Shown: one piece after another, positions 1 through 64,000 of the stretch
How the letters are laid out: each line of letters opens with the position of its first letter
How positions within the stretch are numbered: the first letter of the stretch is position 1
From: an uncultured Clostridia bacterium
GTDB taxonomy: Bacteria; Acidobacteriota; Aminicenantia; UBA2199
Direction: 5' to 3'
NCBI GenBank assembly: GCA_964562095.1
Contig: CAZLSH010000002.1
Coordinates: 9,597 to 73,596 of the forward strand
DNA length: 64,000 nucleotides
Made by a program: the position numbers and the translations under genes
Notes under the pieces: generated by a model
Told to the model about the DNA's origin: nothing
Databases searched by the model: none
The model's input: the letters and a program-made list of their open reading frames with translations, nothing else

Positions 1-347
1 TCCTGCTGTCCACCGGAAGGCTGCTCTACCACTACCACACCGGCAGCATGAGCCGGCGCACCGAGGCGCTGCCGCAGTACGTCCCCGGCCCCTTCATGGA
101 GATGCATGCCGCCGATTTGAAACGCCTGGGCATTGCCAGCGGCGAAAAAGTGAAGGTATCGTCGCGGCGCGGCTCGATCGCTATCGAAGCCCGCGAAAGC
201 TTCCGCGTCGACGAGGGTTCGGTGTTCATCACCTTCCACTTCGCCGAGGCGGCGGCCAACCTGCTGACCAACGACGCCTTCGACCCCATCGCCAAGATCC
301 CCGAGTTCAAGGTGGCCGCCTGCCGGATCGAGGCCATACGGCCGTAA
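1..347 (+). CDS. Molybdopterin oxidoreductase (formate-dehydrogenase/MopB-type), C-terminal molybdopterin-dinucleotide-binding domain; 5-prime partial (the reading frame is open from base 3, upstream of the listed ATG at 48)
   Basis: Frame 3 is open from the window edge (LLSTGRLLYHYHTGSMSRR...). The C-terminal motifs LYHYHTG and FHFAEAAANLLTNDAFDPIAKIPEFK are typical of MopB-superfamily catalytic subunits. Confidence 0.55.
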   Translation, partial: LLSTGRLLYHYHTGSMSRRTEALPQYVPGPFMEMHAADLKRLGIASGEKVKVSSRRGSIAIEARESFRVDEGSVFITFHFAEAAANLLTNDAFDPIAKIPEFKVAACRIEAIRP

Positions 348-438
348 GCGGTCAACAGGTCCGTGGCCGGCTGATCGCCGGTGCGGCGGTCGCGCCAGCC
401 GTGTTTTGCTGAAGCGGGGCCCTGGATGGTTTTGTGGG

Positions 439-1335
439 TCAAGCCTTGAAGTCCGAGAAACGCGCGAGCAGGAAAGCGATCATGGCCTGGTTGTGGGGGA
501 GCTGGCGGCGGTCCCTTTTAACATAGATGCAGAACTGGTCATCCATCCAGTCCCGGCCGGGGAAGAGATCGACCAGCAGCCCGTGGCGCAGTTCTCCCTC
601 GACGGTGTAGCGGGGGACGAAGGCCACGCCGATGCCGGCCAGCGCCCCGTTGATCAGGCCGCGCACGTGGTTGATCTGCATGATGTGCGCCAGCATCGTG
701 GAACCCTCCTTGGGCAGCGCCATGACGAAGTTGTTCCACCATTCGCCCTGCTCATCCAGGGATAATACGGTCACGCGCGCAAGGTCGTCCGGATTCCGCA
801 GGCGGTGCTTCCTGGCAAAGGCAGGGGCGGCGATCACTACGTAGCGTTCGCGGAAGAGGAATTCGCGCTCGACTTCCCGATGATGGCATGGCCTGCAGTC
901 GACGATCAGGTCCAGCTCATCCCGCAGCAATGGGGCGTGAAGATTATGGGAAAACGTGCAGTGCAGGCGGATGCCGGGGTGCTCGGGAATGAAGCGCGCG
1001 AGCTCGCGCAGCAGCAGCGTGGTGCCGAACTCCACGGGTGCGCCCAGCACCAATTTTTGTCGCAGTTGGCCGCCATTTCCCCGCAGTACGCCCTCGCACC
1101 TCTCGATCTCGCCGAAGATGCGGTCGCAGGTCCGGAACAGTTCCTCGCCGGCCTCGGTAAGCTCGTACTCTTTGCCCCGGCGGACGAACAGCCGGGTTTC
1201 CGAGGAAAGTTCCAATTTTTTCAGGGCATGGCTTACCGCCGACTGCGTGACGAACATGCGCTCGGCGGTTTGGGTGACATTGCGCACCCTGGCGAACATC
1301 CAGAATGTTTTTAGTTGGTTTAAATCGATGGCCAT
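439..1335 (-). CDS. LysR-family transcriptional regulator
   Basis: N-terminal HTH (LKTFWMFARVRNVTQTAERMFVTQSAVSHALKKLE), a ~300-aa LysR substrate-binding fold, and divergent orientation to the aldehyde dehydrogenase pair. Confidence 0.85.
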   Translation of the reverse strand: MAIDLNQLKTFWMFARVRNVTQTAERMFVTQSAVSHALKKLELSSETRLFVRRGKEYELTEAGEELFRTCDRIFGEIERCEGVLRGNGGQLRQKLVLGAPVEFGTTLLLRELARFIPEHPGIRLHCTFSHNLHAPLLRDELDLIVDCRPCHHREVEREFLFRERYVVIAAPAFARKHRLRNPDDLARVTVLSLDEQGEWWNNFVMALPKEGSTMLAHIMQINHVRGLINGALAGIGVAFVPRYTVEGELRHGLLVDLFPGRDWMDDQFCIYVKRDRRQLPHNQAMIAFLLARFSDFKA

Positions 1336-1456
1336 GTTGGAGAATTAAATTTATTCATACTTGGCATGACTATTATGAAATATGTTTATGCCCGATCCGA
1401 TGGTATATTACTGGGGAAGTGATGTCAAGGGCGTCGTCCCCAACGGAGGAGGCAAC

Positions 1457-3103
1457 ATGGAAAATGCTTGTTTTCAGATCCCGGCGCCGGAGAATGAGCC
1501 CGTGGGTTCCTATGCTTCCGGGTCATGGGAACGGTCGCAACTGGAGATTGAGCTTGAGAGACAATACCGGCAGCGGCTGGAGATCCCCCTGCGCATCGGC
1601 GGCAGGGAAGTGCGCACCGGCTGCATCGGTAAAGCGGTATGTCCGCATGATCATGGCCATGTGCTGGCCGAGTTCCATCAGGCTGGGGAAAAAGAAATCC
1701 ACCTGGCCATTGCCGCCGCTCTGGCTGCCCGGGAAAAGTGGGTCCGGCTGCCATGGTTCGAGCGCGCCGCTGTTTTTATGAAGGCCGCCGAGCTGGTCAC
1801 GGGAAAATACCGCTTCCTCATCAACGCCGCTACCATGCTCAACCAGAGCAAAAATCCGCACGAGGCCGAGATCGATGCCGTCGCCGAGCTGGCCGATTTC
1901 CTGCGCTTCAATGCCTACTTCATGCAGAAGATCTACGCGGAGCAGCCGCAGGTTCATGCGTCCGGCTCGTGGAACCGTTCCCACTACCGGCCGCTGGAGG
2001 GATTCGTTTTTGCGGTTTCCCCGTTCAATTTCACTTCCATCGCCGGCAACCTGGCCGCCGCGCCTGCCCTGATGGGCAATGCGGTGGTCTGGAAGCCGGC
2101 CTCAACGTCCGTGCTCAGCAACCACTACCTGATGGAGATCTACCGTGAGGCCGGGCTGCCCGACGGTGTGATCAATTTCGTTCCCGGACCCGGAGCCGTG
2201 GTCGGCCCGGCCGCCCTCGACCACGACCTATTGGCTGGAGTGCATTACACGGGTTCCACGGAGGTTTTCAGTTCGATGTGGACGACCGTGGGCAGCAAGA
2301 TCAGGAAATACCGCTGCTATCCGCGGCTGGTTGGCGAGACGGGCGGAAAGGATTTTGTCATTGTGCATCCAAGCGCCGACCTGGATGCCGCCGCAATCGC
2401 CCTGGCGCGCGGCGCCTTCGAATATCAAGGGCAGAAGTGCTCGGCCGTTTCCAGGGCTTATATCGCCGAGTCCAGCTGGCCCGGCCTCTGGGGACGGCTG
2501 GCGCCGCTGATCGACGATATCCGCAGACAAATGGGCGATCCCCGCGATTTTTGCTCTTTCAACGCCGTGATCTCCCGGGAGTCGTTCGCTCGCGCCATGG
2601 CGGTTTTCAACCAGGTCCGCCGCGACGACGGGGCGGAGGTGATCGCCGGCGGCAGCGGCGATGACCGGGTCGGCTACTTCATCGAGCCAACCGTGGTCCT
2701 GGCAAAAGATCCACTCCATGCCGCCATGCGCGAGGAATTCTTCTCGCCCATTTTGACGGTCCACGTTTTCCCCGATGCACGCTATGAGGAGATCCTGCGG
2801 ATCTGTGATTCCTCCACTCCCTACGCCCTTACCGGTGCCCTCTTTGCTGGGGACCGCGAAGTAATCGCCAAAACCCTGGATTTGCTGGGCCATGCGGCCG
2901 GGAATTTTTACATCAATGACAAGCCGACCGGAGCGGTGGTCGGCCAGCAGCCTTTCGGCGGCGGCCGCGCCTCCGGGACCAACGATAAGGCGGGCTCCCG
3001 CCTCAACCTGCTGCGCTGGACCAGCCCGCAGACCATCAAGGAGAATTTTTCGCCGCCACGAGAGCTCCGTTACCCCTTCATGAACAAGGAGAACCGCCAA
3101 TGA
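1457..3103 (+). CDS. Aldehyde dehydrogenase, 1-pyrroline-5-carboxylate (L-glutamate gamma-semialdehyde) dehydrogenase-like
   Basis: ALDH-superfamily length and motifs (VSPFNFT, GETGGKDF, EYQGQKCSA), with a RocA/P5CDH-like N-terminus. A strong GGAGGAGG RBS 5 nt upstream of the ATG at 1457 is preferred over the ORF-track start at 1382. Confidence 0.7.
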   Translation: MENACFQIPAPENEPVGSYASGSWERSQLEIELERQYRQRLEIPLRIGGREVRTGCIGKAVCPHDHGHVLAEFHQAGEKEIHLAIAAALAAREKWVRLPWFERAAVFMKAAELVTGKYRFLINAATMLNQSKNPHEAEIDAVAELADFLRFNAYFMQKIYAEQPQVHASGSWNRSHYRPLEGFVFAVSPFNFTSIAGNLAAAPALMGNAVVWKPASTSVLSNHYLMEIYREAGLPDGVINFVPGPGAVVGPAALDHDLLAGVHYTGSTEVFSSMWTTVGSKIRKYRCYPRLVGETGGKDFVIVHPSADLDAAAIALARGAFEYQGQKCSAVSRAYIAESSWPGLWGRLAPLIDDIRRQMGDPRDFCSFNAVISRESFARAMAVFNQVRRDDGAEVIAGGSGDDRVGYFIEPTVVLAKDPLHAAMREEFFSPILTVHVFPDARYEEILRICDSSTPYALTGALFAGDREVIAKTLDLLGHAAGNFYINDKPTGAVVGQQPFGGGRASGTNDKAGSRLNLLRWTSPQTIKENFSPPRELRYPFMNKENRQ

Positions 3104-4671
3104 GACGCGAAATTATTCTGGCGCCGTCGAGCACGGCGGAGGTGAAAGACCGGTTGTTCGTGGAGTTGGGGCTGGCCGCTGAAAATCCAGGCGCCTGCCA
3201 TGGCCCCTGGCTCGGCGCGCAGGGTGCCGCGATCGCCAGCCGTACCCCGATCGACGGCAGCCTGCTGGCCACGGTGCGCGTTGCGGGCGGAGACGATTAC
3301 GAAACCGTCGTGGCCAGCGCAATGGAGGCGTTCCGGTCATGGCGCTGCGTTCCCGCTCCACGGCGCGGCGAGGTGATCCATGCGCTCGGAAATGAGCTTC
3401 GGCATTGCAAGGATTCGTTGGGCACCCTGATTTCCATGGAAATGGGAAAGATCAAGGAAGAAGGGGATGGCGAGGTCCAGGAGATGATCGATATCTGCAA
3501 TTTCGCCGTAGGGCTATCCCGGCAGCTGTATGGCAAATCGATGCATAGCGAGCGGGTCGACAGCCGCATGTACGAACAATGGCAGCCGCTGGGGGTCGTC
3601 GGCCTGATCACGGCATTCAACTTTCCCGCCGCGGTATGGGCGTGGAATTTCGCCATTGCCGCGGTCGCGGGCGATGTGACGATCTGGAAACCCTCGTCGA
3701 AAACGCCTCTGACAGCCATCGCCATCACCCGCATCGTTCAGCGGGTACTGGCGGAAGCGGGATTCGCGGGCGCTGTCGCCTCGCTGCTCATCGGCAGCGG
3801 CGCCGGGATCGGCGAGCGGCTGATCGCCGACCGGAGATTGGCGCTGATCTCCGCCACCGGTTCGACCCGCATGGGGCGGCGCATCGGGCGGGTGGTGGGC
3901 GAGCGGCTGGGACGCACTCTGCTCGAACTGGGAGGGAACAACGCCATGATCGTCAGCGAACATGCCGACCTGCCGCTGGCCCTGCAGGCGACGCTCTTCG
4001 GCGCGATCGGGACGGCGGGCCAGCGCTGCACCTCCACCCGCCGGCTATTCGTGCAGGAGAGCGTCCATGAACGTTTTCTGGGCAGCCTGGTCGAAGCCTA
4101 CCGCCAGGTCCCCATCGGCGACCCCTTGCTGCCGGGAACCCTGATGGGGCCCCTGGTGGACCCGCAGGCGGTTGCCGACATGCAGCGGGCGCTGGCCAGG
4201 CTGGCGGAGGCAGGTGGCCTTATCCTCTGGGGCGGGGAACCTCTCGCCGGTCCGGGATTTCCTGGCGGCGCTTATGTGCGGCCCTGCCTGGCCGTGGCCG
4301 AGAACCGGTGGCCGGTGGTCCAGGAGGAAACTTTCGCCCCGATCCTGTATGTCATGAAGTATCGCACGCTGGACGATGCCATCGCCATGCAGAACGACGT
4401 TCCCCAGGGATTGAGTTCGGCCATTTTTTCGGAGCGGCTGCGCGAAGCGGAGCAATTCCTTTCGCAGCGGGGCAGCGACTGCGGCATTGCCAATATCAAC
4501 ACCGGCACCAGCGGGGCCGAGATCGGCGGGGCTTTCGGCGGCGAGAAAGACACCGGCGGCGGACGCGAATCGGGTTCCGATGCCTGGAAGGCCTACATGC
4601 GGCGGCAGACGGTCAACCTCAACTGGGGATCAACCCTGCCGCTGGCCCAGGGCGTCCGCTTTTCGTTCTGA
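3100..4671 (+). CDS. ALDH7-family aldehyde dehydrogenase (alpha-aminoadipic semialdehyde / piperideine-6-carboxylate dehydrogenase-like)
   Basis: Long colinear similarity to antiquitin-type ALDH7 (GEVQEMIDICNFAVGLSRQLYG, ITAFNFPAAVWAWN, ELGGNNA, GTAGQRCTSTRRLF, ETFAPILYVMKY, GIANINTGTSGAEIGGAFGGEKDTGGGRESGSDAWKAYMRRQT). The start overlaps the upstream stop (ATGA), with an AAGGAG RBS. Confidence 0.85.
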   Translation: MRREIILAPSSTAEVKDRLFVELGLAAENPGACHGPWLGAQGAAIASRTPIDGSLLATVRVAGGDDYETVVASAMEAFRSWRCVPAPRRGEVIHALGNELRHCKDSLGTLISMEMGKIKEEGDGEVQEMIDICNFAVGLSRQLYGKSMHSERVDSRMYEQWQPLGVVGLITAFNFPAAVWAWNFAIAAVAGDVTIWKPSSKTPLTAIAITRIVQRVLAEAGFAGAVASLLIGSGAGIGERLIADRRLALISATGSTRMGRRIGRVVGERLGRTLLELGGNNAMIVSEHADLPLALQATLFGAIGTAGQRCTSTRRLFVQESVHERFLGSLVEAYRQVPIGDPLLPGTLMGPLVDPQAVADMQRALARLAEAGGLILWGGEPLAGPGFPGGAYVRPCLAVAENRWPVVQEETFAPILYVMKYRTLDDAIAMQNDVPQGLSSAIFSERLREAEQFLSQRGSDCGIANINTGTSGAEIGGAFGGEKDTGGGRESGSDAWKAYMRRQTVNLNWGSTLPLAQGVRFSF

Positions 4672-4744
4672 GGCCGGCCAGCAACGTGGCCGCGGAATGG
4701 GGGCAGTATTAATTCCAGTCATCCCCGCCATAAACGGAATGAAT

Positions 4745-4773
4745 TATTCGCGTACGAAAGTCCGTGGTATATT
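4745..4773 (+). promoter_or_regulatory. Possible sigma70-type -10 element (TATATT at 4768-4773) upstream of hydA
   Basis: A TATATT hexamer lies ~60 nt upstream of the hydA ATG in a locally AT-richer intergenic stretch. The -35 is weak. Confidence 0.2.
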
Positions 4774-4831
4774 GTTAAGGAATTAATGACATGGGTGATT
4801 TCCGGAAAATGTCGGCAGCAGGTGAACAACG

Positions 4832-6640
4832 ATGAGCGAAGCGATCAAACTGACCGTGGACGGAAAAGAAACGGCCGTCGAGCCCGGAACGACCATTCTG
4901 GAAGCCGCCCGTCAGCTGGGCATCCGCATTCCCAGCTTGTGCTACCACCCCAACCTTTGTCCCACCGCCTCGTGCGGGATCTGCGTAATCGAGATTGCCG
5001 GCATATCCGGGCTGAAACGCTCCTGCTGCACTCCGGCCGAGAACGGCATGAAAGTGACGACCAACTCCAGGACCCTGCGTTCCCTGCGCAAGACACTGGT
5101 CGAACTGATCCTCTCCAACCATGCCAGCGAGTGCCCGACCTGCGTGGCCAATGGCAGATGCGAACTGCAGGATCTGGCCAACGCCATGGGCGTCGATTTC
5201 AACCGCTTCCAGCGCATTGTGGCTGACAAGCCGGTCGACGAGTCCAGCCCAGCGGTGCATCGCGATCCGAAGAAGTGCATCGCCTGCGGCCGCTGCGTCA
5301 CCGTCTGCAACGATATCCAGTCGGTGGCGGCGATCAGCATGGTCAACCGCGGTTTTGACGTCAGTGTCAACACATTTTTCAACGAGGGGCTGGGACGCAG
5401 CGCTTGCGTCAACTGCGGCCAATGCACCGTGTTCTGCCCGACCGGCGCCCTGCGCGAGCGCGGCGAGACCGACGATGTCTGGAACGCCATTCTCGATCCG
5501 GGCAAGATCGTCGTGGTTCAGGAAGCGCCCTCCATCCGCGTCACCCTGGCCGAGGAATTCGGCATGGAGATGGGCACGGTGACCGTGGGCAAGATGTACG
5601 CCGCCCTGAAAAAGATGGGTTTCGATTATGTGTTCGACACCAACTTCACCGCTGATTTAACCATCATGGAGGAGAGCAGCGAACTGATCGGGCGCGTGAA
5701 GAACGGCGGTCTGCTGCCGCTGATCACGTCCTGCTCGCCGGGTTGGATCAAGTTCATGGAGACTTATTTCCCTGACCTGGCCGGCCAGACCTCAACCTGC
5801 AAATCGCCGCAGCAGATGTTCGGGACCCTGGTCAAGACCTATTTTGCCAGGGAAAAAAGCCTCGACCCGGCCAGGATCGTTTCGGTTTCGATCATGCCCT
5901 GCACGGCCAAGAAATTCGAAGCGGACCGTCCGGAAATGTGCGCTTCGGGATACCGGGATGTCGACTACGTATTAACCACCCGCGAATTCGTGCGCATGAT
6001 CAAGGAAGCCAAGATCGATTTCAAGAACCTGCCCGCTGAAAGTCCGGATGAACTGCTGGCCAGCTATACCGGGGCTGCCACGATTTTCGGCGCCACCGGA
6101 GGGGTCATGGAGGCTGCCATCCGCTCGGCCTATTTTCTGCTGGCCGGAAAGAACCTCGCTGATCTGGATGTCAAGGCTGTCCGTGGCCTGGAAGGGATCA
6201 AGGAGGCCACACTGACCATCCCGGCCCAGGGGTTGGGTGACCTGACCGTCAAGGTGGCCGTGGCCCACGGCCTGGGCAATGCCCGGTCCCTGATGGACAA
6301 GGTGCGTGAGCAGATCCGCACTACCGGTAAAAGCGAATATGCCTTCATCGAGATCATGGCCTGCCCCGGCGGCTGCGTCGGTGGCGGCGGCCAGCCATAT
6401 GGCAGCGTCATTGCCGACCGCGCCCGTCGCGGCGAGGGGCTCTACCGCGAGGACAGGGGCATGGCCAAGCGCCAATCCCACGACAACCCCGGCGTCCAGC
6501 TCGTCTACGAGAAATTCCTCGGCCATCCAGGCTCGGAGATGTCCCACAAGTTGCTGCACACACATTATTTCGAGCGCAGCCTGCTCAACGGGGCTTGCGT
6601 CAAGGAAGCGACCCGCAAGCCCGCCGGGCACCACGGTTGA
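4832..6640 (+). CDS. hydA: [FeFe]-hydrogenase catalytic subunit, CpI-type (N-terminal 2Fe-2S, His-ligated 4Fe-4S, two ferredoxin 4Fe-4S clusters, H-cluster domain)
   Basis: H-cluster motifs IMPCTAKKFE (L2) and EIMACPGGCVGGGGQP (L3); L1 reads TSCSPGW rather than canonical TSCCPxW. Accessory clusters: CYHPNLCPTASCGIC, HASECPTCVANGRC, CIACGRCVTVCN, CVNCGQCTVFCP. Followed by hydF-hydG-hydE. Confidence 0.9.
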   Translation: MSEAIKLTVDGKETAVEPGTTILEAARQLGIRIPSLCYHPNLCPTASCGICVIEIAGISGLKRSCCTPAENGMKVTTNSRTLRSLRKTLVELILSNHASECPTCVANGRCELQDLANAMGVDFNRFQRIVADKPVDESSPAVHRDPKKCIACGRCVTVCNDIQSVAAISMVNRGFDVSVNTFFNEGLGRSACVNCGQCTVFCPTGALRERGETDDVWNAILDPGKIVVVQEAPSIRVTLAEEFGMEMGTVTVGKMYAALKKMGFDYVFDTNFTADLTIMEESSELIGRVKNGGLLPLITSCSPGWIKFMETYFPDLAGQTSTCKSPQQMFGTLVKTYFAREKSLDPARIVSVSIMPCTAKKFEADRPEMCASGYRDVDYVLTTREFVRMIKEAKIDFKNLPAESPDELLASYTGAATIFGATGGVMEAAIRSAYFLLAGKNLADLDVKAVRGLEGIKEATLTIPAQGLGDLTVKVAVAHGLGNARSLMDKVREQIRTTGKSEYAFIEIMACPGGCVGGGGQPYGSVIADRARRGEGLYREDRGMAKRQSHDNPGVQLVYEKFLGHPGSEMSHKLLHTHYFERSLLNGACVKEATRKPAGHHG

Positions 6641-6659
6641 GGCGATGGCTGAGTCGGAA

Positions 6660-6687
6660 AAGGGCAGCGCGCGGCGGCCCTTTTTTA
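6660..6687 (+). terminator. GC-rich hairpin plus T6, candidate intrinsic terminator after hydA
   Basis: GGGCAGCGCGCGGCGGCCC followed by TTTTTT, 20 nt after the hydA stop. Confidence 0.4.
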
Positions 6688-6691
6688 GCGA

Positions 6692-6720
6692 TGGCAAAAC
6701 CATGCCGGCTGGGTTATAAT
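6692..6720 (+). promoter_or_regulatory. Candidate sigma70 promoter for hydFGE (TGGCAA-17 nt-TATAAT)
   Basis: A perfect TATAAT at 6715-6720 with a TGGCAA -35-like hexamer 17 nt upstream, ~50 nt before hydF. Confidence 0.35.
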
Positions 6721-6768
6721 TAAGCGCAATGCGCAGTTTTCACGATCTGTTCACGGGGGAGGGCGTCC

Positions 6769-8016
6769 ATGGCTGAAAAGGCCATGCGCGGCGACCGGCT
6801 GCACATCGCCATCTTCGGCCGGCGCAACGCCGGCAAGTCGTCGCTGATCAACGCTCTGACCGGCCAGCCGGTGGCCATCGTCTCCGACGTGCCCGGGACG
6901 ACCACCGACCCGGTTTTCAAGGCCATCGAGTTCCAGCCCATCGGCCCGGCGGTGCTGATCGACACGGCGGGGATCGACGACCGCGCCGAGGGGCTGGGAG
7001 CGGAGCGGGTCAAGAAGGCGGCCGCCGTCCTGGAAAAGAGCGACCTGGCCCTGCTGGTGGTCGACGCCGCCGCCGATGATTTCGCTCACGAGGACGAGCT
7101 GCTGGAGAAGTTCCGCCGGCGCTCCATCCCGGTCATCGTCGTGGCCAACAAGACCGACCTGGCGCCGGGGCGGGGGAGCGACTGGTTCCGCGACAAGACC
7201 TGCGTGCGCGTCAGCGCCCTGTCCGGAGCCGGCCTGGATGAGCTGCGGCGGCTCATCCTGGAGATCGCCCCCAGCCAATGGGAGCCGCCCTTCCTGCGCG
7301 ACCTGGTCCGCGCCGGGGACGTGGTGGTGCTGGTGGTGCCCATCGACAGCGGCGCCCCCAAGGGGCGGCTGATCATGCCCCAGGTCAAGGCCCTGCGCGA
7401 CGCCCTGGACGGCGGCGCCATGCCGCTGAGCTGCCGCGAGAGCGAGCTGGCCGCGGCCCTCGCCGCCCTGCGCGCCCGCCCGGCGCTGGTGGTGACCGAC
7501 TCGCAGGCTTTCGCGCCGGTCGCCGCCGTCGTCCCCGCCGAGGTTCCGCTGACCTCCTTCTCCATCCTCTCGGCGCGGCAGAAAGGCGACCTGCCCAGCC
7601 TGGTGGAGGGCGTCCTCGCCGTGCCGCGGCTTCGGGCCGGGGACCGGGTGCTGATCGCCGAGTCGTGCTCCCACCACCCGCTGCCGGACGACATCGGCCG
7701 GGTGAAGCTGCCGCGCTGGCTGAACGAGTACGCCGGCGGCGGCCTCAGGATCGAAACCGTCCCCGGCAGCGCCTACCCAGACGACCTGTCGGCCTACCGG
7801 CTGGTGGTGCACTGCGGCGCCTGCACCCTCAACCGCCGCGAGATGCTGCGCCGCCAGGAGCTGCCCGCCCGGGCCGGGGTGGCGATGACCAACTACGGGG
7901 TGTTGATATCGTTCTTGAAGGGCGTCTTCCCGCGGGCGCTGCGGCCCTTCTCCGAGCTGTACGCCCGCTACCAGCATACCGCCTGGCCGCGCGGCCGGGG
8001 GCAAGGAGCGGACTGA
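6769..8016 (+). CDS. hydF: [FeFe]-hydrogenase maturation GTPase HydF
   Basis: N-terminal GTPase P-loop (IAIFGRRNAGKSSLINALTG, DTAG, NKTD) and a C-terminal FeS-scaffold CxH...HCxxC motif (ESCSHH...VVHCGAC). A GGGGGAGGG RBS precedes it. Confidence 0.9.
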   Translation: MAEKAMRGDRLHIAIFGRRNAGKSSLINALTGQPVAIVSDVPGTTTDPVFKAIEFQPIGPAVLIDTAGIDDRAEGLGAERVKKAAAVLEKSDLALLVVDAAADDFAHEDELLEKFRRRSIPVIVVANKTDLAPGRGSDWFRDKTCVRVSALSGAGLDELRRLILEIAPSQWEPPFLRDLVRAGDVVVLVVPIDSGAPKGRLIMPQVKALRDALDGGAMPLSCRESELAAALAALRARPALVVTDSQAFAPVAAVVPAEVPLTSFSILSARQKGDLPSLVEGVLAVPRLRAGDRVLIAESCSHHPLPDDIGRVKLPRWLNEYAGGGLRIETVPGSAYPDDLSAYRLVVHCGACTLNRREMLRRQELPARAGVAMTNYGVLISFLKGVFPRALRPFSELYARYQHTAWPRGRGQGAD

Positions 8017-8017
8017 A

Positions 8018-9400
8018 ATGGATAGCGGATTCATCGACCACGCCAGAATATTCTCCTGCCTGGATAGCGCCCGGCCGCCCGACCGCCGGGAAACAGCCGA
8101 CATCCTGGCCAGGGCGCGGCAGCTCAAGGGGCTCGACTTTGCCGAAGCGGCGCGGCTGCTGCTGCTCGAGGACGAGGAGAGCCTGGCCGAGATCTTCGCC
8201 GCCGCCCTGTTCGCCAAGAGCGAGATCTACGGCAAGCGCCTGGTCCTCTTCGCGCCGCTGTACGTGTCGAACCTGTGCAACAACGAGTGCCTCTACTGCG
8301 CCTTCCGCAAGAGCAACGACCGGATCACGCGCCGCACCCTCCGCCAGGAGGAGATCCGCCGCGAGACCGAGCGGCTGGTCGACCAGGGGCACAAGCGCGT
8401 GCTGCTGGTGTCGGGCGAGGGGCTGGGCGAGGCCGCCCTGGGCTATTCGCTGCAGGCCATCGAGACGATCTACTCGGTCAAGCGCGGCGACGGCGAGATC
8501 CGCCGTGTGAACATCAACGTCGCCGCCCTGCCGGTCGACGCCTACCGCCAGCTGAAGGCGGCCCGCGTCGGCACCTACCAGCTGTTCCAGGAGACCTACC
8601 ATTATGACACCTTTCGCCGCATGCACCCCAGCGGGCCCAAGGCCGACTATCTCTACCACCTGACGGCCATGGACCGCGCCATGCAGGGCGGCATTGACGA
8701 CGTCGGCGTCGGCGTCCTGTTCGGCCTCTACGACTACCGCTTCGAGGTCCTGGCCCTGCTGCAGCACATCCGCCACCTGGAGCAGGCCTTCGGCGTCGGC
8801 TGCCACACCATCTCGCTGCCGCGCATCGAGCCGGCCACCGGCTCCGACCTGTCGCTGCACCCGCCGCACGCCGTGTCCGACGCCGACTTCCGCAAGATCA
8901 TCGCCGTGCTGCGCCTGAGCGTGCCCTACACGGGCATGATCCTCTCCACCCGCGAGAACGCCGCCATGCGCCGCGAGGCCTTCTCGCTGGGCGTCTCGCA
9001 GATCAGCGCCGGCTCGCGCACCAACCCCGGCGGCTACTCCCACGGCGACAGCGGCGAACAGTTCTCCCTGGGCGACCACCGCGACCTGGAGGAGGTCGTC
9101 CGGGACATCGTCGGCCACGGCTACATCCCCTCGTTCTGCACCGGCTGCTACCGCCTGGGCCGCACCGGCGCCGACTTCATGGACCTGGCCAAGCCGGGGC
9201 TGATCAAGCTCTATTGCCTGCCCAACGCCATGACGACGTTCAAGGAGTACCTGGTCCATTACGCGTCCCCGGAGACGCGTGCGTCCGGCGAGGAGCTCAT
9301 CGAGAGCATGATGGCCGACATCCCGGATGCGGAGGTCCGCGGGACGACCCGCAATAACCTGGGGCGGATCGAGGCCGGCGCCAAGGACCTCTACCTGTAG
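8018..9400 (+). CDS. hydG: [FeFe]-hydrogenase maturase HydG (radical-SAM tyrosine lyase)
   Basis: Radical-SAM CNNECLYC motif, ThiH-like length of 460 aa, and a C-terminal CX2CX22C auxiliary-cluster motif (CTGC...22 residues...C). An AAGGAG RBS precedes it. Confidence 0.85.
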   Translation: MDSGFIDHARIFSCLDSARPPDRRETADILARARQLKGLDFAEAARLLLLEDEESLAEIFAAALFAKSEIYGKRLVLFAPLYVSNLCNNECLYCAFRKSNDRITRRTLRQEEIRRETERLVDQGHKRVLLVSGEGLGEAALGYSLQAIETIYSVKRGDGEIRRVNINVAALPVDAYRQLKAARVGTYQLFQETYHYDTFRRMHPSGPKADYLYHLTAMDRAMQGGIDDVGVGVLFGLYDYRFEVLALLQHIRHLEQAFGVGCHTISLPRIEPATGSDLSLHPPHAVSDADFRKIIAVLRLSVPYTGMILSTRENAAMRREAFSLGVSQISAGSRTNPGGYSHGDSGEQFSLGDHRDLEEVVRDIVGHGYIPSFCTGCYRLGRTGADFMDLAKPGLIKLYCLPNAMTTFKEYLVHYASPETRASGEELIESMMADIPDAEVRGTTRNNLGRIEAGAKDLYL

Positions 9401-10453
9401 ATGGACCTCCAGGAGCGCCTGCAGCGGCTGTATCGCGAGCCGAACCGCGGCGACCTGATCCATTTTCTTGCCACTCCCGATATGAACGAGGTCGGGTGTT
9501 TGTACGACTTCGCCGACCGCGTGCGTCGCGAGCATGTCGGCGACGCCGTTCACCTGCGGGCCATCGTCGAGTTCTCCAGCTTTTGCCGCAACGACTGCCT
9601 CTACTGCGGCCTGCGCCGCTCCAACCACGCCCGCCGCCGGCTGCGCATGCCTCTGGATGAGATCGTCGCCCAGTGCCGACGGGCGGAGACGCTCGGCTTT
9701 CGCACGGCAGTACTGCAGTCGGGCGAGGACCCGTTCTACGGCCGCGAGGCGATCGCCGGCCTGGTGCGCCGGGTGAAGGCGGAGACCGGCCTGGCCGTCA
9801 CCCTGGCGGTGGGGGAGAGGAGCGAGGAGGAGTACCGGGCCTTCTTCACGGCCGGAGCCGACCGCTACCTGCTCAAGCACGAGACGTCGGACCGCGAGCT
9901 CTACGAGAGGCTCGACCCGGGTCTGAGCCACGAGCGGCGCATCGGCTGCCTGCGGCTGCTGAAGCGCATCGGCTTCCAGACCGGCAGCGGCATCATGGTC
10001 GGCCTGCCGGGACAGAGCCTGGAAAGCATCGCCGACGATATCCTGCTGTTCCGCGACCTGGACCTCGACATGATCGGCTGCGGCCCGTTCATTCCGCACC
10101 CGGCGACGCCACTGGCAGCGGAGCCGCCGGGAAGCGAGGAACTGACCTACCGCGTGCTCGCCCTGGCGCGACTTGTCACCCGCGACACCCACATCCCGGC
10201 CACCACCGCCCTGGCGGTCACGGCCGGCGACGCCGGGCGCGCCAGCGCCCTGTGCCGCGGCGCCAACGTGGTCATGCCCAACATTACCCCCCAGCCCTGG
10301 CGCGGCGCCTACGAAATCTATCCCAGCAAGGGGCGGACGGAGGTCTTTGACCCGTCCCTGCTGGAGCGGCTGCGGCGGACGCTCTGCGAGCTGGGACGTT
10401 TCATTGCCGAGGACGCCGGCGAACGGGTAGGATTCCCCCATTCGATTTCTTGA
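9401..10453 (+). CDS. hydE: [FeFe]-hydrogenase maturase HydE (radical-SAM, biotin-synthase-like)
   Basis: Radical-SAM CRNDCLYC motif, a 350-aa BioB-like fold, and its start overlaps the hydG stop (TAGATG). Confidence 0.85.
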   Translation: MDLQERLQRLYREPNRGDLIHFLATPDMNEVGCLYDFADRVRREHVGDAVHLRAIVEFSSFCRNDCLYCGLRRSNHARRRLRMPLDEIVAQCRRAETLGFRTAVLQSGEDPFYGREAIAGLVRRVKAETGLAVTLAVGERSEEEYRAFFTAGADRYLLKHETSDRELYERLDPGLSHERRIGCLRLLKRIGFQTGSGIMVGLPGQSLESIADDILLFRDLDLDMIGCGPFIPHPATPLAAEPPGSEELTYRVLALARLVTRDTHIPATTALAVTAGDAGRASALCRGANVVMPNITPQPWRGAYEIYPSKGRTEVFDPSLLERLRRTLCELGRFIAEDAGERVGFPHSIS

Positions 10454-10477
10454 CACGACAAGGGGAAAAATGTATGA
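10449..10477 (+). promoter_or_regulatory. Near-consensus sigma70 promoter (TTGACA-17 nt-TATGAT) overlapping the hydE stop
   Basis: TTGACA at 10449-10454, a 17-nt spacer and TATGAT at 10472-10477. It lies in an unusually AT-rich 240-nt intergenic region. Confidence 0.5.
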
Positions 10478-10526
10478 TTCCAATTCCGATCCAACTTGAG
10501 TTTATTTCGTAACGATAGGAGGAATC

Positions 10527-10619
10527 ATGGAGTACGGCTGCAAGGCCCATGCCGCAGTAGCCGGACGAATAACGCTCTTTCCTGTTTTCCACCGGCCGCC
10601 TTCTAAGTTGAAAGAGTAG
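10527..10619 (+). CDS. Candidate 30-aa leader/upstream ORF (MEYGCKAHAAVAGRITLFPVFHRPPSKLKE)
   Basis: An AGGAGG RBS 5 nt upstream of the ATG, positioned ~50 nt downstream of the consensus promoter and 75 nt upstream of the MFS gene. Confidence 0.3.
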   Translation: MEYGCKAHAAVAGRITLFPVFHRPPSKLKE

Positions 10620-10695
10620 GAGCCAGTGATTCCCAAGCCGGAAGAAGAAAAATGTGGATTGTAAGTGAAAAAAATCGATGAAAGGAGAAAAAACC

Positions 10696-12048
10696 ATGGC
10701 TGAAAAAATTAGAAACCGCTGGCTGATCGCCATCATGGGGACCGTCCTGCAATTGGCTCTCGGCACAGTGTACGCCTGGAGTTACTTCCAGAAGCCGATC
10801 ATGACTTCTTTTGGCTGGTCCAATGTCACCGTCATGTGGATATTCAGCCTGTCGATCTGCTTCCTGGGTTTGGCCGCCGCCTGGGGCGGGGTGAACCTGG
10901 CGAAGATCGGACCGACCAAGTTGGCGATCACCGGGGCCATACTCTGGGGTTCCGGCTGGTTGATCGGAGCCTTGGCCATGTCCATGCAGAGCGTTATCCT
11001 CCTGTACATCGGCTATGGCGTGATCGGAGGCATCGGGCTCGGACTCGGCTATGTGACCCCGGTGGCCACGGCGGCCAAGTGGTTCCCGGACAAAAAGGGT
11101 TTTATCACCGGCATGGTTGTCATGGGATTCGGACTCGGCGCGCTGATCATGTCCAAGTTGATCGCCCCTGGGCTCATGTCCAGTTTCAACGGCATACTGA
11201 AGGGCATTCCCGCCGAGTCATTCGTTGACGGGAAACTGGTCGACTCATCCACGCAAGCCCTGCTGCAAGGCCAGCTGGTCAACGTTTTCATGTACGCGGG
11301 CATCATCTTGTTCATTATCGCCCTCTCTGCCGCCGTGTTCATGAAAAATCCTCCCGCCGGATACGTGCCGGCCGGGTTCACGCCTCCGGCTAAAGGCGCA
11401 GCCGCCCAGGGTGGTGAAGACAAGCTCACCATCAGAGGCTGCCTGACATCCAGTAAATTTTTCAGGATGTGGCTGATCTTCTTTTTGAATATTGCTGCCG
11501 GCATCATGTTCATCGGGCTGCAATCGCCGATGTTGCAGGATCTTTTGAAAAGGACAGGCTCGGCAATGGATGCCGCTGCCCTGGCAGCCGCCGGCGCCAC
11601 CTTGGTCGCCATCAGCTCCCTGTTCAATGGCATCGGAAGATTTTTCTGGGGTGGCCTCTCCGACAAGATCGGCAGGATCCAGGCGTTTCGCCTGATACTC
11701 GGAACGCAGTTGATCGTGTTTCTGGCGCTGATCGTCGTCAAAAATCCCTGGATATTCGGCATATTGGTATGTTATGTGCTCCTCTGCTACGGCGGCGGAT
11801 TCGGCACCATGCCTTCCTTCATCGGCGATATCTTTACCGCCAAGCTGATGCCGGTCGTGTATGGTACGGTTTTGACCGCCTGGTCGATGGCGGGGATCGT
11901 GGGACCGCAGATCGCTGCTTACATTAAGGACCATTATCAGGCGAATGCCCCGACGTATACTTTTGTAACCGGCGCCGCGCTGCTGGCCATCGGCGTGGCC
12001 ATCGCCTTCACCTTGAACAACCGCTCGCTGGCCGAAGAGCAAAAATAG
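10696..12048 (+). CDS. MFS transporter, oxalate/formate antiporter (OFA) family-like
   Basis: A 12-TM MFS profile with an OFA-like N-terminus (WLIAIMGTVLQLALGTVYAWSYF). An AAAGGAG RBS sits before the second ATG at 10696; the ORF-track start at 10678 includes the RBS. Confidence 0.75.
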   Translation: MAEKIRNRWLIAIMGTVLQLALGTVYAWSYFQKPIMTSFGWSNVTVMWIFSLSICFLGLAAAWGGVNLAKIGPTKLAITGAILWGSGWLIGALAMSMQSVILLYIGYGVIGGIGLGLGYVTPVATAAKWFPDKKGFITGMVVMGFGLGALIMSKLIAPGLMSSFNGILKGIPAESFVDGKLVDSSTQALLQGQLVNVFMYAGIILFIIALSAAVFMKNPPAGYVPAGFTPPAKGAAAQGGEDKLTIRGCLTSSKFFRMWLIFFLNIAAGIMFIGLQSPMLQDLLKRTGSAMDAAALAAAGATLVAISSLFNGIGRFFWGGLSDKIGRIQAFRLILGTQLIVFLALIVVKNPWIFGILVCYVLLCYGGGFGTMPSFIGDIFTAKLMPVVYGTVLTAWSMAGIVGPQIAAYIKDHYQANAPTYTFVTGAALLAIGVAIAFTLNNRSLAEEQK

Positions 12049-12076
12049 TTCCGTCAAAGGTCGTTGACTGAAGACG

Positions 12077-12118
12077 GCGGATATCCACGCTGGGCGGGGA
12101 TATCCGCTGTTTTTTTTT
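12077..12118 (+). terminator. Rho-independent terminator for the MFS gene
   Basis: A perfect 10-bp stem (GCGGATATCC ... GGATATCCGC) followed by TGTTTTTTTTT. Confidence 0.7.
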
Positions 12119-12177
12119 ACCGAGCTCGATCATTCCAGAATGGCCGGGAGATCATGGATGGGGATTATTTCCTGGAC

Positions 12178-12945
12178 TCAGAAAGTCCTGACGCGTCCCA
12201 GCAGACGCAGCAGTCCGTCCAGGATCGTGTAGGGGTGGGGAGGACAGCCGGGGATATAGAGATCGACGGGAAGCATCTCGTCCACGCCGTGGTGGACGTC
12301 CGCGTGCCCGGCGAACATGCCAGCAGAAATGGCGCAAGCCCCGACGGCAATGACGATCTTCGGTGCCGGCGTGGCGTCATAGGTCTTGCGCAGCGCCAGC
12401 TCCATGTTGGCCGTCACCGGCCCGGTCACCAGCAAGCCGTCGGCGTGGCGCGGAGAGGCGACGAACTGAATGCCAAAGCGGGCCAGATCGAACACGATGG
12501 TATTGAGCACATTGATGTCGGCTTCGCAGGCGTTGCAGCCGCCGGCGCTGACCTGGCGCAGGCGCAGTGAGCGGCGGAACAGCCGCAGACGTTTGGGCTC
12601 CAGTGGCCGGGCATGAAGAAAGCAGGCATCTCCGCTGACGGCCAGGCCGCGTCTTTCGTTGGCGGCGAGGATGTATCCGGCGGTGAATGTGATCACCTGA
12701 TCGGGGCAATGGCGCGCGCAAGCGCCGCAAAAGATGCAGCGGCCCATATCGATGACCGCCGTGCCCTGCGCCTTATGGATTGCCTGTACCGGGCAAACCC
12801 GGATGCAGGCGCTGCAGCCGCTGGCGCATTTCCCGGCGGCGATCTTCGGTAAGCCCAGGAAGCGGTCCGGCAGGATAGCTGCCTGCTTCGGGTATTGCAC
12901 CGTGCGTTGACGCTGGGCGATCCTTGTTTTCAGAACATTCGCCAT
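12178..12945 (-). CDS. Fused 2x[4Fe-4S] ferredoxin (NuoI/HycF-like) and NuoB/HycG-like small subunit of an energy-converting hydrogenase-related complex
   Basis: The N-terminus has two Cys clusters (CASGCSACIRVCP, CIFCGACARHCP). The C-terminus has the NuoB/small-subunit cluster ligands GGCNACE, GACA, GCPP. Confidence 0.8.
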   Translation of the reverse strand: MANVLKTRIAQRQRTVQYPKQAAILPDRFLGLPKIAAGKCASGCSACIRVCPVQAIHKAQGTAVIDMGRCIFCGACARHCPDQVITFTAGYILAANERRGLAVSGDACFLHARPLEPKRLRLFRRSLRLRQVSAGGCNACEADINVLNTIVFDLARFGIQFVASPRHADGLLVTGPVTANMELALRKTYDATPAPKIVIAVGACAISAGMFAGHADVHHGVDEMLPVDLYIPGCPPHPYTILDGLLRLLGRVRTF

Positions 12946-12961
12946 GGTGAGCCTGCCTCAT

Positions 12962-14485
12962 TCATAGATCAAATCCACAGTATGACAAGTTGAAGCTCTT
13001 GTTGCAGAGCGGGAAATCGGAGATCGGTTGGCCGCGCATGGCCAGCGCCAGGCCGAACCAGTTGTGGAACGACGGGTCGACGATCTTGTAGCGCTGGAAA
13101 CGGCCGTTCTTGTCGGTGATGGCCACGTGGCAAATTTCTCCCCGCCAGCCTTCGACGAGCGCCACTGTGAGCGCCGAGGCTCTTGCCGGCAGGGGGCCGG
13201 CGGCGATCTCCTTGCCTTTCTGCGCCCTGAACGGCGTGTCCGTTCTGCCCAGATGTTCCAGCAGGAACGCGCAGGATGCCTGGACCTCGCGCCAGCGCAC
13301 ATGCGCTCGGCTGAACACATCGCCTGAATCATGGCTGCAGACCGGAATATGGGCGAAGCGGTAGTACCCATGGGCATGGTCCTGGCGCACGTCTTGAAAG
13401 CAATCGCAGGCGCGCAGCGCCGGGCCGACCAGACCGATGCTCTCCGCCGTTTCCCGCGCCAGCCGGCCTGTGCCCTCGAAACGGGCGAGGATGGAGGCGT
13501 CCTCCCAAAGAAGGCCGGTCGCGCCCAAGAAATCAGAGGTTGAGCCTTGAAGCTTTTTGGACAGCTCCGCTTTTCTTTTCTCATCCAGGGCGAATCCGCA
13601 ACCGCCGGGGACCACCAGGCCGCGGCCGAAGCGGTTGCCGCAGAGCACGGCGGTCATGTTCAGGAAATCACCGCGGATTCTGCCGCAATACGACATGGTG
13701 GGCAGAAAGCCAATGTCCCCGGCCAGCGCGCCCAGATCGCCGACATGGTTGGCGCACCGTTCCAGCTCCAATGCCAATGCCCGCACCATGCCGTCATGGG
13801 CAGAGATCTTGCAGCCGGCCAGTGATTCAACGACCTGGCAATAAGCGCTCATGTGGCCCACCGAGGTGTCGCCGGCGATCACGGCCATCTGAAAGGGCGA
13901 GACGGGGAAGGGCCCGCCACGCAGCGCGTTCTCGATACCGCGGTGCTGGTAGCCCAGTGATATCTCCAGGTGGAGGACCGTCTCCCCGTGGCATTGGAAG
14001 CGGAAGTGCCCCGGCTCGATGATCCCCGCGTGCACGGGGCCGACCGCCACTTCGTGGATCCCTTCGCCACGGACCCGGAAGTAGTCGATCCGGCCGATGG
14101 AGGAAGCCGGCCCTTGCTCCTTTGCCGCCGGCTGGGGAAAACGGACCGCCTTGAGCCAGGGATGGCCCTGGGGCCGCAGCCCGGTCTGCTCGCAGATCTC
14201 CCTTTCGAAGAGATGGACTTGGGGAAAACGGGGGGTCAGGGAGGGGAAATCCTTTTTCCTGGTTATGGTGGAGATGACGGAGAGGGAGCCATTGCGGTCG
14301 TCTGCGGCCACGGCGTACAGTTGGACCTTTTGGGCGTCGAGGCGGTCGCCGAAATAGGCGCAGACCCGGAATCCCCGGTCCAGCAGTACGGCCAGAGACT
14401 CGACGAAGTCGTCCAAGTCAAGGACGGGAACATCGGCCAATGGGATGACCTGGCCGTTGCCTATGCGAGGGATGGCGGCGCTCAT
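12962..14485 (-). CDS. NuoC-NuoD fused large subunit, group 4 hydrogenase / Ehr-like, lacking the NiFe-ligating cysteine motifs
   Basis: Only the 3-prime 1.5 kb of the listed 892-aa ORF looks protein-like; the real start is MSAAIPRIG at 14485. It has the NuoD/HycE signature GPVHAGIIEPGHFRF...HRGIE. Where HycE has RVCGICGFAH this protein reads VIAGDTSVGHMS, and its C-terminus is DFPLCNKSFNLSYCGFDL instead of DPCxxCxxR. It overlaps the next gene by 4 nt. Confidence 0.8.
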   Translation of the reverse strand: MSAAIPRIGNGQVIPLADVPVLDLDDFVESLAVLLDRGFRVCAYFGDRLDAQKVQLYAVAADDRNGSLSVISTITRKKDFPSLTPRFPQVHLFEREICEQTGLRPQGHPWLKAVRFPQPAAKEQGPASSIGRIDYFRVRGEGIHEVAVGPVHAGIIEPGHFRFQCHGETVLHLEISLGYQHRGIENALRGGPFPVSPFQMAVIAGDTSVGHMSAYCQVVESLAGCKISAHDGMVRALALELERCANHVGDLGALAGDIGFLPTMSYCGRIRGDFLNMTAVLCGNRFGRGLVVPGGCGFALDEKRKAELSKKLQGSTSDFLGATGLLWEDASILARFEGTGRLARETAESIGLVGPALRACDCFQDVRQDHAHGYYRFAHIPVCSHDSGDVFSRAHVRWREVQASCAFLLEHLGRTDTPFRAQKGKEIAAGPLPARASALTVALVEGWRGEICHVAITDKNGRFQRYKIVDPSFHNWFGLALAMRGQPISDFPLCNKSFNLSYCGFDL

Positions 14486-15969
14486 CGGCCGATCCCCCTT
14501 TCCACCGCGGCTGCCGCGTCCCGCAAAAAGGCGGAGAAAGGCTCGGGAAGCCATATTCCCAGCAGCAGCAGCGCTGCCGCCAGGCCCAGGACGATCAGGA
14601 TATCGGGCAACCGGGGCTTTGCGGCCGCAGGCAGCGCGCCGCTGCCGCCGCCGAAGGAAACAGCCATGGCGTTTTTCAGGGCGCCGAAAAAAACGGCCAG
14701 GACGCAGAAAAGGAATAGCCCGACGATAAAGTATCGCCCCTGGAAAAAGGCCTGCTTGACGATCAGGAATTCGCTGAGGAAGATCGAGAAGGGCGCCACG
14801 CCGATCAACGCCAGGATGGATAGGAAGAAAGCCCCGCCCCAGAGAGGCACGCGCTCGCCGGCGGCGCTGATCCGCCGCATGTCTCTGGTCCCGTAATGGA
14901 CGCTGATATGGCCGGCGGCAAAGAAGGAGAGGACCTTGGCGAACGAATGGTTGGCGGTGTGCAGCAGGGCCGCGAACGTGCCGATGCCGCCGAGTCCCAG
15001 TCCCACCGCGATGATGCCCATGTGCTCCACGCTGCAGTAGGCCAGGAAGCGCTTGATGTCGCTCTGGATGGGAATGAAGATCGCCGCGAAAAGCAGCGAG
15101 GTGAACCCGAAGATCAGGATGATGGCCTGGGCCTGCCCGTCCCCGCCCATCGCTGCCTTGGCGATCGGCAGGTAGCGCATGATGCAAAAGAGGGCGCAGT
15201 TGAGCATCACCCCGGAAAACGCCGCCGAAACCGGCGTCGGGGCCTGGCTGTGGGCGTCGGGGAGCCAGGTGTGCATGGGCGCCAGCCCGGCCTTGGTCCC
15301 GAAGCCGACCACGATGAAAACGAAGGCGAAGAGCATGAGTTGCGGGTCGATCTGGTCCGCATGCCGCGCCAGCCGGCTGAAAAGGAACTGCGAGCCCGCC
15401 CCGGGCAGGTTCTTGGCCGCGGCGACCGTCAGGATCGTGCCCATGAAGGCGAAGACGATCCCCACCGAGCAAATGAGCAGGTACTTCCACATGGCTTCGA
15501 TGGAAAGGGGGTCGGTTTCGGAAATGATCAGGAACGCCGAGACCAGGGTCGTCGCTTCCAGGGCCACCCACATGACCCCGATGTGGTTGGACATCAGGAC
15601 CAGGAGCAGCATGGCCTGGAACGCCTGCCAGAGCATGCAATAGCGCTTGACGGCGGTGCGGCCCAGGTTGCCGGCCTGGATCCCGTGCTTGAAGTAACCG
15701 CCGGCATAGATGGCGGTGATCAGGAAGACCAGGTCGACGAGAACGATATGGTACAGGGAGAGGGAATCGATGAGCAGGATGCGGCCGTAATGGGAATAGG
15801 CCCCGCCGGCGAAAAAACGCAAGGCCAGCGGCAGCGTCAGGACGGCTGTGGCCAGGGAGGTGACGACCGGGATGCGCAGGGTGCGTCCGGCGTCGGTCAT
15901 GGGCAGGCAGGCCAGGATGCCGCCGCCGAGAACGGCGAAAATGACGGGAATGAAAATCGCCGTCGCCAT
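14482..15969 (-). CDS. NuoM/NuoN/HyfF/MnhD-like proton-translocating antiporter subunit
   Basis: GLAPMHTWLPDAH and AYCSVEHMG motifs in a ~14-TM, 495-aa protein. Confidence 0.8.
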   Translation of the reverse strand: MATAIFIPVIFAVLGGGILACLPMTDAGRTLRIPVVTSLATAVLTLPLALRFFAGGAYSHYGRILLIDSLSLYHIVLVDLVFLITAIYAGGYFKHGIQAGNLGRTAVKRYCMLWQAFQAMLLLVLMSNHIGVMWVALEATTLVSAFLIISETDPLSIEAMWKYLLICSVGIVFAFMGTILTVAAAKNLPGAGSQFLFSRLARHADQIDPQLMLFAFVFIVVGFGTKAGLAPMHTWLPDAHSQAPTPVSAAFSGVMLNCALFCIMRYLPIAKAAMGGDGQAQAIILIFGFTSLLFAAIFIPIQSDIKRFLAYCSVEHMGIIAVGLGLGGIGTFAALLHTANHSFAKVLSFFAAGHISVHYGTRDMRRISAAGERVPLWGGAFFLSILALIGVAPFSIFLSEFLIVKQAFFQGRYFIVGLFLFCVLAVFFGALKNAMAVSFGGGSGALPAAAKPRLPDILIVLGLAAALLLLGIWLPEPFSAFLRDAAAAVERGIGR

Positions 15970-16616
15970 CAGCGCCTCAACTTTTCCAGCGAGCCGCTGC
16001 TGATGGTGTCGTACTCGCTATGGATGTGATGGACGACCATAACCATGATGAACACGCCGACGAGCATGTCCAGCAGAATGCCCATTTCCACGAAAAGGGG
16101 CTGGAAGGCGGCGATGGAGAGGCCCAGGATGAAGCCTGAGTTTTCGAAAACCAGGTAACCGATGATTTGACTGACCACGTTGCGCCGCGCCACGATGAGA
16201 AAAAGTCCGATAAACGCCGTGGCGATGGCGGTGGAGGCGTGAAACGGCGATATCGTGACCGAGTAGAACGGAATTTTTCTGAGCACATAGAAGGCGAAGG
16301 CCGAGGTCAGGATGCCGAAGGTGACCGACAGCGAATAGCCGATGGCGGGGTCGACCTCGCGCACGACGCGCACGTCCCGGATCGCCCGGCGTAGATAGCG
16401 GGGGATCAGAATGCCCTTGATGGCCATGCTTAAGAAGACGAGGAGGAACATGTGGATCCTCTCCGCCGGATTCGGCAGGAGCAGGGGCAGAACGCTTAAA
16501 AGCAGCCCCTGGGCAGCGACGCCGCGGATCATGCCCGAAAGCCGGCTCGTAGCCAGCATATACAGGTTGCAAACGACGATGGCGAGTGAAACCCAGGCCA
16601 GCGGATTGAATCTCAT
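15969..16616 (-). CDS. HyfE-like small membrane subunit (hydrogenase-4 component E family)
   Basis: A 215-aa polytopic membrane protein with a HyfE-like profile, positioned between the NuoH-like and NuoM/N-like genes. Confidence 0.65.
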   Translation of the reverse strand: MRFNPLAWVSLAIVVCNLYMLATSRLSGMIRGVAAQGLLLSVLPLLLPNPAERIHMFLLVFLSMAIKGILIPRYLRRAIRDVRVVREVDPAIGYSLSVTFGILTSAFAFYVLRKIPFYSVTISPFHASTAIATAFIGLFLIVARRNVVSQIIGYLVFENSGFILGLSIAAFQPLFVEMGILLDMLVGVFIMVMVVHHIHSEYDTISSGSLEKLRR

Positions 16617-16623
16617 TTTCCGC

Positions 16624-17541
16624 TTACCATGCGAGTGCCCCGGTCACGCTGATAAAAAAACCCAGCAAGGCGATCACGCCCGCGGCGAATAGAAGTTGCG
16701 GCACCTTGAGCAGCGGCACCCGGGCCATGGACGACTCCACAACGCCCACGATGGCGGCGATCAGGGCGATCAGCGCCACGAGCACGATCGTCTGCAGCAG
16801 TGGCGACGAGCTCGAAACAGGGAGCAAAATCCTCGCCAAAACCAGCGAAAACAACCAGAGCTTGATCGCCGCCGCATATTCCAGCAGCGCCAGCCCCGGG
16901 CCGCTGTTATCCAGGATCATCGCTTCGTGGATCATGGTGAGTTCCAGGTGGGTGTTCGGGTCATCGAATGGGATACGGGCATTCTCGGCCATGAGAACGA
17001 TGAACAGCGGCAGCGCCGAGAGCAGCACGGTGATGGAATCGGCGACCATGGGGGCGGAGAGAGCCGTCATGATGCTGCCGGTGCCATTCGCACGCATGAC
17101 GTTGAGCAGGCAGACGAACAGGACGGGCTCGGCGAGCGCCGAAAAAAAAGCCTCGCGGCTCGCCCCCATGCCGGCGAATGACGAACCGGTGTCGAGGGCG
17201 GACAGGATCAGGAAGAATCTTGCCAGGCCCAGGAGATACAGCAACATGACCACATCGCCGGTGAACAGCGGCTTCGGGCTCAGCATCAGGAAGGGCACAA
17301 AACAGGTTGCGGCGAGGGTAGCGGTGAAGATCACGACCGGGGCCATGCGGAACAGCCACGAGGTCGTCATGCTGGTTACGGTGCCTTTGTGCAGGAGGCG
17401 AAAAAGATCATAGTAGGCTTGGAGGAGCGGTTGCCCTTTGCGCCCGGCGAACATGGCCTTGACGCGGTTGATGATCCCGGCCAGCAGCGGCGAGAAGGCC
17501 AGTGCTGCGGCCGGGGAGATGAGAAAGGCGCTGATGTTCAT
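16624..17541 (-). CDS. NuoH/HycD/HyfC-like membrane subunit
   Basis: The N-terminal motif RVKAMFAGRKGQPLLQ matches the HycD/NuoH family; the protein is 305 aa with 8 TM. Confidence 0.8.
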   Translation of the reverse strand: MNISAFLISPAAALAFSPLLAGIINRVKAMFAGRKGQPLLQAYYDLFRLLHKGTVTSMTTSWLFRMAPVVIFTATLAATCFVPFLMLSPKPLFTGDVVMLLYLLGLARFFLILSALDTGSSFAGMGASREAFFSALAEPVLFVCLLNVMRANGTGSIMTALSAPMVADSITVLLSALPLFIVLMAENARIPFDDPNTHLELTMIHEAMILDNSGPGLALLEYAAAIKLWLFSLVLARILLPVSSSSPLLQTIVLVALIALIAAIVGVVESSMARVPLLKVPQLLFAAGVIALLGFFISVTGALAW

Positions 17542-19523
17542 AGGAAGAACTTCCAGATGATCAGACAGAAAACGGTCAGTGCGATGTAGAACACATATTG
17601 CCCGGTTTTGCCACTCTGGAACCAGCGCAGCAATGAGAACGCCCTGTCCAGGGATCTGACCAGTGGAGAGAACAGCCGGGTCAGGAACCAGTCATCCACG
17701 CCCGCATGAAACGACCAGTTGTCCATGGGGAATAATTCCCTGTCGTTCCGGAGCTGCTCGTGCCCATGCAGGGGAAGCTGGAAATGCTTGATGAGCGGAG
17801 CGGCGAAAGAAGAGGCCGTGTATTGCATGGTCGGGCCGGGTTGGCTGTAGCCGCAATCCCACGTGACGGCGCCCGTCACGGCCCGCCCCCTGCGCTTCAT
17901 GATCGAGCGCCAGGCGTAGAAAAAAACGGCGGCCAATGCCAGCAGGCCCAGGATGATGCTCACGGTCAAAGTCAATGGGAAGAGCGTCCGGGCCGCCGCA
18001 TCGGCAGGGCCGAAAAACATCAGGACCGGTCGAATTAAAACCGGGAGCATGGCCATACTGAATAGGCCTATGAGCAGGCATAGCGCGGCCAGCAAGCCCA
18101 TGGACCAGAGCATGGGAGCCGGAGCTTCTGTTGGCGTGAGCTCTGTTTTCGTGCGTGCTTCACCAAGGAAAACGATACCGAAAACTTTCGTGAAACAGGC
18201 CACGGCCAGACCGCCGATGAGCGCCAGCGAGATGATGACGGCAAGGCTCAGCAGCGCCAGCAGCGGCTGCGGAGCGTGCACGGCGCCGCTGATGCCCGCG
18301 ACGTAGATGAACAACTCGCTGATAAAGCCATTGAAGAACGGCAGGCCGCAGATGGCGATGGCGCCGACAAAGAACAAACTGCCTGTGCGGGGCATTTTTT
18401 TCAACAGGCCGCCCAGGCGATCGATCTCGCCGCTCCCCGTTTGCCGGATCACCGCCCCGGCCCCAAGGAACAGCAGTCCCTTGAATAGGGCATGATTTAC
18501 GACATGCAGCAGCCCGCCTGCGAAACCGAAAAGCGCGATGGTGCTGGAGCCGAAGGCCACCCCGGTCATGCCGATGCCGATGCCCAGGAGAATGATGCCG
18601 ATATTTTCAACGCTGTGATAGGCAAGCAATCTCTTGATATCATGCTGCCCGAGGGCGAAGAGCACTCCCAGTATGCCGGATATCGCTCCCAGGGCAATCA
18701 GGAGCATGCCCCACCAGGAGTGAAATGGCGCAATGAACGTCAACAACCGCATCAGCCCATATATGCCCATCTTGATCATGATCCCGGACATGAGCGCCGA
18801 TACATGGCTCGGGGCGGCCGGGTGCGCGAGGGGAAGCCAGACATGAAAGGGAATGAACCCCGCTTTCAAGCCGAATGCGATCAGGGCGAGGATGAATACG
18901 GCATCGGCCCTGGCGGCCGAGAAATGAATGCCGGTCCAGGCGTGAAAATCGAACGAGCCGGCTGACGCGGAAAGCTGGAGAAAAAGGACCAGCAGAAATG
19001 CCGTGCCTACGTGCGCCGTGACGAAATAGGTCCATCCGGCCCGGATCGCATCGGGGTTCTTTTTGTCGTTGATGACCAGGAAAAACGATGAGAGCGACAT
19101 GATCTCCCAGGCCAGGATGAACAGGACAGCGTTCCTGGCCAGGAGCACCATGACCATCCCGGAAACCAGCAAGCTGAAATAGAACCAATGGGAGCGTCCG
19201 GCGGGATGACTCCCGAAGTAACGCGTCCCGTAAAGTGAACTGGCTGCCGCCAGGATCAGCAGCGGGATCATGAATATGGCGCTCAAGGGGTCGATGCCCG
19301 CCCGCAGGCTGGCGAAGGGCAGTTGCCAGTTCAGCCAGCTGGAAATGATATTCGCGTCAATGCGGCGGAAAATCCAGAAAAGATATGCCAGGGTGATGAG
19401 GCTGCCGGCGGAAACAATGATGGCGGTCAGGTCCTTTAGCCGGGAGCCATGCTTGAACGGGTACAGGCTGAATACGCCAGCTGCACTGACAACGAAGACA
19501 TAAAAAATCAAGGGGTTCAGCAT
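17538..19523 (-). CDS. NuoL/HyfB/HycC/MnhA-like antiporter subunit
   Basis: LAWEIMSLSS, FHVWLPLAHPAAPSHVSALMSG and LAYHSVENIG motifs; 661 aa. Confidence 0.85.
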   Translation of the reverse strand: MLNPLIFYVFVVSAAGVFSLYPFKHGSRLKDLTAIIVSAGSLITLAYLFWIFRRIDANIISSWLNWQLPFASLRAGIDPLSAIFMIPLLILAAASSLYGTRYFGSHPAGRSHWFYFSLLVSGMVMVLLARNAVLFILAWEIMSLSSFFLVINDKKNPDAIRAGWTYFVTAHVGTAFLLVLFLQLSASAGSFDFHAWTGIHFSAARADAVFILALIAFGLKAGFIPFHVWLPLAHPAAPSHVSALMSGIMIKMGIYGLMRLLTFIAPFHSWWGMLLIALGAISGILGVLFALGQHDIKRLLAYHSVENIGIILLGIGIGMTGVAFGSSTIALFGFAGGLLHVVNHALFKGLLFLGAGAVIRQTGSGEIDRLGGLLKKMPRTGSLFFVGAIAICGLPFFNGFISELFIYVAGISGAVHAPQPLLALLSLAVIISLALIGGLAVACFTKVFGIVFLGEARTKTELTPTEAPAPMLWSMGLLAALCLLIGLFSMAMLPVLIRPVLMFFGPADAAARTLFPLTLTVSIILGLLALAAVFFYAWRSIMKRRGRAVTGAVTWDCGYSQPGPTMQYTASSFAAPLIKHFQLPLHGHEQLRNDRELFPMDNWSFHAGVDDWFLTRLFSPLVRSLDRAFSLLRWFQSGKTGQYVFYIALTVFCLIIWKFFL

Positions 19524-19530
19524 ACGGCGA

Positions 19531-20286
19531 TCATGGTTTGACGGACTCTTTGCGCAAAGTACTCTCGAAGGCGGCCAGGGTATCGAGGATCAGCTGGCGG
19601 TTGGATGTCCCCTTGAGCACGCAGCGGATGGCGGGCTGGTGCAGGGCATAGCTGAGCCTGGACAGAATGTGAAGGTGGGAACGGACCGTGTGGGTGATGA
19701 TGGTGAAGACGGTATCAACCGCCTTGCTGTCCAGGGCGTTGAAGTCGATGGGCTGTTCAAGAAAACACAGCGCCAGGACCGGTTTTTTCACATGAAATAT
19801 GATCGGGTTTCTGACGTGGGGGATGGCGATGCCGTCGCCGATGGCGGTGGTGCCGAGGTTCTCCCGCGCCAGTAGAGCTCCGATCAGGAATTCCCTGTCC
19901 ACATCGTCGGGGAGGTGCATGATGTTGACGATCGACCGGAGCACGCTCTCCTTGTCCGTGCCGGGGATGCGATAATGGATGCCTCCGGCGTTGAGCGACT
20001 CGGTCAGCGCCGGCATTTCATCGTCGGTCTCGAAAGGTTCATCGAATATCGCGGGGGAGAGCTTTATTTTTCTGGCCGTGGCCCATTCCAGCAATTCCAC
20101 CCTGTTGAAGCGATAACCTTCACCGATCTTGTAGGCTGGGATCTCTTTTTTCGCTATCCAGCGGTAGATTGTTTTATCCGAAACCGCCAACATCTGGGCA
20201 ACTTCCTTTAATCCAATCATCATGGAAAAATTCAACTCCTTGCTTGAGAGTGCGGTTGGTATACTATAGAAAAATGTATAATCCAT
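19531..20286 (-). CDS. Regulator: excisionase/MerR-type HTH fused to a PTS EIIA(Fru/Ntr)-type domain
   Basis: N-terminal HTH_17-like helix (LKEVAQMLAVSDKTIYRWIAKKEIPAYKIGEGYRFNRVELLEWA). The C-terminal PTS_EIIA_2 domain carries the phosphorylatable His motif GIAIPH. It lies 8 nt upstream of the NuoL-like gene on the same strand. The start could instead be the MM pair at 20218-20223. Confidence 0.7.
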   Translation of the reverse strand: MDYTFFYSIPTALSSKELNFSMMIGLKEVAQMLAVSDKTIYRWIAKKEIPAYKIGEGYRFNRVELLEWATARKIKLSPAIFDEPFETDDEMPALTESLNAGGIHYRIPGTDKESVLRSIVNIMHLPDDVDREFLIGALLARENLGTTAIGDGIAIPHVRNPIIFHVKKPVLALCFLEQPIDFNALDSKAVDTVFTIITHTVRSHLHILSRLSYALHQPAIRCVLKGTSNRQLILDTLAAFESTLRKESVKP

Positions 20287-20347
20287 TTAGGCAAGAAAGT
20301 CAAGGCGTGTCCATGAATGTCCATTATCGTTGGCGCGGATGCCAATG

Positions 20348-20470
20348 AGTGATTTGAAATGTCTGGATATGGTTTTTCCTGAAAGCGTTGGCCACATCGC
20401 CGGCGGCGGCTTCTTCGTCGCCACCCTGTACTGGCTGGCTTACGTGCGCAAGCCCAAGAAGGCCGCCTAG
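20348..20470 (+). CDS. Candidate small hydrophobic peptide (ILNVWIWFFLKALATSPGGGFFVATLYWLAYVRKPKKAA), GTG/TTG start uncertain
   Basis: The frame is open from a GTG at 20348 to a TAG at 20468-20470. It has a TM-like composition, is followed by a strong terminator, and has no clear SD. Confidence 0.2.
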   Translation, partial: SDLKCLDMVFPESVGHIAGGGFFVATLYWLAYVRKPKKAA

Positions 20471-20490
20471 GGCGTTTTCCCGATCCTTTC

Positions 20491-20522
20491 GGGCCGCTGC
20501 CGCAAGGGGCGGCCCTTTTTAT
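20491..20522 (+). terminator. Rho-independent terminator (GGGCCGC-loop-GCGGCCC-TTTTTA)
   Basis: A 7-bp GC stem with an 11-nt loop followed by a T-run. Confidence 0.6.
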
Positions 20523-20634
20523 TTGATTCGTTGCGCCAAGTGGCGAGTGCTGAGCCCGCTGGGCGGGCAGGGCAACCGGCCAGGGCAAGAAGGCGCAAGT
20601 CGAAGAAGCGGCAACCCCGAGGCCCCTCCTCCCC

Positions 20635-21888
20635 TCACTCGATCTGCGCGGAGACGTACTCGGTCAGCTTCCCCAGGCAGTTCACGTAACTGCCGTACTC
20701 GTTGTCGTACCAGCCCATGATCTTGGCGTGGGTGACGGGGATATTGACCTCGCGCATGCCACTGACGCCGATGGCCGCCAGCACGTCCTGGGGAACCTGC
20801 AGGAAGCCGGTCCGGGTGTGGATCTCCTGGCCCTCGATCACGACGGCGGCGGGAAAGCCCAGCAGGTCCTGGGACACGTTCTGCTTGGTGGAAAAGACGA
20901 GCAGGCCCTTCTGCGCCCCGTCCGCGGCCGAGCGGTAGATTCCCTTGATGTGCTCGGTGTTGATGAAGGGCATGCCGTTCTCGTTCAGGCGGGAGCTGAA
21001 GGTGATGTTGAGGGCGATCAGCGAGACGGACGGCGTGGGGATGCGGATGGAATCGGCCATGAAGCCGAAGCGGCTCGTCTGCGGGATCACCTTCTCCAGC
21101 GTCTTGGCGGCGCCGGTCGAGGAGAGGATGATGTTGTTCAGGACCGAGCGGTTCTTGCGCAGGTCCGAGGCGCCGGCGGCGGGAACGGAGTCCAGGACGC
21201 TCTGGGTATTGGTGGCGGCGTGGACGGTGGACATGGAGGCCGTGAGGATGTGGCTGGTTTCGCGGTCTTCCAGCAACGGCTTGATCATGTGGGCCAGGCC
21301 GGTCGTCGTGCAGCTGGCCGCGGAGACGATGTTGTGGCGCATGGGGTTGAAGCTGGCGTGGTTGATGCCGTAGATCAGGGTGGGGCAGGCCTCGGCGTCG
21401 GTCCAGGACGCTCTCTTGGACTTGAAGGGGGCGCTGACGATGACCTTCTGGGCGCCGGCCGCCAGGTGCCCGGCGACGCTGCCCCGGGCGTCACTGGCGG
21501 GGACGCCGGGATCCAGGAACTTGCCGGTGCAGTCGACGACGACACGCACCCCCTCTTCCTTCCAGCGCAGGTTCTGGGGGTTCCGCTCCCGGTTCAGGAA
21601 CTTGACCCGGAACCCGTCGATCGCCAGCCAGCCGTTGGGCCCGTCGACGACCTCGATGGCGCACGTCCGGCCCGAGTGGCCGTGCAGGAAGTGGTCCAGC
21701 GAGCCGTAGGTCGAGTCCGAGCGGATCGCCTGGATGAAATCGTCGACGCTCTTGCCCACGTCCCGGCCCACGTTGGCCACGATGCCGTCGAACTTGCGGG
21801 AGACCAGGTGATACCACAGGGTCAGCTTGCCGATGCGGCCCAAGCCGTTGACCCCCAGCAGCTTCTTGTCATGGATGCTTGCGTTCAC
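20635..21888 (-). CDS. gap: Glyceraldehyde-3-phosphate dehydrogenase family protein, long form (~417 aa) with internal insertions
   Basis: NAD-binding GVNGLGRIGK, catalytic ASCTTTGLAH and C-terminal WYDNEYGSYVN motifs. A GTG start at 21886-21888 is preceded by AAGGAGAAGG; the N-terminal 85 aa of the listed ORF look like non-coding read-through. There is an extra ~80 aa relative to canonical GAPDH. Confidence 0.7.
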   Translation of the reverse strand: MNASIHDKKLLGVNGLGRIGKLTLWYHLVSRKFDGIVANVGRDVGKSVDDFIQAIRSDSTYGSLDHFLHGHSGRTCAIEVVDGPNGWLAIDGFRVKFLNRERNPQNLRWKEEGVRVVVDCTGKFLDPGVPASDARGSVAGHLAAGAQKVIVSAPFKSKRASWTDAEACPTLIYGINHASFNPMRHNIVSAASCTTTGLAHMIKPLLEDRETSHILTASMSTVHAATNTQSVLDSVPAAGASDLRKNRSVLNNIILSSTGAAKTLEKVIPQTSRFGFMADSIRIPTPSVSLIALNITFSSRLNENGMPFINTEHIKGIYRSAADGAQKGLLVFSTKQNVSQDLLGFPAAVVIEGQEIHTRTGFLQVPQDVLAAIGVSGMREVNIPVTHAKIMGWYDNEYGSYVNCLGKLTEYVSAQIE

Positions 21889-21911
21889 GATGCCTTCTCC
21901 TTCATGGTATT

Positions 21912-24900
21912 TTACAATGCCTGGATCTGGATGGGATAATTCCCTTGGTAGACGATGCCCTTGTGGCCGTCGATGGCGATCGGGTCGCAGGACAGAAAGA
22001 CAGTGCCGTTGATGACGCAGCGCTTGTCGCCCTCGGACACGAGCATGTCGTCGCAATTGACGACGCAGGTCTTGCCCAGCGTGGCCGCGGTAACGGCGGC
22101 GTGGGAGGTCGCGCCGCCCTTGCTGGTCAGCAGTCCCTCGCACTCGATGATCATCTCGATGTCCTCGGGCACGGTGTCGGGGCGGACCAGGACGGCCTTC
22201 TGCCCCGGGGCGCGCCGGCGCAGGGCCGCCAGGTCGTCGCGGTCGAAGACGACGGCCCCGTTCAGCACGCGGTTGCCGATGCCGATGCCGCAGCCGACCC
22301 GCTTGCGCTTCTTCTCGGGCGTGGCGAACGTTTCGATCTCGGTCTGCTTGACGATGACCATGTCCCGCGTTTGCAGGATGTACAGGTCCTCAGGCTCGGC
22401 CTTTTCGAACGTGAACTCGATTTCCTGGTGGCCGAAGCCGTGGACCTCGATGAGCTCGTTGGCGATCCGCTTGAGACGGTCGTAGATCCTCGGAAATGCG
22501 GTCTCGAGCGAGAACGGGCTCTTGCGGTAGTAGGTCCGCCGCTGGTTTTCGCTGATCGGCAGGGTGTTGACCAGGCCGGCGACGATGTCTTCGCCCTGGC
22601 TGAGGAAGGTGAAATCGCCGGCCAGGTTGACGCCGGGAACATCGTCGTTCACGTCATGGGTGAACAGCACCCCGGAGCCCGATTCGTTGTGCAGGTTGCC
22701 GAAGATCATCTGCTGCACGATGACGGCCGTGCCCCACTCGGGGGCGATCTGCATGTGGTTGCGGTAGAAGCGGGCCCGCGGCGTGTCCCAGGAGTTGAAC
22801 ACGGAGATGACGGCCTCCTTGATCTGCAGGAAGGGGTCGCTCGCGAACTGGATGCCGTGGTCGCGCAGCAGCCCCCGGTAGGCGAAGGCGATCTCGCGCA
22901 TGACCGGCGGCGGGAAATCGATCTTGCGCGCCACGTGGCGCGCGCGCTTGAAGCTGTCCATGATCTGGTCGAACTGGTTCCGTTCCAGGCCGTAGGCCAT
23001 GCCCCACGTCTGCAGCAGGCGGCGGTAGCAGTCCCACGACGTCCAGCCGAAGTTGGGCTGGCGGCTGAGCTCCTCGGTGATCTCGTCGTTCAGCCCCACG
23101 TTGAGGAAGGTGTTCATGGCGCCGGGCATGGAGATGGCGGCCCCGGAACGGACGCTCAGCAGCAGGGGCTGGCGGGGATCGCCGAAGCGCAGGCCCGAGA
23201 TGCGCTCGAGCTCCGAGACGTGGCGGCGGATCAGGGCGTCGATCTCCGCGTTCAGCGACGGGATCTTCAGGATCGCCTGCACCCGGCGGAAGACCTCGGT
23301 GGTAAGCACGAAGCCGGGCGGTACCGGAAAGCGGTTCAAGTAGAGCTTCTTCAGGTAATAGGCCTTCGAGCCCAGGAACACCTGGTTGTCCATCGCCGGC
23401 GTGCCTTCATAGAGGGGGCTGATCACCAGGTCGGGGTCGTAGGCCATGATGCTCTGGATCTCCGGGTCGGAGAGGTTGCCGGCAAACTTGCGCAGGTTGT
23501 TCAGGACCTCGCCGATGAACTGGTCCAGGGTCTGGAGCAGAAACGCCGAGGAGAGGAGCTCGCGGTAGAAGATCTCCGCCTTCTGGCAGACGACCTTGCG
23601 GTCGGCGTCTGGCACGTACTGGGGAATGATGACGTTCAGGAGACGGTCGTAGGGGCGGATGAAAAACTTGTTGATGATTTCCTTGACGCTGGTCTCCATG
23701 AACTGAAAAATGTTGATGTATTGGCGGATGGTGAAGCTGCCCGAGGTGAGGCTGTACAGGAGCATCTTCAGGTTGGCGTCGAATCCCTGGTCGTAGATCC
23801 CGTCCAGGCTCAGCCCCTCCTGCAGCAACTGGATGACCGCGTAGATGTTCTTCAGGGTCTTGGCGGTGAAATAGTCAGTGTGGATCCCGGCCATGACGTC
23901 GGCGACCAGGACGGCGGCGATGCGCTCGAGCCGGAAGGTCAGCCCCAGGGCCTCGAACTTGGGCTCGCGGTACTCGCCGTACATGGAGGGGATGCCGAAG
24001 GCGACATGCCGCTTGTAGTAGATGTTTTCCCAGCCCTCGCTCGGCTGCGGGTCGAAGAGGATGGCGTTCAGCTTGCCCATGAACTGGTAAATGAGCTTCA
24101 GGGCCTCCACGCTCCGGTTGGCGGCCAGGGCGGCCTCCAGCCGCTGGCGGTCCTCGGCGGCGATGAAGGCGTGCCGCACCAGCAAGCGGCCGATGTCATC
24201 GGTCTCAAAGTGGTATTTTTCCTTCAGCAGCTGGTGCAGCTCGACGATCAGGGCCACGCGCCTGGCGTCGCTGCCGCCGCCCTGGGCCAGCGCGTCCAGG
24301 CTCCGCGCGCGCTCCTTGGCCTGCCGCGCCAGCCAGTCGTCCACGGAGAGGGAGCCCTCCGCCAGCAGCCCGGACAGGACCTGGTGCACCCCCCGCACCC
24401 ACGGCCCGGCGGGTTCAATCGTCTCCAGGACGTTCTGGGGGACGAGGCCCTTGAGGCGCTCCGCGTCCAGGTCGGCCCAGAAGCGGATGATCTCCGCCGT
24501 GAGCTGGATGTGCGTGTTGTTGCCCTCGGCGTGGACCTGCTTGCGCAAAAAATGGATCAGCTTGTCGTTGCGGTGGGTGATCTCGTCGAGCCTCGTCGTC
24601 ACGTCGCGCAGGCGCCCCTCGGCCCCGATCTCGTTAAAATACACCGGGAAGATCCGGGTCAGCTGCTTGATCTGCTTGTAAATGGGCGACACGGTGGCGT
24701 TCAGCAGCCGGGTGACGTCCTTTTGGAACAGGTCGGTGTCGAAGATGAAGATGCCGCCGACGCGCAGGTTGATGATCAGCGCCGACAGCAGGTTCTTCAT
24801 CGTCTCTGGGTCGTACTCGATCAGCTCCAGCCAGACGCGGATGTTCTTGACGTGGTTGGGATTGACGTTCAGCGACCACTCGTCGGTCAGGCGCGCCGCG

Positions 24901-25985
24901 CCGGGGGAAACGAAGCCGAAGCGGATGACGCGGTCCTCGAAATGGTGGATCAGCCGCCGGTTGTGGGTGTTGATGATCTCCTTGCCCAGCCCCAGGATGG
25001 AATCGAGGATCAGGCTCGTGCTGTCGTGCTTCAGCTCGGCGAAGAGCCCGAACAGTTCGTCGACGGCCTGAACGGTCTGGTCCTCGCTCAGCTCCTGGCC
25101 GATCCTGCGGATGGCGTTGTTCAGGTCGATGAGCAGGTAGTCCCGATGGTACACCATGCCCGGCAGGTGGATCAGGTACAGGATGTAGCGGAACTGCTCG
25201 GCGGCCCGGGCGAAGCGGTCGGTCGTCTTGCGGAAGGAGTCGATGACGTCGGGAAAGGCGAAGGACTGCTTGGCCAGGTCCGCCCAGGTCCGGGCGTGCT
25301 TCAGGTCGCGTAGGCAGGCGTTGAAAAAGCCGCGTCCCAGCGGCTTGAGCGCCGGCGCATAGTCCCGCGACATGATGCGGCGGTTGGCCTGGTACCAGGC
25401 CTCGATGTCGGCCGTGTCGCGCCAGAACAGGATGCTTTTCTCGATTAGGCGGCGCATGAAGGCGAACGCCTCCGGCGCCGCCGCGCCCGCGGCCGCGCCG
25501 TCGAGGCTTTTGCCGAAGTAGCCGAGGTTGCTCATGTACCCGAACAGGTGGTTGTCCAGGTGGACGTCGAGGATGGCGATGAAGCGCCGGTCCAGCGGCT
25601 CGCTTTCGGCCGCGGCGTCCTGGTTCTTGCTGAAGAAATGGAGGAAGAGGAAGACCAGGCGCCGGGACAGCTCGTCGGACAGCCGCTCGCGAAGCAGGGC
25701 GTCGAACAGGTCTAGGAAGAGCTGCAGGACGCGGCCGCACTCGTCCCGTTGGCGGTACACCCAGAAGTCGCTGACGGCCACCTGGCCGAGCAGATCGATG
25801 ACCTCCTTGCGGTTCGAGTAGGGGTGGTTGAACTCGGTGACGAATTCGCAGGCCCGTTGGTGGATCCCCCAGGTGCTGGTCGTGAGCGACAGCAGCCACT
25901 GGTGCTCCGCGGGAATCGCGAACTCCACGCTCCGCGTCTCGGCCAGGTTGGCCTCGAGCGCCTCGGAGCGGATCGCGCGGGTCAT
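21912..25985 (-). CDS. Large PPDK-like protein: unassigned ~700-aa N-terminal region, then a pyruvate,phosphate dikinase-type ATP-grasp nucleotide-binding domain and a phosphohistidine (PEP-utilizer mobile) domain; no PEP/pyruvate TIM-barrel domain
   Basis: The middle region is colinear with the PPDK N-terminal domain (LGSKAYYLKKL...FPVPPGFVLTTE, LLLSVRSGAAISMPGAMNTFLNVGLNDE, GTAVIVQQMIFGNLHNESGSGVLFTHD, GEDIVAGLVNTLPIS, EIEFTFEKAEPEDLYILQTRDM). The C-terminus is GLLTSKGGATSHAAVTAATLGKTCVVNC (catalytic-His swivel domain). It overlaps the upstream gap by 4 nt and sits 23 nt from the downstream long gap. Confidence 0.75.
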   Translation of the reverse strand: MTRAIRSEALEANLAETRSVEFAIPAEHQWLLSLTTSTWGIHQRACEFVTEFNHPYSNRKEVIDLLGQVAVSDFWVYRQRDECGRVLQLFLDLFDALLRERLSDELSRRLVFLFLHFFSKNQDAAAESEPLDRRFIAILDVHLDNHLFGYMSNLGYFGKSLDGAAAGAAAPEAFAFMRRLIEKSILFWRDTADIEAWYQANRRIMSRDYAPALKPLGRGFFNACLRDLKHARTWADLAKQSFAFPDVIDSFRKTTDRFARAAEQFRYILYLIHLPGMVYHRDYLLIDLNNAIRRIGQELSEDQTVQAVDELFGLFAELKHDSTSLILDSILGLGKEIINTHNRRLIHHFEDRVIRFGFVSPGAARLTDEWSLNVNPNHVKNIRVWLELIEYDPETMKNLLSALIINLRVGGIFIFDTDLFQKDVTRLLNATVSPIYKQIKQLTRIFPVYFNEIGAEGRLRDVTTRLDEITHRNDKLIHFLRKQVHAEGNNTHIQLTAEIIRFWADLDAERLKGLVPQNVLETIEPAGPWVRGVHQVLSGLLAEGSLSVDDWLARQAKERARSLDALAQGGGSDARRVALIVELHQLLKEKYHFETDDIGRLLVRHAFIAAEDRQRLEAALAANRSVEALKLIYQFMGKLNAILFDPQPSEGWENIYYKRHVAFGIPSMYGEYREPKFEALGLTFRLERIAAVLVADVMAGIHTDYFTAKTLKNIYAVIQLLQEGLSLDGIYDQGFDANLKMLLYSLTSGSFTIRQYINIFQFMETSVKEIINKFFIRPYDRLLNVIIPQYVPDADRKVVCQKAEIFYRELLSSAFLLQTLDQFIGEVLNNLRKFAGNLSDPEIQSIMAYDPDLVISPLYEGTPAMDNQVFLGSKAYYLKKLYLNRFPVPPGFVLTTEVFRRVQAILKIPSLNAEIDALIRRHVSELERISGLRFGDPRQPLLLSVRSGAAISMPGAMNTFLNVGLNDEITEELSRQPNFGWTSWDCYRRLLQTWGMAYGLERNQFDQIMDSFKRARHVARKIDFPPPVMREIAFAYRGLLRDHGIQFASDPFLQIKEAVISVFNSWDTPRARFYRNHMQIAPEWGTAVIVQQMIFGNLHNESGSGVLFTHDVNDDVPGVNLAGDFTFLSQGEDIVAGLVNTLPISENQRRTYYRKSPFSLETAFPRIYDRLKRIANELIEVHGFGHQEIEFTFEKAEPEDLYILQTRDMVIVKQTEIETFATPEKKRKRVGCGIGIGNRVLNGAVVFDRDDLAALRRRAPGQKAVLVRPDTVPEDIEMIIECEGLLTSKGGATSHAAVTAATLGKTCVVNCDDMLVSEGDKRCVINGTVFLSCDPIAIDGHKGIVYQGNYPIQIQAL

Positions 25986-26989
25986 GTCCGTTCGCCGAGG
26001 TGCCGGAGCAGGTCGATGATGCGCGCCGCGTACCCCGTCTCGTTGTCGTGCCAGGCCAGGACCTGGACCAGGTCGCCGTCCAGCACCTTGGTGGCGAGGG
26101 AATCGAAGACGGCCGAGTGGCGGTTGCCGCCCACGTCGCTGCTCACGATAGGGTCGGAGACGTATTCGAGGATGCCGGCGAGCTCCCGCGCCGCGTGCCG
26201 GCGGAAGGCCTCGTTGATCTCCTGGCGGCGAGCCGCCCGCCGCAGCTGGGCGGTCAATTCCACGAACGAGCAGTCGGCGACCGGGACCCGGGTGGCCAAG
26301 CCGTCAAAAAGGCCCCGCAGTTCCGGGAAGATGGTCTGGACGGCCGGGACGGCGCTGGTGGTGGTGGGGATGATGTTGCAGATGGCCGAGCGCGCCCGGC
26401 GGAAGTCGGCGTGGGGCCCGTCCTGGAGGTTTTGGTTGTTGGTCACGGGATGGATGGTGTTCAAGAAAGCCCGCCTGACCCCGAATTCGTCCAGCAGCAC
26501 CCGCAGCATGATCGCGACGCAGTTGGTCGTGCACGAGGCGTTGGAAATGAGTGCGTCCCCGGGCTGCAGGTCATGGTGGTTGACGCCCACGACAACCGTC
26601 CGGTCCAGGGAACCGTCGCGGGCCGGGCAGCTCAGGATCACTTTCCGGGCGCCGTTTTCCAGGTGGCCTTGCAGGGAAGGCCGGTCCTTGAACCTGCCGC
26701 TGGCTTCGACGACGAACTCCGCTTGCCCCTGCCGCCAGGGGATGGCGGCCGGACTGGCCGCGCCGCTGACGGGGATGCTCCGGCCGTCGACGAGGAGGCC
26801 GCGGGCATCATAGCCGACCTTGGCCGGGAGCTTTCCGTGCAGGCTGTCGTAGGCGAGCAGATGGGCCATCAATTCGACGCCCATCGGATCGTTGACCTGC
26901 ACGACCTGCAGATCCGGCGTCTCCAGGGACAGGCGCAGCACCAGCTTGCCGATCCTGCCGAAGCCGTTGATGCCGATTCGGGCGGCCAT
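25982..26989 (-). CDS. gap: Glyceraldehyde-3-phosphate dehydrogenase, canonical type I
   Basis: MAARIGINGFGRIGK, ASCTTNC and WHDNETGYA motifs; 335 aa. Confidence 0.9.
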   Translation of the reverse strand: MAARIGINGFGRIGKLVLRLSLETPDLQVVQVNDPMGVELMAHLLAYDSLHGKLPAKVGYDARGLLVDGRSIPVSGAASPAAIPWRQGQAEFVVEASGRFKDRPSLQGHLENGARKVILSCPARDGSLDRTVVVGVNHHDLQPGDALISNASCTTNCVAIMLRVLLDEFGVRRAFLNTIHPVTNNQNLQDGPHADFRRARSAICNIIPTTTSAVPAVQTIFPELRGLFDGLATRVPVADCSFVELTAQLRRAARRQEINEAFRRHAARELAGILEYVSDPIVSSDVGGNRHSAVFDSLATKVLDGDLVQVLAWHDNETGYAARIIDLLRHLGERT

Positions 26990-27240
26990 GCCCGATCACC
27001 GGTGCCCGGCAACGGCCGGTGCGAAGCGGGGCGGAAACTCTTCAGTCGGTCTTGTCATCGTCGCTTCTTCCTCGCATGACGTCTTCGCGGCCCGCGGCGG
27101 CCGCGCTCCGCTCGTGAGCGGTCAATATGAATAATCTCTTTGAAATCGTAGGTATTGTCATTCTAAACCGTTTGCCGCAAAATTTCAAGCGCGCGCCGGA
27201 GACCGGGGACGGGGCACGGAAAACGGGGACGATACTCGCG

Positions 27241-27292
27241 CAAGGCAAACGGCAAAGGGAAAAAGGCAAAAGTGAGGAAAGAGGCCCTGCAA
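27241..27292. repeat. GGCAAA-rich purine-arm repeat (partial copy of the intergenic hairpin-element family)
   Basis: CAAGGCAAACGGCAAAGGGAAAAAGGCAAAAGTGAGGAAAGAGG resembles the arms at 34727 and 45350. Confidence 0.35.
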
Positions 27293-27384
27293 GTGCCCGC
27301 TATGATCATTCCCGCTTATCATTCGTGCAAATGGTCAGTTCGTCGAGTTTCTTGCTGACATGAACTCTAAGAGATTGCTTGGCC

Positions 27385-30147
27385 CTATGTTTTGAGGTTC
27401 TGGAACAACCTGAGCAGCTGGGTGCGGTTGCCGACGCCGAGCTTGCCCAGGATGTGGTGGACGTGGATCTTGACCGTGCTCAGCTCGATGTAGAGTTTTT
27501 CGCCGATCTCCTTGTTGCTCAGCCCTTTCAGCAGCAGCAGCACGATCTCCTTCTCGCGGGGGGAGATGGCGCATTTGTCCAGCAGCTGGTCCATGGCCTC
27601 GCGGGAGCGGATCCTGGACGCCCGGCGGCGGAGGCGGGTGCGGTTCAGTTCGAGAACCAGCAGGGCGACGGCCAGCGCCAGCAGCGACAGGAACCACCAC
27701 GACTTCCACCATGGTCCGCGCACGCGGACGACCAGCGTGGTCTCCCGCTCGTTCCACAGCCCGTCGCTGTTGGAGCCTTTGACCCTGAACGTGTAGGTCC
27801 CGGCCGGCAGGCGCGAGAAGGACGCGAGCCTGCGCTTGGCGTCGGTTTGGATCCAGTCGTCGGTCAGCCCCTCCAGTCTGTAGGCGTAGCGGTTCTTCAT
27901 CGGGGCGGAGTAATCCAGGGCGGCGAACTCCAGGGAGAACAGGTAGTCCCGGGGGCGGATGACGATTTCGTCCGTCTCCCAGATGGGCCGGGCCAGCCGG
28001 GCCTCGCGGTTCAGGATCCTGAACGAGGTGATGTGCACCGGCGGCGCGCAGGGGCTGTCGGTTATCTCCTCCGGGAAAAAGGCGTTGAAGCCGTTGACGC
28101 CGCCGAAAAACATTTCGCCGCGCGGGCTCAGGTAGCGGGCGCCGAAGTTGAACTCGTTGCCCTGCAGGCCGTCGTGGACGTCGAAATTCCTGAAAGCCCC
28201 GGCGCGCGGGTCGAAGCGTGACAGCCCCTCGAAGGTGCTGAGCCAGAGGCGGCCCGTGCGGTCCTCCAGGATGCCGTAGATCTCGTTGCACGGCAGCCCG
28301 TCGCGCTTGGTGAAGTGCGAGAACGTCCGCCGGGCGGCGTCCAGTCGGTTCAGCCCGCCGCCCCAGGTCGCGATCCACAGATTCCCCTCGCGGTCCTCGT
28401 GCAGGTCGAAGATGTAGTTGCTGCTCAGGCCGGCCGGGTCGGACGCGTCGTGCAGGCTGCGGGCGAACGTGCCGGTTTCCGGCAGGAAGCGGTTCAGCCC
28501 GCCGCCGTAGGTGCCGATCCACAGGGCGCCGGAGCGGTCCTGCAGGATGGCGCGCACCTCGTTGCTGCCCAGGCTGCGGGAGTCGTCGCCGTCATGCTGG
28601 AAGCGGCTGAACGTGTTGTTTTCGCGGCTCAGGCGGTTCAGCCCGCCGGTCAGCGTGCCGACCCACAAGTTGCCGGCGCGGTCCTCGGCCAGAACGCGGA
28701 TCTTGTCGTCGCTCAGGCTGTGCGGGTCCTGCGGGTCGTGGCGCAGGGCGGTGAAGGCGTTGCGGCGGCGGTCGAAGCGATTCAGGCCTCCGCCGTCGGT
28801 GCCGATCCAGAACTCGCCGCGGCTGTCGACCAGCAGGTTGCGGACGAACCGGTCGCTCGGCCCCGCCCCGCCTTCCACGACGGAGGGATAACGGGAGAAG
28901 GAGCGGCGTTCTGGATCGAGCCGCTCCAGGCCGCCCATGGTGCCGATCCACAGGCTGCGGTCGGGGTCCTCGTGGAAGCAAAAAACCGCGGCGTTGCCCA
29001 GCCTGTCGGCGCGGCCGGGCAGGGGGTAGTGGTGGTCAAAGCGCATCTGATTGGCGCTGACCTTGTCGACGCCGGTCCCGAAATTGCCGATCCACAGGAT
29101 GCCGGAACGGTCCTCGCAGATCGACAGAACCTGGTCGTAGCCCAGGCTGTAAGGGTCCTGGGGATCGTGGCGGAAAACGGAAAACTCGCCGCTCCTGGGG
29201 TCGCCGCAGAGAAGCCCCTCCTGGGTGGCGATCCACAGCCGGCCGGAGCGGTCCTCGCTGATGTCGTTGACCTGGAGCAGCGGGGGAATGTTCCGCTTGC
29301 CGGCCAGGCGCTCGCAGCCGCCCGTGCGCCGGTCCAGGCGGTCGAGGCCGGCCTGGGTGCCGATCCACAGGGCGCTGCCACGGTCCTCCAGGATGGCCAG
29401 GATGCGGTCGTGGCTGAGGGTGGCCGAATCGTCGGACCGGTGAGAGTGGCGCTCGAAGGTCGTGCCGCCGCGGCGGAGCCGGTTCAATCCCTCATCGGTG
29501 CCGATCCAGAGAGTCCCCTCGCGGTCCAGGCACAGGGCGTTGACCTGGTCGTGGCTCAGGCTGGAGCCGTCGCCTGGGCGATGCCGGAATATGGTGAAAC
29601 TTCCCGTGGCCCGGTCCAGGCGGTTGAGGCCGTTGTTGGTCCCGACCCAGAGAACGCCGTCCCGGTCCTCGACCAGGGCCTGGACGACGCTGCCGCTGAG
29701 CCCGCCGGCCGGCACGGGCGTCTTCCAGTAGGAGTGGAACGCGTCGGCGGCCGGGTCGAAGCGACTCAGGCCGCCGTTGTGGGTGCCGATCCACAACGTG
29801 CCATCTTTGCTCTCCATGAGTTTCACGACGTGGTTCTGGTTCAGGCTGGAGCCGTCGCCCGGCACGTGGCGGTACTCGCTGAAGGTGTAGCCGTCATGGC
29901 GGTAGAGGCCGTTTTCGGTGGCGAACCACATGAAGCCAAGGTGGTCCTGGAGGATGTCGAACACGACGCTGGGCGTGAGCCCCGAGGTCGCCGGGACGTG
30001 CTCGAAGCGCAGCCTGCCGCCCTCGGCCGGCAGGCGGAGGCAGAGGACCGGCAGCATAAAGGTGAGCGCCGCCAGGGCGCTCGTGGCGAGCCTGGCCGGC
30101 CTGGAAGCTTTTGCACGGCACGGGGAAAAGGATTTCCTGCAATTCAT
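27385..30147 (-). CDS. Membrane sensor-regulator: signal peptide, periplasmic beta-propeller (two-component-regulator propeller repeats), Y_Y_Y domain, TM helix, C-terminal LuxR/GerE HTH
   Basis: Repeated GLxxFD/LWIGT propeller blades are present. The LuxR HTH is LSPREKEIVLLLLKGLSNKEIGEKLYIELSTVKIHVHHILGKLGV. There is a TM segment (WWFLSLLALAVALLVLEL) and no kinase or receiver domain. The start is probably MNCRKS at 30147; the ORF-track start is 30261. Confidence 0.75.
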   Translation of the reverse strand: MNCRKSFSPCRAKASRPARLATSALAALTFMLPVLCLRLPAEGGRLRFEHVPATSGLTPSVVFDILQDHLGFMWFATENGLYRHDGYTFSEYRHVPGDGSSLNQNHVVKLMESKDGTLWIGTHNGGLSRFDPAADAFHSYWKTPVPAGGLSGSVVQALVEDRDGVLWVGTNNGLNRLDRATGSFTIFRHRPGDGSSLSHDQVNALCLDREGTLWIGTDEGLNRLRRGGTTFERHSHRSDDSATLSHDRILAILEDRGSALWIGTQAGLDRLDRRTGGCERLAGKRNIPPLLQVNDISEDRSGRLWIATQEGLLCGDPRSGEFSVFRHDPQDPYSLGYDQVLSICEDRSGILWIGNFGTGVDKVSANQMRFDHHYPLPGRADRLGNAAVFCFHEDPDRSLWIGTMGGLERLDPERRSFSRYPSVVEGGAGPSDRFVRNLLVDSRGEFWIGTDGGGLNRFDRRRNAFTALRHDPQDPHSLSDDKIRVLAEDRAGNLWVGTLTGGLNRLSRENNTFSRFQHDGDDSRSLGSNEVRAILQDRSGALWIGTYGGGLNRFLPETGTFARSLHDASDPAGLSSNYIFDLHEDREGNLWIATWGGGLNRLDAARRTFSHFTKRDGLPCNEIYGILEDRTGRLWLSTFEGLSRFDPRAGAFRNFDVHDGLQGNEFNFGARYLSPRGEMFFGGVNGFNAFFPEEITDSPCAPPVHITSFRILNREARLARPIWETDEIVIRPRDYLFSLEFAALDYSAPMKNRYAYRLEGLTDDWIQTDAKRRLASFSRLPAGTYTFRVKGSNSDGLWNERETTLVVRVRGPWWKSWWFLSLLALAVALLVLELNRTRLRRRASRIRSREAMDQLLDKCAISPREKEIVLLLLKGLSNKEIGEKLYIELSTVKIHVHHILGKLGVGNRTQLLRLFQNLKT
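27421..27940. repeat. ~520-nt block near-identical to 30456-30975 (3-prime ends of the two sensor paralogs)
   Basis: A constant offset of 3035 nt. Roughly 430 nt are perfectly identical and the ends have scattered mismatches. The encoded C-terminal ~200 aa are identical except for 1-2 residues. Confidence 0.85.
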
Positions 30148-30296
30148 GGCGTTTCCGGCAATCCGGGGGACATCGAGGAGGAGATCGCCTGTCCGCCGGG
30201 GCTGAAGACAATAAGACGTTTCCTCTAGGGGAATGGTTTCCATTCCGCCTCCGAAAAACAACTTTTAATGAAAACATTATAGGATCATTAATAATT

Positions 30297-30314
30297 AATT
30301 CAATAAATTGAATT
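30297..30314. promoter_or_regulatory. Palindrome AATTCAATAAATTGAATT (TTCAA-N4-TTGAA) in the AT-rich region upstream of sensor paralog 1
   Basis: A perfect inverted repeat inside a 150-nt AT-rich island, ~150 nt upstream of the MNCRKS start. A matching site lies upstream of paralog 2. Confidence 0.35.
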
Positions 30315-30419
30315 ATTTTGATGCAAAATTAATTGCCACCTTTCTCATCCATGGATAGACCGGATTCGTTCACTGACCTGACTCTGCGAACACTGCCACT
30401 GCCACTGATTGATTCGGCG

Positions 30420-33134
30420 TCAGGTCTTCAAATTCTGAAATAGCCTGAGCAACTGGGTGCGGTTGGCCACCCCGAGCTTGCCCAGGATGTGGTGGACGTG
30501 GATCTTGACCGTGCTCAGCTCGATATAAAGCTTTTCGCCGATCTCCTTGTTGCTCAGCCCTTTCAGCAGCAGCAGCACGATCTCCTTCTCGCGGGGGGAG
30601 ATGGCGCATTTGTCCAGCAGCTGGTCCATGGCCTCGCGGGAGCGGATCCTGGACGCCCGGCGGCGGAGGCGGGTGCGGTTCAGTTCGAGAACCAGCAGGG
30701 CGACGGCCAGCGCCAGCAGCGACAGGAACCACCACGACTTCCACCATGGTCCGCGCACGCGGACGACCAGCGTGGTCTCCCGCTCGTTCCACAGCCCGTC
30801 GCTGTTGGAGCCTTTGACCCTGAACGTGTAGGTCCCGGCCGGCAGGCGCGAGAAGGACGCGAGCCTGCGCTTGGCGTCGGTTTGGATCCAGTCGTCGGTC
30901 AGCCCCTCCAGTCTGTAGGCGTAGCGGTTCTTCATCGGGGCGGAGTAATCCAGGGCGGCGAACTCCAGGGAAAACAGGGAATCCCGGGGATGGAGGACGA
31001 TTTCGCCGGTTTCCCAGATGGGCTTGTCCAGCCTGACTTCCTTGTTCAGCACCCTGAAAGACGTGATCCGCACCGGGGGGACGAACGTGTTGTCCAGGAT
31101 TTCGTGCGGGAAAAAAGAGTTGAAACCGTTGCTGCCGCCGACGAACATCCTGCCGCTCCGGCCCTGGCAACAGGCTTTGGAAATGAAGGCCCGGCCTTGC
31201 AGGCCGTCGTCCTCGTCGTAGCTGCGGAAACGCTTCGTGAGCGGCGAGAAACGCGACAGCCCGTCGTTGGTCGTGATCCACAGGTCGCCCACGCTGTCTT
31301 CGAGGATCCCCAGCACCATGTTGCTGGCCAGGCCGTCGGCCTTGGTGAAGTGGGTGAACTTCCCGGTTCCCGTGTCCAGCCTGTTCAGGCCGCCGCCCAG
31401 GGTGCCGATCCACAGGCAGCCTTGGCGGTCTTCATGCAGGCAGAAGATGAAGTCGTCATTCAGGCTGGCGGCATCGGCAGCGTCGTGCCGGTAGCGGATG
31501 AACGTGCCGGTCTCGGGCACGAAGCGGTTCAGTCCGCCGCCGTAGGTGCCGATCCACAGCGTTCCGGAGCGGTCCTCCAGGAGGGCGCGCACGATATCGT
31601 CGCCCAGGCTGGTGGGATCGTTCTCGGTGTAGCGGTAGTGGCGGAACACGCCGCTGCCGCGGTCCAGGCGGTCGAGGCCGCCGCCGTACGTCCCGATCCA
31701 GATGGTGCCGGCCGTGCCCTGGCAGATGGACAGGACGCGGTTGCTGCTGATGCTGCCGGGCTGCCGCAGGTCGTGGCGCTGGACGGTCACCCGGCCGGTG
31801 CGTGGGTCGAACAGCTGAAGCCCGCCGCCGTCGGTTCCCAGCCAAAACCTCCCGTCCCGGTCCCAAAGCTGGCAGCGCACGTTGACTTCTCCCAGTGTCC
31901 CGGGTGGGCCGGAGCCGTAGCCGAAATGGCTGATGGCGCCGGTCTGTTGGTCGAGTTTGTCCAGGCCGCGATGGGTTCCGATCCAGAGCGCTCCATCCGG
32001 CGCCTCCATGAGCGACATGATCAGGTTGCTGCCCAGGGTGTTCTCCCGGCCGGGGATCAAGCGGAAATGGGAGAAAGGTGTGTGGTAGGGATTGAAGCGG
32101 CAGATTCCGTTTTCGCCCGAGCCGACCCACAGGATGCCGGAACGGTCCTCGTGGAGCGAGAAGACCTGGGTGAACGGCAGGCTTCTGGTATCCAGCGGGT
32201 CGTGGCGAAACACTTCCGCGCTTCGGGACGTGTCGCCCAGGCAAACCAACCCCATCGATGTGGCCAGCCAGAGCCTGCCGTTGCGGTCCTCGTGGATGGC
32301 ATGCACCCGGGGCGGCTGCACGGCATGGCCGTCCAACCCCGGCAGAGGGGTGGGAGCGAATCGCCGGGACTGGTGGTCGAAGCGGTACAGCCCGTTGTCG
32401 GTGCCGATCCACAGGGTTTGCCGGCTGTCATGGTGCAGGCAATACACATTGTCGTCGCCCAGGCTGGACGGGTCGGCGGGGTCGCGGCGGAAATGGACGG
32501 AGTGGCCCGTCCTGCGGTCCAGGCGGATGATCCCGCCGCCGAAGGTGCCGATCCACAAAGCGCCTTCGTGGTCCTCGCAGATGGCATGGACATGATCGCT
32601 TTGGCCTGGCCGGTCCTGGGCCAGCGGTTGCGGCGTAAAGCGCCCGGACGCCCGGTCGAGACGGGCCAGGCCCCTGTCCGAGCCGACCCAGAGCGTGCCG
32701 TCGCGGTCCTCGCAGATGGCGCTGACGATATCGTGGCTCAGGCTGTCGCTGCGGCCGGGAATGTGCCGGAAGTTGCGAAATTCCCCCGAATGGGGATCAT
32801 AGCTGTTCAGCCCGCCGTTGAGCGTGCCGATCCAGAGGCTTCCCTCGCGATCCTCGAATAGCTGCAGCACGGAATTGTGGCTCAAGCTGGACGAATCACC
32901 CGGAACGTGCTGGAACACGGTGAATTCATAGCCGTCGAACCTGTTCAGGCCGCACTCCGTCCCGAACCACATGAACCCGCTGCGGTCCTGCAGGATCGAA
33001 TAGACCGTATGGTGCGAAAGCCCTTCGGTCCTGCCGGCGTGAAAAAAGTTTAAATCCATCCCGGCCGGCTCCAGGCGCAGGGAGAGAGCCAGGATGGCCA
33101 GGCAGGCGAAGCAAACGGCGGTCTTGCTGTTCAT
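30420..33134 (-). CDS. Membrane sensor-regulator paralog 2: signal peptide, beta-propeller, Y_Y_Y, TM, LuxR HTH
   Basis: Same architecture as 27385-30147, with a diverged propeller region and a near-identical C-terminal third. The start MNSKTAVCFACLAILALS at 33134 is preceded by a GGAGGG RBS. Confidence 0.75.
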   Translation of the reverse strand: MNSKTAVCFACLAILALSLRLEPAGMDLNFFHAGRTEGLSHHTVYSILQDRSGFMWFGTECGLNRFDGYEFTVFQHVPGDSSSLSHNSVLQLFEDREGSLWIGTLNGGLNSYDPHSGEFRNFRHIPGRSDSLSHDIVSAICEDRDGTLWVGSDRGLARLDRASGRFTPQPLAQDRPGQSDHVHAICEDHEGALWIGTFGGGIIRLDRRTGHSVHFRRDPADPSSLGDDNVYCLHHDSRQTLWIGTDNGLYRFDHQSRRFAPTPLPGLDGHAVQPPRVHAIHEDRNGRLWLATSMGLVCLGDTSRSAEVFRHDPLDTRSLPFTQVFSLHEDRSGILWVGSGENGICRFNPYHTPFSHFRLIPGRENTLGSNLIMSLMEAPDGALWIGTHRGLDKLDQQTGAISHFGYGSGPPGTLGEVNVRCQLWDRDGRFWLGTDGGGLQLFDPRTGRVTVQRHDLRQPGSISSNRVLSICQGTAGTIWIGTYGGGLDRLDRGSGVFRHYRYTENDPTSLGDDIVRALLEDRSGTLWIGTYGGGLNRFVPETGTFIRYRHDAADAASLNDDFIFCLHEDRQGCLWIGTLGGGLNRLDTGTGKFTHFTKADGLASNMVLGILEDSVGDLWITTNDGLSRFSPLTKRFRSYDEDDGLQGRAFISKACCQGRSGRMFVGGSNGFNSFFPHEILDNTFVPPVRITSFRVLNKEVRLDKPIWETGEIVLHPRDSLFSLEFAALDYSAPMKNRYAYRLEGLTDDWIQTDAKRRLASFSRLPAGTYTFRVKGSNSDGLWNERETTLVVRVRGPWWKSWWFLSLLALAVALLVLELNRTRLRRRASRIRSREAMDQLLDKCAISPREKEIVLLLLKGLSNKEIGEKLYIELSTVKIHVHHILGKLGVANRTQLLRLFQNLKT
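30456..30975. repeat. Partner copy of the near-identical block at 27421-27940
   Basis: See 27421-27940. Confidence 0.85.
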
Positions 33135-33306
33135 GTCGCCCTCCAACGATGCAGACGACGAATATAGGGAATCGGCAGGTGGTGCCTTTCCGGTGCGGGG
33201 AAGACAATTATTAGACGCGGGAAAGTGGAGAAATGTTTCATGTTTCGGAGTTTCTTACCCATATTGGCGTCATGTTTTCGGAATGATACTCCGGCAGATG
33301 AAAATA

Positions 33307-34707
<1,401 letters not shown>

Positions 34708-34726
34708 CCTGCAGAGCCAAGCCTCT

Positions 34727-34885
34727 CACAAGGCAAAAGGCAAAAGTAAAAAGGCAAAAGTGAAGAGAGCATTCCCAGAACTCCATATGGATTTGCCTCC
34801 ATTTCTATCCGGGCAGGGAAAGGCGAAATGAGAGTGCATCTTCCCAACTTTTGCCTTTTGCCTTTTGCCCTTTGCCTTTCTTTCC
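34727..34885. repeat. Intergenic long imperfect hairpin element: GGCAAAAG-rich arm, ~75-nt loop, CTTTTGCC-rich arm
   Basis: Left arm CAAGGCAAAAGGCAAAAGTAAAAAGGCAAAAGTGAAGAGAGC. The right arm CTTTTGCCTTTTGCCTTTTGCCCTTTGCCTTTC is its approximate reverse complement. Located directly after the eno stop. Confidence 0.5.
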
Positions 34886-34978
34886 CGGCTTTGTGCCTGG
34901 TTCACCGCAGTCAGGTTGGTCATGTCCGTTACTAGCGAGCACTTCCCCGTTAGCCGAAATCTATGGAAGATCCTCGCC

Positions 34979-36127
34979 ATGAAGTTCCTGGGCGAATTCC
35001 TGCCCATCGCGCCGGTGTTGATTCTCTTCTACACGGCGAACGGCCTGAACTCGACGCAAATATTCACCATCCAAGCCATCTTCCATCTCGGGGTACTGCT
35101 CATGGAGGTGCCCTCGGGCTACCTGGCCGATGTCGTCGGCCGCCGCAAGACGCTGGTTTTCGGGGCGGTGTTCTTTCCCCTAAGCCTGGCCGTTTACACG
35201 GTGGGGCGCAGTTTCGCCGCCTTCGTGTTCGCCGAGGTCATCCTGGCCGTCAGCGTCAGCATGCGCTCTGGATGCGACTCGGCATTGCTGTTCGACTCGC
35301 TGCGCCAGCTGAAGCGCGAGGGCGAGTACAAGCGCTTCGAGGGCCGCTGCGCCCTGTTCGCCCGCACCGGCACGGCGATCTCCTCGGTGGCCGGCGGCCT
35401 GCTGGCCTCGGTCTTCCTGCGCCTGCCTTTCCTGGTCAACACGGCCGTCGCCCTGCTCATGCCGGCGCTGTCCCTAGGCTTGCGCGAGCCCGAGCGCGAG
35501 AAGCGGCCCGGCAAGGAGCCGCTGCGCGACATCCTGCGCATCTGCCGCCACTGCCTGAGCGAGCCGCGCATCCGGCCGGTGATCCTGTACTGCGGCCTGA
35601 TCATGGCCGGCAACCTGACTGGGCTCTGGGCCTACTTCCTTTTCTACCAAGAGTTGCGCATCGGCATCGGCTGGTTCGGAATTCTCTTCGCCGTCTTCCA
35701 GCTCGCCGGCGCCCTGGGCGGGTCGCGCGCCCATGCCTTCAGCGAGCGCTTCGGGGAGAAGACCGCGCTGTACCTGGTGCTGCTCACCCCGCTCGTTTTC
35801 TTCATGCTCGGCCTGTTCCCGAGCGTGTGGCTCCTGCCCCTGATCCCGGCCAACGCCCTGGTGTGGAATTTGGCCTACCCGGTGCTGCTCGAACGCCTCA
35901 ACCTGGCCGTCGGCTCCGATGTGCGGGCCACCGTCCTTTCCCTGGCCGGCATGGCGGGCAGCGTCACCTTCATCGTCGTCTCGCCCCTCTTCGGCCGCCT
36001 GGTCGACGCCGTCTCCCTGTCCGTTGCCTTCATCGCCCTGGGAGTTTTCCTTCTCCTGGCCGGCGCCTGGCTCCTCTCCGCCGTGCTGCGCCACTGGCGG
36101 GAGACGCAGGGCCCCGAGACGATATGA
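34979..36127 (+). CDS. MFS transporter
   Basis: A 12-TM MFS profile with a GRR(K/R)-type loop motif (DVVGRRKTL). The start is uncertain (34865, 34925 or 34979); 34979 is chosen because 34865 lies inside the hairpin repeat. Confidence 0.55.
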   Translation: MKFLGEFLPIAPVLILFYTANGLNSTQIFTIQAIFHLGVLLMEVPSGYLADVVGRRKTLVFGAVFFPLSLAVYTVGRSFAAFVFAEVILAVSVSMRSGCDSALLFDSLRQLKREGEYKRFEGRCALFARTGTAISSVAGGLLASVFLRLPFLVNTAVALLMPALSLGLREPEREKRPGKEPLRDILRICRHCLSEPRIRPVILYCGLIMAGNLTGLWAYFLFYQELRIGIGWFGILFAVFQLAGALGGSRAHAFSERFGEKTALYLVLLTPLVFFMLGLFPSVWLLPLIPANALVWNLAYPVLLERLNLAVGSDVRATVLSLAGMAGSVTFIVVSPLFGRLVDAVSLSVAFIALGVFLLLAGAWLLSAVLRHWRETQGPETI

Positions 36128-36248
36128 TGGCGAGTGGTAGTGTTCGTGATAGTGTTAGTGAAGATATTCAAGTCATTTCCATTGAATTTCATGCCATTCA
36201 TGATATATTCTCGCCGGGGAACAGATTTTTATTGATTGGAGTGAAACG

Positions 36249-36971
36249 ATGGAGCTGAATTATTCGATCGCTGACGAAATTTTCGCGAAGTTTCCCGAAT
36301 ACAGGCGCGGGGTGGTCGTCGCCCGTGGCGTGCGCAATGGCGATTCGCCTCCCGAGCTGGTCGGGATGCTGCGTGAGGAGGAGGCGCGGGCCAGGGAGAG
36401 GCTCAACATGGACACGCTGACCGCCGAGCCGCGCCTGGCCTCCTGGCGGGAAGCGTTTCGCCGGCTGGGTTACAAGCCCGGCGATTTCAGGCCCTCGATC
36501 GAGGCCCTTCTGCGCCGGGTGCTGCGCGGACAGGAATTGCCTGCGATCAACGCTTTGGTCGACATCGGCAACGTCGTCTCGCTGCGCCGCCTGCTGCCGG
36601 TCGGGGGCCACGCCATCGATGTGCTGACCCGGGACATCGCCCTGAGTCCGGCGACGGGCAGCGAAACGTTCATCGCCTTCGGCGCGGAAGCTGCCGAGCA
36701 CCCGGCCGCGGGCGAGTTCATCTTCACCGAGGGGGATACGGTGCTGACGCGGCGCTGGATCTGGCGCCAGGCCAACCACACCCTCACCCGGCCGGAGACG
36801 AAAGCCATCGAGTTCAACATCGACGCCCTGCCGCCGGTGAGCGCTGAGGATGTTCAGGCGGCGGGGAGGGATATCATGGAGCTGGTCGCCCGTTTCTGCG
36901 GCGGCAGCGCCCGCTTCGACGTCCTCGATCGGCGGCAGCCGTTCTTGCGGCTGGCGGAGTCGGCGCCCTGA
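36249..36971 (+). CDS. B3/B4 tRNA-binding domain protein (COG3382-like)
   Basis: About 240 aa with the B3/4-domain profile typical of PheT-related standalone proteins. RBS GGAGTG. Confidence 0.5.
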   Translation: MELNYSIADEIFAKFPEYRRGVVVARGVRNGDSPPELVGMLREEEARARERLNMDTLTAEPRLASWREAFRRLGYKPGDFRPSIEALLRRVLRGQELPAINALVDIGNVVSLRRLLPVGGHAIDVLTRDIALSPATGSETFIAFGAEAAEHPAAGEFIFTEGDTVLTRRWIWRQANHTLTRPETKAIEFNIDALPPVSAEDVQAAGRDIMELVARFCGGSARFDVLDRRQPFLRLAESAP

Positions 36972-37110
36972 AGAAATTCCGCTCCCGATGCGTCTGAAAA
37001 ACAAATCCGGCGCCTGGGCCGTATAGAACTTTTGAAATTCAATATATTTGGATAAAAATTGGAATGAAACCATAGCGGTTGATTTATTGACTTCAATCAA
37101 GGAGAAAAGG

Positions 37111-38619
37111 ATGACAAAAAAAAGCACGCGGGCCATGCTGGTCCTGGTGGCACTGCTGGCCGTGGGTGTCGGAAGCAGCCTCCTGGCAGGCCAGACCATG
37201 GACAAGATGAAGGGTCAGATCCAGGAAAAGACGCTGAAAAACGGGATGAAATTCATCGTCATGGAGCAGCACGAAGCCCCGGTGGCCTCGTTCCACATCT
37301 ATGCCGACGTAGGCAGCGCCCAGGAATCCTATGGCATCACCGGGATCTCCCATATTCTGGAGCATATGGCCTTCAAGGGAACCACCACCATCGGTACCAA
37401 GGATTACGCGGCCGAGGCCAAGGTGCTGGACGAGCTGGACCGGGTATATGAGGAGCTCAACCGCGAGGAGAAGCAGATCAAACCCAATGCCGACCGGGTC
37501 AGGGAGCTGAAGGCCGGATTTGAGGAGCTGCAGAAGCAAGCCAAGGAATACGTGGTCAACAACGAGTACTTCGACATGGTCATGCAGCAGGGCGACGCCG
37601 GCGTCAACGCCTACACCAATTACGACGCCACCCAATATATCAACAGCCTGCCGGCCAACAAGCTGGAGTTCTGGATGGCCATCACCTCCGATCGCTTCCT
37701 GAATCCGGTCTTCCGCGAGTTCTATAAGGAGCGTGAGGTGATCATGGAGGAGCGCCGCCTGGGCCTGGAGACCCAGCCCATGGGCAAGCTGATCGAGGAC
37801 TTCATGGCCGTGGCCTACAAGGCGCACCCCTACCATCATTATGTCATCGGCCACATGTCCGACATCCAGGCTATCAGCCACCAGGACGTGAAGGATTACT
37901 TCAAGAAATACTATTCGCCAAGCAACCTGACCGCGGCCATCGTCGGCGATATCGACCCCCAGGAAGTCTTCCGCCTGGCCGAGCTCTACTTCGAACGCAT
38001 TCCCAGCGGCCCGCGTCCCGAGCCCCTGCGCACGAAGGAACCAGAGCAATGGGGCGAGCGCCGGGCCACGGTCACGGCCCAGTCGCAGCCGATATTGATC
38101 GTGGGCTACCACAAGCCCGCCGTCAGGCATTCCGACAATGGCGCCCTGGACGCGCTGGCCAACATCATCGGCCAGGGGCGCTCCTCGCGCATCTGGGAGA
38201 GCCTGGTAAAAAAGGAGAAGATCGCCGCCCAGGTCGGCTGCTTCAACAACTTCCCCGGCGAAAAATACCCCAACCTGATCGCTTTTTTCTCCATGCCCAG
38301 CAAGGACAAGACCGCGGCCCAGTCGCTGGAGCTGATCGACAAGGAGATCGAAAGGATCAAGAAGGAGCCGGTCAGCGCCCAGGAACTGGCCAAGTACAAA
38401 CAAATGACGAAGAAGGGGCTGATCGGCCAGATGAAGTCCAACGCGCGCATGGCGGCCCTGCTGACCGCCTATGATGTGATCCAGGGTGACTGGCGGCTGC
38501 TTTTCGACGAGCTCGCCAACATCGACCGGATCACCGCCGCTGATGTCCAGCGCGTGGCCAACACCTATTTGCTGACGACCAACCGCACCGTAGGCGAGAT
38601 CGTCCCCGAGAAGAAGTAA
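37111..38619 (+). CDS. M16-family zinc metallopeptidase (insulinase/pitrilysin-like), secreted
   Basis: Inverzincin motif HILEHMAFKGT, a signal peptide and an AAGGAGAAAAGG RBS. The start MTKKSTRAML is preferred over the ORF-track start at 37048. Confidence 0.8.
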   Translation: MTKKSTRAMLVLVALLAVGVGSSLLAGQTMDKMKGQIQEKTLKNGMKFIVMEQHEAPVASFHIYADVGSAQESYGITGISHILEHMAFKGTTTIGTKDYAAEAKVLDELDRVYEELNREEKQIKPNADRVRELKAGFEELQKQAKEYVVNNEYFDMVMQQGDAGVNAYTNYDATQYINSLPANKLEFWMAITSDRFLNPVFREFYKEREVIMEERRLGLETQPMGKLIEDFMAVAYKAHPYHHYVIGHMSDIQAISHQDVKDYFKKYYSPSNLTAAIVGDIDPQEVFRLAELYFERIPSGPRPEPLRTKEPEQWGERRATVTAQSQPILIVGYHKPAVRHSDNGALDALANIIGQGRSSRIWESLVKKEKIAAQVGCFNNFPGEKYPNLIAFFSMPSKDKTAAQSLELIDKEIERIKKEPVSAQELAKYKQMTKKGLIGQMKSNARMAALLTAYDVIQGDWRLLFDELANIDRITAADVQRVANTYLLTTNRTVGEIVPEKK

Positions 38620-38633
38620 AGGAAGGACGCACC

Positions 38634-40748
38634 ATGAACAAGAAAAATAGCGCTTTGTGGGTACTGGGAGCCGTTCTGCTCGTTCTGTTCGCCGCCCCGC
38701 TGGCGGCCCAGAAAGGCCCCAAGGGCCCGTTCGATTTCCCCAAGCTCAATCCGCTGAAAAACCCGCCGGTCACGCAAGTGACCCTGAAGAACGGCATCAA
38801 GCTGTTCCTGATCGAAGACCACCGCTTCCCGACCATCGACATGAGCGGCATGTTCTTCGCTTCGTCGGCCTTCGAGCCCGCTGAAAAGGCAGGGCTGGCC
38901 GCGCTCACCGGCACGGTGCTGCGCACAGGCGGAACGGAAAAAATGTCCGGCGACCAGATCGACCGCGAGCTGGAGACCATGGCGGCCTCCATCGAGACCT
39001 CCATCAGCGACGAGAGCGGTTCGATCCATACCTCCATGCTCAAGGAGGATCTGGATAAAGTGTTGCCGATCCTGGCTGACATCCTGCGCCGGCCGGTGTT
39101 CGACCCGGAGAAGATCGACCTGGCCAGGATCGAGGCCCGCACCGACATCTCCCGCCGCAACGACGACATCGGCCAGATCGCCGACCGGGAATTCATCAAG
39201 GTGATCTATGGGGCGCAGAGCCCCTATGCGCGCCAGAGCGAATATGCCACCATCGACGCCATCGGCCGCGACGACATGGTCGCCTTCTACAAGGCCTACT
39301 TCCATCCCGACAACATGTGGCTCGCGGTCTGGGGCGACTTCAACAGCAAGCAGATGATCCGCAAGATCGATGCCGTCTTCGGCGATTGGCCCGCCTCCGG
39401 GCTGAAACTGCCCGCCCTTCCCGAAGTCAACTATGAATTCAAGTCAACCGTGAATTACATCGAGAAGACCGATGTCAACCAGTCCAACATCGTTGTCGGC
39501 CATATCGGCGGCCTGCTGAGCGACCCCGACTACGCGGTGCTTTCGGTCATGAACCGCATCCTCTCCTTCGACCGCATGTTCAAGAGGATCCGCACCGACG
39601 AGGGGCTGGCGTACTCGGTGTGGGGCTACTACGGCTCCGGCTACAAGGTGCCGGGAGCGTTTTCCGCCGGTGCCCAGACCAAGTCGGAGTCGACGGCCAA
39701 GGCCATCGCGATCATGCTGGACGAGATGAAGCGCATCCGCAGCGTGGAGGTCAGCGACGAGGAGCTCAAGAGGGCCAAGGACCAGTTCCTGAACACCTAC
39801 GTCTTCCAGTTCGACAGCCGGGCCAAGATCATCCGCAACCTCCTGCAGCTTGCTTATTACGGCTATCCCCTCGACTTTTCCGAGCAGTTGATCAAGAAGA
39901 TCGAAGCCGTGACCAAGGCCGATGTTCTGCAAGCGGCCAAAAAGCACCTGCGGCCCGAGCAGGTGCAGATCCTGGTGGTGGGCCAGCAGGCCGACTTTGA
40001 CAAGCCGCTCAGCACCTTCGGGCCGGTCAATCCCATCGACATCGCCATCCCGGTTCCTGCGGGGGAGTCGGCCCCGGAGGCCACTCCCGAGTCGCTGGCC
40101 CAAGGCAATGAACTGTTCGCCAAGGCCATCGCCGCCATGGGCGATCCCGCCCGGATCAAGACCGTGCGCAGCGTGCGCGTGACGGGCGACCTGACCCAGA
40201 GCACGCCCATGGGCGACATGACCATGGCGGCCGAGATCGTCACCGTTTATCCGGACAAGGTCCTTTTGGCTTTGGATACCCCCGGTGGCAAGATGACCAT
40301 GGTGATCAACGGCGCCAGGGGCGTGATCAAAATGCCGCAGGGGTCCATGCCCCTGCCTGAGGCGCAGAGCAAGAGCATCCGGGAGAATATCGGCCGTGAC
40401 CTGTACTATGTCTGGCAGAACGCCGGGCAATACCGGTTCCAGGCGCTGGGCGTGAAACAATTCGCCGGTCTGGAAGCGCTCGGCCTCCTGGTCACGGCTC
40501 CCGGCGTAAGCTTCCATCTTTTCCTCGACCCGCAGACCCTGCTGCCCCGCGGCAATTCCTACCAGACCGTGACCCAGGAGGGGCCGGCGACGGTCGAGGA
40601 GCGCGTCTCCGACTACCGCGAGGTGGAGGGGATCCAAATGCCGTTCCAGAGCGAAAGCTATGCCAAGGATAAGAAGGCTTCCGCCCAGGCGGTCAAAAAA
40701 ATCGAGATCAACCCGGAGCTCGGCGCCGACCTTTTCCAGGTCGAGTAG
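38634..40748 (+). CDS. M16-family peptidase domain protein (second subunit/paralog, two M16 domains), secreted
   Basis: A signal peptide, M16 N- and C-domain profile and no HxxEH motif, so probably the non-catalytic partner. It is tightly linked to the upstream M16 gene. Confidence 0.7.
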   Translation: MNKKNSALWVLGAVLLVLFAAPLAAQKGPKGPFDFPKLNPLKNPPVTQVTLKNGIKLFLIEDHRFPTIDMSGMFFASSAFEPAEKAGLAALTGTVLRTGGTEKMSGDQIDRELETMAASIETSISDESGSIHTSMLKEDLDKVLPILADILRRPVFDPEKIDLARIEARTDISRRNDDIGQIADREFIKVIYGAQSPYARQSEYATIDAIGRDDMVAFYKAYFHPDNMWLAVWGDFNSKQMIRKIDAVFGDWPASGLKLPALPEVNYEFKSTVNYIEKTDVNQSNIVVGHIGGLLSDPDYAVLSVMNRILSFDRMFKRIRTDEGLAYSVWGYYGSGYKVPGAFSAGAQTKSESTAKAIAIMLDEMKRIRSVEVSDEELKRAKDQFLNTYVFQFDSRAKIIRNLLQLAYYGYPLDFSEQLIKKIEAVTKADVLQAAKKHLRPEQVQILVVGQQADFDKPLSTFGPVNPIDIAIPVPAGESAPEATPESLAQGNELFAKAIAAMGDPARIKTVRSVRVTGDLTQSTPMGDMTMAAEIVTVYPDKVLLALDTPGGKMTMVINGARGVIKMPQGSMPLPEAQSKSIRENIGRDLYYVWQNAGQYRFQALGVKQFAGLEALGLLVTAPGVSFHLFLDPQTLLPRGNSYQTVTQEGPATVEERVSDYREVEGIQMPFQSESYAKDKKASAQAVKKIEINPELGADLFQVE

Positions 40749-40818
40749 TCCAGTCATATTTTTATCGCGGGCGGGGCGCCGAAAAGCGCCCCGCCCGGGT
40801 TTACAATGAGGTGCGGGC

Positions 40819-41091
40819 ATGAAAGAGGCGCTGCAGGGAATGGTAGGCAAGGATATCGTCGTGGACACCCGTTCGCCCTGGATGTACATCGGCAAGCTGG
40901 CCGAGGTGCAGTCTGACAGCCTGCTCCTGATCGACGTCGACGTCCACGACAGCGGCGAGACCCCGCTGCCCAGGGAGCGCTACGTGCTCGCGGCGTGCGA
41001 GACGGGGATCAAGGCCAACCGCCGCTCGGTCTACGTCAGCCTGGGCTACGTGGTCAGCGCTTCACTGTTGTCCGAGGTCATCCGCTATTAG
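40819..41091 (+). CDS. Small hypothetical protein, possibly Sm/LSm-like fold
   Basis: A GxxVxV...YxGxL...LLLxDV pattern reminiscent of the Sm1 motif; 90 aa. Confidence 0.3.
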   Translation: MKEALQGMVGKDIVVDTRSPWMYIGKLAEVQSDSLLLIDVDVHDSGETPLPRERYVLAACETGIKANRRSVYVSLGYVVSASLLSEVIRY

Positions 41092-41095
41092 CTCC

Positions 41096-41440
41096 GTGAA
41101 GCCCTGGTATCTCTACCTGGTGCGCTGCGGCGACGGCACGCTGTACACCGGCATCTCCAACGATGTGGATCGCCGCCTGGCCGCTCATGCTGCCGGCAGG
41201 GGAGCGCGCTACCTGCGCGGCCGCGGCCCCCTGACCCTGGCCCGCAAGGTCCGGGTCGGCAGCCATGGCGATGCCCTTACGGCGGAACGCAGGGTCAAGC
41301 GCTTGGGGCGGGATAGAAAAGAAAAGCTAATCCAGGGCAAGATCAGGTTGAAAGATTTGATTGAGGAAGACGTCAGACGCCAGACGTTAGACGTTAGCAA
41401 GAAAAAAAAATTCAAGAACAAAAAGGCAGGAACTGAATAA
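41096..41440 (+). CDS. GIY-YIG nuclease superfamily protein (UPF0213/YhbQ-like)
   Basis: The motif WYLYLVRCGDGTLYTGISNDVDRRLAAH is a GIY-YIG core; the start is GTG. Confidence 0.7.
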   Translation: MKPWYLYLVRCGDGTLYTGISNDVDRRLAAHAAGRGARYLRGRGPLTLARKVRVGSHGDALTAERRVKRLGRDRKEKLIQGKIRLKDLIEEDVRRQTLDVSKKKKFKNKKAGTE

Positions 41441-41551
41441 TTCGTATCGGCGAATATTTGTTCGCTGGTTCTTTAAGCGCCTGGCTAACATCTAACATCT
41501 AACGTCTAACGTCTTTCGCTTGCTGACGTCTAACATCTAACGTCTAATGCC
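41381..41551. repeat. Heptamer tandem-repeat element: ACGTTAG x2, then CTAACAT/CTAACGT x4 and x3 (inverted orientation)
   Basis: CAGACGTTAGACGTTAGC ... CTAACATCTAACATCTAACGTCTAACGTC ... GACGTCTAACATCTAACGTCTAATGCC. It lies between the convergent GIY-YIG and rubrerythrin-like genes and overlaps the GIY-YIG 3-prime end. Confidence 0.6.
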
Positions 41552-41558
41552 TTCTTCC

Positions 41559-42026
41559 TTAGCCTCCTGAAGTCTGCGGGAAGGCGGTGTTCGAGTATAA
41601 GTATTCGACCTTTTCCTTGTGCTTGAGCTCCTGGTTGGCCATGGCCATCAGCATCTCCCTGACCTCACCGGCGGGCTGCAGGGCGGCGAGTGCCTTGTAG
41701 AACTGGTAGGAGTTCCACTCGCGGTGGGCGGCGACCAGGTAGACCTCGCTCGTGTTCATGTTCTTCTTGGGATCGGGCTTGGCGGCGTACTGGGCGACGT
41801 GGTAATCGATGGGCGTATCCATGCCCAGGCCGCTGAGTTTCTTCTCGCCCCTGAGGTAGCCCTGCAGGAACTCCTTGTGGGCCAGTTCCTCGCCGGCCAG
41901 GAACTTCAGGGTCTCCCTGGCCAGGGCGTCCTCGACCAGGTCGTGCAGGCCGAGGTAGAAGGCGCGGGCTTCCTCCTCGTTGCGGATGGCGGTCTCGATC
42001 AGGCTTTGCAGGTTTTGTGTTTCCAT
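41559..42026 (-). CDS. Rubrerythrin/ferritin-like diiron domain protein
   Basis: Two E...ExxH diiron half-sites (EELAHKEF, ELKHKEKVE); 155 aa. Confidence 0.6.
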   Translation of the reverse strand: METQNLQSLIETAIRNEEEARAFYLGLHDLVEDALARETLKFLAGEELAHKEFLQGYLRGEKKLSGLGMDTPIDYHVAQYAAKPDPKKNMNTSEVYLVAAHREWNSYQFYKALAALQPAGEVREMLMAMANQELKHKEKVEYLYSNTAFPQTSGG

Positions 42027-42050
42027 GATGCCTCCTCTGGATGTTTCGTC

Positions 42051-43148
42051 TTACAGATTCAGCTGGGCGCTGAACATGACCTGATTGGTCTTTGTCTTTT
42101 CGGACTGGGAGTAGGCGCTGGAAAAATGGGCGAATTCCAGCCCGAAACTGACGCCGGAGCCGGCGGCGAACTGCATGCCGGCCAGCATTGTGCCGGTCTT
42201 TTTCAGTTCCCTGGCGGCGAGCTGTTCTTCGTCGGTCAGGTCTTCGAAGGCGTAGCCGATCCAGCCGCTCCACTTGCCCCGGGCCAGCAGCAGCTCGGAC
42301 CAGAAAGAGGACGCCTTCTTGCCCTTCAACTCCCCAATCATGTTTTCATAGAGACCGGCACGGCTCATGACATTGGCCAGGTTGGCGCCCATGGCGTATT
42401 CGCCCTTCAGCGTCAGGTGCTTGCAGAGGGCGAGGTTCCAGTCGAGGCCGATGCCGGCCTCGTCAACCTTGTTGTCAAGGGCGGTGTTTTCGCGGCCATA
42501 GATGCCCGAGAGGCCCAGCTGATACTTGCCGCCCGTTCCCAGCTTGAGGCCCAGGCGCGATTGCATGACCGGCATTTTGGCCGACCAGCCGCCGGCGGAG
42601 GCGGGATCGCTCAGCGACACGGCCAGATCGAAGCGCGGGGCCGAATAGGTGTAGCGCACCTGGGCGTGGCGGAAGCCGACGTTGCCCGTCTGCCACAGGT
42701 AGCCGTTGATCATCAGCGTGGTGGGGCCCAGGGGCGAGAACAGGTCCCAGGCCTGGCCGAAGAGCAGGCTGTGGCCCTTCCTGGACAGGGTGAAGTAGCC
42801 CTGGCGGAAACGCGGCTTCATCTGGGTGGGGGTGGCGGTGTCGAAAAAGTCGAACTCCAGCACGGCAGCCACGCCGAAGGCGCCGTTGGCCAGCGGTGTC
42901 CCCGCGTACTTGAAGCCGAAGCGGGTGTGGGTGGCCGACAGGTACAGGTTGCCATCGCCGGGGACGGCGTAGCGCGGGAAGGTCAGGCCGTTGACGCCGC
43001 CGTCCTGGTAGGCTGCGTCGAGCTTGAAGAAGCCGAACAGCTGCAGTTTGTTTTTTTCCGTATCGACCAGGGTGATGTCCCCGAAGGCGCGCAGGCAGGG
43101 GAGGAGCAGCCACAAGATCGCAATTGACAGCATGGAGAACTTTTTCAT
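42051..43148 (-). CDS. Outer-membrane beta-barrel protein (putative porin)
   Basis: A signal peptide, alternating amphipathic beta-strand pattern and a C-terminal aromatic-x-hydrophobic end (SAQLNL). Confidence 0.5.
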   Translation of the reverse strand: MKKFSMLSIAILWLLLPCLRAFGDITLVDTEKNKLQLFGFFKLDAAYQDGGVNGLTFPRYAVPGDGNLYLSATHTRFGFKYAGTPLANGAFGVAAVLEFDFFDTATPTQMKPRFRQGYFTLSRKGHSLLFGQAWDLFSPLGPTTLMINGYLWQTGNVGFRHAQVRYTYSAPRFDLAVSLSDPASAGGWSAKMPVMQSRLGLKLGTGGKYQLGLSGIYGRENTALDNKVDEAGIGLDWNLALCKHLTLKGEYAMGANLANVMSRAGLYENMIGELKGKKASSFWSELLLARGKWSGWIGYAFEDLTDEEQLAARELKKTGTMLAGMQFAAGSGVSFGLEFAHFSSAYSQSEKTKTNQVMFSAQLNL

Positions 43149-43220
43149 GGATACCTCGCTTATGAGACTATTTTACCCTATTTCCAGGGTCGTTTTCAAG
43201 CCAAAAAATTTGCGGTTTAA

Positions 43221-43973
43221 CTAAAAATTCAGCAGGATGGGCCGCGGCTTGAGGACGTGGCCGACCAGCGTCAGGCCGCTGCGGCGGACGATCTCCAGCG
43301 CCTTGCTGGTCAGCGTGGTCTGCGAGATGAGGGCGGGAATGCCCGCGCGCAGGCACTTCAGCGCCATCTCGGCCGAAACGCGGCCGGTGGTCAGCAGCGC
43401 GCAGCGGCTGAAGTCGGTTTTTCGGGCCAATCCCCAGCCGATCAACTTGTCGACGCTGTTGCTGCGGCCGATGTCCTCGCGGCCGGCCAGGATCTTCCGC
43501 GCTTCCATGTCCGCCAGCAGCGAGCAATGGATGCCGCCGTGGCGGCTGAACATCCGGGCGAGCGCCGGCAGCTGCTCCATCAGGGCGACGGCCTGCGCCA
43601 GGGTGAATTCGTAGCTGCGGCGCAGCAGCGGCAGGTCGGCGAACAGCGCCGCCGGCACTTCGCCTCCCGAGCAGGCGGTCACCTGGAGCGGCTGGAAGCG
43701 GCGTCCGGCCCCGGCGCCCGCGGGCCGCAGGCGGACCCGGGCCCGGTCGTCCCGGAAACTCAGGCCGGACACATCCGCGGCAACGGCGATCAATCCCTGA
43801 CTGAACAGCCAGCCCAAAACCAGTTCCCGGCGCTGGAACGGGGAGCAGCTCAGGCGGCCCAGGCAGCGGCCATCCATCTCGATCTCCAGCAGCGTCTCCT
43901 CGGGCAGCGCCACCAGGCCGATCTCGCGGCGCTTTTCAGGCGCCTTCTTTCTTGCGGCTTTTGAGGTAGTCAT
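43221..43973 (-). CDS. fdhD: Formate dehydrogenase accessory sulfurtransferase FdhD
   Basis: FdhD/NarQ-family profile including the TACSGG Cys-loop region; 250 aa. Confidence 0.75.
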   Translation of the reverse strand: MTTSKAARKKAPEKRREIGLVALPEETLLEIEMDGRCLGRLSCSPFQRRELVLGWLFSQGLIAVAADVSGLSFRDDRARVRLRPAGAGAGRRFQPLQVTACSGGEVPAALFADLPLLRRSYEFTLAQAVALMEQLPALARMFSRHGGIHCSLLADMEARKILAGREDIGRSNSVDKLIGWGLARKTDFSRCALLTTGRVSAEMALKCLRAGIPALISQTTLTSKALEIVRRSGLTLVGHVLKPRPILLNF

Positions 43974-44523
43974 GGTAATCCTCGCTGGTGTTCAGGTTGC
44001 GGAACCAGTCCTGCCCGTCCATGGCCACGAACTCGGTGCGGCACGTCCGGAACAGGGAGGAGATGCGCAGGTCGCCGGCGGCGACCTGGCGCGCGATCGT
44101 CGGCGCGATGCCGCGGTCGTAGGCGGCGAACAACGGCTCGAACTTGCCGTCACGGTAGCGCGGCACCACGATCTCGCTGCCGGGCGCCAGGGCCAGGATC
44201 TTTTTCAGGAACGGCAGGTGGACGACGGGGATATCGCAGGCCATGACGAAGTTGATGCGGCAGGGCGAGGCCCGCAGGGCGGTCCACAGGGCCGGCAGTG
44301 GCCCCTGTCCCGGCGTCTCGTCCTCGACCACCGGCAGCCCCAGGAAACTGAATTTGCTTCTGTCGCCGGCGCTGATCAGGATGGTCGCGAAACAGGGGCG
44401 GATTTGTTCGACGAGCGACTCGATCAGGGTGCGGCCGCAGAAAGGCAGCAGCGGTTTTTCCCGGCGCATGCGCCGGCTGTGCCCCCCGGCCAGGATGATC
44501 GCCGCGGCGGGTTCGCAGATCAT
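43936..44523 (-). CDS. mobA: Molybdenum cofactor guanylyltransferase MobA
   Basis: The N-terminal AIILAGGHSRRM motif. The 3-prime end overlaps the fdhD start by 38 nt. Confidence 0.8.
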   Translation of the reverse strand: MICEPAAAIILAGGHSRRMRREKPLLPFCGRTLIESLVEQIRPCFATILISAGDRSKFSFLGLPVVEDETPGQGPLPALWTALRASPCRINFVMACDIPVVHLPFLKKILALAPGSEIVVPRYRDGKFEPLFAAYDRGIAPTIARQVAAGDLRISSLFRTCRTEFVAMDGQDWFRNLNTSEDYHDYLKSRKKEGA

Positions 44524-44536
44524 GGGCGGGGGGATG

Positions 44537-44935
44537 TCAGGAACCGGGCTGGACCTTGTCCTTGCTGATGAAGCCCTCGTCGCCTCCGGCCGGCTTGGCC
44601 TTCATGGAGGAGACCAGGAAGGCCTTCTGCTTTTCATTGTTGTTCTTGAAGCGGGCGCCAATGGAAAAGAGGAGCCCGGGAGGCAGGGACGTGTATTTCT
44701 GGCTGTCGAAGGAGGCGACCTCGGCGCGGTTGATCTCGATCTCGAATTCCTGCTGGCGGTTGTCGCGGCTGTGGACCAGGTAGATCTTGTAGACCGAGCC
44801 GATCACCGGCTGGAAATTGCTGACCAGATTGATCCCTTCGCTGCTGATGTTGTTGGCCACGAAGCTGACGACGTTCAGCAGCTTGCCCTTCATCTCCTTG
44901 GACACGTCAAAGCGGGCGCTTTTCCTTTTTTCCAT
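44537..44935 (-). CDS. PilZ-domain protein (c-di-GMP binding), start at the internal ATG
   Basis: RKSAR (RxxxR) and NISSEG (D/NxSxxG) motifs in the 132-aa C-terminal part. The upstream 89 aa of the listed ORF look non-coding. Confidence 0.45.
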   Translation of the reverse strand: MEKRKSARFDVSKEMKGKLLNVVSFVANNISSEGINLVSNFQPVIGSVYKIYLVHSRDNRQQEFEIEINRAEVASFDSQKYTSLPPGLLFSIGARFKNNNEKQKAFLVSSMKAKPAGGDEGFISKDKVQPGS

Positions 44936-45149
44936 GATGCTCCATCCTGGGGAATGAAATGCCATGGTAGCACAACTGGAAAAATATTCAATGGCCGGCC
45001 GGGGAGGCCCGCTGCAGGAATTCCTCCCCGGACGGCTGCATCGCCACTTTTTCGGGAATCCTCCGAAACCGGTTTTCTGATCGGTTGGCGGTAGACGGTG
45101 GCTGCCATCCAATGAAATCGGTTTGCGGTGGAAGGTCAAAGAAGAAAGT

Positions 45150-45430
45150 GTTAGTGATCGTGTTAGTGTTAGCAGGAGAGCAGTGACTTCGGTTGCAATC
45201 ATTGTAATCGGTTGACGGGTGACGGTTTACGGTTTTCGGGAAGAGAAGTTCCCGCCATCTCTTGTTCTTTCTCATCACGCATCACGCATAACGCATAACG
45301 TAATCCGTGTCACGCGTTACGAAGTTCGTTCCTATTTCAATGCCAGTTCTTCACTTTTGCCTTTTGCCTTTTTACTTTTGCCTTTGTCTCACCCTTCGCC
45401 TTATGCCCTGCGCCTTGCGCCGGGCTCGCT
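45150..45430. repeat. Repeat-rich intergenic region: GTGTTAGTG-type heptamers, CGGTTGACGGGTGACGGTTTACGG, CATCACGCATCACGCATAACGCATAACG, then a CTTTTGCC-rich arm
   Basis: Several distinct short tandem repeats lie within ~280 nt, between the AmpG-like stop and the PilZ start. They share motifs with the elements at 36135, 41381 and 34727. Confidence 0.5.
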
Positions 45431-46914
45431 TATTTCTTGGGCACCCAAATCAGCAGCACCATTCCCGGGATCGAGATCAGGAAGCTGACCAGGAACATGC
45501 CGCCGTACCCGAGCCAGGAGGCAATGAAGCCGCTGCTGACGCCGGCGACGATGCCGCCCAGGCTCATCAGCCCCGAGCCGATGGCGAAATGCGCCGCCTT
45601 GAACTCCATCTTGCAGATGCGCATCAGGAAGGTGGTCAGCACCGCCGTGCCCAGGCCGCTGGCGAACTGGTCGAAGCCGTGCACGCCGGCGGCGAGAGCC
45701 AGGTTGCCTGCGCCGATGAACAGCGGCTGCGCGGCGCCGGTGTTGGCGGCCAGGTAGGGTGCCAGGCCGCCGGCCAGCAGCATGTAGACGACATTGGTCA
45801 GGTTCTGCGCCAGCAGGAAGGGCCAGATCACCCGCTGGAGGCCGTGGCGCGAGATCATCCAGCCGCCGACCAGCGCGCCGGCGATCGAAGCGGGCAGGCC
45901 GATGCCGCCCGAGATCCAGCCGTAGTGCTCCTTGATGCCCAGGTCGACGACGAACGCCGACGCCATGGAGCTGACCATGAATTCGCCGCTGCGCGCCAGG
46001 ACGATGAAGGCCAGGACCAGGCCGATCTTCTCCTGGTCCATGAAAGTGAGAAAGGCGCGGCCGTAGAAGGAATTCGGGTCCCGGGTCAGGAGGGATGCGA
46101 GCTTTGTGCGCAGAGCGGCCAGGAGAGCCAGCCCCAGCAGCAGCCCCAGGCCGACGGCGCGGGCGAAATTCAGCTCCCTGAGGATGGGCGATGCCTGCCG
46201 CCATTCCTGCCACAGGGCCGAGTTGAAAAAAATGAGGAACCCGGCGACCAGCGCAACTCCCAGGCCGATGTTCGCCAGGACACGCGGCCGGGCGAACAGG
46301 CCGAGCATTTTCACGGCCGGTTGGCGCTCCGTCTCGCATTCGGGGAGGAAGAAAAAATGGTAGGCGGCCAGCAGCGCCAGCAGCAGGCCGGCGAGCAGGA
46401 AAGCGAGCATCCAGGAGAAGGCGGCGCCGATGGTCACGATCACGCCGCTGGCGGTGAGCATGGCCACGCGGTAGGCCATGATGCGGTAGCCCAGAAAGCG
46501 GGTCTGCTCTTCCTGGTTGAGCGCTGCCAGGTAATAGCCGTCTATGGCGATGTCGTGGGTGGCGGCGACGAAGGCCCCGGCGAAGAACAGGATGGCGATC
46601 AGGCGCGGGGCGGCGGGCAGGGGTACGAGGAACGCCGCGGCGCCGATCAGGACGGCCAGCGATGCCTGCATGGCCAGCAGCCAGCTTTTCTTGGTGGCGA
46701 ACTCGTCGACGAGCGGCCCCCAGAAGAACTTGAGGATCCAGGGCAGGCCGAAGAAGGTGGTCAGGCCGACCGCCTCCAGGCTGACGCCGCGGTCGCGAAA
46801 GAAGAAGGCGGAGACGGAGCGGATGATGGAGAAGGGGAACCCTTCCGCGAAGTAGGTGCTGAAGCACCAGACTTGCGGTCTTTTGGCGATGGATGTCGGT
46901 CGGTCGTTGGCCAT
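45430..46914 (-). CDS. AmpG-like MFS permease
   Basis: The start MANDRPTSIAKRPQVWCFSTYFAEGFPFSIIR is typical of AmpG/muropeptide permease N-termini, with a 12-14 TM profile. The upstream 42 aa of the listed ORF are rejected. Confidence 0.65.
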   Translation of the reverse strand: MANDRPTSIAKRPQVWCFSTYFAEGFPFSIIRSVSAFFFRDRGVSLEAVGLTTFFGLPWILKFFWGPLVDEFATKKSWLLAMQASLAVLIGAAAFLVPLPAAPRLIAILFFAGAFVAATHDIAIDGYYLAALNQEEQTRFLGYRIMAYRVAMLTASGVIVTIGAAFSWMLAFLLAGLLLALLAAYHFFFLPECETERQPAVKMLGLFARPRVLANIGLGVALVAGFLIFFNSALWQEWRQASPILRELNFARAVGLGLLLGLALLAALRTKLASLLTRDPNSFYGRAFLTFMDQEKIGLVLAFIVLARSGEFMVSSMASAFVVDLGIKEHYGWISGGIGLPASIAGALVGGWMISRHGLQRVIWPFLLAQNLTNVVYMLLAGGLAPYLAANTGAAQPLFIGAGNLALAAGVHGFDQFASGLGTAVLTTFLMRICKMEFKAAHFAIGSGLMSLGGIVAGVSSGFIASWLGYGGMFLVSFLISIPGMVLLIWVPKK

Positions 46915-46984
46915 AGTCCCAGATGGTATTACATGAAAACGGAGATGTAAATAGAGACGACCGCAGTCCGAATTCCATTTGAAC

Positions 46985-47100
46985 TCAGGGAAGAAGCGGG
47001 AAGAGTGAGGGAAAGGCAGAGGGAAGACAAAGTGGGACAAGCGGTCATCAAGGGCTTATCCCGCTCTCTCTTCCCTCGTTCTTCCCTCTGTCTTCCCTTG
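46985..47100. repeat. GGGAAGA-type long imperfect hairpin element (copy 1), overlapping the tilS 3-prime end
   Basis: Purine arm GGGAAGAGTGAGGGAAAGGCAGAGGGAAGACAAAGTGGGACAAG, a loop, then pyrimidine arm CTCTCTCTTCCCTCGTTCTTCCCTCTGTCTTCCCTTGAATCTTCCC. Both arms contain CAGAGGGAAGA(C/A)A in opposite orientation. Confidence 0.55.
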
Positions 47101-48469
47101 AATCTTCCCTTAGTTCGCTGGATTTCAGGCCGATGCGGATGAAGGGCCCCTTTGCGCCGTCCCGGACGGCGAAGGGGGCGGCGACGGGCGATCGGCAAAC
47201 CCAGATGATCTCGCCATCGCCGTTTTCCAGCAGCGGGCAGAGGCGGCGCAGCGGCGCCGGCACGCCCGAAGCGCGGATCATCTCAAAGACGCTCTGTTCG
47301 TAGGGGGAATGGATCTTGCGGTACTTGTCGCCGCGGCGGGCCGGGCGCAGACGCAACGGGAAGCGCAGCTTCTTTTCCGCCACCAGGATCTCGAAGTTGT
47401 CCCCGGGCAGGCGGAAGCGGGCGGTCTTTTTCACGATGAGGCTGCGGCCGATCTCCGGGATGGGCCATTTGCCGGCGCCGCCGATCTCCAGGCGGTAATC
47501 GCCGATGCGCACCTTCTCCGGGAAGATCCAGCCCTTGGCGAACTTCAGGTTCAGCCCGGGCAGGGAGAGGCCGCGACCCGTCTCCACGCTCTTCATGAAA
47601 TCGGCGATATGCTCGTAGCCGACGCCCAACAGGTCGCCCTTGACCCGGCGCAGGTATTCGCGGGCCAGGTGCCGCGCCAGGGCCGGGTGCAGGCCGGTGA
47701 AGGCGGCTGCCGGCAGAATGGTCCTCATGAGCAGTTGTTGGTCCAGGATGGCGCTGGCCGCGCCCTGAAAAAAGTCGAACTCGTCCTGAATCAGCAGCAC
47801 CGTGCGCAGTATCCGCTCATCGGCTTCGGGCTCGATGGCCCGGGCCGCGGGCATGAGCAGGTGGCGGATGCGGTTGCGCAGGAAGTCGTGCTCCAGGTTG
47901 GTCGGGTCCCGGTAATACTCGATGCCGTTGCGTTCCAGGAAGGCCAGGATCTCCGCCTCGGAGAAGATGAGCAGCGGCCGGACGATCCGCTTCTCCTTGC
48001 TGGCGTAGATCGCCGATAGTCCTTGCAAGCCGCTGCCGCGGAAGAGCTTGATAAAGAAGGTTTCGGCCAGGTCGGAGCGGCTGTGGGCAGTGGCGATGCG
48101 CGGGCCGGGGTAGCGGCCGGCCAGGCAATGGAAGAAGTCGTAGCGCGAGAGCGAAGCGGCGTGCTCGAGGTTCAGGCGCTTCTCCTCGCGGAAGCGCTCC
48201 ACGTCGCGGCTGCCGGTCTCCAGTTCGATGCCGCGGGCGGCGCAGAAGTCGCGCACCCATTTCTCCTCTTCCCGGGCGTCGTCGCGCAGGCGGTGGTTGA
48301 AATAGGCGGCGACCATCCGGAAGCGGAGGGCCTTTTGCAGTTCCTGGAAGAGCAAGGCCAGGGTGACCGAGTCCTTTCCCCCGGAGAAACCGAGGATGAC
48401 CGTGTTGCCGGGGCGGACGAGTCCGTGGTCCTGGATGTTTTTTTTGAATTCCGGGAACAGGATATTCAT
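47048..48469 (-). CDS. tilS: tRNA(Ile)-lysidine synthetase
   Basis: The PP-loop ILGFSGGKDSVTL and a TilS-length, two-domain protein. The last ~17 codons run into the hairpin element, so the true C-terminus may be shorter. Confidence 0.8.
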   Translation of the reverse strand: MNILFPEFKKNIQDHGLVRPGNTVILGFSGGKDSVTLALLFQELQKALRFRMVAAYFNHRLRDDAREEEKWVRDFCAARGIELETGSRDVERFREEKRLNLEHAASLSRYDFFHCLAGRYPGPRIATAHSRSDLAETFFIKLFRGSGLQGLSAIYASKEKRIVRPLLIFSEAEILAFLERNGIEYYRDPTNLEHDFLRNRIRHLLMPAARAIEPEADERILRTVLLIQDEFDFFQGAASAILDQQLLMRTILPAAAFTGLHPALARHLAREYLRRVKGDLLGVGYEHIADFMKSVETGRGLSLPGLNLKFAKGWIFPEKVRIGDYRLEIGGAGKWPIPEIGRSLIVKKTARFRLPGDNFEILVAEKKLRFPLRLRPARRGDKYRKIHSPYEQSVFEMIRASGVPAPLRRLCPLLENGDGEIIWVCRSPVAAPFAVRDGAKGPFIRIGLKSSELREDSREDRGKNEGRESGISP

Positions 48470-48519
48470 CGCCCCCTCGGGTTTCTTCCTCTCCGCGGAG
48501 AAGAAAGAGTAGCGGCGGA

Positions 48520-48592
48520 GGGAATTGAACCCCCGACATAACGGATATGAGCCGTCTGCTCTACCGACTGAGCTACGCCGCCATCAGGAGCC
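48520..48592 (-). tRNA. tRNA with anticodon CAT (elongator Met or Ile2-lysidine type); no encoded CCA
   Basis: The reverse complement folds as a cloverleaf: acceptor GGCGGCG/CGCCGCT, D-arm GCTC-AGTCGGT-AGAGC, anticodon stem GACGG/CCGTT with loop CTCATAT, T-arm GGGGG-TTCAATT-CCCTC. It has a G1-U72 pair and lacks initiator-type features. Confidence 0.85.
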
Positions 48593-48640
48593 AATTATAC
48601 CCGAAACAGGGCTGCCATGCAACAGAGCAGGTCTTCAGGG

Positions 48641-48770
48641 AAGGCAGGGAGAAGAAAGAGGGAAAGGCAGAGGGAAGACAGAGTGGGAAAGAAGTCGATT
48701 ACGGCTATTCTCACTCTCTCTTCCCTCATTCTTCCCTTTGTCTTCCCTCTGACTTCCCTTTATTTCGTCA
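48641..48770. repeat. GGGAAGA-type long imperfect hairpin element (copy 2)
   Basis: GAAGGCAGGGAGAAGAAAGAGGGAAAGGCAGAGGGAAGACAGAGTGGGAAAGAAG, a loop, then CTCACTCTCTCTTCCCTCATTCTTCCCTTTGTCTTCCCTCTGACTTCCC. The core is >80% similar to copy 1. Confidence 0.55.
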
Positions 48771-48779
48771 ACGTCCTTG

Positions 48780-50117
48780 CTAGAACTTCCTGCTGGCTCC
48801 GCCGCCGCCGGAGCGGCCGCCGCCGAATGAGCCCAGGGACGAGCGCGAGCCGGACGAGGATGAACGCGGAGAGGAGAGGCGCGGCGTCGAGTTCTCGCGG
48901 GTCTTGGAGTAGTTGCACTTGGGGTTGAGGCAGGTCTCGGTGGTCCGCGTGCGGCCGCCGTGTTCCTTTGTCGCCGCCACCAGCGTCATAGTGCTGGAGG
49001 TGAGGGCGCGGCGCTGGCACTGCGGGCACTTGCAGGCCTTGCCCAGCTTGATGGCCAGCTTTTCGTCGGCGCCGCACTTCGGGCAACGCCAGAATTCGTA
49101 GTCCATTCCGCCCGCCTTCTCCTCGGCCGCCTCCTCGGTGCTCAGCATCACGTCGTCCTCGCTGTCAGCGGCCATGTCCATGGCGGCGCCGCACTTCGTG
49201 CAGGAGAGATGGTAGGAATCCACCTTCCTTTTGAGGATCCGGCCGGTGAAGAGGCGGCCGAAGGTGGCCAGCCCGGGCGCGGCCAGCATGGATACAAAGG
49301 GAGTGAGGAAGTCCCTGCCGAAGCCGAGGACCAGGAAAAAGGAGATCACACCGCCGATCCAGGCCAGGATGACGCTGGCGGGAGTGCCGCCGGCGATCCG
49401 AGCGCGGGCGGCCCTGCCGCGGGCCCTGTTGAAGCGCGTCACGGTGAGGGCGACGGCCAGCAGGGCGAAGGCCAGGATGCCGCCGCCGAAGTACAATGAG
49501 GCCCGCAGCGGGTCCCATTTCCCCTTTTTTTTCGGCTGGGGGAAGTTCTTGGGCTTGGGAGGGGGCGCCTCGGCCGGCCAGGAAGCCGGGTCGGCGATTG
49601 TAAGGGAAACGTCGCCGGCCGCCTGGACGGCGACATCGCGGGCGGCCAGGAACAGGCCGCGACCGAAGCGGCCGGCCTGGAGATGGGTGATGGCGTTGCG
49701 CTCGAGCAGGCGCGAGGCCAGGGCGTCGGGGATGTCCGCCTCCAGGCCGTAGCCCACCTCCAGGCGCACGAAACGGTCGTCGCGCGAGCAGAGGAGAAGG
49801 AGGCCATTGTCCCTGCCCCTGGCGCCGATGGCGAAACGGCGGAACACCTTTTCGGCGAATTCCTCGATCCCCAGCCCGCCCAGGTCGCCGACCGTGACCA
49901 CGGCCATCTCGACGGTCGCCTTGGACTGCAGCTCGCGGCAGATGCCGTCGATCATTCCGACATACGCGGGCGACAGCACGCCGCCGCCATCGGAGACATA
50001 GGCCCCTGAGGCCTTTCTCGGGTTCAAGACCTCCTCGGGTCTTTCCCCCTGCAGCGGCAGGAGGGCGGCGCCCAGCGCCAGCAGCAGCCAGAGGCAGCGA
50101 AGCGGTCTTCCGTTCAT
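48780..50117 (-). CDS. TPM-domain (YgcG/TLP18.3-like) membrane protein with C-terminal zinc-ribbon motifs and a Gly/Ser-rich tail
   Basis: A signal peptide (MNGRPLRCLWLLLALGAALLP), a TPM-like region, two TM segments, CxxC pairs (CTKCG, CPKCG, CPQC) and a GGGRSGGGGAS tail. The start at 50117 is preceded by GGAAGGAG. Confidence 0.6.
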   Translation of the reverse strand: MNGRPLRCLWLLLALGAALLPLQGERPEEVLNPRKASGAYVSDGGGVLSPAYVGMIDGICRELQSKATVEMAVVTVGDLGGLGIEEFAEKVFRRFAIGARGRDNGLLLLCSRDDRFVRLEVGYGLEADIPDALASRLLERNAITHLQAGRFGRGLFLAARDVAVQAAGDVSLTIADPASWPAEAPPPKPKNFPQPKKKGKWDPLRASLYFGGGILAFALLAVALTVTRFNRARGRAARARIAGGTPASVILAWIGGVISFFLVLGFGRDFLTPFVSMLAAPGLATFGRLFTGRILKRKVDSYHLSCTKCGAAMDMAADSEDDVMLSTEEAAEEKAGGMDYEFWRCPKCGADEKLAIKLGKACKCPQCQRRALTSSTMTLVAATKEHGGRTRTTETCLNPKCNYSKTRENSTPRLSSPRSSSSGSRSSLGSFGGGRSGGGGASRKF

Positions 50118-50250
50118 GGGGGCTCCTTCCAGGGGGGAGATTGTACGTGAAAACCGGATGAATTTCAAAAAGAGCGCAGCCAGAAAAATAAGCGGTTGAC
50201 AAAAACGACTAAATGTATTATATAAATGGTACAATGAAATCCAAAGGGGA

Positions 50251-50646
50251 ATGAACATGAACCTGACGATCGATGCCAAGTCGCCCTTGCCGGTCTATCA
50301 GCAGGTTATTCAGGCAATCAAGCTGGAGATACTTTCCGGCGGCCTGCGCAACGGCGACCCGCTGCCCTCCATCCGCGACCTGGCCAAGCTGCTCAAGCTG
50401 AATCCCAATACCGTAGCAAAGGCGTATTACGCTTTGGAAGCCGAAGGCTTCAGCGAGGGGCGCAGCGGCAGCGGCAGCCGCGTCAAGGTGCCGCCCGGCA
50501 GGCAGGATGCGCTGCGCAAGGCCATGCTGGAAAGCGAATTGAGGATCTTCCTGGAGAAAGCGGTATCGCTGGGTTTCTCTCTGGAAGACATCGGACAACT
50601 GATAGAGAGGATAAAAAATGAGCCAAGCCATCATCGAGGTCTGTGA
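50251..50646 (+). CDS. GntR-family (YtrA-subfamily) transcriptional regulator
   Basis: A GntR HTH (PSIRDLAKLLKLNPNTVAKAYYALEAEGF), a short 131-aa form, overlapping the downstream ABC ATPase. Confidence 0.8.
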   Translation: MNMNLTIDAKSPLPVYQQVIQAIKLEILSGGLRNGDPLPSIRDLAKLLKLNPNTVAKAYYALEAEGFSEGRSGSGSRVKVPPGRQDALRKAMLESELRIFLEKAVSLGFSLEDIGQLIERIKNEPSHHRGL

Positions 50647-51463
50647 TCTTTCCCTGGGTTTTTCCCGCAAAAAGGTGCTCGACAGCCTGTGCCTGTCCCT
50701 GAATGAAGGGGAGTGGGCGGTGATCGCCGGACGCAACGGTGCGGGCAAGAGCACGCTGCTGCGCGCGCTGGCCGGCGTGCTGCTGCCCGACTCCGGGACC
50801 ATCACCCGTTCGGCCGCGGCGCCCCGGGAACGGATCGGCTTCATCTCCGACCGCCTCAGCCTCTTCGAGGACTGGTCGATCGATCAGGCCGTCGACTTCC
50901 ACCGCCGTGTCTTCCACATCAAGGATTTCGACGGCCATATGGTCAAGCGCCTGGGAGTGCGGGACAAGGACCGGATCAGGAACCTCTCGGCCGGCGAGCG
51001 GGCCATCCTGCATTTGTCGCTGGCCCTGGCGCAGAAGCCGGCGCTGCTGCTGGTCGACGAGGTGCTGCACATGCTCGACCCGTACATCCGCGACCTGTTC
51101 ATCGAGGGTCTGATCGAGGCGATGGCGGTCCAGCAGGCGTCGGTGCTCACGGTCAACCACACCTTCGGCGAGATCGAGCGCCTTCCCGAGCGGGTGCTGG
51201 TCATGGACGAGGGGCGGTTCGTCATCGACGAAACTCCGGAAGCGCTGCGCGGCAAGATGAGAAAAGTCGTCAGCCGCGACCTGTTGCCCGAAACCCTGCC
51301 CTGCATTTTCAAGAGAACCGATGGCGAATACAAGGAATATTTCATCTTTCCGTTCCAGGAAGAGTTGCGGCAAGGGAATTCGCTTGATTTCCAGGGAATG
51401 GCGTTGCCCGAAATCATCAAGGCATTCATCGGAGGCGGTTATGAACAGAAAAGAATGGCGTGA
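50618..51463 (+). CDS. ABC transporter ATP-binding protein
   Basis: Walker A GRNGAGKST, signature LSAGERAIL and Walker B LLLVDE. Confidence 0.85.
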   Translation: MSQAIIEVCDLSLGFSRKKVLDSLCLSLNEGEWAVIAGRNGAGKSTLLRALAGVLLPDSGTITRSAAAPRERIGFISDRLSLFEDWSIDQAVDFHRRVFHIKDFDGHMVKRLGVRDKDRIRNLSAGERAILHLSLALAQKPALLLVDEVLHMLDPYIRDLFIEGLIEAMAVQQASVLTVNHTFGEIERLPERVLVMDEGRFVIDETPEALRGKMRKVVSRDLLPETLPCIFKRTDGEYKEYFIFPFQEELRQGNSLDFQGMALPEIIKAFIGGGYEQKRMA

Positions 51464-53333
51464 AGTAGGCCTTCAGTCATTGTACTTCGTGCTGGCCTTG
51501 GCCGGCATGGTCCTGCTGGCTTTTATCGGCGACCTGCTGAGCGACAGGCCCCTGGGCGGCGAGAAGATCGCCATCATCCTGGGGCTGTGGCTCCTGATGT
51601 TTTCCATGTTCATGGGCCTTTCTCCCTTCGCCATGGACGCCAAGCAGAGGGGAATGGAATACCTGCTCAGCCTGCCGCTGCCGCGGCGCCGGCTGCTGCT
51701 GGTCAAACTCCTGCCGCGCCTGGCCGCCGTCATCCTCTTCTTCCTGGCATTCGCGGCGTTCTACGGCCTGGCGGGCAACGCCGCCTTCGGCGGGGCGTTC
51801 GCCGCGTTCAGCCTGACATATTTTGCCTTGTTCTTCATCTCCATTTCCCTGGCGGTCGTCCACGAGAATTTCATCATCCAGTCGCTCTGGGCCGGCGTTG
51901 CCCTGTGCGGCTACCTGGCCCTCTGCCTGTGGGTGTGCGCCCTGGGCTTCGCCTGGAAATTTAGCATGCCTTTTTCCTGGACCGGGATCCGACCCTGGAT
52001 GGACCTGAGCTACGACGCAGCTAGCTTGATTTCGGCGATCACCGTTTTTCTCATAATGCTGGCACCTTTCGTCTTCTCCTTTTTCCTGGCCTTCAAAAAG
52101 TTCGACCTGAAGCCGGCCCGAGCCTTCAACCGCCGCCAGCTGCTGTTTTTCGTGCCGCTGCTGCTCCTGGCTTTTGCGGGTTCCCTGGGCGTCACCTATT
52201 TTGCCCAAAAAAGCTCCGCTTATGACGAGGCGGACTTCCATATCCTCAAGGACCAGCGGCTGCTAAAAACCAGTTTTGCGGGAAAGCTGACCCTGTACAG
52301 CCAGGCTGGCCGGCAGCGCATCAAAACCAAGGGGCTCAGTTTCTTGGAGCGGATGCTGCTTGAGCAAAAAGAGCGGTTGTTTTTGAGCGGCTATGATTCC
52401 AAGGACGGGACGCGGTTCATCGGCTGCCTGAACCTGGCGGACCTCTCCTGGAAAATAGTGCACCGCTGCCCGAATCGCTACTTTGTCGTCCCCGGCTACC
52501 AGAGCTTCCGTTATGACGGCGAGAGTTTTGTCTACCTGCGGCGCAGCCGGGCCGAGGCAGAGCGGCCTGGCCTGGATACCGATCCCGTGGTAAGAACGGA
52601 AGAAATGGAACTGGTCCGTGTGGACCCAACCGGCGGCAAGGAGCGGACGATCGCCTACAACACTCCGCTTTTCAAGAGATATTACGAGCCCACCTTCATC
52701 GGCTGCGATACGCAGAACAGCATGCGCTTCTGGCTGGTCGCCCACAAATGGAAAAACGTGCTCCGGCTATGGGAGGACGGCCGGGTGGAGGACCTGGGCT
52801 TGTCTAAAGGTATCCCGGTTTATGCCGGCGGCCTGCTGTTCACCCGCGGCGACAATTCCATGAAAGTGCTTCGCTTGCTGGCCAACGGCAGCGAAACGGT
52901 CAAGGAAATTAGCGGAGATTTCAAGGTCAATGTTTTTTATAACCGTTCACTGGATATCAGGAATGTCAGGGAAATTTATGTCAAACGGAATAAGCGCATC
53001 GTGTGCATCGACTTGGCCTCTATAAATGTCGAAGATGTCGGGCCTGAGCGCGGCAATATCTGGATGGTTCCGTCCGGGGAATTTTATTATGTCGAATTCG
53101 AATCCTGGCCGCCCTTGGGCACCAACGGCTGGAAGAAGCTGTACCGCCTGCAGGACGGCAAAATGGTCCTGCTCAAGCGCTTCGATTTCGCGGACGCCGG
53201 CTACGGGCATCTCAGGGTGAACGGCAATGGCGTCATACTGCACCAGATGAAAATGAAAAACGCCAGGGTGGCGGAGTCGAGCACGCGCATTTTTGCTTTC
53301 CCGGATTTGAAGGAATTGCCGATCAAGGACTAG
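51441..53333 (+). CDS. ABC-2-type permease-like membrane protein with a ~380-aa C-terminal soluble domain of unknown function
   Basis: Six N-terminal TM helices, then a hydrophilic domain with no motif I recognise. The start MNRKEW at 51441 is preceded by a GGAGGCGG RBS. Confidence 0.55.
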   Translation: MNRKEWREVGLQSLYFVLALAGMVLLAFIGDLLSDRPLGGEKIAIILGLWLLMFSMFMGLSPFAMDAKQRGMEYLLSLPLPRRRLLLVKLLPRLAAVILFFLAFAAFYGLAGNAAFGGAFAAFSLTYFALFFISISLAVVHENFIIQSLWAGVALCGYLALCLWVCALGFAWKFSMPFSWTGIRPWMDLSYDAASLISAITVFLIMLAPFVFSFFLAFKKFDLKPARAFNRRQLLFFVPLLLLAFAGSLGVTYFAQKSSAYDEADFHILKDQRLLKTSFAGKLTLYSQAGRQRIKTKGLSFLERMLLEQKERLFLSGYDSKDGTRFIGCLNLADLSWKIVHRCPNRYFVVPGYQSFRYDGESFVYLRRSRAEAERPGLDTDPVVRTEEMELVRVDPTGGKERTIAYNTPLFKRYYEPTFIGCDTQNSMRFWLVAHKWKNVLRLWEDGRVEDLGLSKGIPVYAGGLLFTRGDNSMKVLRLLANGSETVKEISGDFKVNVFYNRSLDIRNVREIYVKRNKRIVCIDLASINVEDVGPERGNIWMVPSGEFYYVEFESWPPLGTNGWKKLYRLQDGKMVLLKRFDFADAGYGHLRVNGNGVILHQMKMKNARVAESSTRIFAFPDLKELPIKD

Positions 53334-53347
53334 TTCCGCCCTTATCT

Positions 53348-54781
53348 ATGCCGGCCTTGATTGACAGCGGCGGGGGTTCATACTACCATCCTTGCCGGAA
53401 GCACTCCATGACGATCCGCAAGCGCGGAAAAAAAACGACCGCCCGCAAACAGGCAACGCCGGGGCCGCCGGCCCGTTCCGGCTGGCTTGCCCTTTACCGC
53501 CGCTCCAGCCGCGAGACCCTGGAACTGGCCCTGGGCGAGGTCCCCGGCTACGCCGAATGGCGGCCGTTCGATCCGGGACGCAAGGCCGGCGTGGACGAGC
53601 GCTACGCGGCGCTGCCGGCGCTCACCAAGCGCGAGCTGCGCGAGCATTTTCCCGCCGGCTTCGTGCCGCGCCAACGCGAGCTCGGCCCGGGACTGGCCGC
53701 CGGCGAGGTGGAGTTTGCCCAGACCAGCGGCAGCACCGGCGACCGCGTGACCCTGGTTTTTAATCCCGCCTGGTGGGAGGAGTCGGAGCGGGCCGCCTGG
53801 GGGCTCAACCGCCACGCCCGCCGCTATGCCGATGGCCGCCACCGCGAGGCGGTGCTGGCCTCGCCGCGCTGCGTCGGCCCCGGCTTTACCCCCCGGCCGC
53901 TGGGCGTCGCCGAGCGCACCATCGGCCGCCACCTCTACGTCAACCAGAGGCTCAATCCCGCCGCCTGGAGTGAAGCCGACGTGCGGCGCATGGCCCGGGA
54001 GATCAATGACTACGAGCCGGTGGCCATCGAGGGCGACCCGGCCTACCTGGCCGCCTTCTGCCGCCAGGTGCGGGCGTCGGGAGCGAAGATATGGCAGCCG
54101 CGCATCATCTTCCTCACCTACACCTTTCCCTCGCGCCTTTACCGGCGCCAGATCGCCGAGGTCTTCCGGGCGCCGCAGGCCAGCTCGTACGGCTCGACCG
54201 AGACCGGCCACGTCTTCATGGAATGCGAGGCGGGCCGGCTGCACCAGAACGTAGAGCACTGCCGGGTCGATTTCCTCCCCTGGCTGCCGCGCCATGGCGG
54301 CCCGCAGCGGGGGCGCATCCTGGTCACCGTGTTCCACAACCCCTGGTTTGCCGTGCTGCGCTTCGACATCGGCGACGTAGCGCGGCTTGACGACCGGGGC
54401 CCCTGCCCATGCGGCCACGTCCAGGGGATGGTACTGCGCGCCGTCGAGGGCCGGGTCAGCCATGTGACGTTCGACCGCGGCGGCAATGCCGTGAGTGTCG
54501 ACGATCTCGACGCCCGGCTGGCCGATGTTCCGGGGCTGGACGGCTGGCAGCTGGAGCTGCCGCGGCCCGGCGAGATGCGCCTGCGCATGCTGGCCGCCCC
54601 CGGGGAGCAACGGCCGGACGGCGCCGAGGCGCGCGGGCGGCTGCGCGAGCTTTACGGCGACGGCGTCCGCATCGCGGTTGTGGTGACGAAATCCCTGCAG
54701 CACGAGCCCTCGGGCAAGATCCGCTTCGTGCGTGCGGCATACCCTGTGCACCACGCGGTCCTGTGGCGGAGTCGGCGGTGA
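53348..54781 (+). CDS. Adenylate-forming enzyme, phenylacetate-CoA ligase (PaaK)/coenzyme F390 synthetase-like
   Basis: AMP-binding motifs QTSGSTGDRVTL and YGSTETG. It has a basic N-terminal extension; the start could be 53408. Confidence 0.65.
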   Translation: MPALIDSGGGSYYHPCRKHSMTIRKRGKKTTARKQATPGPPARSGWLALYRRSSRETLELALGEVPGYAEWRPFDPGRKAGVDERYAALPALTKRELREHFPAGFVPRQRELGPGLAAGEVEFAQTSGSTGDRVTLVFNPAWWEESERAAWGLNRHARRYADGRHREAVLASPRCVGPGFTPRPLGVAERTIGRHLYVNQRLNPAAWSEADVRRMAREINDYEPVAIEGDPAYLAAFCRQVRASGAKIWQPRIIFLTYTFPSRLYRRQIAEVFRAPQASSYGSTETGHVFMECEAGRLHQNVEHCRVDFLPWLPRHGGPQRGRILVTVFHNPWFAVLRFDIGDVARLDDRGPCPCGHVQGMVLRAVEGRVSHVTFDRGGNAVSVDDLDARLADVPGLDGWQLELPRPGEMRLRMLAAPGEQRPDGAEARGRLRELYGDGVRIAVVVTKSLQHEPSGKIRFVRAAYPVHHAVLWRSRR

Positions 54782-55458
54782 GATCGCCCGGGCTCTTCCT
54801 GATCGCCGGCGATCCCGGCCGCCGCAACGCCCGGCGCGACCCGCTGCTGGAGGAGGTCCTGGCGCGCCTCGGCCTGGCGCGGCCCTGCGTGGCTTACATA
54901 GGGGCCGCCAGCCGCGACAACCGCCTCTTTTTCCTGTGGATCTCCGCCCTGCTGAAGAAGGCGGGGGCGGGTACTGTGCGCCTGGCGTCCCTGGCCGGGC
55001 GGCGGGCCGTCCCGGCGCAGGCCCGGGCGGTCGCGGAGGGCGCCGACGTCGTTTTCATCAGCGGCGGCGACGTCGGCCTCGGCATGGGCCTCCTGCAATC
55101 GACGGGCCTCGACGGTCCTCTGCGCGGCCTCCATCGCGCCGGCATGCCGTTCATCGGCCTGTCCGCCGGCAGCATCATGCTGGCCCGCAGCTGGGTGCGC
55201 TGGGCCGACCCGGACGACGACGACAGCGCCGCCTCCTTCCCCTGCCTGGGGCTGGCGCCGCTGCTCTGTGACACCCATGGCGAGGGCGAGGATTGGCAGG
55301 AACTGCGGAAGCTTTTGCGCCTGACCGGCGAGCCGATCGGTTTTGGCATCCCCGCCGGCGCCGCCCTGACCGTCGGCAGCGGCGGTTTCCTGGCAGCGAT
55401 GGGCAAGCCCGTGCAGCAGCTTACCGCGACGGGGAACTTGGACGATCTGAAGCTCTGA
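54778..55458 (+). CDS. Peptidase S51 (peptidase E/cyanophycinase-like) family protein
   Basis: VVFISGGDV and the catalytic-Ser motif GLSAGSIM. A GTG start overlaps the upstream stop (GTGA). Confidence 0.55.
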   Translation: MRSPGLFLIAGDPGRRNARRDPLLEEVLARLGLARPCVAYIGAASRDNRLFFLWISALLKKAGAGTVRLASLAGRRAVPAQARAVAEGADVVFISGGDVGLGMGLLQSTGLDGPLRGLHRAGMPFIGLSAGSIMLARSWVRWADPDDDDSAASFPCLGLAPLLCDTHGEGEDWQELRKLLRLTGEPIGFGIPAGAALTVGSGGFLAAMGKPVQQLTATGNLDDLKL

Positions 55459-55560
55459 ACCGATTGTTCGTGATTCGTAATTCGTGATGCGCAAAGGCAA
55501 CAGCCGAGCCATCGCGGTTTTCTTCCGAATGACGAATTCGCCTTGCGAATTACGACGCAC
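55455..55560. repeat. Short imperfect inverted/tandem repeats (TTCGTGATTCGTAATTCGTGATGCG ... GCGAATTACGACGCAC)
   Basis: The intergenic stretch after the S51 gene contains CGTGAT/CGTAAT units and a partial reverse-complement partner. Confidence 0.3.
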
Positions 55561-55632
55561 TGTCATCTCCTGCAACCATTTCCCGGTCGCGCGCATCTTA
55601 ATCGGTGTACAGCGAACCACGAGGAGGTCAAC

Positions 55633-56655
55633 ATGGATAAATTCAACAAACTGAGCGGCGGCGTCAAGGCTTTCCTGACCGTGGCCCTGGTCCTGGCCCT
55701 GACCGGGGCGCTGGTGCTGCTGGGGGCCGAGAAGCCGGCCGCGGAAAAGGGGTCGCGCGGTTATCTGGGCGTCTCGGTGCAGAGCCTGGATGAGGACGCG
55801 CTAGAGAAGCTGGGAGTGAAGCACGGCGTGCTAGTGGCGGATGTGGAAAAGGAAAGCGCCGCCGCCAAGTCGGGGATCGTCAAGGGTGATGTCATCCAGT
55901 CGGTCAACGGCGAAAAGATCCGCGATCCGCAGGCACTGGTTGAGGTCATCCGCGAGCTGGCTCCAGGGAGCAAGGCCAGGATCGGCATCTGGCGGGGAGG
56001 CAAGGCGTTGGACGTGAAGGCGGTCTTGGGCAAAACCCAGCGCCCCGAGCGTATGAAGTGGAAACCCGGCCCCATGACCAAGGTCCTTCGTTCGGGCGCC
56101 TACCTGGGAATCCAGCTGCTGGAATTGGACAAAGACCTGGCCGCATACTTCAGCGTCAAGGCCGGCGAGGGGGTCCTGGTCACGCAGGTTGAAAAAGAGA
56201 CGCCCGCGGCCAAGGCGGGTTTCAAATCCGGCGATGTGATCGTGCAGATGGCCGATCAGGCCGTCGGCAAGAGCGGGGACATCCATGAAGCCCTGGCCGC
56301 CCTGAAAAAGGGCGACAGCATCAGCGTCACCGTCATCCGCCAGGGCAAGCGGGAAACCCTGAAGGCCGAGCCCGACTTCAGCCGCCGCCAGCGCATCATG
56401 CGTTTCTTCGGCGGCGACAAGGACATGGAGATCCGCCACCTCGAGTTGCCCGAACTGGATTTCACCCTGCAGGAGTTCGACGTGCGGATTCCCGAACCCC
56501 CCGAGCCTCCCGACATGGAGGAAATCGAGGTCCACATCCAAAAGAAGCTGGAACATGCCCACGAACAACTGGAACAGGCTCACGAAAAACTGGACGGGGC
56601 CAAGATCAAGATCGAAAAGCGGCTGAAAAGGACCGGCGGGAATTATTGGATCTGA
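55633..56655 (+). CDS. Membrane-anchored protein with two PDZ domains and a C-terminal coiled-coil
   Basis: An N-terminal TM/signal anchor, two GYLGV/GVLV...GDVI PDZ-type segments and a GAGGAGG RBS at the chosen start. Confidence 0.6.
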   Translation: MDKFNKLSGGVKAFLTVALVLALTGALVLLGAEKPAAEKGSRGYLGVSVQSLDEDALEKLGVKHGVLVADVEKESAAAKSGIVKGDVIQSVNGEKIRDPQALVEVIRELAPGSKARIGIWRGGKALDVKAVLGKTQRPERMKWKPGPMTKVLRSGAYLGIQLLELDKDLAAYFSVKAGEGVLVTQVEKETPAAKAGFKSGDVIVQMADQAVGKSGDIHEALAALKKGDSISVTVIRQGKRETLKAEPDFSRRQRIMRFFGGDKDMEIRHLELPELDFTLQEFDVRIPEPPEPPDMEEIEVHIQKKLEHAHEQLEQAHEKLDGAKIKIEKRLKRTGGNYWI

Positions 56656-56723
56656 TTCATCTCCTTCCTCCTTATCCCGGGGGACGGACCCGAGGTCCGT
56701 CCCCTCTTTTATTGCGGCGGGGC

Positions 56724-57326
56724 TTACTTGCGCTTGGAGAACAGGCGCAGGGGGGAGTCGGAGTCGGGCCGCGGCCGGAGCCGCGCCGGGTAGATCTTCT
56801 CGCTGGCGCCGGCCACTTCCTCGACCGAGTAGAAGGCGCCGGGAAGCGCGGCGCCCACCAGCTCCTGGACCTGCTGCAGGTGCTGGCGGCGGATCACGGT
56901 GAAGACGAGCTCAACCGGCCCCTCGGCGCCGCGGGCCGGAACGTGGGTGAAGCCGAAGCCCATCTCGCGCAGGCGGCGGCGGAACTCGGCGCTGTCGCCG
57001 GGGGTGATGACGCGCACCAGCACCGTGCCCAGCGAGAGCCGCCGCTCGAGCCATTGGCCGATGGCGGTGCCGGCGGCGAAGCCGGCGCCATAGGCGGCAT
57101 AGGCCACCGGGTTCGAGACCCGCTTCATGATCTGGCTGATGGCCACCAGCCAGATGATCACCTCGAAAAAGCCCACCAGCGGCGCCAACCAGCGGATGCC
57201 GCGCGAGATGGCCACGATGCGGATGGTCTGCAGGCTGACGTCGATGATGCGCGCCAGGAAGATCAGCAGCGGCAGGACGAACCAGATGAACAGCGGCGAA
57301 AGCGTGAACGATGATTCCATGTTCAA
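56724..57326 (-). CDS. DUF2179/YitT-like small membrane protein
   Basis: Three to four TM helices followed by a conserved soluble C-terminal domain pattern. Confidence 0.4.
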   Translation of the reverse strand: MNMESSFTLSPLFIWFVLPLLIFLARIIDVSLQTIRIVAISRGIRWLAPLVGFFEVIIWLVAISQIMKRVSNPVAYAAYGAGFAAGTAIGQWLERRLSLGTVLVRVITPGDSAEFRRRLREMGFGFTHVPARGAEGPVELVFTVIRRQHLQQVQELVGAALPGAFYSVEEVAGASEKIYPARLRPRPDSDSPLRLFSKRK

Positions 57327-57424
57327 TTATATCATAGATCGCATGAAGGCCGATGCCTTTTTCGTCCTTCGACTTTGTGAACAGGGAACCGTCCATTGCA
57401 TTCCGCTGCGGCCTGTGCTAGGCT

Positions 57425-57613
57425 TTGGCCATGGAACCCAGTGAACTGGTCAAGCCGTTGGGGATCGTCACCTTCGCCTGCGTCCTGCTCACCTTCCTGG
57501 TCGGCCTCTTCCGCGCCCGTTTCAAACTGAAGCTCAAGCACCACAAGGCCCTGGCCTGGCTGGCCTTGGCCGCCGCCGTCGTGCACGGACTGCTGGCGAT
57601 CCTGTATTTCTGA
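57425..57613 (+). CDS. Small two-TM membrane protein (hypothetical)
   Basis: 62 aa with two hydrophobic segments separated by a basic loop. Confidence 0.3.
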   Translation: MAMEPSELVKPLGIVTFACVLLTFLVGLFRARFKLKLKHHKALAWLALAAAVVHGLLAILYF

Positions 57614-57636
57614 CCCTTCCACGGCAAGGAGGCCTG

Positions 57637-57978
57637 ATGAAGAAAGCGCTCTTTTTCCTGCTGTTTTTTTCCGTTGCGTCCCTCGTCGCCCATGCGCCGA
57701 AGGACATGGAACTGAATTACGATGCGGAAACCGCGGCGCTGACCGTCACGGTCCATCACAAGGTGAGCGATGCCGACCGCCATTATATCCGCAGGATCGA
57801 AGTGTTCGCCGGCAAGGAACTGCTGGCCGAGAAGACCTACGAGCGCCAGGAGACCGCCGCCGCCCAGGAAGAGATGTTCCTCTTCATCGACAAACCGCTG
57901 GCCAGGGGAACGGCGGTGACGGTCACGGCCTACTGCAGCCTTTCAGGGAAGAGGAGCGCCAGGCTGGAATGGAAGTGA
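57637..57978 (+). CDS. Secreted hypothetical protein
   Basis: A signal peptide (MKKALFFLLFFSVASLVAHA); 113 aa. Confidence 0.4.
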   Translation: MKKALFFLLFFSVASLVAHAPKDMELNYDAETAALTVTVHHKVSDADRHYIRRIEVFAGKELLAEKTYERQETAAAQEEMFLFIDKPLARGTAVTVTAYCSLSGKRSARLEWK

Positions 57979-57993
57979 GGGGCGGGCGGGAGG

Positions 57994-58278
57994 TCAGCCG
58001 ATGATCGTCGCCTCCTGCTCGCGGACCAGGATATGGACCGTCATGGTGCGGTGGCGCATGTCGATCATGACCACCTGCAGCTCCAGGTTCTCGTTCTTTT
58101 CCATGGACATGAGCCGGGTGGCGATCTCCAGCAGCTGGCCGGCGTTCATCTGCTCGTAATCCAGCTCGGCGCGGATCTTGGCGAAGCTGCCGCTGTCGAA
58201 CTGGTCGATGCGCAGGACGCTGAAGCCATAGTGCGCGAACATGTCGTATATGACCTGCGGCTCATAGGTGTTCTTCAT
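57994..58278 (-). CDS. Hypothetical protein (94 aa)
   Basis: The protein-like part of the listed 196-aa ORF begins at MKNTYEPQVIY. Confidence 0.3.
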   Translation of the reverse strand: MKNTYEPQVIYDMFAHYGFSVLRIDQFDSGSFAKIRAELDYEQMNAGQLLEIATRLMSMEKNENLELQVVMIDMRHRTMTVHILVREQEATIIG

Positions 58279-58405
58279 CTCTTTCCCGTTGCCCCATTGT
58301 CCGCTCAACGGGGTGGCAAAGTCAACCCGTTGCCGCCCAGTTTCCGGCGCGGGACCTGAAACGCGGTTGCCTTTCGGCTCCCGGCGTGCTATATTCCCCC
58401 TGAAC

Positions 58406-58651
58406 ATGGAAGAGAAGATCCGCACCATCCTGGCCGGCATTCTGGAAGTCGATCCCGCGCGCATCGACGGCGGCTTCGGTCCCGACACCTGCCGGGATTG
58501 GGATTCGCTGAACAACCTGCGCCTCATCACCGCCCTGGAAAAAGAGTTCGCCATCGCGTTTTCCTGGCCTGAGATCAGCGCCATGACCGATTTCGCCCAT
58601 ATCTGCGAAGTGATCCAGCGGCGTCAGGGCGCCAGCGGGGCGGCGCGATGA
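58406..58651 (+). CDS. Acyl carrier protein-like (phosphopantetheine attachment DSL motif)
   Basis: DWDSLNNLRLITALEKEF carries the ACP Ser motif. An upstream TGCTATATT looks -10-like. Confidence 0.55.
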   Translation: MEEKIRTILAGILEVDPARIDGGFGPDTCRDWDSLNNLRLITALEKEFAIAFSWPEISAMTDFAHICEVIQRRQGASGAAR

Positions 58652-59175
58652 ACCTGGGGCGGCTGGCGCGGCGCTTCCTGGTGCCGCACTGCTTCGTGTC
58701 GCTGTATTATTTCGGCAAATACGGCTGCAAGGTGAGCCTGCGCGCCGAGGTGGAGCTGAGCCCGCTGCTGATCATCGGCCGGCGCACGGAGATCAGTTCC
58801 TTCACCAAGATCAAGGCCAGCCACGGCCCCTTGCGCATCGGGGCGAACTGCTTCATCGGCGCCGGCTGCTTCATCGCCGCGCATCAGGGCGGCGTGGTCA
58901 TCGGCGACGACTGCCTGATCAGTCCCCATGTCACAATCCTGTCGAACAATTACAACTACCAGCGCCTTGATATTCCCATCTGGAAGCAGGGGAGTTCCTC
59001 GAAAGGGGTGCGCATCGGCAACGATGTCTGGATCGGCAGCGGGGCCTGCGTCCTGGACGGGGCGCGGATCGGCAGCGGGGTCATCGTCGCTCCGAATTCG
59101 GTGGTCTCGGGAACCATTCCCGACCAGGCCGTCGTCCAGGGCAACCCGGCCCGGGTCATTTTCACCCGCCGCTGA
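58648..59175 (+). CDS. Hexapeptide-repeat (LbH) acyl/acetyltransferase
   Basis: Tandem [LIV]-G-x-x-x-x hexapeptides (IGANCFIGAGCFI, IGNDVWIGSGACV, IGSGVIVAPNSVV). It overlaps the ACP stop. Confidence 0.75.
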   Translation: MNLGRLARRFLVPHCFVSLYYFGKYGCKVSLRAEVELSPLLIIGRRTEISSFTKIKASHGPLRIGANCFIGAGCFIAAHQGGVVIGDDCLISPHVTILSNNYNYQRLDIPIWKQGSSSKGVRIGNDVWIGSGACVLDGARIGSGVIVAPNSVVSGTIPDQAVVQGNPARVIFTRR

Positions 59176-59773
59176 CGCCGCCAGTTTCCGCCCGGGTCCG
59201 CCGGCTCTTTTCCGCCCGCGCGCGCAGCCACGCCGCCGCCAGGAAGAAGCTTCCCAGGATCAGCACTTCGCGCAGCGCCGCCGCCAGGTTGTGGCCGTTG
59301 AACAGGCTGGGCAAGAAATCGCCGGCTGCGGGCGAGCGGGTGATGTTGATGAACAGCGGATGGGCGGAGATGAAATAGCGTCCGGACAGAGGCCATAAAA
59401 GGGGGAGTCCGAAAGGCGCGACGAAGTCCATGGCCAACAAGTCGAGCGGCAGGTGCGAGGAGAACAGCAGGAATATCATGGCTGCCGGAGCCCAAAAGCG
59501 ACCGGGTGCCCGGGCAGCGAGGCGGCGTTTTTTCAGGCAGCAGAATCCGGCGCCGATGGCGGCGACGCCCAGCGCCGCGCCCAGGCTGTGAAAAGCGCCG
59601 TGATGGAACAGGTTGGGACGGCCGCTGAGAAGGCCGGGGATGAAGTCGGCATCGGGCAGGTTGGCCAGGAACATGAAAACGAAGGCGTCGAGCCAGCGCC
59701 GGGCGGAAAAAATGCCGGGACGCGCGCGCTGCAGGGCCATCCCGGCCAGCGCATGGCCGATCGGCAACGGCAT
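59162..59773 (-). CDS. DUF457 membrane-bound metal-dependent hydrolase-like protein
   Basis: The N-terminal PLPIGHALAG and the LANLPDADFIP motif are typical of the YdjM/DUF457 family. Confidence 0.5.
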   Translation of the reverse strand: MPLPIGHALAGMALQRARPGIFSARRWLDAFVFMFLANLPDADFIPGLLSGRPNLFHHGAFHSLGAALGVAAIGAGFCCLKKRRLAARAPGRFWAPAAMIFLLFSSHLPLDLLAMDFVAPFGLPLLWPLSGRYFISAHPLFINITRSPAAGDFLPSLFNGHNLAAALREVLILGSFFLAAAWLRARAEKSRRTRAETGGVSGG

Positions 59774-59776
59774 GAT

Positions 59777-61261
59777 CTACGGCCTGGCGTCCAGCAGAGC
59801 GCTCACCCGCGCGCATTCCTGCCGCCAGCGCGCATCGCTCCACTGGAACAGCGAACGCAGCCGGGGCAGCAGATCCATGGCGCGACGGGGATTCTCGCCC
59901 AGGCCGGTGCGGCGGAAGACCAGGTCGTCCAGGTGCACGACCGCCTCGGCTTCGACCAGGGGGCGGAGGTCGTTGGCGTCCCAGTCGCCGGCAGCCTGCC
60001 AGTCGTAGGCGAAGAACCCGCGCCGCGAGTTCGCCGCTTCCGGCGGCCGGCTCTGTTGCGCCTGGGCGCCGGGGAATATTCTTTTCAGGGTCTTCTCCGC
60101 CACCCGGCGCGAGGTGGTGTACTTGACGCCGGAAACGCTGAAGAGGCCCGCCGGGCCCTGATGTTCTCCATGGTCCAGGATCACCTCCCGGCCGGCCAGC
60201 TTGCCCGAAGCGCTGGCGGGCAGAATCCCGGCATACACCCGCTCGATGTCGCTTTCGCCCAGGGCCAGATCCGGCACCGCGTCGTTCATGTCGGCGATGA
60301 AGGCGGCGATGTCTTCGGGCCGCGGCAGCGGCTCCCGGTCGTCGTCGGCGAGCAGAACCTCGCCGGTGCCGGCCAGCAAGCGTCCCTGCCAGTTGTGGAC
60401 GAAATAGGTATGGCCGGGGCGGCTGGGCGGGACCAGCGCCAGGGCGTATTCACTCAAGGCCTTGGTCCTGAACAGGATGTTGAACAGCAGCAGGCGGCGG
60501 CGCAGCAGCCTGGGATGATCCTGGTCGAACTTCTGGGCCAGTTCCCGGCACCAGGGGCCGGCGGCGTTGATGACGACCGGTGCGCGGAACTCCAGGTTTT
60601 GCGAGCTTTCGCGGTCAACGGCCCCAACCCCGCGCACCCGGCCCTGGTGGAGGAGCAGTTGATCCGCCTCGATGTAGTTCAAGAAGGTGGCGCCGAGGTC
60701 GCCGGCCCAGCGCAGGATCTCCATCAGCAGGCGCTGATGCTCGGGCATGGCGGCGTCGTACCAGAGCGCCGCGCCCTTGAGGCCGCGGCGGTCGACCAGG
60801 GGGAACCGCTGCCGGGTGAAGTCCCTGCCGACGACCTTGCCCATCGGCAGGCGCCCGCCGGCGGCGAGCCCCTGGTTGCGGCCGATGCTCAGGACGTCGT
60901 TCAGCAGCAGGCCGGCGCGCAGGATGCCCGGGCGCATCAGCCCCCGGCCGTAGAGGGGCATCAGGCAGGGCAGGACATGCACCAGGGCGGGGAAATTGGC
61001 CATGAACCAGCGCCGCTCGGGGACCGATTCAAAGAAACGCGGCACGTCGAGGGACTGCAGATAGCGCAGCCCGCCGTGGACCGTGCGCAGGTGATTGCGG
61101 CTGGTGGCGCCGCCGAAATCGTCCTTTTCCAGCAGCAGCGCCCGCTGGCCGCGCTTCCCGGCTTCCAGGGCCAGCATGACCCCATAAATGCCGCCGCCGA
61201 TGATGATCAGGTCATGTTCCGTCGCCGCCGCCTTGGCGGGGTCGCGTTTGATGGTTGCCAT
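59777..61261 (-). CDS. FAD-dependent glycerol-3-phosphate dehydrogenase (GlpD/GlpA family)
   Basis: Dinucleotide motif DLIIIGGGIYGVMLA and GATSRNHLRTVHGGLRYL; 494 aa. Confidence 0.8.
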   Translation of the reverse strand: MATIKRDPAKAAATEHDLIIIGGGIYGVMLALEAGKRGQRALLLEKDDFGGATSRNHLRTVHGGLRYLQSLDVPRFFESVPERRWFMANFPALVHVLPCLMPLYGRGLMRPGILRAGLLLNDVLSIGRNQGLAAGGRLPMGKVVGRDFTRQRFPLVDRRGLKGAALWYDAAMPEHQRLLMEILRWAGDLGATFLNYIEADQLLLHQGRVRGVGAVDRESSQNLEFRAPVVINAAGPWCRELAQKFDQDHPRLLRRRLLLFNILFRTKALSEYALALVPPSRPGHTYFVHNWQGRLLAGTGEVLLADDDREPLPRPEDIAAFIADMNDAVPDLALGESDIERVYAGILPASASGKLAGREVILDHGEHQGPAGLFSVSGVKYTTSRRVAEKTLKRIFPGAQAQQSRPPEAANSRRGFFAYDWQAAGDWDANDLRPLVEAEAVVHLDDLVFRRTGLGENPRRAMDLLPRLRSLFQWSDARWRQECARVSALLDARP

Positions 61262-61300
61262 GTTCCTCTGCTTGCCTTCCCCTCTGCCGCCGGGGAGCGG

Positions 61301-62899
61301 TCAGTGGCTGCGTCTTGAGCGGGACGCGCTCGTGACCGCTGAGTCCGGGGTGAGAAATCCGCTCACGTTCCCGGAGCGGTCGACGGTCTGGATGCGAAAA
61401 TCGAGTACCGGCAGGAAGGGGAAAAGATTGAAAATGTAATAACTGGCGGTCGTGTTCATGGTATAGGGGAACGTCCCGGGTTGGAAGCCGAATTCGACGT
61501 GAAAATGGTCGAAGTCCGATTCCAGGCACGGGTCCCAGGTTGCGGTCCGGTTCAAGGTGTTCCTGGGGTCAAGGACCTTGACGTTCTGCGGCGGCCCGGG
61601 CGGGAACTTGACCAAGGCGCCGGCGAACAGCGCGGCGATCAGCGCGTGGCCCTCGCCATTGGGATGGTTGCCCTTGACCTGGACCTCCTGGCCGTCGATG
61701 ATGATCGTTCCCGGCGTCTCGAGCAGGTCCTTCCAGCCGTCGGGCGGGTGGGTGTCCATGAAGGCGCTGAGCGTGTCGATGCTGGACGTTCCTTTCTGGG
61801 CGGCGAGCTGGAGGATGCCGGTGCTGAGCGATCTGAGGTTGTTCCAGTAAAACTGGTATGCGGAAAAGGCGTCCTTGCGCGGGGTCAGGGTGGAGACGAT
61901 GACGCGCATGCCGCGCGCCAAGGCGGCGTCGATGATGTAGCTCAGACTTTCCAGGGAAGAGGCCAGGGAAAAACTGCTGCGCCAGACATCGTTGACCCCC
62001 AGCATCATGAGGAAGTACAGCGCGGGGTGGGCGTCGAGGTCTTCGTCGACGCGCAGGGCGGCTTCGTACGTCTCGTCGCCGGGGACTCCCAGGTTGACGT
62101 AATCCGCCGGACCGTAGTTCAGCGCCAGGCAGGTATCCCGCATCTGGGTCAGGTAACAGAGGTCGAGGCGCTGCACGCCCGCGATCTGGCCCCAGGTGAT
62201 GCTGTCCCCGAAACCGACATAGGTGTTGAAATATTCCTGTTGCCGCGCGTTGGCGGCCTTTCTCCCGGAGAAAGCGCGCTGTTCCTCGCCCAGCAGCGTG
62301 CTGAGCCGGCGGGCGGCGTCGAAGCGATAGCGGCTGCTGCCCCGCAGATGGACGGTCTCGAACTCCAGGCCGGCGGGAATCTCCCGCCAGGTGAAGCTCT
62401 TTTCGCTGTAGGGCGTAGCGGTCAGCCGGTCCAGCGCCCCGGAACCGATTTCATAATAAAACAGGTCGTCATTGCCGGAATTGTCCGCCAGGAAGAGCAG
62501 GGCGAAAGGCCTGCCCGCCCGCTCGACGACCGCGGGCACGCCGATGGCGGCAAAGCCCTTCAGGGGCAGCATCTGGCTGAGCCGGCGGCGGTGATCGTAA
62601 TAGGCCAGGCGGATGGAGCGGTCATGACAATTGAGCCAGAAGACGTAGAAATTTTCCTTGCCGAAGCGCACGCCCAGCAGGGGATTCTCGCCTTTCATCC
62701 CGGCGCTCAGCCGGGTGCTGGCCCTGCCTTGCAGCAGCAGGTCGGCGCCGGCGGCGGAAAAAACGGCCTCCAGGGCGAAGCGCTCGCCCTGGAAATCGAA
62801 ATTCTCCAGGAGCGCTGATCGATCCAGGGAGAACAGCCGCGGGGCCGCCGCGGCGGCGGCCAGCAGAATGACGACGGCGGTCTTGATGCTCGGTTTCAT
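61301..62899 (-). CDS. Secreted SGNH/GDSL-family hydrolase with an N-terminal extra domain
   Basis: A signal peptide, Block I GFGDSITWG and Block V GNHPNGEGH. Confidence 0.6.
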   Translation of the reverse strand: MKPSIKTAVVILLAAAAAAPRLFSLDRSALLENFDFQGERFALEAVFSAAGADLLLQGRASTRLSAGMKGENPLLGVRFGKENFYVFWLNCHDRSIRLAYYDHRRRLSQMLPLKGFAAIGVPAVVERAGRPFALLFLADNSGNDDLFYYEIGSGALDRLTATPYSEKSFTWREIPAGLEFETVHLRGSSRYRFDAARRLSTLLGEEQRAFSGRKAANARQQEYFNTYVGFGDSITWGQIAGVQRLDLCYLTQMRDTCLALNYGPADYVNLGVPGDETYEAALRVDEDLDAHPALYFLMMLGVNDVWRSSFSLASSLESLSYIIDAALARGMRVIVSTLTPRKDAFSAYQFYWNNLRSLSTGILQLAAQKGTSSIDTLSAFMDTHPPDGWKDLLETPGTIIIDGQEVQVKGNHPNGEGHALIAALFAGALVKFPPGPPQNVKVLDPRNTLNRTATWDPCLESDFDHFHVEFGFQPGTFPYTMNTTASYYIFNLFPFLPVLDFRIQTVDRSGNVSGFLTPDSAVTSASRSRRSH

Positions 62900-63005
62900 G
62901 ATGCTATATTTTATTTGAATCGCCCGGGCTTGTCAATTTCGCCGGCCGGCGGCAGCCTTCTTGGCCGCGCGGTCTGCAGCGGTCCCGCCGGTCGCAATCG
63001 GCCGC

Positions 63006-64000
63006 TCACTGCCGGCACAGCTCCAGCCCCACTCCCCAGGAAAAGCGGCGCAGCTCGTCATTGCTGCCGTTGACGAAATCGATGCTGACCTGGCTGGTGA
63101 GGTTGAAGCGGTGGCTCAAAGCCCAGGCCAGGCCGAATCCCGGCTCGACCACCAGGGACAGGGACTTGGCCAGCTCGTCTTGCTTGTCCTTGTACATGAA
63201 TCCGGCGACGGTCCGCAGCCGCAAGCCGAGGCGGCCTTTTTCCAGCAGCGCGTAGTCGACGGCCAGGCCCCAGAACGGCGGGCGGCTGTCGGTTTCCGGC
63301 CCGACGCGGCCGAAACCGATCAGCCCGAATGCCAGGGAACGGCCCAGCCTCGCCCCGAGCTGCATGCCGGGCATGAATGTCCAGCGGCCCTCGTAGCGCG
63401 ACAGCTTGCCGTAAAAATGGGCGTAGAAGTGAAGCCGATTTGCCGGCAGCGGCCGGCCTTCGTGCGGCAGCGTTTGATCGCCGCGGGCGATGGCGTCGAG
63501 GATCTCCGTGCGCGTGAAGCGGTCTTCGTTCAGTTCCTGCGTCTCACCGGGGGCCAGTTCCACCTCCGCCTCGCGGACATCGCTGTCGTTGACGGCGATG
63601 AGACGGTAGCGCCCGCGTCCCAGGCCCAGTTCGAGCACCCCCCCGGCCGTTTTGGGAAACTCCATCACCAGGGCGCCGCCCTGATCGTGGACGAAGATGC
63701 GCCCGGCCATGTCGCCGCCCAGGCGCAGATGGGCGTCGCCCTGGCGCAGGTCGGTGAGCACGACATCGCCGGTGCCCGACATCTGGATGTCGTAGCTGGC
63801 GTGCTGCGGTCCGCCTGGCGTTTTTTCGGTCTGGCGCAGGGTCTCGACGAAGGCGAACTGGTAGGCCTCGCTCAGGGTGACGCGGCCGTCCCTGGAGGCG
63901 TCCGCGGCGCCGCGCAGCCCGGTGACCAGGGAGCGGGTGAAAAAGGAGCCGCGGATGCGCTCCGATTCCTGCGAGGCTTCGTCGGCCGAGCTGGACGTCA
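63006..64000 (-). CDS. Caspase-like (peptidase C14 family) domain protein with a C-terminal beta-rich domain; 5-prime partial (continues beyond the window end)
   Basis: The frame stays open upstream of the listed ATG to base 64000. The stretch ...RSLVTGLRGAADASRDGRVTLSEAYQFAFVETLRQT matches the characteristic tail of bacterial caspase-domain proteins. Confidence 0.45.
   Translation of the reverse strand, partial: TSSSADEASQESERIRGSFFTRSLVTGLRGAADASRDGRVTLSEAYQFAFVETLRQTEKTPGGPQHASYDIQMSGTGDVVLTDLRQGDAHLRLGGDMAGRIFVHDQGGALVMEFPKTAGGVLELGLGRGRYRLIAVNDSDVREAEVELAPGETQELNEDRFTRTEILDAIARGDQTLPHEGRPLPANRLHFYAHFYGKLSRYEGRWTFMPGMQLGARLGRSLAFGLIGFGRVGPETDSRPPFWGLAVDYALLEKGRLGLRLRTVAGFMYKDKQDELAKSLSLVVEPGFGLAWALSHRFNLTSQVSIDFVNGSNDELRRFSWGVGLELCRQ

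Follow-up and report, generated by a model that had tools for sequence, protein, structure and literature searches.

CpI of Clostridium pasteurianum (PDB 4XDC, 3C8Y), the prototypical group A [FeFe] hydrogenase of M3 architecture, is monomeric and ferredoxin-dependent, and its L1 motif reads TSCCPGW with Cys300 acting as a ligand of the [4Fe-4S] cubane of the H-cluster. In HydA1 of Acetobacterium woodii, the catalytic subunit of a HydABC(D) complex (PDB 7Q4V, 7Q4W, 8A5E), this cysteine ligand is replaced by Ser301, an assignment resting on a cryo-EM model at about 3.5 Å, with the hydrogenase being highly active and showing normal FTIR signatures (Katsyv et al., 2023; PMC10021017). Of the hydrogenase sequences analysed in an earlier study, approximately 20% had serine at the cubane-ligand position (Kertess et al., 2017; PMC5855289), a frequency for which the relevant passage of that paper cites Winkler, Esselborn and Happe (2013), and the motif TSCSPGW has been recorded in Melainabacteria hydrogenases (Di Rienzi et al., 2013; PMC3787301). 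The Cys-to-Ser variant at the H-cluster cubane ligand is as such common, conserved and already known, and the novelty implied for it in the first-pass annotation of the DNA described here falls away, the variant being documented.

The same substitution has been engineered at the same ligand position in Chlamydomonas reinhardtii HydA1, where the C115S protein bound little [4Fe-4S] and had an activity below 1 (Kertess et al., 2017; PMC5855289). The natural serine proteins are conserved and the one tested, that of A. woodii, is active, whereas the engineered protein fails, indicating that tolerance of serine is context-dependent. This puzzle concerns the family as a whole and has been raised in earlier publications, the present locus adding no new handle on it.

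The flavoprotein subunit HydB provides a second point of comparison. A. woodii HydB is electron-bifurcating, carrying PGAFMDR, PPFP, GGPSG and a C-terminal extension. The three motifs together with extra Fe-S domains serve as criteria to distinguish bifurcating HydB from that of the non-bifurcating NADH-dependent enzymes (Losey et al., 2020; PMC7311640), with which the NCBIfam model NF040763 ('NADH-dependent [FeFe] hydrogenase, group A6') is associated.

The hydA gene and its H-cluster motifs

Within the window, the whole 64-kb stretch of DNA that was analysed, hydA occupies positions 4832-6640 on the plus strand and encodes a 602-aa protein matched in Pfam, NCBIfam and the PDB as the catalytic subunit of an M3-type group A [FeFe] hydrogenase, the name hydrogenase having already been given correctly by annotation pipelines. 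HydA is very probably an intact and functional catalytic subunit of a multimeric NADH-linked group A [FeFe] hydrogenase, with the widespread natural Cys-to-Ser variant at its first cubane ligand. Starting from the N-terminus, the Pfam matches comprise a 2Fe-2S domain (PF13510) followed by a His-ligated 4Fe-4S domain (PF10588), a middle part of ferredoxin-like 2x[4Fe-4S] type (PF22117 and Fer4 families), the H-domain (PF02906) and a small-subunit-like domain at the C-terminus (PF02256). The H-domain match covers the full profile with E = 2e-95, such that it is no chance resemblance, and judged from these domains HydA has the M3 layout known from CpI-like enzymes of group A. HydA scored 511 bits against the group A model TIGR02512 (cutoff 406) and 819.9 bits against NF040763 (cutoff 765). 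The group B model TIGR04105 gave 166 bits, far below its cutoff of 450, and the TSCCCP-type L1 of group B with its extra cysteine was not found in HydA.

The L1 motif (5726-5746, plus strand) reads TSCSPGW in the frame of the hydA open reading frame (T299 S300 C301 S302 P303 G304 W305; codons ACG TCC TGC TCG CCG GGT TGG), departing from the canonical TSCCPxW with both cysteines. In the HMMER alignment of HydA with CpI (E = 1e-134), which is gap-free across HydA residues 211-414, Cys301 aligns with CpI C299, the proton relay, and Ser302 with CpI C300, the cubane ligand. The first-pass annotation had reported a serine in place of C300 together with a retained proton-relay cysteine and canonical L2 and L3 motifs, all of which is borne out. 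It was also right that the codons are TGC TCG but placed them at 5733-5738, one base too high, with the correct positions being 5732-5737 (Cys301, TGC, 5732-5734; Ser302, TCG, 5735-5737). The check that it named, a shift of register restoring both ligands, is answered by the absence of gaps in the CpI alignment, so that there is no register shift at L1.

The remaining H-cluster motifs lie on the plus strand at 5894-5920 for L2 (MPCTAKKFE, canonical MPCxxKxxE), containing the cubane ligand Cys357 and Lys360, and at 6350-6397 for L3 (EIMACPGGCVGGGGQP, canonical ExMxCxxGCxxG), containing Cys511 and Cys515 (cubane ligand and bridging cysteine). The proton-transfer residues E281, E284, R288 and S321 (5672-5794, plus strand) align with CpI E279, E282, R286 and S319, and the whole proton pathway (C301, E281, S321, E284 and R288) is present in HydA at CpI-aligned positions. 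HydA thus shares its domain layout, L2, L3 and proton pathway with CpI but differs from it in L1, TSCSPGW standing against TSCCPGW.

The best match among solved structures was A. woodii HydA1 (7q4v_A; E = 4.4e-185, residues 5-582 against 4-579), a full-length match of the same M3 architecture with an identical L1 segment, ITSCSPGWIKF, and with L2 and L3 identical or near-identical. The offset in the alignment block is one, by which Ser302 of HydA aligns with Ser301 of A. woodii. The second match was HydA1 of Thermoanaerobacter kivui (8a6t_A), which has cysteine at this position (Cys299) in an L1 reading FTSCCPSW. The finding of the same TSCSPGW in the active A. woodii enzyme, where the serine is the reported cubane ligand and the FTIR bands are normal, lends support to the earlier suggestion that serine ligation is tolerated here.

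Conservation and accommodation of the serine

Among the 120 best homologues in a collection of 5.8 billion proteins (62-100% identity), 118 carry TSCSP and two, P0025 and P0114, carry TSCCP, with the source names covering Aminicenantes, Spirochaetes, Hydrothermae/WOR-3, Cloacimonetes and Mcinerneyibacteriota. The serine codon differs between relatives, being TCG in L004 and L005, TCA in L006 and L007 and TCT in L008, and the constancy of the amino acid across these lineages while its codon changes argues for purifying selection on serine.

Formally, TCG is converted to TGC by swapping two adjacent bases, and the first-pass annotation had raised the possibility of a 2-nt inversion in sequencing or assembly, the true codons being TGC TGC. 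The likelihood of this is negligible, given serine in 118 of the 120 homologues and the occurrence elsewhere of TCA and TCT codons, which lie out of reach of a GC/CG inversion. In keeping with this, the ENA and Logan assemblies of run ERR1193289 contain the same hydA with 0 mismatches over 1809 nt and TGC TCG at the site, while the Logan assembly of a different and independent run, SRR27370448, has 1 mismatch in 1809 bases with TGC TCG kept. The protein itself was recovered exactly from contigs of both runs. On the evidence of these assemblies and homologues the serine variant is real, conserved and natural rather than an artefact.

Among the 150 nearest cluster representatives at 50% identity, a sample biased towards relatives of HydA, 129 L1-like matches were found, 25 of them with Cys-Ser-Pro (23 TSCSP and 2 SSCSP) and 100 with Cys-Cys-Pro. 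The share of Cys-Ser-Pro agrees with the figure of about 20% from earlier work (Kertess et al., 2017; PMC5855289). With the serine form this widespread, and active in A. woodii, the strict L1 motif is a simplification and not a criterion of membership. The pattern TSCCPxW is too strict and TSC[CS]PxW is better, since screens demanding both cysteines would wrongly flag around one fifth of group A hydrogenases as defective. The serine motif is ordinary in a large hydrogenase clade that spans several phyla. The top match in the representative library, P0121, which comes from outside the window, is a protein of 4122 aa with seven separate hydrogenase-matching stretches, perhaps a fusion of several copies or else a gene model that is mis-assembled or eukaryotic.

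Judged by its homologue A. woodii HydA1, HydA most likely binds one cubane iron through Ser302 (Fe-O(Ser) ligation) where the canonical enzyme uses a cysteine thiolate; Cys357, Cys511 and Cys515 would provide the other three cubane ligands, and Cys301 would still deliver the final proton to the azadithiolate bridge. The present analysis establishes the motif, how far it is conserved and to which position it aligns, along with gene context and HydB signatures, while the position of the A. woodii serine and the spectroscopy come from the literature, and it is from both that we infer Fe-O(Ser) ligation, activity and choice of partner in this organism.

How the serine is accommodated was addressed with an alignment of 123 H-domains, 34 of the Ser type and 89 of the Cys type. 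The only conserved cysteine columns in the Ser group are 301, 357, 511 and 515, with no replacement cysteine among them. A shift of ligand, in which Cys301 would move onto the cubane instead of residue 302 and leave the enzyme without its proton-relay cysteine, is very unlikely. Ser301 was itself assigned as the ligand-replacing residue in the A. woodii structure (PMC10021017), that enzyme shows canonical FTIR states and activity, both of which need the relay, and Cys301 is invariant in the Ser and Cys groups alike (123 of 123 H-domains), as expected for a residue with a separate role. Cys323, aligned with A321 of CpI, was a candidate for a compensating cysteine, being present in HydA and A. 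woodii but lacking in CpI and T. kivui. It was rejected because about 39 of the 118 TSCSP homologues read STAKSP there, both TSCCP revertants keep the cysteine, and across the 123 H-domains the column is cysteine in 79% of the Ser type against 57% of the Cys type.

A mutual-information scan of the same 123 H-domains found no column covarying strongly with residue 302, the best reaching 0.38 bits against 0.85 bits for the column itself, a value consistent with phylogenetic signal only. As such no single covarying position that would account for serine tolerance was found in these domains. A neighbour-joining tree with Fitch parsimony, which carries no support values and is indicative only, gave about 15 Cys/Ser changes with the serine sequences forming no clean single clade, including two Ser-to-Cys reversions inside the clade of HydA.

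It is conceivable, though we regard it as rather unlikely, that cysteine or serine at the first cubane ligand forms a recurrent evolutionary switch, tuning the cubane potential or catalytic bias in NAD(H)-linked multimeric hydrogenases. Were this so, the natural serine enzymes would carry a distributed second-sphere compensation, which would explain the failure of the engineered Cys-to-Ser exchange in Chlamydomonas HydA1. A natural test set for such tuning would be the clade of HydA, where Cys and Ser members share an operon context and can be paired (P0114 against P0099).

Maturation genes and the probable catalytic role of HydA

Three maturation genes follow directly 3′ of hydA on the plus strand, all scoring above equivalog cutoffs. 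These are hydF, encoding the H-cluster maturation GTPase (6769-8016; TIGR03918, 509.9 bits, cutoff 325; PF18133 and PF18128), and the genes for two radical SAM maturases, hydG (8018-9400; TIGR03955, 537.6 bits, cutoff 312) and hydE (9401-10453; TIGR03956, 322.9 bits, cutoff 254.6). Their products would build the [2Fe] subcluster, and the gene context points to a working catalytic enzyme, with the adjacency of hydFGE being circumstantial for H-cluster assembly and H2 turnover.

The first-pass annotation had also considered a sensory or non-standard H-cluster variant. HydA would on that account be a non-catalytic protein similar to group C (HydS), its altered L1 reflecting a regulatory role. Altered L1 motifs are typical of non-prototypical hydrogenase groups, and group C-like PF02906 genes occur near some homologues, beside HATPase and PHP genes (L008 and L011). 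A sensory role for HydA is nonetheless extremely improbable. The group C test looks for an additional sensory or signalling domain and for loss of the proton-relay cysteine, and in HydA the Pfam domains are those of an M3 hydrogenase only, with Cys301 and the rest of the proton pathway kept. The scores lie above the cutoffs of both group A models and far below that of the group B model, the maturation genes adjoin, and HydA is 62-74% identical to proteins encoded within hydC-hydB-hydA operons, while A. woodii HydA1, the nearest relative of solved structure to share its motif, is highly active.

The group C-like genes belong to a second gene set found beside the hydCBA genes of relatives (L006, 2125-5920; L008, 223-5949; L011, 10056-13818), which comprises PHP-domain, HATPase_c and DRTGG proteins and a longer NuoF of bifurcating type. 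In L008 and L011 it includes a 435-443-aa protein with an [FeFe] hydrogenase H-domain, Fer4 and FeS domains, such that the set looks like a regulatory module of a group C sensory hydrogenase. No such gene set was found in the window.

The probable flavoprotein partner and neighbouring genes

A tblastn search found no hydB or hydC (nuoF or nuoE homologues) in the 64-kb window. The window opens on the 3′ end of fdhA (3-344, plus strand), the last 114 codons of the gene, which were 100% identical by tblastn to FdhA residues 794-907 of the longer contig L001, and this is followed on the minus strand by a divergent gene for a LysR-type regulator (439-1335; Pfam HTH_1 and LysR_substrate) between the fdhA operon and hydA. 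Upstream of the window, L001 carries in order genes for a 1024-aa NuoE/NuoF/GltD-like fusion, a 155-aa NuoE-like protein and a 531-aa NuoF-like protein, then the 907-aa fdhA and the divergent lysR. Between the hydC-hydB pair and hydA thus stand fdhA, lysR and the genes for two aldehyde dehydrogenases. In L001 (1-5516) it is not hydA that comes after the hydC-like and hydB-like genes but the gene for the molybdopterin formate dehydrogenase subunit of 907 aa.

The stretch from lysR to hydA contains both aldehyde dehydrogenase genes (1382-4671, plus strand), which match TIGR01236 (L-glutamate gamma-semialdehyde dehydrogenase) and NF050084 (L-piperidine-6-carboxylate dehydrogenase). In an 84%-identical Aminicenantes relative (L004 and L005) the gene order is the same, the position of lysR being kept (synteny of L001, L004 and L005), but both aldehyde dehydrogenase genes are missing and a formate/nitrite transporter gene follows hydE. 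As they are absent at this place in so close a relative, the aldehyde dehydrogenases look like a lineage-specific insertion.

The order hydC-hydB-hydA was found in five of five relatives from other lineages, including the Cys-type P0114, with genes for a 151-153-aa NuoE-like and a 519-537-aa NuoF-like protein directly before hydA. The NuoF-like protein upstream of the window shares 66% and 72% identity with HydB proteins of these relatives, alongside 68% and 74% for the corresponding HydA proteins, and it is therefore taken as the orthologous HydB. Since hydA does not adjoin hydB and hydC here, in contrast to the A. woodii comparison system, it is from these comparisons that we infer HydB and HydC as its partners.

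Compared with the bifurcating chains 7t2r_B and 7q4v_B, the upstream HydB has PGTFKDR rather than PGAFMDR, PPYP rather than PPFP and GGAAG rather than GGPSG. It ends at residue 531 where the bifurcating chains run on to 597-599, being about 70 residues longer, and it lacks four cysteines that both chains have in their N-terminal part. The features of electron-bifurcating HydABC of the A. woodii, T. maritima and T. kivui type were thus not found in this HydB, which follows the non-bifurcating pattern and shows all the HydB sequence signatures of the non-bifurcating enzymes (Losey et al., 2020; PMC7311640). The gene order differs from that in S. wolfei and S. aciditrophicus of the same study, being hydC-hydB-fdhA / lysR / hydA-hydFGE. 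These signatures imply a coupling of H2 to NAD(H) that would not involve ferredoxin, and the enzyme is most likely an NADH-linked, ferredoxin-independent hydrogenase of HydABC type. Electrons would most likely pass through the F-domain clusters of HydA to the HydB/HydC (NuoF/NuoE-like) flavoprotein module, whose genes form an operon with that for a formate dehydrogenase subunit immediately upstream of the window and which may be shared with a formate dehydrogenase. In the WOR-3/Hydrothermia relative L006, fdhA and a formate transporter gene stand at the end of the hydCBA-maturase operon, and the recurring association with FdhA suggests a shared NAD(H)-linked formate/H2 module.

A few kilobases from hydA, a cluster on the minus strand (12178-19523) resembles a membrane-bound group 4 [NiFe] hydrogenase or a complex-I-like module. 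The small subunit is NuoB-like and carries a fused 4Fe-4S dicluster domain (12178-12945), and the large-subunit-like protein (about 12962-14500) is a 30-kDa/49-kDa fusion. The cluster further encodes a NuoH-like subunit (16624-17541) and, at 14482-15969 and 17538-19523, antiporter subunits of Mrp/NuoL type, and from the likeness of these subunits the cluster may be a second, energy-converting hydrogenase of the genome. Further along, the minus-strand region 20635-26989 comprises two GAPDH-like genes, of which one is unusually long (502 aa), on either side of a gene for a protein of 1357 aa, where ATP-binding domains of pyruvate phosphate dikinase type and PEP-utilising mobile domains are confined to the C-terminal third. 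An enolase gene is nearby at 33316-34707. Two tandem paralogous large regulators, also on the minus strand (27385-30261 and 30420-33146), combine two-component-regulator beta-propeller repeats (Reg_prop) and a Y_Y_Y domain with a LuxR/GerE helix-turn-helix.

Follow-up and report, generated by a model that had tools for sequence, protein, structure and literature searches.

The stretch of DNA analysed here, 64,000 nucleotides from an uncultured Clostridia bacterium (the window), carries at positions 12178–20286 a seven-gene operon, confirmed as genuine, which on the evidence of its sequence is a member of the already described and very widespread Ehr family, a nickel-free relative of the membrane hydrogenases and of complex I. 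On balance, the locus probably represents a self-contained, horizontally mobile cassette, in which a six-subunit Ehr complex, most likely a ferredoxin-linked, ion-translocating oxidoreductase, would be encoded together with its own transcription factor and would operate by the mechanism proposed below. What seems to be new is that the cassette is accompanied, across many bacterial phyla, by a PTS-type regulator gene and a putative DNA operator, a combination for which no description was found in the searchable literature. The features of the locus and its surroundings are:

20308–20323, minus strand: putative operator TGGACA-TTCA-TGGACA, a tandem direct repeat, the sole perfect copy in the 64-kb window
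20275–20303, minus strand: sigma-70-like promoter TTGACT-N17-TATACA, read directly from the sequence
19531–20223 (longest ORF to 20286), minus strand: regulator, HTH_17 + PTS_EIIA_2, 230 aa; Pfam HTH_17 4e-16, PTS_EIIA_2 3e-23
17538–19523, minus strand: EhrA, HyfB/HycC/NuoL-like antiporter-type subunit, 661 aa; Pfam Proton_antipo_M; best NCBIfam model HyfB (567 bits, 5.6e-170)
16624–17541, minus strand: EhrB, HycD/NuoH-like membrane subunit, 305 aa; Pfam NADHdh 3.5e-28; tblastn to HycD 4e-30
15969–16616, minus strand: EhrC, HyfE-like, C-terminal half NuoK-like, 215 aa; NCBIfam HyfE 9.6e-22 over the full length; Pfam Oxidored_q2 2.9e-5
14482–15969, minus strand: EhrD, HyfF/NuoM/N-like antiporter-type subunit, 495 aa; Proton_antipo_M; best NCBIfam model HyfF (390 bits, 2.2e-116)
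12962–14485, minus strand: EhrL, NuoC–NuoD fused large subunit without a NiFe site, 507 aa; Pfam Complex1_30kDa + Complex1_49kDa
12178–12945, minus strand: EhrS, fusion of a NuoI/HycF-like 2x[4Fe-4S] domain with a NuoB/HycG-like domain, 255 aa; Pfam Oxidored_q6 1.8e-29 + Fer4; NCBIfam NuoI 1e-16, HycF 8e-16
12083–12118, no strand assigned: hairpin GCGGATATCC...GGATATCCGC in the gap where ehrS and the MFS gene converge
10678–12048: OFA-family MFS transporter, best equivalog the L-lactate transporter SfMCT
6769–10453: HydF, HydG and HydE, neighbours of the cassette
4832–6640: [FeFe] hydrogenase of group A6, neighbour of the cassette

All seven genes lie on the minus strand in the same direction, and the close spacing or overlap described in the earlier note is borne out by the ORF listing of the window, with junctions between −4 and +16 nt (+7, −4, +7, −1, −4 and +16 nt in transcription order). 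The domain assignments across the operon in Pfam and NCBIfam, with E-values from 1e-21 to 1e-170, are far beyond chance. The ehrL gene starts at ATG 14485 and is nested in a longer, spurious TTG ORF. The regulator gene had been drawn as the whole ORF 19531–20286, of which the gene itself stands and the length is probably 63 nt too great: the probable start codon is ATG 20223, for a protein of 230 aa, as in the ENA gene call, and this start is favoured by the position of the promoter at 20275–20303, within the stretch by which the longest ORF runs further upstream. Beyond the distal end of the operon, the hairpin has a T-tail on the plus strand only, where a terminator-like site was scanned at 12093–12108.

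The assignment to the Ehr type, made earlier from the sequence, holds. All six subunit types of the family (NuoL-, NuoH-, HyfE- and NuoM/N-like, large and small) are found with Pfam and NCBIfam models in the order ehrA-B-C-D-L-S, and the large subunit lacks both NiFe CxxC motifs. The same subunit set and order, likewise without NiFe cysteines, is that of the Ehr of Geobacter sulfurreducens, GSU0739–0745 (Coppi 2005; Marreiros et al. 2013; PMC7894505), whose subunits are expressed at levels that vary with the electron donor (PMC7894505). An EhrL identity of 56–58% with the same gene order was found in Geobacter hydrogenophilus, Geobacteraceae MAGs and Geomobilimonas luticola, the Geobacter-type genomes covered by the comparison. 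The Geobacter-type cluster differs in having no HTH-EIIA gene; ehrL and ehrS are separated there by a gene for an IclR-family regulator, whereas the window cassette, with HTH-EIIA at its head, represents the majority architecture. Homologues were counted in more than 590 species genomes and, at E ≤ 1e-30, in 737 clusters of 50% identity. Few uncharacterised members of the complex I/group 4 hydrogenase superfamily are as widespread as Ehr, and reconstructions of the metabolism of uncultured bacteria regularly include it with no known reaction attached. The earlier note had held that placement of the large and small subunits in canonical Nuo clades, together with a full nuoA-N operon elsewhere, would speak against the assignment. 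The profile searches leave it standing, since the NuoD and NuoH models reach 144 and 35 bits against curated cutoffs of 360 and 305, and the only Nuo model exceeding its cutoff is that of a broad NuoB subfamily (NCBIfam NF005012, 124 bits against 116), all others falling far short of theirs. For each of the subunits the scores with E. coli Hyc/Hyf exceed those with Nuo, and a search of the window for further Nuo-like genes yielded none beyond the cassette.

The best solved relative of EhrL is HycE of E. coli Hyd-3 (PDB 7Z0S), both by sequence (1.5e-36) and by fold (TM 0.86, with an AF2 model of pLDDT 90.7), and the two have the NuoC–NuoD fusion in common. With Hyd-3 and Hyd-4 (HycCDEFG, HyfBCDEFGHI) the cassette further shares a HyfB/C/E/F-type membrane arm, the CxxC motif of the proximal cluster, the canopy Arg, the β1–β2 Glu and the HycE proton path (H247/R358/E400), which is intact in EhrL; the canopy Arg, this Glu and the His/Arg/Glu of the path, identified with the help of PMC9474812, are invariant in the EhrL family. 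It is the metal site that is lost. In the alignment to HycE and HyfG, the Ni ligands C241/C244/C531/C534 of HycE become A204/T207/S501/G504 (CGIC to AGDT, and DPCYSC to NLSYCG), and all four are replaced also in 119 of 119 EhrL relatives, in agreement with the earlier statement that the catalytic subunit has no Ni-binding cysteines. EhrL ends at L507, which aligns with R537, the last residue of mature HycE, so that the C-terminal maturation peptide is missing, as are the HycB/FdhF input module and, among the window ORFs scanned, the Hyp and HycI genes; the counterparts of HycF and HycG are fused in EhrS. Neither the L1/L5 cysteine pairs nor, in these ORFs, the Hyp maturases of a group 4 [NiFe] hydrogenase are found.

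With complex I, the cassette has in common the fold (NuoCD TM 0.83), the modular plan and the full Glu/Lys/His set of the antiporter-like subunits. It lacks the tandem-Cys N2 motif, NuoEFG and separate NuoA/J (the NuoA/J/K gene set is not present as such), and the His/Tyr pair of the quinone site (in E. coli NuoCD the His and Tyr273) is replaced by I156/G205, which are invariant in the 119 relatives. Asp257 corresponds to Asp139 of Nqo4 and to the Asp of E. coli NuoCD, whereas HycE has Phe at this position. The pocket of EhrL is formed by E157, A204-G-D206-T207, H211, N246, H247, D257, R448, N499, S501 and G504. As judged by these alignments, the pocket that held NiFe in the hydrogenases has become a conserved polar site ([A/S/C]-G-D-[T/S], E157, R448, N499) devoid of the quinone His/Tyr, of which no description was found in the searchable literature. 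Its Asn499 takes the position of the canopy Asp (Asp529 in HycE), a residue that has been called strictly conserved (PMC9474812), and this exchange together with the absence of the quinone ligands suggests that the pocket chemistry may differ from that of both relatives. The signature xGD[T/S]...NSxGL is present in 98 of the 99 nearest 50%-cluster representatives, and its fuller form ([A/S/C]-G-D-[T/S], E157, R448, N499, ...NSxGL-COOH) tells Ehr apart from hydrogenases as well as complex I.

The small subunit had been described as a ferredoxin–NuoB fusion, of which the fusion is correct and the generic ferredoxin is not, the protein being specifically a NuoI/HycF–NuoB/HycG fusion. Its cysteine pattern shows three predicted [4Fe-4S] clusters, two in the NuoI/HycF-like domain (Cys40/44/47/51 and Cys70/73/76/80) and a proximal one in the NuoB/HycG-like domain (Cys137-x2-Cys140, Cys204, Cys234), the latter with the hydrogenase-type motif; all 12 cluster cysteines are kept among 76 homologues. 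In the membrane arm, alignment shows that EhrA and EhrD retain all the canonical Glu/Lys/His residues of putative antiporter-like pump modules, namely Glu140 in TM5, Lys220 in TM7, His340/His344/Lys348 and Glu403 in TM12 of EhrA (64 of 65 family members) and the conserved Glu138, Lys226 and Glu400 of EhrD. The acidic residues predicted to connect the arms are shown to be retained as well, in the form of motifs common to HycD/HyfC in EhrB, the subunit joining the peripheral to the membrane arm, and of the conserved Glu158 and Glu177 in EhrC.

The [FeFe] hydrogenase next to the cassette is indeed present with its maturases, and the transporter reported as being of oxalate/formate-antiporter type is an OFA-family MFS protein, its closest equivalog pointing to L-lactate transport and not to oxalate/formate antiport. 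The coupling to formate or H2 metabolism that had been read from this context finds no support in comparison, with no recurrence of the [FeFe] hydrogenase, HydEFG or the MFS transporter in 80 loci from other species. GAPDH and PPDK-like neighbours did not recur in these loci either, and no neighbour family outside the seven genes was found in more than 7 of the 80. This comparison is evidence that no dedicated partner enzyme or electron-input module is conserved beside the cassette, and that Ehr would need none.

In the model proposed here, for which we infer donor, acceptor, ion and direction from homology, a low-potential one-electron carrier, most likely ferredoxin by analogy with the NuoI-like EchF of Ech hydrogenase, would dock on the NuoI-like domain and pass electrons through the three EhrS clusters to a substrate in the remodelled polar pocket (E157, D206, H211, D257, R448, N499) at the EhrL/EhrS/EhrB interface. 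The redox and protonation step would then drive translocation of H+ or Na+ via EhrB-C-D-A, and the complex run in reverse may use the ion-motive force to generate reduced ferredoxin. The acceptor is predicted to be neither H+ at a NiFe site nor a quinone bound in the manner of complex I, the candidates being a menaquinone in another binding mode or a small polar molecule such as a sulfur compound.

A serious, if unlikely, alternative is that Ehr is a ferredoxin:menaquinone oxidoreductase, i.e. a minimal enzyme of complex-I-like type that has no NADH module and pumps on the large energy span between ferredoxin and menaquinone, as the loss of the NiFe site, the complex-I-type Asp257 and the presence of two to three antiporter-like modules would allow; the missing partner enzyme, too, fits the use of universal donors and acceptors. 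Many of the lineages that host Ehr, among them Geobacter, Desulfobacterota and Acidobacteriota, are menaquinone users. A passage in PMC4758237, citing Marreiros 2013, presents Ehr as a proposed intermediate towards complex I. Against a menaquinone enzyme stand the invariant I156/G205 in place of the headgroup-binding His/Tyr, the CxxC of the NuoB domain where complex I has a tandem CC, and the polar character conferred on the pocket by D206, E157, R448 and N499. Ehr is also found in MAGs of Treponemataceae and Victivallales, which are mostly fermentative lineages. Together with the report of Margulisbacteria that have Ehr and no quinone synthesis (PMC6349859), this argues against a quinone as universal acceptor.

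Considerably less probable is a reaction like that of MBS/Mbx from Pyrococcus furiosus (PDB 6U8Y), in which an exposed proximal [4Fe-4S] cluster would directly reduce sulfane sulfur or another small soluble acceptor with coupled ion pumping. MBS follows the same principle, being a NiFe-less group 4 descendant with presumed ferredoxin use and ion pumping; its MbsL is a detectable homologue of EhrL (3e-12), the polar pocket of EhrL keeps a proton path, and the hosts of Ehr are mostly from anoxic sediment or groundwater. MbsL is a distant relative, however, with 49 bits against 129 for HycE, 99 for MbhL and 85 for Nqo4, the archaeal MBS has thirteen subunits including the Mrp-type module MbsA–H where the cassette has six of Hyf type, and the surroundings of the cassette show no conserved gene for sulfur metabolism. 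A genuine H2-evolving group 4 [NiFe] hydrogenase (Hyf/4f-like, with unusual ligands) or a degenerate, non-functional copy of one is highly improbable in spite of the Hyf-like membrane subunits, the retained canopy Arg and β1–β2 Glu and seven EhrL cysteines conserved in the close family, as the Ni ligands are replaced throughout the 119 relatives and CxxC...CxxC is found in only 1 of the 99 distant representatives, no extension for protease maturation is present, no hyp genes occur among the window ORFs scanned, and the family-specific cysteines are hydrophobic residues in the wider Ehr set and hence unlikely metal ligands. A pseudogene is excluded by strong purifying conservation over many phyla, with 140 EhrL positions at least 98% conserved.

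For the ferredoxin-linked Ehr complex favoured here, it is probably the first gene, correctly recognised in the earlier note as that of an HTH-EIIA regulator, that controls expression. Its N-terminus is a MerR/excisionase-like winged HTH (HTH_17) and its C-terminus a predicted PtsN-like EIIA (PTS_EIIA_2), with PtsN ranking first among the solved relatives in both sequence and fold and with the phospho-acceptor His136 in GDGIAIPH, invariant among 49 homologues. The searchable literature yielded no characterised protein built in this way. In 55 of 61 loci from many phyla, ehrA is immediately preceded by the regulator gene, mostly at a distance of −24 to +46 nt, and the three regulator homologues sampled all head the same cassette. 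PtsN (EIIA-Ntr) has the same fold and GIAIPH motif; it differs, as do BldC-type HTH proteins, in that here both domains are fused in one 230-aa protein of the ehr cassette.

The HTH domain would bind TGGACA-N4-TGGACA adjoining the −35 element, and a phosphorelay of PTS(Ntr) type would switch the EIIA domain by phosphorylating His136; this relay is only assumed, since no gene for PTS(Ntr) EI or NPr was found in the window. Ehr synthesis would thereby follow the PEP/pyruvate ratio or the carbon/nitrogen status, an inducing condition predicted by the conserved regulator and putative operator, for which a reporter assay offers a simple route to the signal. Taken further, a mobile, self-regulated module, in which a PTS(Ntr)-switched HTH-EIIA activator acts on TGGACA repeats and an invariant Asp/Glu/Arg/Asn pocket, free of hydrogenase and quinone ligands, performs a third, as yet undescribed ferredoxin-linked reaction in the complex I superfamily, is a tentative and rather doubtful proposal; if true, it could mean, e.g., reverse electron flow supplying reduced ferredoxin for pyruvate synthesis at low PEP.

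With up to 2 mismatches, 30 of 57 loci from other species have the repeat upstream of their regulator gene, a good copy being absent in the other 27, against a mean of 1.6 and a maximum of 5 in dinucleotide shuffles and 18 of 1120 random windows, for a motif defined post hoc on the same sequences as were counted. The promoter at 20275–20303 is not listed by a stricter consensus scan. BldC, a MerR-like HTH protein, binds direct repeats head-to-tail (PMC5859096), and the regulator resembles it in the HTH_17 winged helix and the direct-repeat target, a likeness by family type only, with no match in phmmer. In the window, a third, 10-bp-phased unit, TTGACT, abuts the putative operator and is at the same time the −35 hexamer.

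The seven-gene description of the operon by the earlier note was right, with the ORF listing and the Pfam and NCBIfam assignments agreeing on seven minus-strand genes in 12178-20286, which in the ORF listing are separated, in transcription order, by +7, -4, +7, -1, -4, and +16 nt:

19531-20286, minus strand: HTH_17 + PTS_EIIA_2 regulator, longest ORF (Pfam, NCBIfam)
17538-19523, minus strand: EhrA, HyfB/NuoL-like antiporter subunit (HyfB model, 5.6e-170)
16624-17541, minus strand: EhrB, NuoH/HycD-like (Pfam, NCBIfam)
15969-16616, minus strand: EhrC, HyfE-like (HyfE, 9.6e-22, full length)
14482-15969, minus strand: EhrD, HyfF/NuoM-like (HyfF model, 2.2e-116)
12962-14485, minus strand: EhrL, NuoC-NuoD fusion (Complex1_30kDa + Complex1_49kDa)
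12178-12945, minus strand: EhrS, two-[4Fe-4S] NuoI/HycF-like domain and NuoB/HycG-like domain (Pfam, NCBIfam)

EhrL starts at the ATG at 14485, within a longer, spurious TTG-initiated ORF, and the regulator gene is assigned to 19531-20223, since the aligned family members and the gene as called by ENA alike begin at M22 of the longest regulator ORF. The fusion in the last gene stands as described, its "ferredoxin" part being more exactly NuoI/HycF-like. Near the operon, neither the Rfam scan nor the tRNA scan turned up an RNA element.

Fused NuoC-D, fused NuoI-B, HyfB, HyfF, and a NuoH homologue make up exactly the architecture that surveys call Ehr, function unknown (PMC6349859 and its Supplementary Note 4; PMC10284858; PMC4758237), the cluster having first been named in Geobacter sulfurreducens (GSU0739-0745; PMC7894505, PMC8691401). 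The large subunits of Geobacter hydrogenophilus, Geobacteraceae MAGs, and Geomobilimonas luticola are 56-58% identical to EhrL, with identical gene order. Architecture, gene order, and Geobacter-type identity support the Ehr assignment, and the locus thus belongs to an already described, very widespread, and still uncharacterised family. EhrL has more than 8000 homologues among database sequences at E ≤ 1e-10 and relatives in the genomes of at least 590 species, from phyla including Desulfobacterota, Verrucomicrobiota, Planctomycetota, Acidobacteriota, Spirochaetota, Fibrobacterota, Ignavibacteria, Zixibacteria, and Latescibacterota. The closest Ehr relatives come from Syntrophobacterales and Fibrobacterota MAGs, but the cassette is no taxonomic marker. 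The interest of the locus lies mainly in its conserved PtsN-like regulator with a candidate operator and in a defined pocket signature, both of which bring the function of Ehr closer to experimental test. About 18 of 80 related loci from other species (e.g., L010, L014, L020, L034, L037, L038, L054, L060, L072, L073, and L079) have two tandem EhrA (HyfB-like) genes after the regulator, which adds a third antiporter-like module and brings this variant to seven subunits.

Profile searches place the subunits outside canonical complex I. The NuoD model of NCBIfam scores 144 bits against a cutoff of 360, and the sole Nuo model above its cutoff is the broad NuoB subfamily NF005012 (124 vs 116 bits), the others falling far below. 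For every Ehr subunit, the E. coli Hyc/Hyf counterpart outscores the Nuo one (EhrL 148 vs 77 bits, EhrD 249 vs 83, EhrA 203 vs 88), with EhrB matching HycD and having no NuoH match in this E. coli comparison. The quinone-binding His and Tyr of complex I NuoD are replaced in EhrL by I156 and G205, and the proximal-cluster motif of EhrS is the hydrogenase-type C137-x2-C140, whereas complex I has tandem cysteines. The window holds no further Nuo-like genes.

The closest solved relative of EhrL is HycE of formate hydrogenlyase, both by sequence (1.5e-36) and by fold (confident AlphaFold model, pLDDT 90.7; TM 0.86 to 7Z0S_E and 0.83 to E. coli NuoCD). In an alignment of EhrL with E. coli HycE, HyfG, and NuoCD and 119 relatives from the databases (54-100% identical), the Ni ligands of HycE, C241/C244/C531/C534, correspond to A204/T207/S501/G504, positions occupied by Ala in 110, Thr in 99, Ser in 119, and Gly in 119 of the 119 relatives. 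The absence of the Ni-ligand cysteines, claimed from the sequence, is thereby borne out. Given the Nuo scores, the missing quinone ligands, the CxxC motif, and the gene content of the window, neither of the outcomes that the earlier note had named as speaking against its reading (placement within canonical complex I, or Ni-ligand cysteines after all) was found. The C-terminal L507 of EhrL aligns with R537, the final residue of mature HycE, and EhrL therefore lacks a maturation peptide.

The surroundings of the HycE active site, comprising a beta1-beta2 Glu, a canopy Arg, a proton-path His/Arg/Glu, and a canopy Asp (PMC9474812), are mostly kept and invariant in EhrL (E157, R448, and H247/R358/E400), but the canopy Asp, called strictly conserved in HycE (PMC9474812), is Asn499 in 118 of the 119 relatives. 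An invariant Asp, D206, lies between the positions of the two former N-terminal cysteines, and D257 matches an Asp of complex I (Nqo4 D139) where HycE has Phe. In a wider aligned set of 99 near-full-length representatives of 50%-identity clusters, reaching down to 34% identity, the signature consists of loop I-E, [A/S/C]-G-D-[T/S], H211, H247, D257, R448, S501, G504, and a C-terminal Leu, and just one representative has the hydrogenase cysteines. Judged by this signature, the pocket is polar and conserved, and is distinct both from a NiFe site and from the quinone site of complex I.

A replacement metal or Fe-S site built from seven family cysteines was considered and set aside as a weak idea. 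Of the 119 sequences of the close family, 118-119 have C165, C267, C282, and C452, whereas C216, C494, and C503 are kept in 93-95%, the losses of these three being mutually independent. The first four give way to F/Y/L, T/S, or V/I/A in the wider Ehr set with the pocket signature unchanged, and HycE has V/F/T/I there, so the near-invariant cysteines are probably buried core positions.

All twelve cluster cysteines of EhrS are kept (40/44/47/51, 70/73/76/80, and 137/140/204/234), as are the antiporter-like TM5 Glu, TM7 Lys, and TM12 Glu of EhrA and EhrD, unlike in E. coli HycC, which has no TM7 Lys. In TM8, EhrA also retains His and Lys residues (H340/H344/K348); two glutamates of the NuoK type are preserved in EhrC, and the acidic motifs that it shares with HycD are preserved in EhrB. 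At the level of residues, the three-cluster wire, the proton path, and two pump modules are shown to be intact. In the mechanism that we infer, a low-potential carrier, most likely ferredoxin, would give electrons at the NuoI-like domain, and the polar pocket would be where a substrate takes up electrons and protons, with this chemistry driving ion translocation, possibly reversibly. A quinone is a possible acceptor, but is countered by the missing His/Tyr ligands, the polar pocket, the presence of Ehr in lineages generally known as largely fermentative, and its presence in Margulisbacteria without quinone synthesis (PMC6349859). A small acceptor of the MBS-like kind is a less likely possibility.

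The formate/H2 role that had been proposed from gene context fared differently. The neighbours are present, with a group A6 [FeFe] hydrogenase (820 bits vs a cutoff of 765), HydF, HydG, and HydE, all exceeding their cutoffs, and an OFA-family MFS transporter at 10678-12048 (plus strand, convergent with ehrS). Model scores do not support the oxalate/formate-antiporter type suggested for the transporter: it falls below the cutoffs of the oxalate/formate antiporter models, and the sole model above cutoff is the L-lactate transporter SfMCT (334 vs 320 bits). The [FeFe] hydrogenase, HydEFG, MFS, GAPDH-like, and PPDK-like genes were not found beside the cassette in 80 other-species loci, and when all flanking ORFs of these loci were clustered, no family recurred in more than 7, leaving no conserved genomic partner among FDH, hydrogenase, maturases, or transporters. 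Nor is the idea of an FDH-Ehr link (PMC6349859) supported for this clade. The cassette stands as a unit of its own; its assignment to Ehr is supported, and the role drawn from formate/H2 context is not. Published experiments offer a single hint, Ehr subunits being more abundant in G. sulfurreducens grown on formate (PMC7894505).

Directly upstream of the A6 "NADH-dependent" hydrogenase and HydF-HydG-HydE (4832-10453, plus strand), which has no adjacent NuoE/F-like partner gene, lie an L-glutamate gamma-semialdehyde dehydrogenase and an L-piperidine-6-carboxylate dehydrogenase of proline/lysine catabolism (1382-4671, plus strand). On the other side of the cassette, a gluconeogenic, PEP-related gene context adjoins the PTS-type regulator: two GAPDH paralogues (20635-22143 and 25982-26989, both minus strand), one with an N-terminal extension or an overcalled start, enclose a gene for a 1357-aa protein (21912-25985, minus strand), of which the C-terminal ~500 residues match pyruvate phosphate dikinase (PPDK_N and the mobile phospho-His domain), with no PEP/pyruvate-binding domain and no family match for the N-terminal ~860 residues; an enolase lies at 33316-34707. 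Two tandem paralogous large regulators with Reg_prop beta-propeller repeats, Y_Y_Y, and a LuxR/GerE HTH are at 27385-30261 and 30420-33146 (both minus strand). Several long ORFs of 430-670 aa without a Pfam match at 1e-5 (34963-36258, 41619-43127, 45401-46978, 51321-54781, and 59453-61318) may in part be spurious, the sequence being 63% G+C.

The regulator travels with the cassette. Of the 61 loci in which sufficient DNA precedes ehrA, 55 have a co-directional HTH_17-EIIA gene immediately before it, mostly at -24 to +46 nt, and the encoded protein is 41-77% identical to that of the window, which equals or exceeds the figure for EhrC and EhrD. Contig look-ups found all three sampled regulator homologues (57-63% identity) heading the same seven-gene cassette. 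The family, of ~4700 members, is annotated generically as PTS IIA throughout; in both sequence and fold its EIIA domain resembles PtsN, and the phospho-acceptor His136 (GDGIAIPH) is invariant among 49 homologues. No paper describing the HTH-EIIA architecture or its link to Ehr was found in the searchable literature, outside which the founding Ehr paper lies, and an earlier description is possible. Geobacter-type clusters differ in lacking the HTH-EIIA gene and having an IclR-family gene between ehrL and ehrS, as in G. hydrogenophilus (L043; 11482-12318, plus strand) and a Desulfuromonadales MAG (L026), an exchange of one regulator for another in the same cassette. In another related locus (L091), a PTS Enzyme-I-like gene (PEP-utilisers_N / PEP-utilizers / PEP-utilizers_C; 12102-12986, minus strand) lies convergent just downstream of the regulator-ehr cassette, and its product may donate phosphate to the EIIA domain.

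Upstream of the regulator lies TGGACA-TTCA-TGGACA (20308-20323), a perfect tandem repeat found nowhere else in the window without mismatch, and after it, in 10-bp phase, TTGACT-N17-TATACA. With up to 2 mismatches of 12 allowed, the repeat is present upstream of 30 of 57 regulator genes drawn from many phyla. Most of these copies sit 37-103 nt ahead of the start codon, and 2 of the 30 at about -170 to -180. The control counts are 18 of 1120 random windows and, in dinucleotide shuffles, a mean of 1.6 and a maximum of 5 of 57. Since MerR-like HTH proteins without effector domains, e.g., BldC, bind direct repeats head-to-tail (PMC5859096), the TGGACA repeat is a plausible operator. The gap separating the GAPDH-like gene from the ehr promoter contains, on the opposite strand, a small hydrophobic ORF (33-41 aa; ~20369-20470, plus strand), which is also called as a gene on the ENA contig.

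Follow-up and report, generated by a model that had tools for sequence, protein, structure and literature searches.

The gene ehrS, located on the minus strand of the window (the whole stretch of DNA that was analysed, 64,000 nucleotides long), encodes in one chain a NuoI/HycF-type 2x[4Fe-4S] ferredoxin domain followed by a NuoB/HycG-type small-subunit domain, and this fused form is the normal, already described architecture of EhrS: the finding is correct but ordinary. We consider it likely that this hyfH/hyfI-like fusion acts as a three-cluster wire leading from a soluble donor to a non-hydrogenase pocket of the large subunit EhrL in an ion-translocating complex. The gene stands last in a conserved module that opens with a regulator and continues through ehrA, B, C, D, L and S:

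19531..20286, minus strand: putative operon regulator with an HTH_17 domain and a PTS EIIA-2 (PtsN-like) domain with a GIAIPH phospho-acceptor motif (Pfam, NCBIfam)
17538..19523, minus strand: ehrA, HyfB/NuoL-like antiporter-like membrane subunit, 661 aa (Pfam Proton_antipo_M; hydrogenase 4 subunit B, E=5.6e-170)
16624..17541, minus strand: ehrB, NuoH/HycD/HyfC-like membrane anchor subunit, 305 aa (Pfam NADHdh, E=3.5e-28)
15969..16616, minus strand: ehrC, HyfE-like membrane subunit, 215 aa (PRK11492 hydrogenase 4 membrane subunit, E=9.6e-22; weak Oxidored_q2)
14482..15969, minus strand: ehrD, HyfF/NuoN-like antiporter-like membrane subunit, 495 aa (Pfam Proton_antipo_M; hydrogenase 4 subunit F models, E=2e-116)
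12962..14485, minus strand: ehrL, NuoC-NuoD-type large subunit, 507 aa (Pfam Complex1_30kDa and Complex1_49kDa)
12178..12945, minus strand: ehrS, fused small subunit (HyfH/HycF/NuoI-like plus HyfI/HycG/NuoB-like), 255 aa (ORF, Pfam, NCBIfam, PDB matches, AF2)

The preliminary description of this DNA had reported one uninterrupted ORF with both domains, to be given up if an internal stop or frameshift came to light. The reading frame is indeed single, on the minus strand, with no internal stops; its ATG lies 16 nt past the stop codon of ehrL and is preceded at about 9 nt by GAGG, and its codon-position GC (0.65/0.50/0.78) is similar to that of the adjoining genes. An assembly or sequencing artefact, in which a frameshift or a lost stop codon joined a NuoI-like and a NuoB-like gene, has one circumstance in its favour: a few relatives (L126, L127, L156) are split, with the NuoI-like gene directly after the large-subunit gene and overlapping the NuoB-like gene by 4 nt (an order matching hyfG-H-I), so that a single-base error in the linker could interconvert the split and fused forms. 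This explanation is already effectively refuted, and we accord it practically no probability: the identical 255-aa ORF is found on contigs of three independent assemblies (ENA ERZ27298648, Logan ERR1193289 and Logan SRR27370448), the 120 best database proteins and the 80 best genome loci are, all of them, full-length fusions of 248-273 aa, and the frame of the linker is kept over more than 15 phyla. Downstream of ehrS, a search for a convincing minus-strand terminator found none; the hairpin at 12093-12108 scores on the plus strand only and belongs to a convergent transporter gene.

EhrS itself can be divided into four segments, all on the minus strand:

12847..12945: residues 1-33, N-terminal helix (residues 2-10) and long loop (AF2 secondary structure, invariant columns, HycF profile)
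12631..12846: residues 34-105, 2x[4Fe-4S] ferredoxin core (Pfam Fer4_10/Fer4_7/Fer4_9 on residues 34-85)
12580..12630: residues 106-122, variable linker (least conserved columns in alignments A1 and A2)
12181..12579: residues 123-255, NuoB/HycG/MbhJ-type domain (phmmer, Foldseek)

In the N-terminal segment R8, Q11, T15 and P19 are conserved, and this part corresponds to what is the T-x-x-Y-P region in NuoI/HycF. According to the paper on the FHL structure, every structure of the superfamily has an amphipathic helix and a loop at the N-terminus. The linker stands in for the HycB-docking C-terminal extension of HycF together with the N-terminal ~27 residues of HycG. The order of motifs read earlier from the sequence, namely two ferredoxin cysteine clusters and then NuoB-type ligands, is confirmed by all 12 cysteines and by the domain matches: ferredoxin motif 1 is C40-x3-C44-x2-C47-x3-C51-P, motif 2 is C70-x2-C73-x2-C76-x3-C80-P, and the NuoB-type motifs are GGC137-NA-C140-E, GAC204-A and GC234-PP. 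The C-x3-C spacing in the first ferredoxin motif is non-canonical. The proximal [4Fe-4S] ligands C137, C140, C204 and C234 align with the ligands of MbhJ and HycG and are invariant (81/81 sequences), the ferredoxin cysteines are invariant or nearly so (alignments A1 and A3), and 78 of the 81 fused sequences keep all 12 cluster cysteines. Cysteines of both ferredoxin motifs are missing from just one variant, L083, which lacks exactly C40, C44, C47 and C80, together the full ligand set of a single ferredoxin cluster; this pattern recurs in distant representatives. Judged by this conservation in the alignments, the cluster ligands of EhrS are under selection.

Profile searches recovered both halves, with matches much too strong to be due to chance. 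The NuoB-type half matched Oxidored_q6 (E=1.8e-29, residues 137-247; PF01058, 102.5 bits against a cut-off of 27) and exceeded the cut-off of the NCBIfam NuoB subfamily PRK06411 (124.2 bits vs 116), and the Fer4 families matched residues 34-89 with E-values of 1e-7 to 4e-9. The NuoI model TIGR01971 (E=1.2e-16, residues 9-104, 60 bits, cut-off 113) and the HycF-type model PRK12387 (E=7.9e-16, residues 1-105 on profile positions 1-110 of 180, 58 bits, cut-off 204) take in the N-terminus and both motifs but scored under their cut-offs, since EhrS contains nothing that corresponds to the C-terminal part of the family profile and since motif 1 has the C-x3-C spacing. The split relatives confirm that a NuoI-like gene belongs at this place. 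In phmmer searches against the PDB, the NuoB half retrieved MbhJ (5.3e-31) and HycG (7.5e-31), and NdhI and HycF were also matched. The AF2 model of EhrS (pLDDT 88.6, pTM 0.88) superposes by its C-terminal half on MbhJ with an rmsd of 1.6 A and a target-normalised TM of 0.86 in Foldseek; MbhJ is the closest structure by these two measures, and HycG comes first by Foldseek E-value.

The observation that the corresponding parts of Hyc-type systems and complex I are separate chains holds for E. coli Hyc/Hyf, for Mbh and for complex I. In E. coli FHL-1 (PDB 7Z0S/7Z0T), residues 8-98 of EhrS correspond to HycF 8-103 and residues 117-251 to HycG 28-162; HycF and HycG, like HyfH and HyfI of FHL-2, are encoded in the same order after the large-subunit gene but as two polypeptides. 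The FHL structure paper describes a relay from F1 and F2 to G1 with spacings under 14 A, and a 77-residue C-terminal extension of HycF that bears a Cys4 metal site and serves as the docking point for HycB and FdhF. Both this extension and the C-terminal extension of HycG are absent from EhrS, and the partner HycE has a Ni-Fe site, which EhrL lacks. In sequence, the NuoB half of EhrS finds its best match in MbhJ of Pyrococcus furiosus, which is paired with MbhN (6CFW); Mbh and Mbs (6U8Y) differ from the window's complex in having separate subunits, a Mrp-type membrane arm and (in Mbh) a Ni-Fe site. NuoI (N6a/N6b) and NuoB (N2) of complex I have homologous folds and supply the same three clusters at the end of the wire, again as separate subunits, the N2 ligands being a tandem CC in complex I vs CxxC in EhrS (the CC pair of NDUFS7 aligns with A139-C140). 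Three clusters in one small-subunit polypeptide are, moreover, normal for group 1-3 [NiFe]-hydrogenases. Both halves of EhrS have weak matches to FrhG, among models as well as PDB chains; the ferredoxin-like domain of FrhG lies C-terminal to the small-subunit fold, opposite to EhrS, so that we regard it as an independent arrangement, and the partner of FrhG is a real hydrogenase. EhrS has all 12 ligands in one chain; the wire that it implies is already built by the homologous two-subunit systems.

The large subunit decides the kind of complex. When EhrL is aligned to HycE, the four Ni-Fe cysteines (C, C, C, C) become A, T, S and G, with CGIC replaced by AGDT and DPCYSC by NLSYCG; EhrL carries AGDTSVGH and a C-terminal SFNLSYCGFDL where these cysteines would be. 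The same alignment method returned C, C, C, C in large subunits of other loci, which served as positive controls, and the L1 (CxxC...H) and L2 (CxxC) motifs of Group 4 [NiFe] hydrogenases were sought in EhrL and not found. The absence of Ni-Fe ligands from the large subunit identifies the complex as an Ehr, as the preliminary description had assigned it. By Pfam, NCBIfam and synteny, the module has the ehrA-B-C-D-L-S composition with NuoL/N-like, NuoH-like and HyfE-like membrane subunits, and Pfam detects both fusions described for Ehr, NuoI in the NuoB-like gene and NuoC in the NuoD-like gene. Gene order and composition are shared with the Ehr of G. sulfurreducens (ehrA-1, A-2, B, C, D, L, S; GSU0739-45), whose type of large subunit is likewise cysteine-less; several Geobacter-type loci have two EhrA copies vs one in the window. 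Loci of Geobacter, Pelobacter and Geobacteraceae encode fused homologues of 252-253 aa with 56-58% identity to the window's EhrS, and the homologue from Trichlorobacter (Geobacteraceae) is named 'Ech-hydrogenase-like complex small subunit'.

The co-occurrence of the fusion with a cysteine-less large subunit, which had been put forward as a check, is complete in the window's clade: counting 73 loci and the window, 74/74 large subunits adjacent to a fused small subunit are without the Ni-Fe cysteines, and all share EhrL's cysteine-less signature. This signature, AGD[TS][ST]x[GA]H ... SFNLSYCG[HF]DL, is almost invariant over more than 15 phyla and occupies exactly the place of the Ni-Fe site in hydrogenases and of the quinone in complex I. 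A fused small subunit also stands beside large subunits that keep all four Ni-Fe cysteines. Group-4 hydrogenases of Hyf order such as L141, L142 and L149, which are probably members of HydDB group 4f, 'Ehf', encode a fused 240-aa protein with the same 12 cluster cysteines and about 40% identity to the window's protein, in the same A-B-C-D-L-S order and in the same clade of the NuoB-domain tree; their motif 1 has an extra cysteine compared with the window (CxxxCxxCxxCxxxCP), and their large subunits keep RICGxC...ELCYxCxDR with all four Ni-Fe ligands, which EhrL does not. Taken with the reported phylogenetic closeness of group 4f to Ehr, with the hydrogenase-type CxxC ligands in the NuoB half of EhrS and with MbhJ and HycG as best PDB matches of that half, they lend some colour to the idea that EhrS belongs, as small subunit, to a true group 4 (4f/Ehf-like) [NiFe] hydrogenase that evolves H2. 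We hold this to be highly improbable, given A, T, S and G at the Ni-Fe positions in EhrL, the equivalent loss in the other 73 sequences of its clade, and a conserved module without hyp or endopeptidase genes. Respiratory complex I (Nuo) was also considered and rejected: EhrS has CxxC and not CC, and the tyrosine in ...MDYLH... of Nqo4, which we take to be the quinone-binding Tyr87 of complex I, aligns with G205 of EhrL, so that a canonical quinone site is not evident.

At least 586 species genomes encode a full-length fused relative, and they cover more than 15 phyla, among them Fibrobacterota, Cloacimonadota, Acidobacteriota, Chlamydiota, Verrucomicrobiota and Desulfobacterota, with further examples in Planctomycetota, Myxococcota, Spirochaetota, Bacteroidota, Melainabacteria, Omnitrophota and others; the nearest locus in a species-representative genome has 64% identity to the window's EhrS. 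That the fusion might be a recent lineage-specific event, usable as a taxonomic or subtype marker, agrees with the 80/80 best loci of the window's Ehr clade, which are fused and always accompanied by a cysteine-less large subunit. Against it stand the spread over many phyla, the existence of fused forms among relatives that contain Ni-Fe and in further cysteine-less clades, and a neighbour-joining tree of the NuoB domain (~130 columns, without support values and hence indicative only) that places all fused forms in one clade, with HycG and MbhJ outside. On this rough tree the fusion seems to be older than the loss of the Ni-Fe site. The fusion had also been described previously: the NuoB-like gene of Ehr is stated to encode a NuoI homologue as well, and the NuoD-like gene to encode NuoC also (PMC6349859, Supplementary Note 4). 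Such proteins are labelled 'Ni,Fe-hydrogenase III small subunit/ferredoxin' by JGI. That Supplementary Note 4 cites its reference 33, presumably Marreiros 2013. A recent origin is thus very hard to sustain, and the suggestion of a lineage marker for this Ehr subtype has to be dropped, the fused state being the family standard.

The fusion by itself carries little weight, being ordinary for Ehr and its Ni-Fe-containing relatives, and does not advance the question of the role of Ehr complexes. It does provide a convenient sequence signature for finding the Hyf-order Ehr/Ehf superclade in genomes, and the natural one-cluster, no-ferredoxin-domain and split variants are ready-made comparisons for the study of Ehr-type complexes.

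A different objection treats the whole Ehr complex, and EhrS with it, as the decaying relic of a hydrogenase that no longer functions. Activity has so far been shown for no Ehr, and the Geobacter Ehr has been called 'nonfunctional' and treated as gathering mutations under relaxed selection (PMC13194489). Strong purifying selection, with the 12 cysteines kept in 78/81 sequences, speaks otherwise, as do the replacement pocket signature in all 74 large subunits and a gene order and dedicated regulator kept across phyla: regulator-ehrA(x1-2)-B-C-D-L-S is retained by practically all of the best 80 loci that are long enough to show it, and of the 57 related loci with room for a homologue of the regulator, 37 have one immediately upstream of ehrA, each keeping G[IV]A[IVL]PH. 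The proteome of G. sulfurreducens, furthermore, contains all Ehr subunits, differentially abundant on formate. A relic is accordingly a quite improbable explanation.

We instead favour a working electron wire. A hyfH-like gene (NuoI/HycF-type ferredoxin) and a hyfI-like gene (NuoB/HycG-type), neighbours in operons of Hyf type, would have fused to give ehrS, an origin favoured by the split relatives with their hyfG-H-I order, and the resulting single chain would bind three [4Fe-4S] clusters with spacings predicted, by homology with HycF-HycG, MbhN-MbhJ and NuoI-NuoB, to be under 14 A, running from a solvent-exposed distal cluster to the proximal cluster against EhrL. As EhrS has no HycF-type docking extension and the module no donor enzyme, the donor is most probably a soluble carrier, for instance ferredoxin. 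Mbh and Mbs are ferredoxin-dependent and are not known to have a docked donor enzyme. Given the absence of Ni-Fe ligands from EhrL, the electrons would not be used for making H2 and may pass to some acceptor in the strictly conserved EhrL pocket. This redox reaction of EhrS and EhrL is presumably coupled to ion translocation via EhrA, B, C and D, and the flow could be reversed, with ferredoxin reduction driven by the proton-motive force. The conserved EhrL pocket, the predicted three-cluster wire and the presence of the PTS-Ntr-like EIIA regulator in most genomes point, more tentatively, to an undescribed reaction of the Ehr complex, which may be an ion pump that is linked to ferredoxin and uses a novel acceptor or cofactor, or else a redox-gated cation transporter; we regard this as possible though rather doubtful. 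As a cation transporter, its expression could be tied to the PEP, nitrogen or K+ status of the cell.

Around the module, a conserved linked gene was sought among [FeFe] hydrogenase, HydE/F/G, MFS transporter, GAPDH-like and PPDK-like genes, and none was found; a dedicated HydA-Ehr or formate-transporter link was rejected, the flanks of the module not being conserved. The ehr operon of the window adjoins an [FeFe]-hydrogenase gene set, an arrangement unseen at the other loci compared. The MFS transporter matches the L-lactate transporter model, not the oxalate/formate equivalog.

The fused small-subunit gene ehrS is the last of six co-directional genes of the Ech-hydrogenase-related (Ehr) operon, which are tightly spaced or overlapping and follow a regulator gene (assignments from Pfam and NCBIfam):

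19531-20286, minus strand: HTH_17 + PTS-EIIA-2 (PtsN-like) regulator gene, ahead of the six ehr genes
17538-19523, minus strand: ehrA, HyfB/NuoL-like
16624-17541, minus strand: ehrB, NuoH-like
15969-16616, minus strand: ehrC, HyfE-like
14482-15969, minus strand: ehrD, HyfF/NuoN-like
12962-14485, minus strand: ehrL, NuoC+NuoD-like large subunit
12178..12945, minus strand: ehrS, fused small subunit (uninterrupted ORF, 255 aa, ATG start)

The upstream gene ends 16 nt before the ehrS ATG, which a GAGG precedes by about 9 nt. EhrS carries two ferredoxin motifs (C40-x3-C44-x2-C47-x3-C51-P and C70-x2-C73-x2-C76-x3-C80-P), followed by NuoB-type cysteines (GGC137-NA-C140-E, GAC204-A and GC234-PP). Pfam places several Fer4 dicluster families on residues 34-89 and Oxidored_q6 on residues 137-247 (E=1.8e-29), and NCBIfam matches residues 9-104 to the NuoI model TIGR01971 (E=1.2e-16), residues 1-105 to positions 1-110 of 180 of the HycF-type model PRK12387 (E=7.9e-16), and the C-terminal half to the NuoB subfamily above its cut-off (PRK06411, 124.2 vs 116 bits). 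On profile comparison, at scores below the cut-offs of both models, the N-terminal half appears to be specifically NuoI/HycF-like and more than a generic ferredoxin. The ORF, the cysteine pattern and both profile libraries thus confirm the preliminary description, in which a single 255-aa ORF combines both ferredoxin clusters with NuoB-type ligands; its interpretation, a single chain of an Ehr complex that holds three clusters, is reasonable. A hidden stop or frameshift separating two genes is ruled out, because three independent assemblies call the same 255-aa protein with no residue changed.

All of the 120 best database matches are 248-273 aa long with query coverage of 93-100%, and nearly all are annotated with both Fer4 and Oxidored_q6 (JGI name 'Ni,Fe-hydrogenase III small subunit/ferredoxin'). 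Searching all 50%-identity representatives exhaustively, we recovered 323 clusters at E<=1e-30, among which full-length fused proteins persist to about 40% identity; a scan of one genome per species gave at least 586 confirmed relatives, the best 80 of which are without exception full-length fused genes. Together with the identical assemblies, these matches exclude the reading of the fusion as an assembly or sequencing artefact. The best 80 come from Fibrobacterota, Cloacimonadota, Acidobacteriota, Chlamydiota, Verrucomicrobiota, Planctomycetota (including Kuenenia), Myxococcota, Binatia, Desulfobacterota (including Geobacter, Pelobacter and Desulfovibrionaceae), Spirochaetota, Bacteroidota, Melainabacteria, Hydrogenedentota, Omnitrophota, Latescibacterota and Riflebacteria. 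UniRef lists the 253-aa homologue of Trichlorobacter ammonificans (Geobacteraceae) as 'Ech-hydrogenase-like complex small subunit'. The gene order of the window equals that of the published ehrABCDLS and Geobacter GSU0739-45 clusters, and regulator-A(x1-2)-B-C-D-L-S is retained in essentially every one of the 80 related loci of adequate length. Since database, genome, synteny and naming results agree, the window protein is, by homology, EhrS, and being fused is the usual state in this family. The primary Ehr papers are those of Coppi in 2005 and Marreiros in 2013; the latter reportedly named Ehr and is presumably reference 33 of the Supplementary Note cited next. The fused EhrS has already been described (Matheus Carnevali et al., Supplementary Note 4, PMC6349859); the fusion is thus the established and previously published arrangement in a family of very wide distribution, and three-cluster small subunits are commonplace in hydrogenases. 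In the Phycisphaerales locus L025, an unfused set of NuoB-, NuoD-, NuoH- and NuoI-like genes (16303-19722, minus strand), probably complex I or another group 4 relative, lies about 6 kb downstream of the ehr operon, which means that a single genome can carry both the fused and the unfused form.

The 12 cysteines are shown by their conservation to be under selection: 78 of the 81 fused sequences retain the full set, and none varies at the four NuoB-type positions (81/81). Among the genome loci, L061 and L079 lack only C40 and C44, and L083 lacks exactly C40, C44, C47 and C80. The latter set (motif-1 Cys1-3 plus motif-2 Cys4) is also lost in the distant representatives P0122, P0124, P0152, P0160 and P0242 of the diverse alignment A2, as well as in the metagenome loci L131, L136 and L145; all of these variants keep the ligands of the other ferredoxin cluster. 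As either cluster of the 2x[4Fe-4S] ferredoxin fold draws three cysteine ligands from one motif and its fourth, the Cys-Pro, from the other, this loss corresponds to precisely one whole cluster, which we take, from Thermus Nqo9, to be the N6a-equivalent distal one. Such losses are good internal evidence that the EhrS motifs would bind their clusters canonically. P0152, P0160 and the further representative P0257 also lack the NuoB-type cysteines; from the ligand sets, the family is predicted to include three-, two- and one-cluster forms. A confident AF2 model of EhrS (pLDDT 88.6, pTM 0.88, high for a two-domain chain) starts at its N-terminus with a helix (residues 2-10) that leads into a long loop, elements that the E. 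coli formate hydrogenlyase (FHL) structure paper describes in HycF and all superfamily members, and its C-terminal half fits MbhJ with an rmsd of 1.6 A. In the alignment, the proximal ligands of EhrS are of the hydrogenase-type CxxC, in contrast to the tandem CC ligands of complex I cluster N2 noted in the FHL paper.

The large subunit bears on whether EhrS serves a true hydrogenase. The best solved relative of EhrL is E. coli HycE (E=1.5e-36), whose RVCGICGFAH and DPCYSC align with VIAGDTSVGH and NLSYCG, respectively, leaving A, T, S and G at the four Ni-Fe cysteine positions. By its aligned residues, EhrL cannot hold Ni-Fe, and a true hydrogenase is excluded for the window; lack of these cysteines is the defining property of Ehr complexes in the literature. 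A near-complete large-subunit gene adjoins the fused gene in 73 of the 80 genome loci, and with the window all 74 large subunits lack all four cysteines, such that the co-occurrence for which the preliminary description suggested a check is complete in this clade. All 74 instead share a strongly conserved signature, AGD[TS][ST]x[GA]H plus C-terminal SFNLSYCG[HF]DL (EhrL residues ~204-211 and 496-507; same positions in L005-L083), including a conserved Cys one residue ahead of the last ligand position. Another large clade, seen in the metagenome loci, has a second cysteine-less signature (S-[IV]-S-G-D-S-[SA]-F-[AS]-H ... NLSYSGTDR). Both pockets seem to have been selected for something other than Ni-Fe and, because the signature is almost invariant, something specific probably happens in that of EhrL. 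EhrL G205 aligns with the Tyr of ...MDYLH... in Nqo4, which we take to be the quinone-binding Tyr87 of complex I.

For some relatives, the hydrogenase reading is correct. Querying metagenomes with more hydrogenase-like fused proteins (NuoB halves 47-53% identical to HycG and MbhJ) yielded 80 loci with the A-B-(C)-D-L-S order of ehr, in which 15 of 66 adjacent large subunits have all four Ni-Fe ligands (R[IA]CGxC...ELCYxCxDR) and 2 more, on truncated genes, have the C-terminal pair. In L141, L142 and L149 (the last from a human-gut metagenome), a Ni-Fe-type large subunit of 501-502 aa precedes a 240-aa fused small subunit with 12 conserved cluster cysteines; sequence inspection, which confirmed these arrangements, also found a Ni-Fe-type large subunit with a fused small subunit in L113 and L137, and L131, L136 and L145 combine a Ni-Fe-type large subunit with a fused small subunit bearing ligands of one ferredoxin cluster only. 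In some close relatives of the fused forms, NuoI-like and NuoB-like genes are separate, with a 4-nt overlap, directly after the large-subunit gene: L126 (7001-7824) and L127 (864-1696) are of the cysteine-less type on two different contigs, and L156 (1471-2327) is of the Ni-Fe type on one contig, where a sequencing error is possible. This order matches E. coli hyfG-hyfH-hyfI (large, NuoI-like, NuoB-like). In L150, L154, L157 and L161, ORF lengths and match coordinates suggest a NuoB domain alone directly after the large-subunit gene. In a rough neighbor-joining tree of NuoB domains, without support values, the fused forms make up one clade with HycG and MbhJ outside, and the split and domain-loss forms nest within it, where they look like re-splitting and domain loss. 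The suggestion that the fusion marks a lineage is contradicted by this tree, the Ni-Fe-type partners and the spread over many phyla. The simplest reading of the order of events is that hyfH- and hyfI-like neighbors fused once, long ago, which would have been followed by loss of the Ni-Fe site in several branches, the window's Ehr clade among them, with occasional re-splitting or domain loss of the fused subunit. In published trees Ehr adjoins group 4f hydrogenases, described as a six-gene ehfA-F complex, a composition that fits a fused small subunit there.

In FHL, clusters F1 and F2 of HycF and G1 of HycG relay electrons to the large subunit with spacings below 14 A; by homology, EhrS would form the same distal-medial-proximal wire in a single chain. 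HycF has 77 more residues with a Cys4 metal site docking HycB and FdhF (FHL structure paper), whereas the HycF-like part of EhrS stops at about residue 105 and, in place of this extension, a short variable linker leads to the first NuoB-fold strand (EhrS residue 117 aligns with HycG residue 28). The conserved module comprises the regulator and the six structural genes alone, and the flanking genes of the related loci include no conserved donor enzyme. Given the absence of both docking extension and donor enzyme, a soluble carrier, most plausibly ferredoxin, would be the likely partner of the distal cluster. Mbh and Ech have a soluble ferredoxin-type partner at this cluster. Ion translocation would presumably be coupled via the antiporter-like subunits. 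A role of Ehr in pH homeostasis has been suggested in the literature, and the related group 4f genes are acid-induced. The proposal that Ehr is a decaying relic (PMC13194489) is contradicted by the conserved gene order, EhrL pocket signature and EhrS cysteines, and by regulated protein expression in Geobacter, where Ehr is more abundant on formate.

In 37 of the 57 related loci with room for it, across many phyla, a regulator homologue (>=35% identity) is encoded no more than 600 nt upstream of ehrA, and all 37 have the phospho-acceptor motif G[IV]A[IVL]PH, which suggests PTS-Ntr-type control of ehr expression; we found no mention of this link in the Ehr-related literature examined. Outside the fusion itself, the strictly conserved EhrL pocket and this EIIA-type regulator are of the greatest interest.

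Several further genes of the window deserve mention. The plus strand at 4832-10453 encodes a 602-aa [FeFe] hydrogenase (819.9 bits vs cut-off 765 for NCBIfam 'NADH-dependent [FeFe] hydrogenase, group A6') followed by the maturases HydF, HydG and HydE, about 1.7 kb from the ehr operon end; this neighborhood is not conserved in the 80 related loci, with a HydE-like gene near ehr in L029 only. Convergent with ehrS is an MFS transporter (10678-12048, plus strand) that exceeds the cut-off of the NCBIfam L-lactate transporter model (SfMCT; 333.7 vs 320), not that of the oxalate/formate antiporter equivalog. The 129-nt gap between it and the ehrS end contains a GC-rich hairpin (12093-12108) and a nine-T run; the search for a terminator of the ehr operon's own on the minus strand gave none. 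About 30 kb from the operon is a gene of the FdhD/NarQ family (formate dehydrogenase sulfurtransferase; 43221-43973, minus strand); a partial screen of window ORFs found no formate dehydrogenase catalytic gene. Pfam gave no match at E<=1e-5 for four fairly long ORFs whose codon-position GC is coding-like (51321-53333 and 44243-45094, plus strand; 36198-37205 and 63006-63782, minus strand); the first (670 aa) has none in NCBIfam either. Adjoining the EIIA-type regulator is an unusual glycolysis-related cluster (20635-26989, minus strand, and 33316-34707, plus strand), in which the gene for a 1357-aa protein lies between two divergent GAPDH-like genes (encoding 417 and 335 aa), with an enolase gene close by. 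The first ~860 residues of this protein are without a Pfam match, and its pyruvate-phosphate-dikinase-like nucleotide-binding domain and PEP-utilizer mobile domain are confined to the last ~450. Two tandem paralogous regulators of 958 and 908 aa (27385-30261 and 30420-33146, minus strand) combine Reg_prop beta-propeller repeats, a Y_Y_Y domain and a C-terminal LuxR/GerE HTH.
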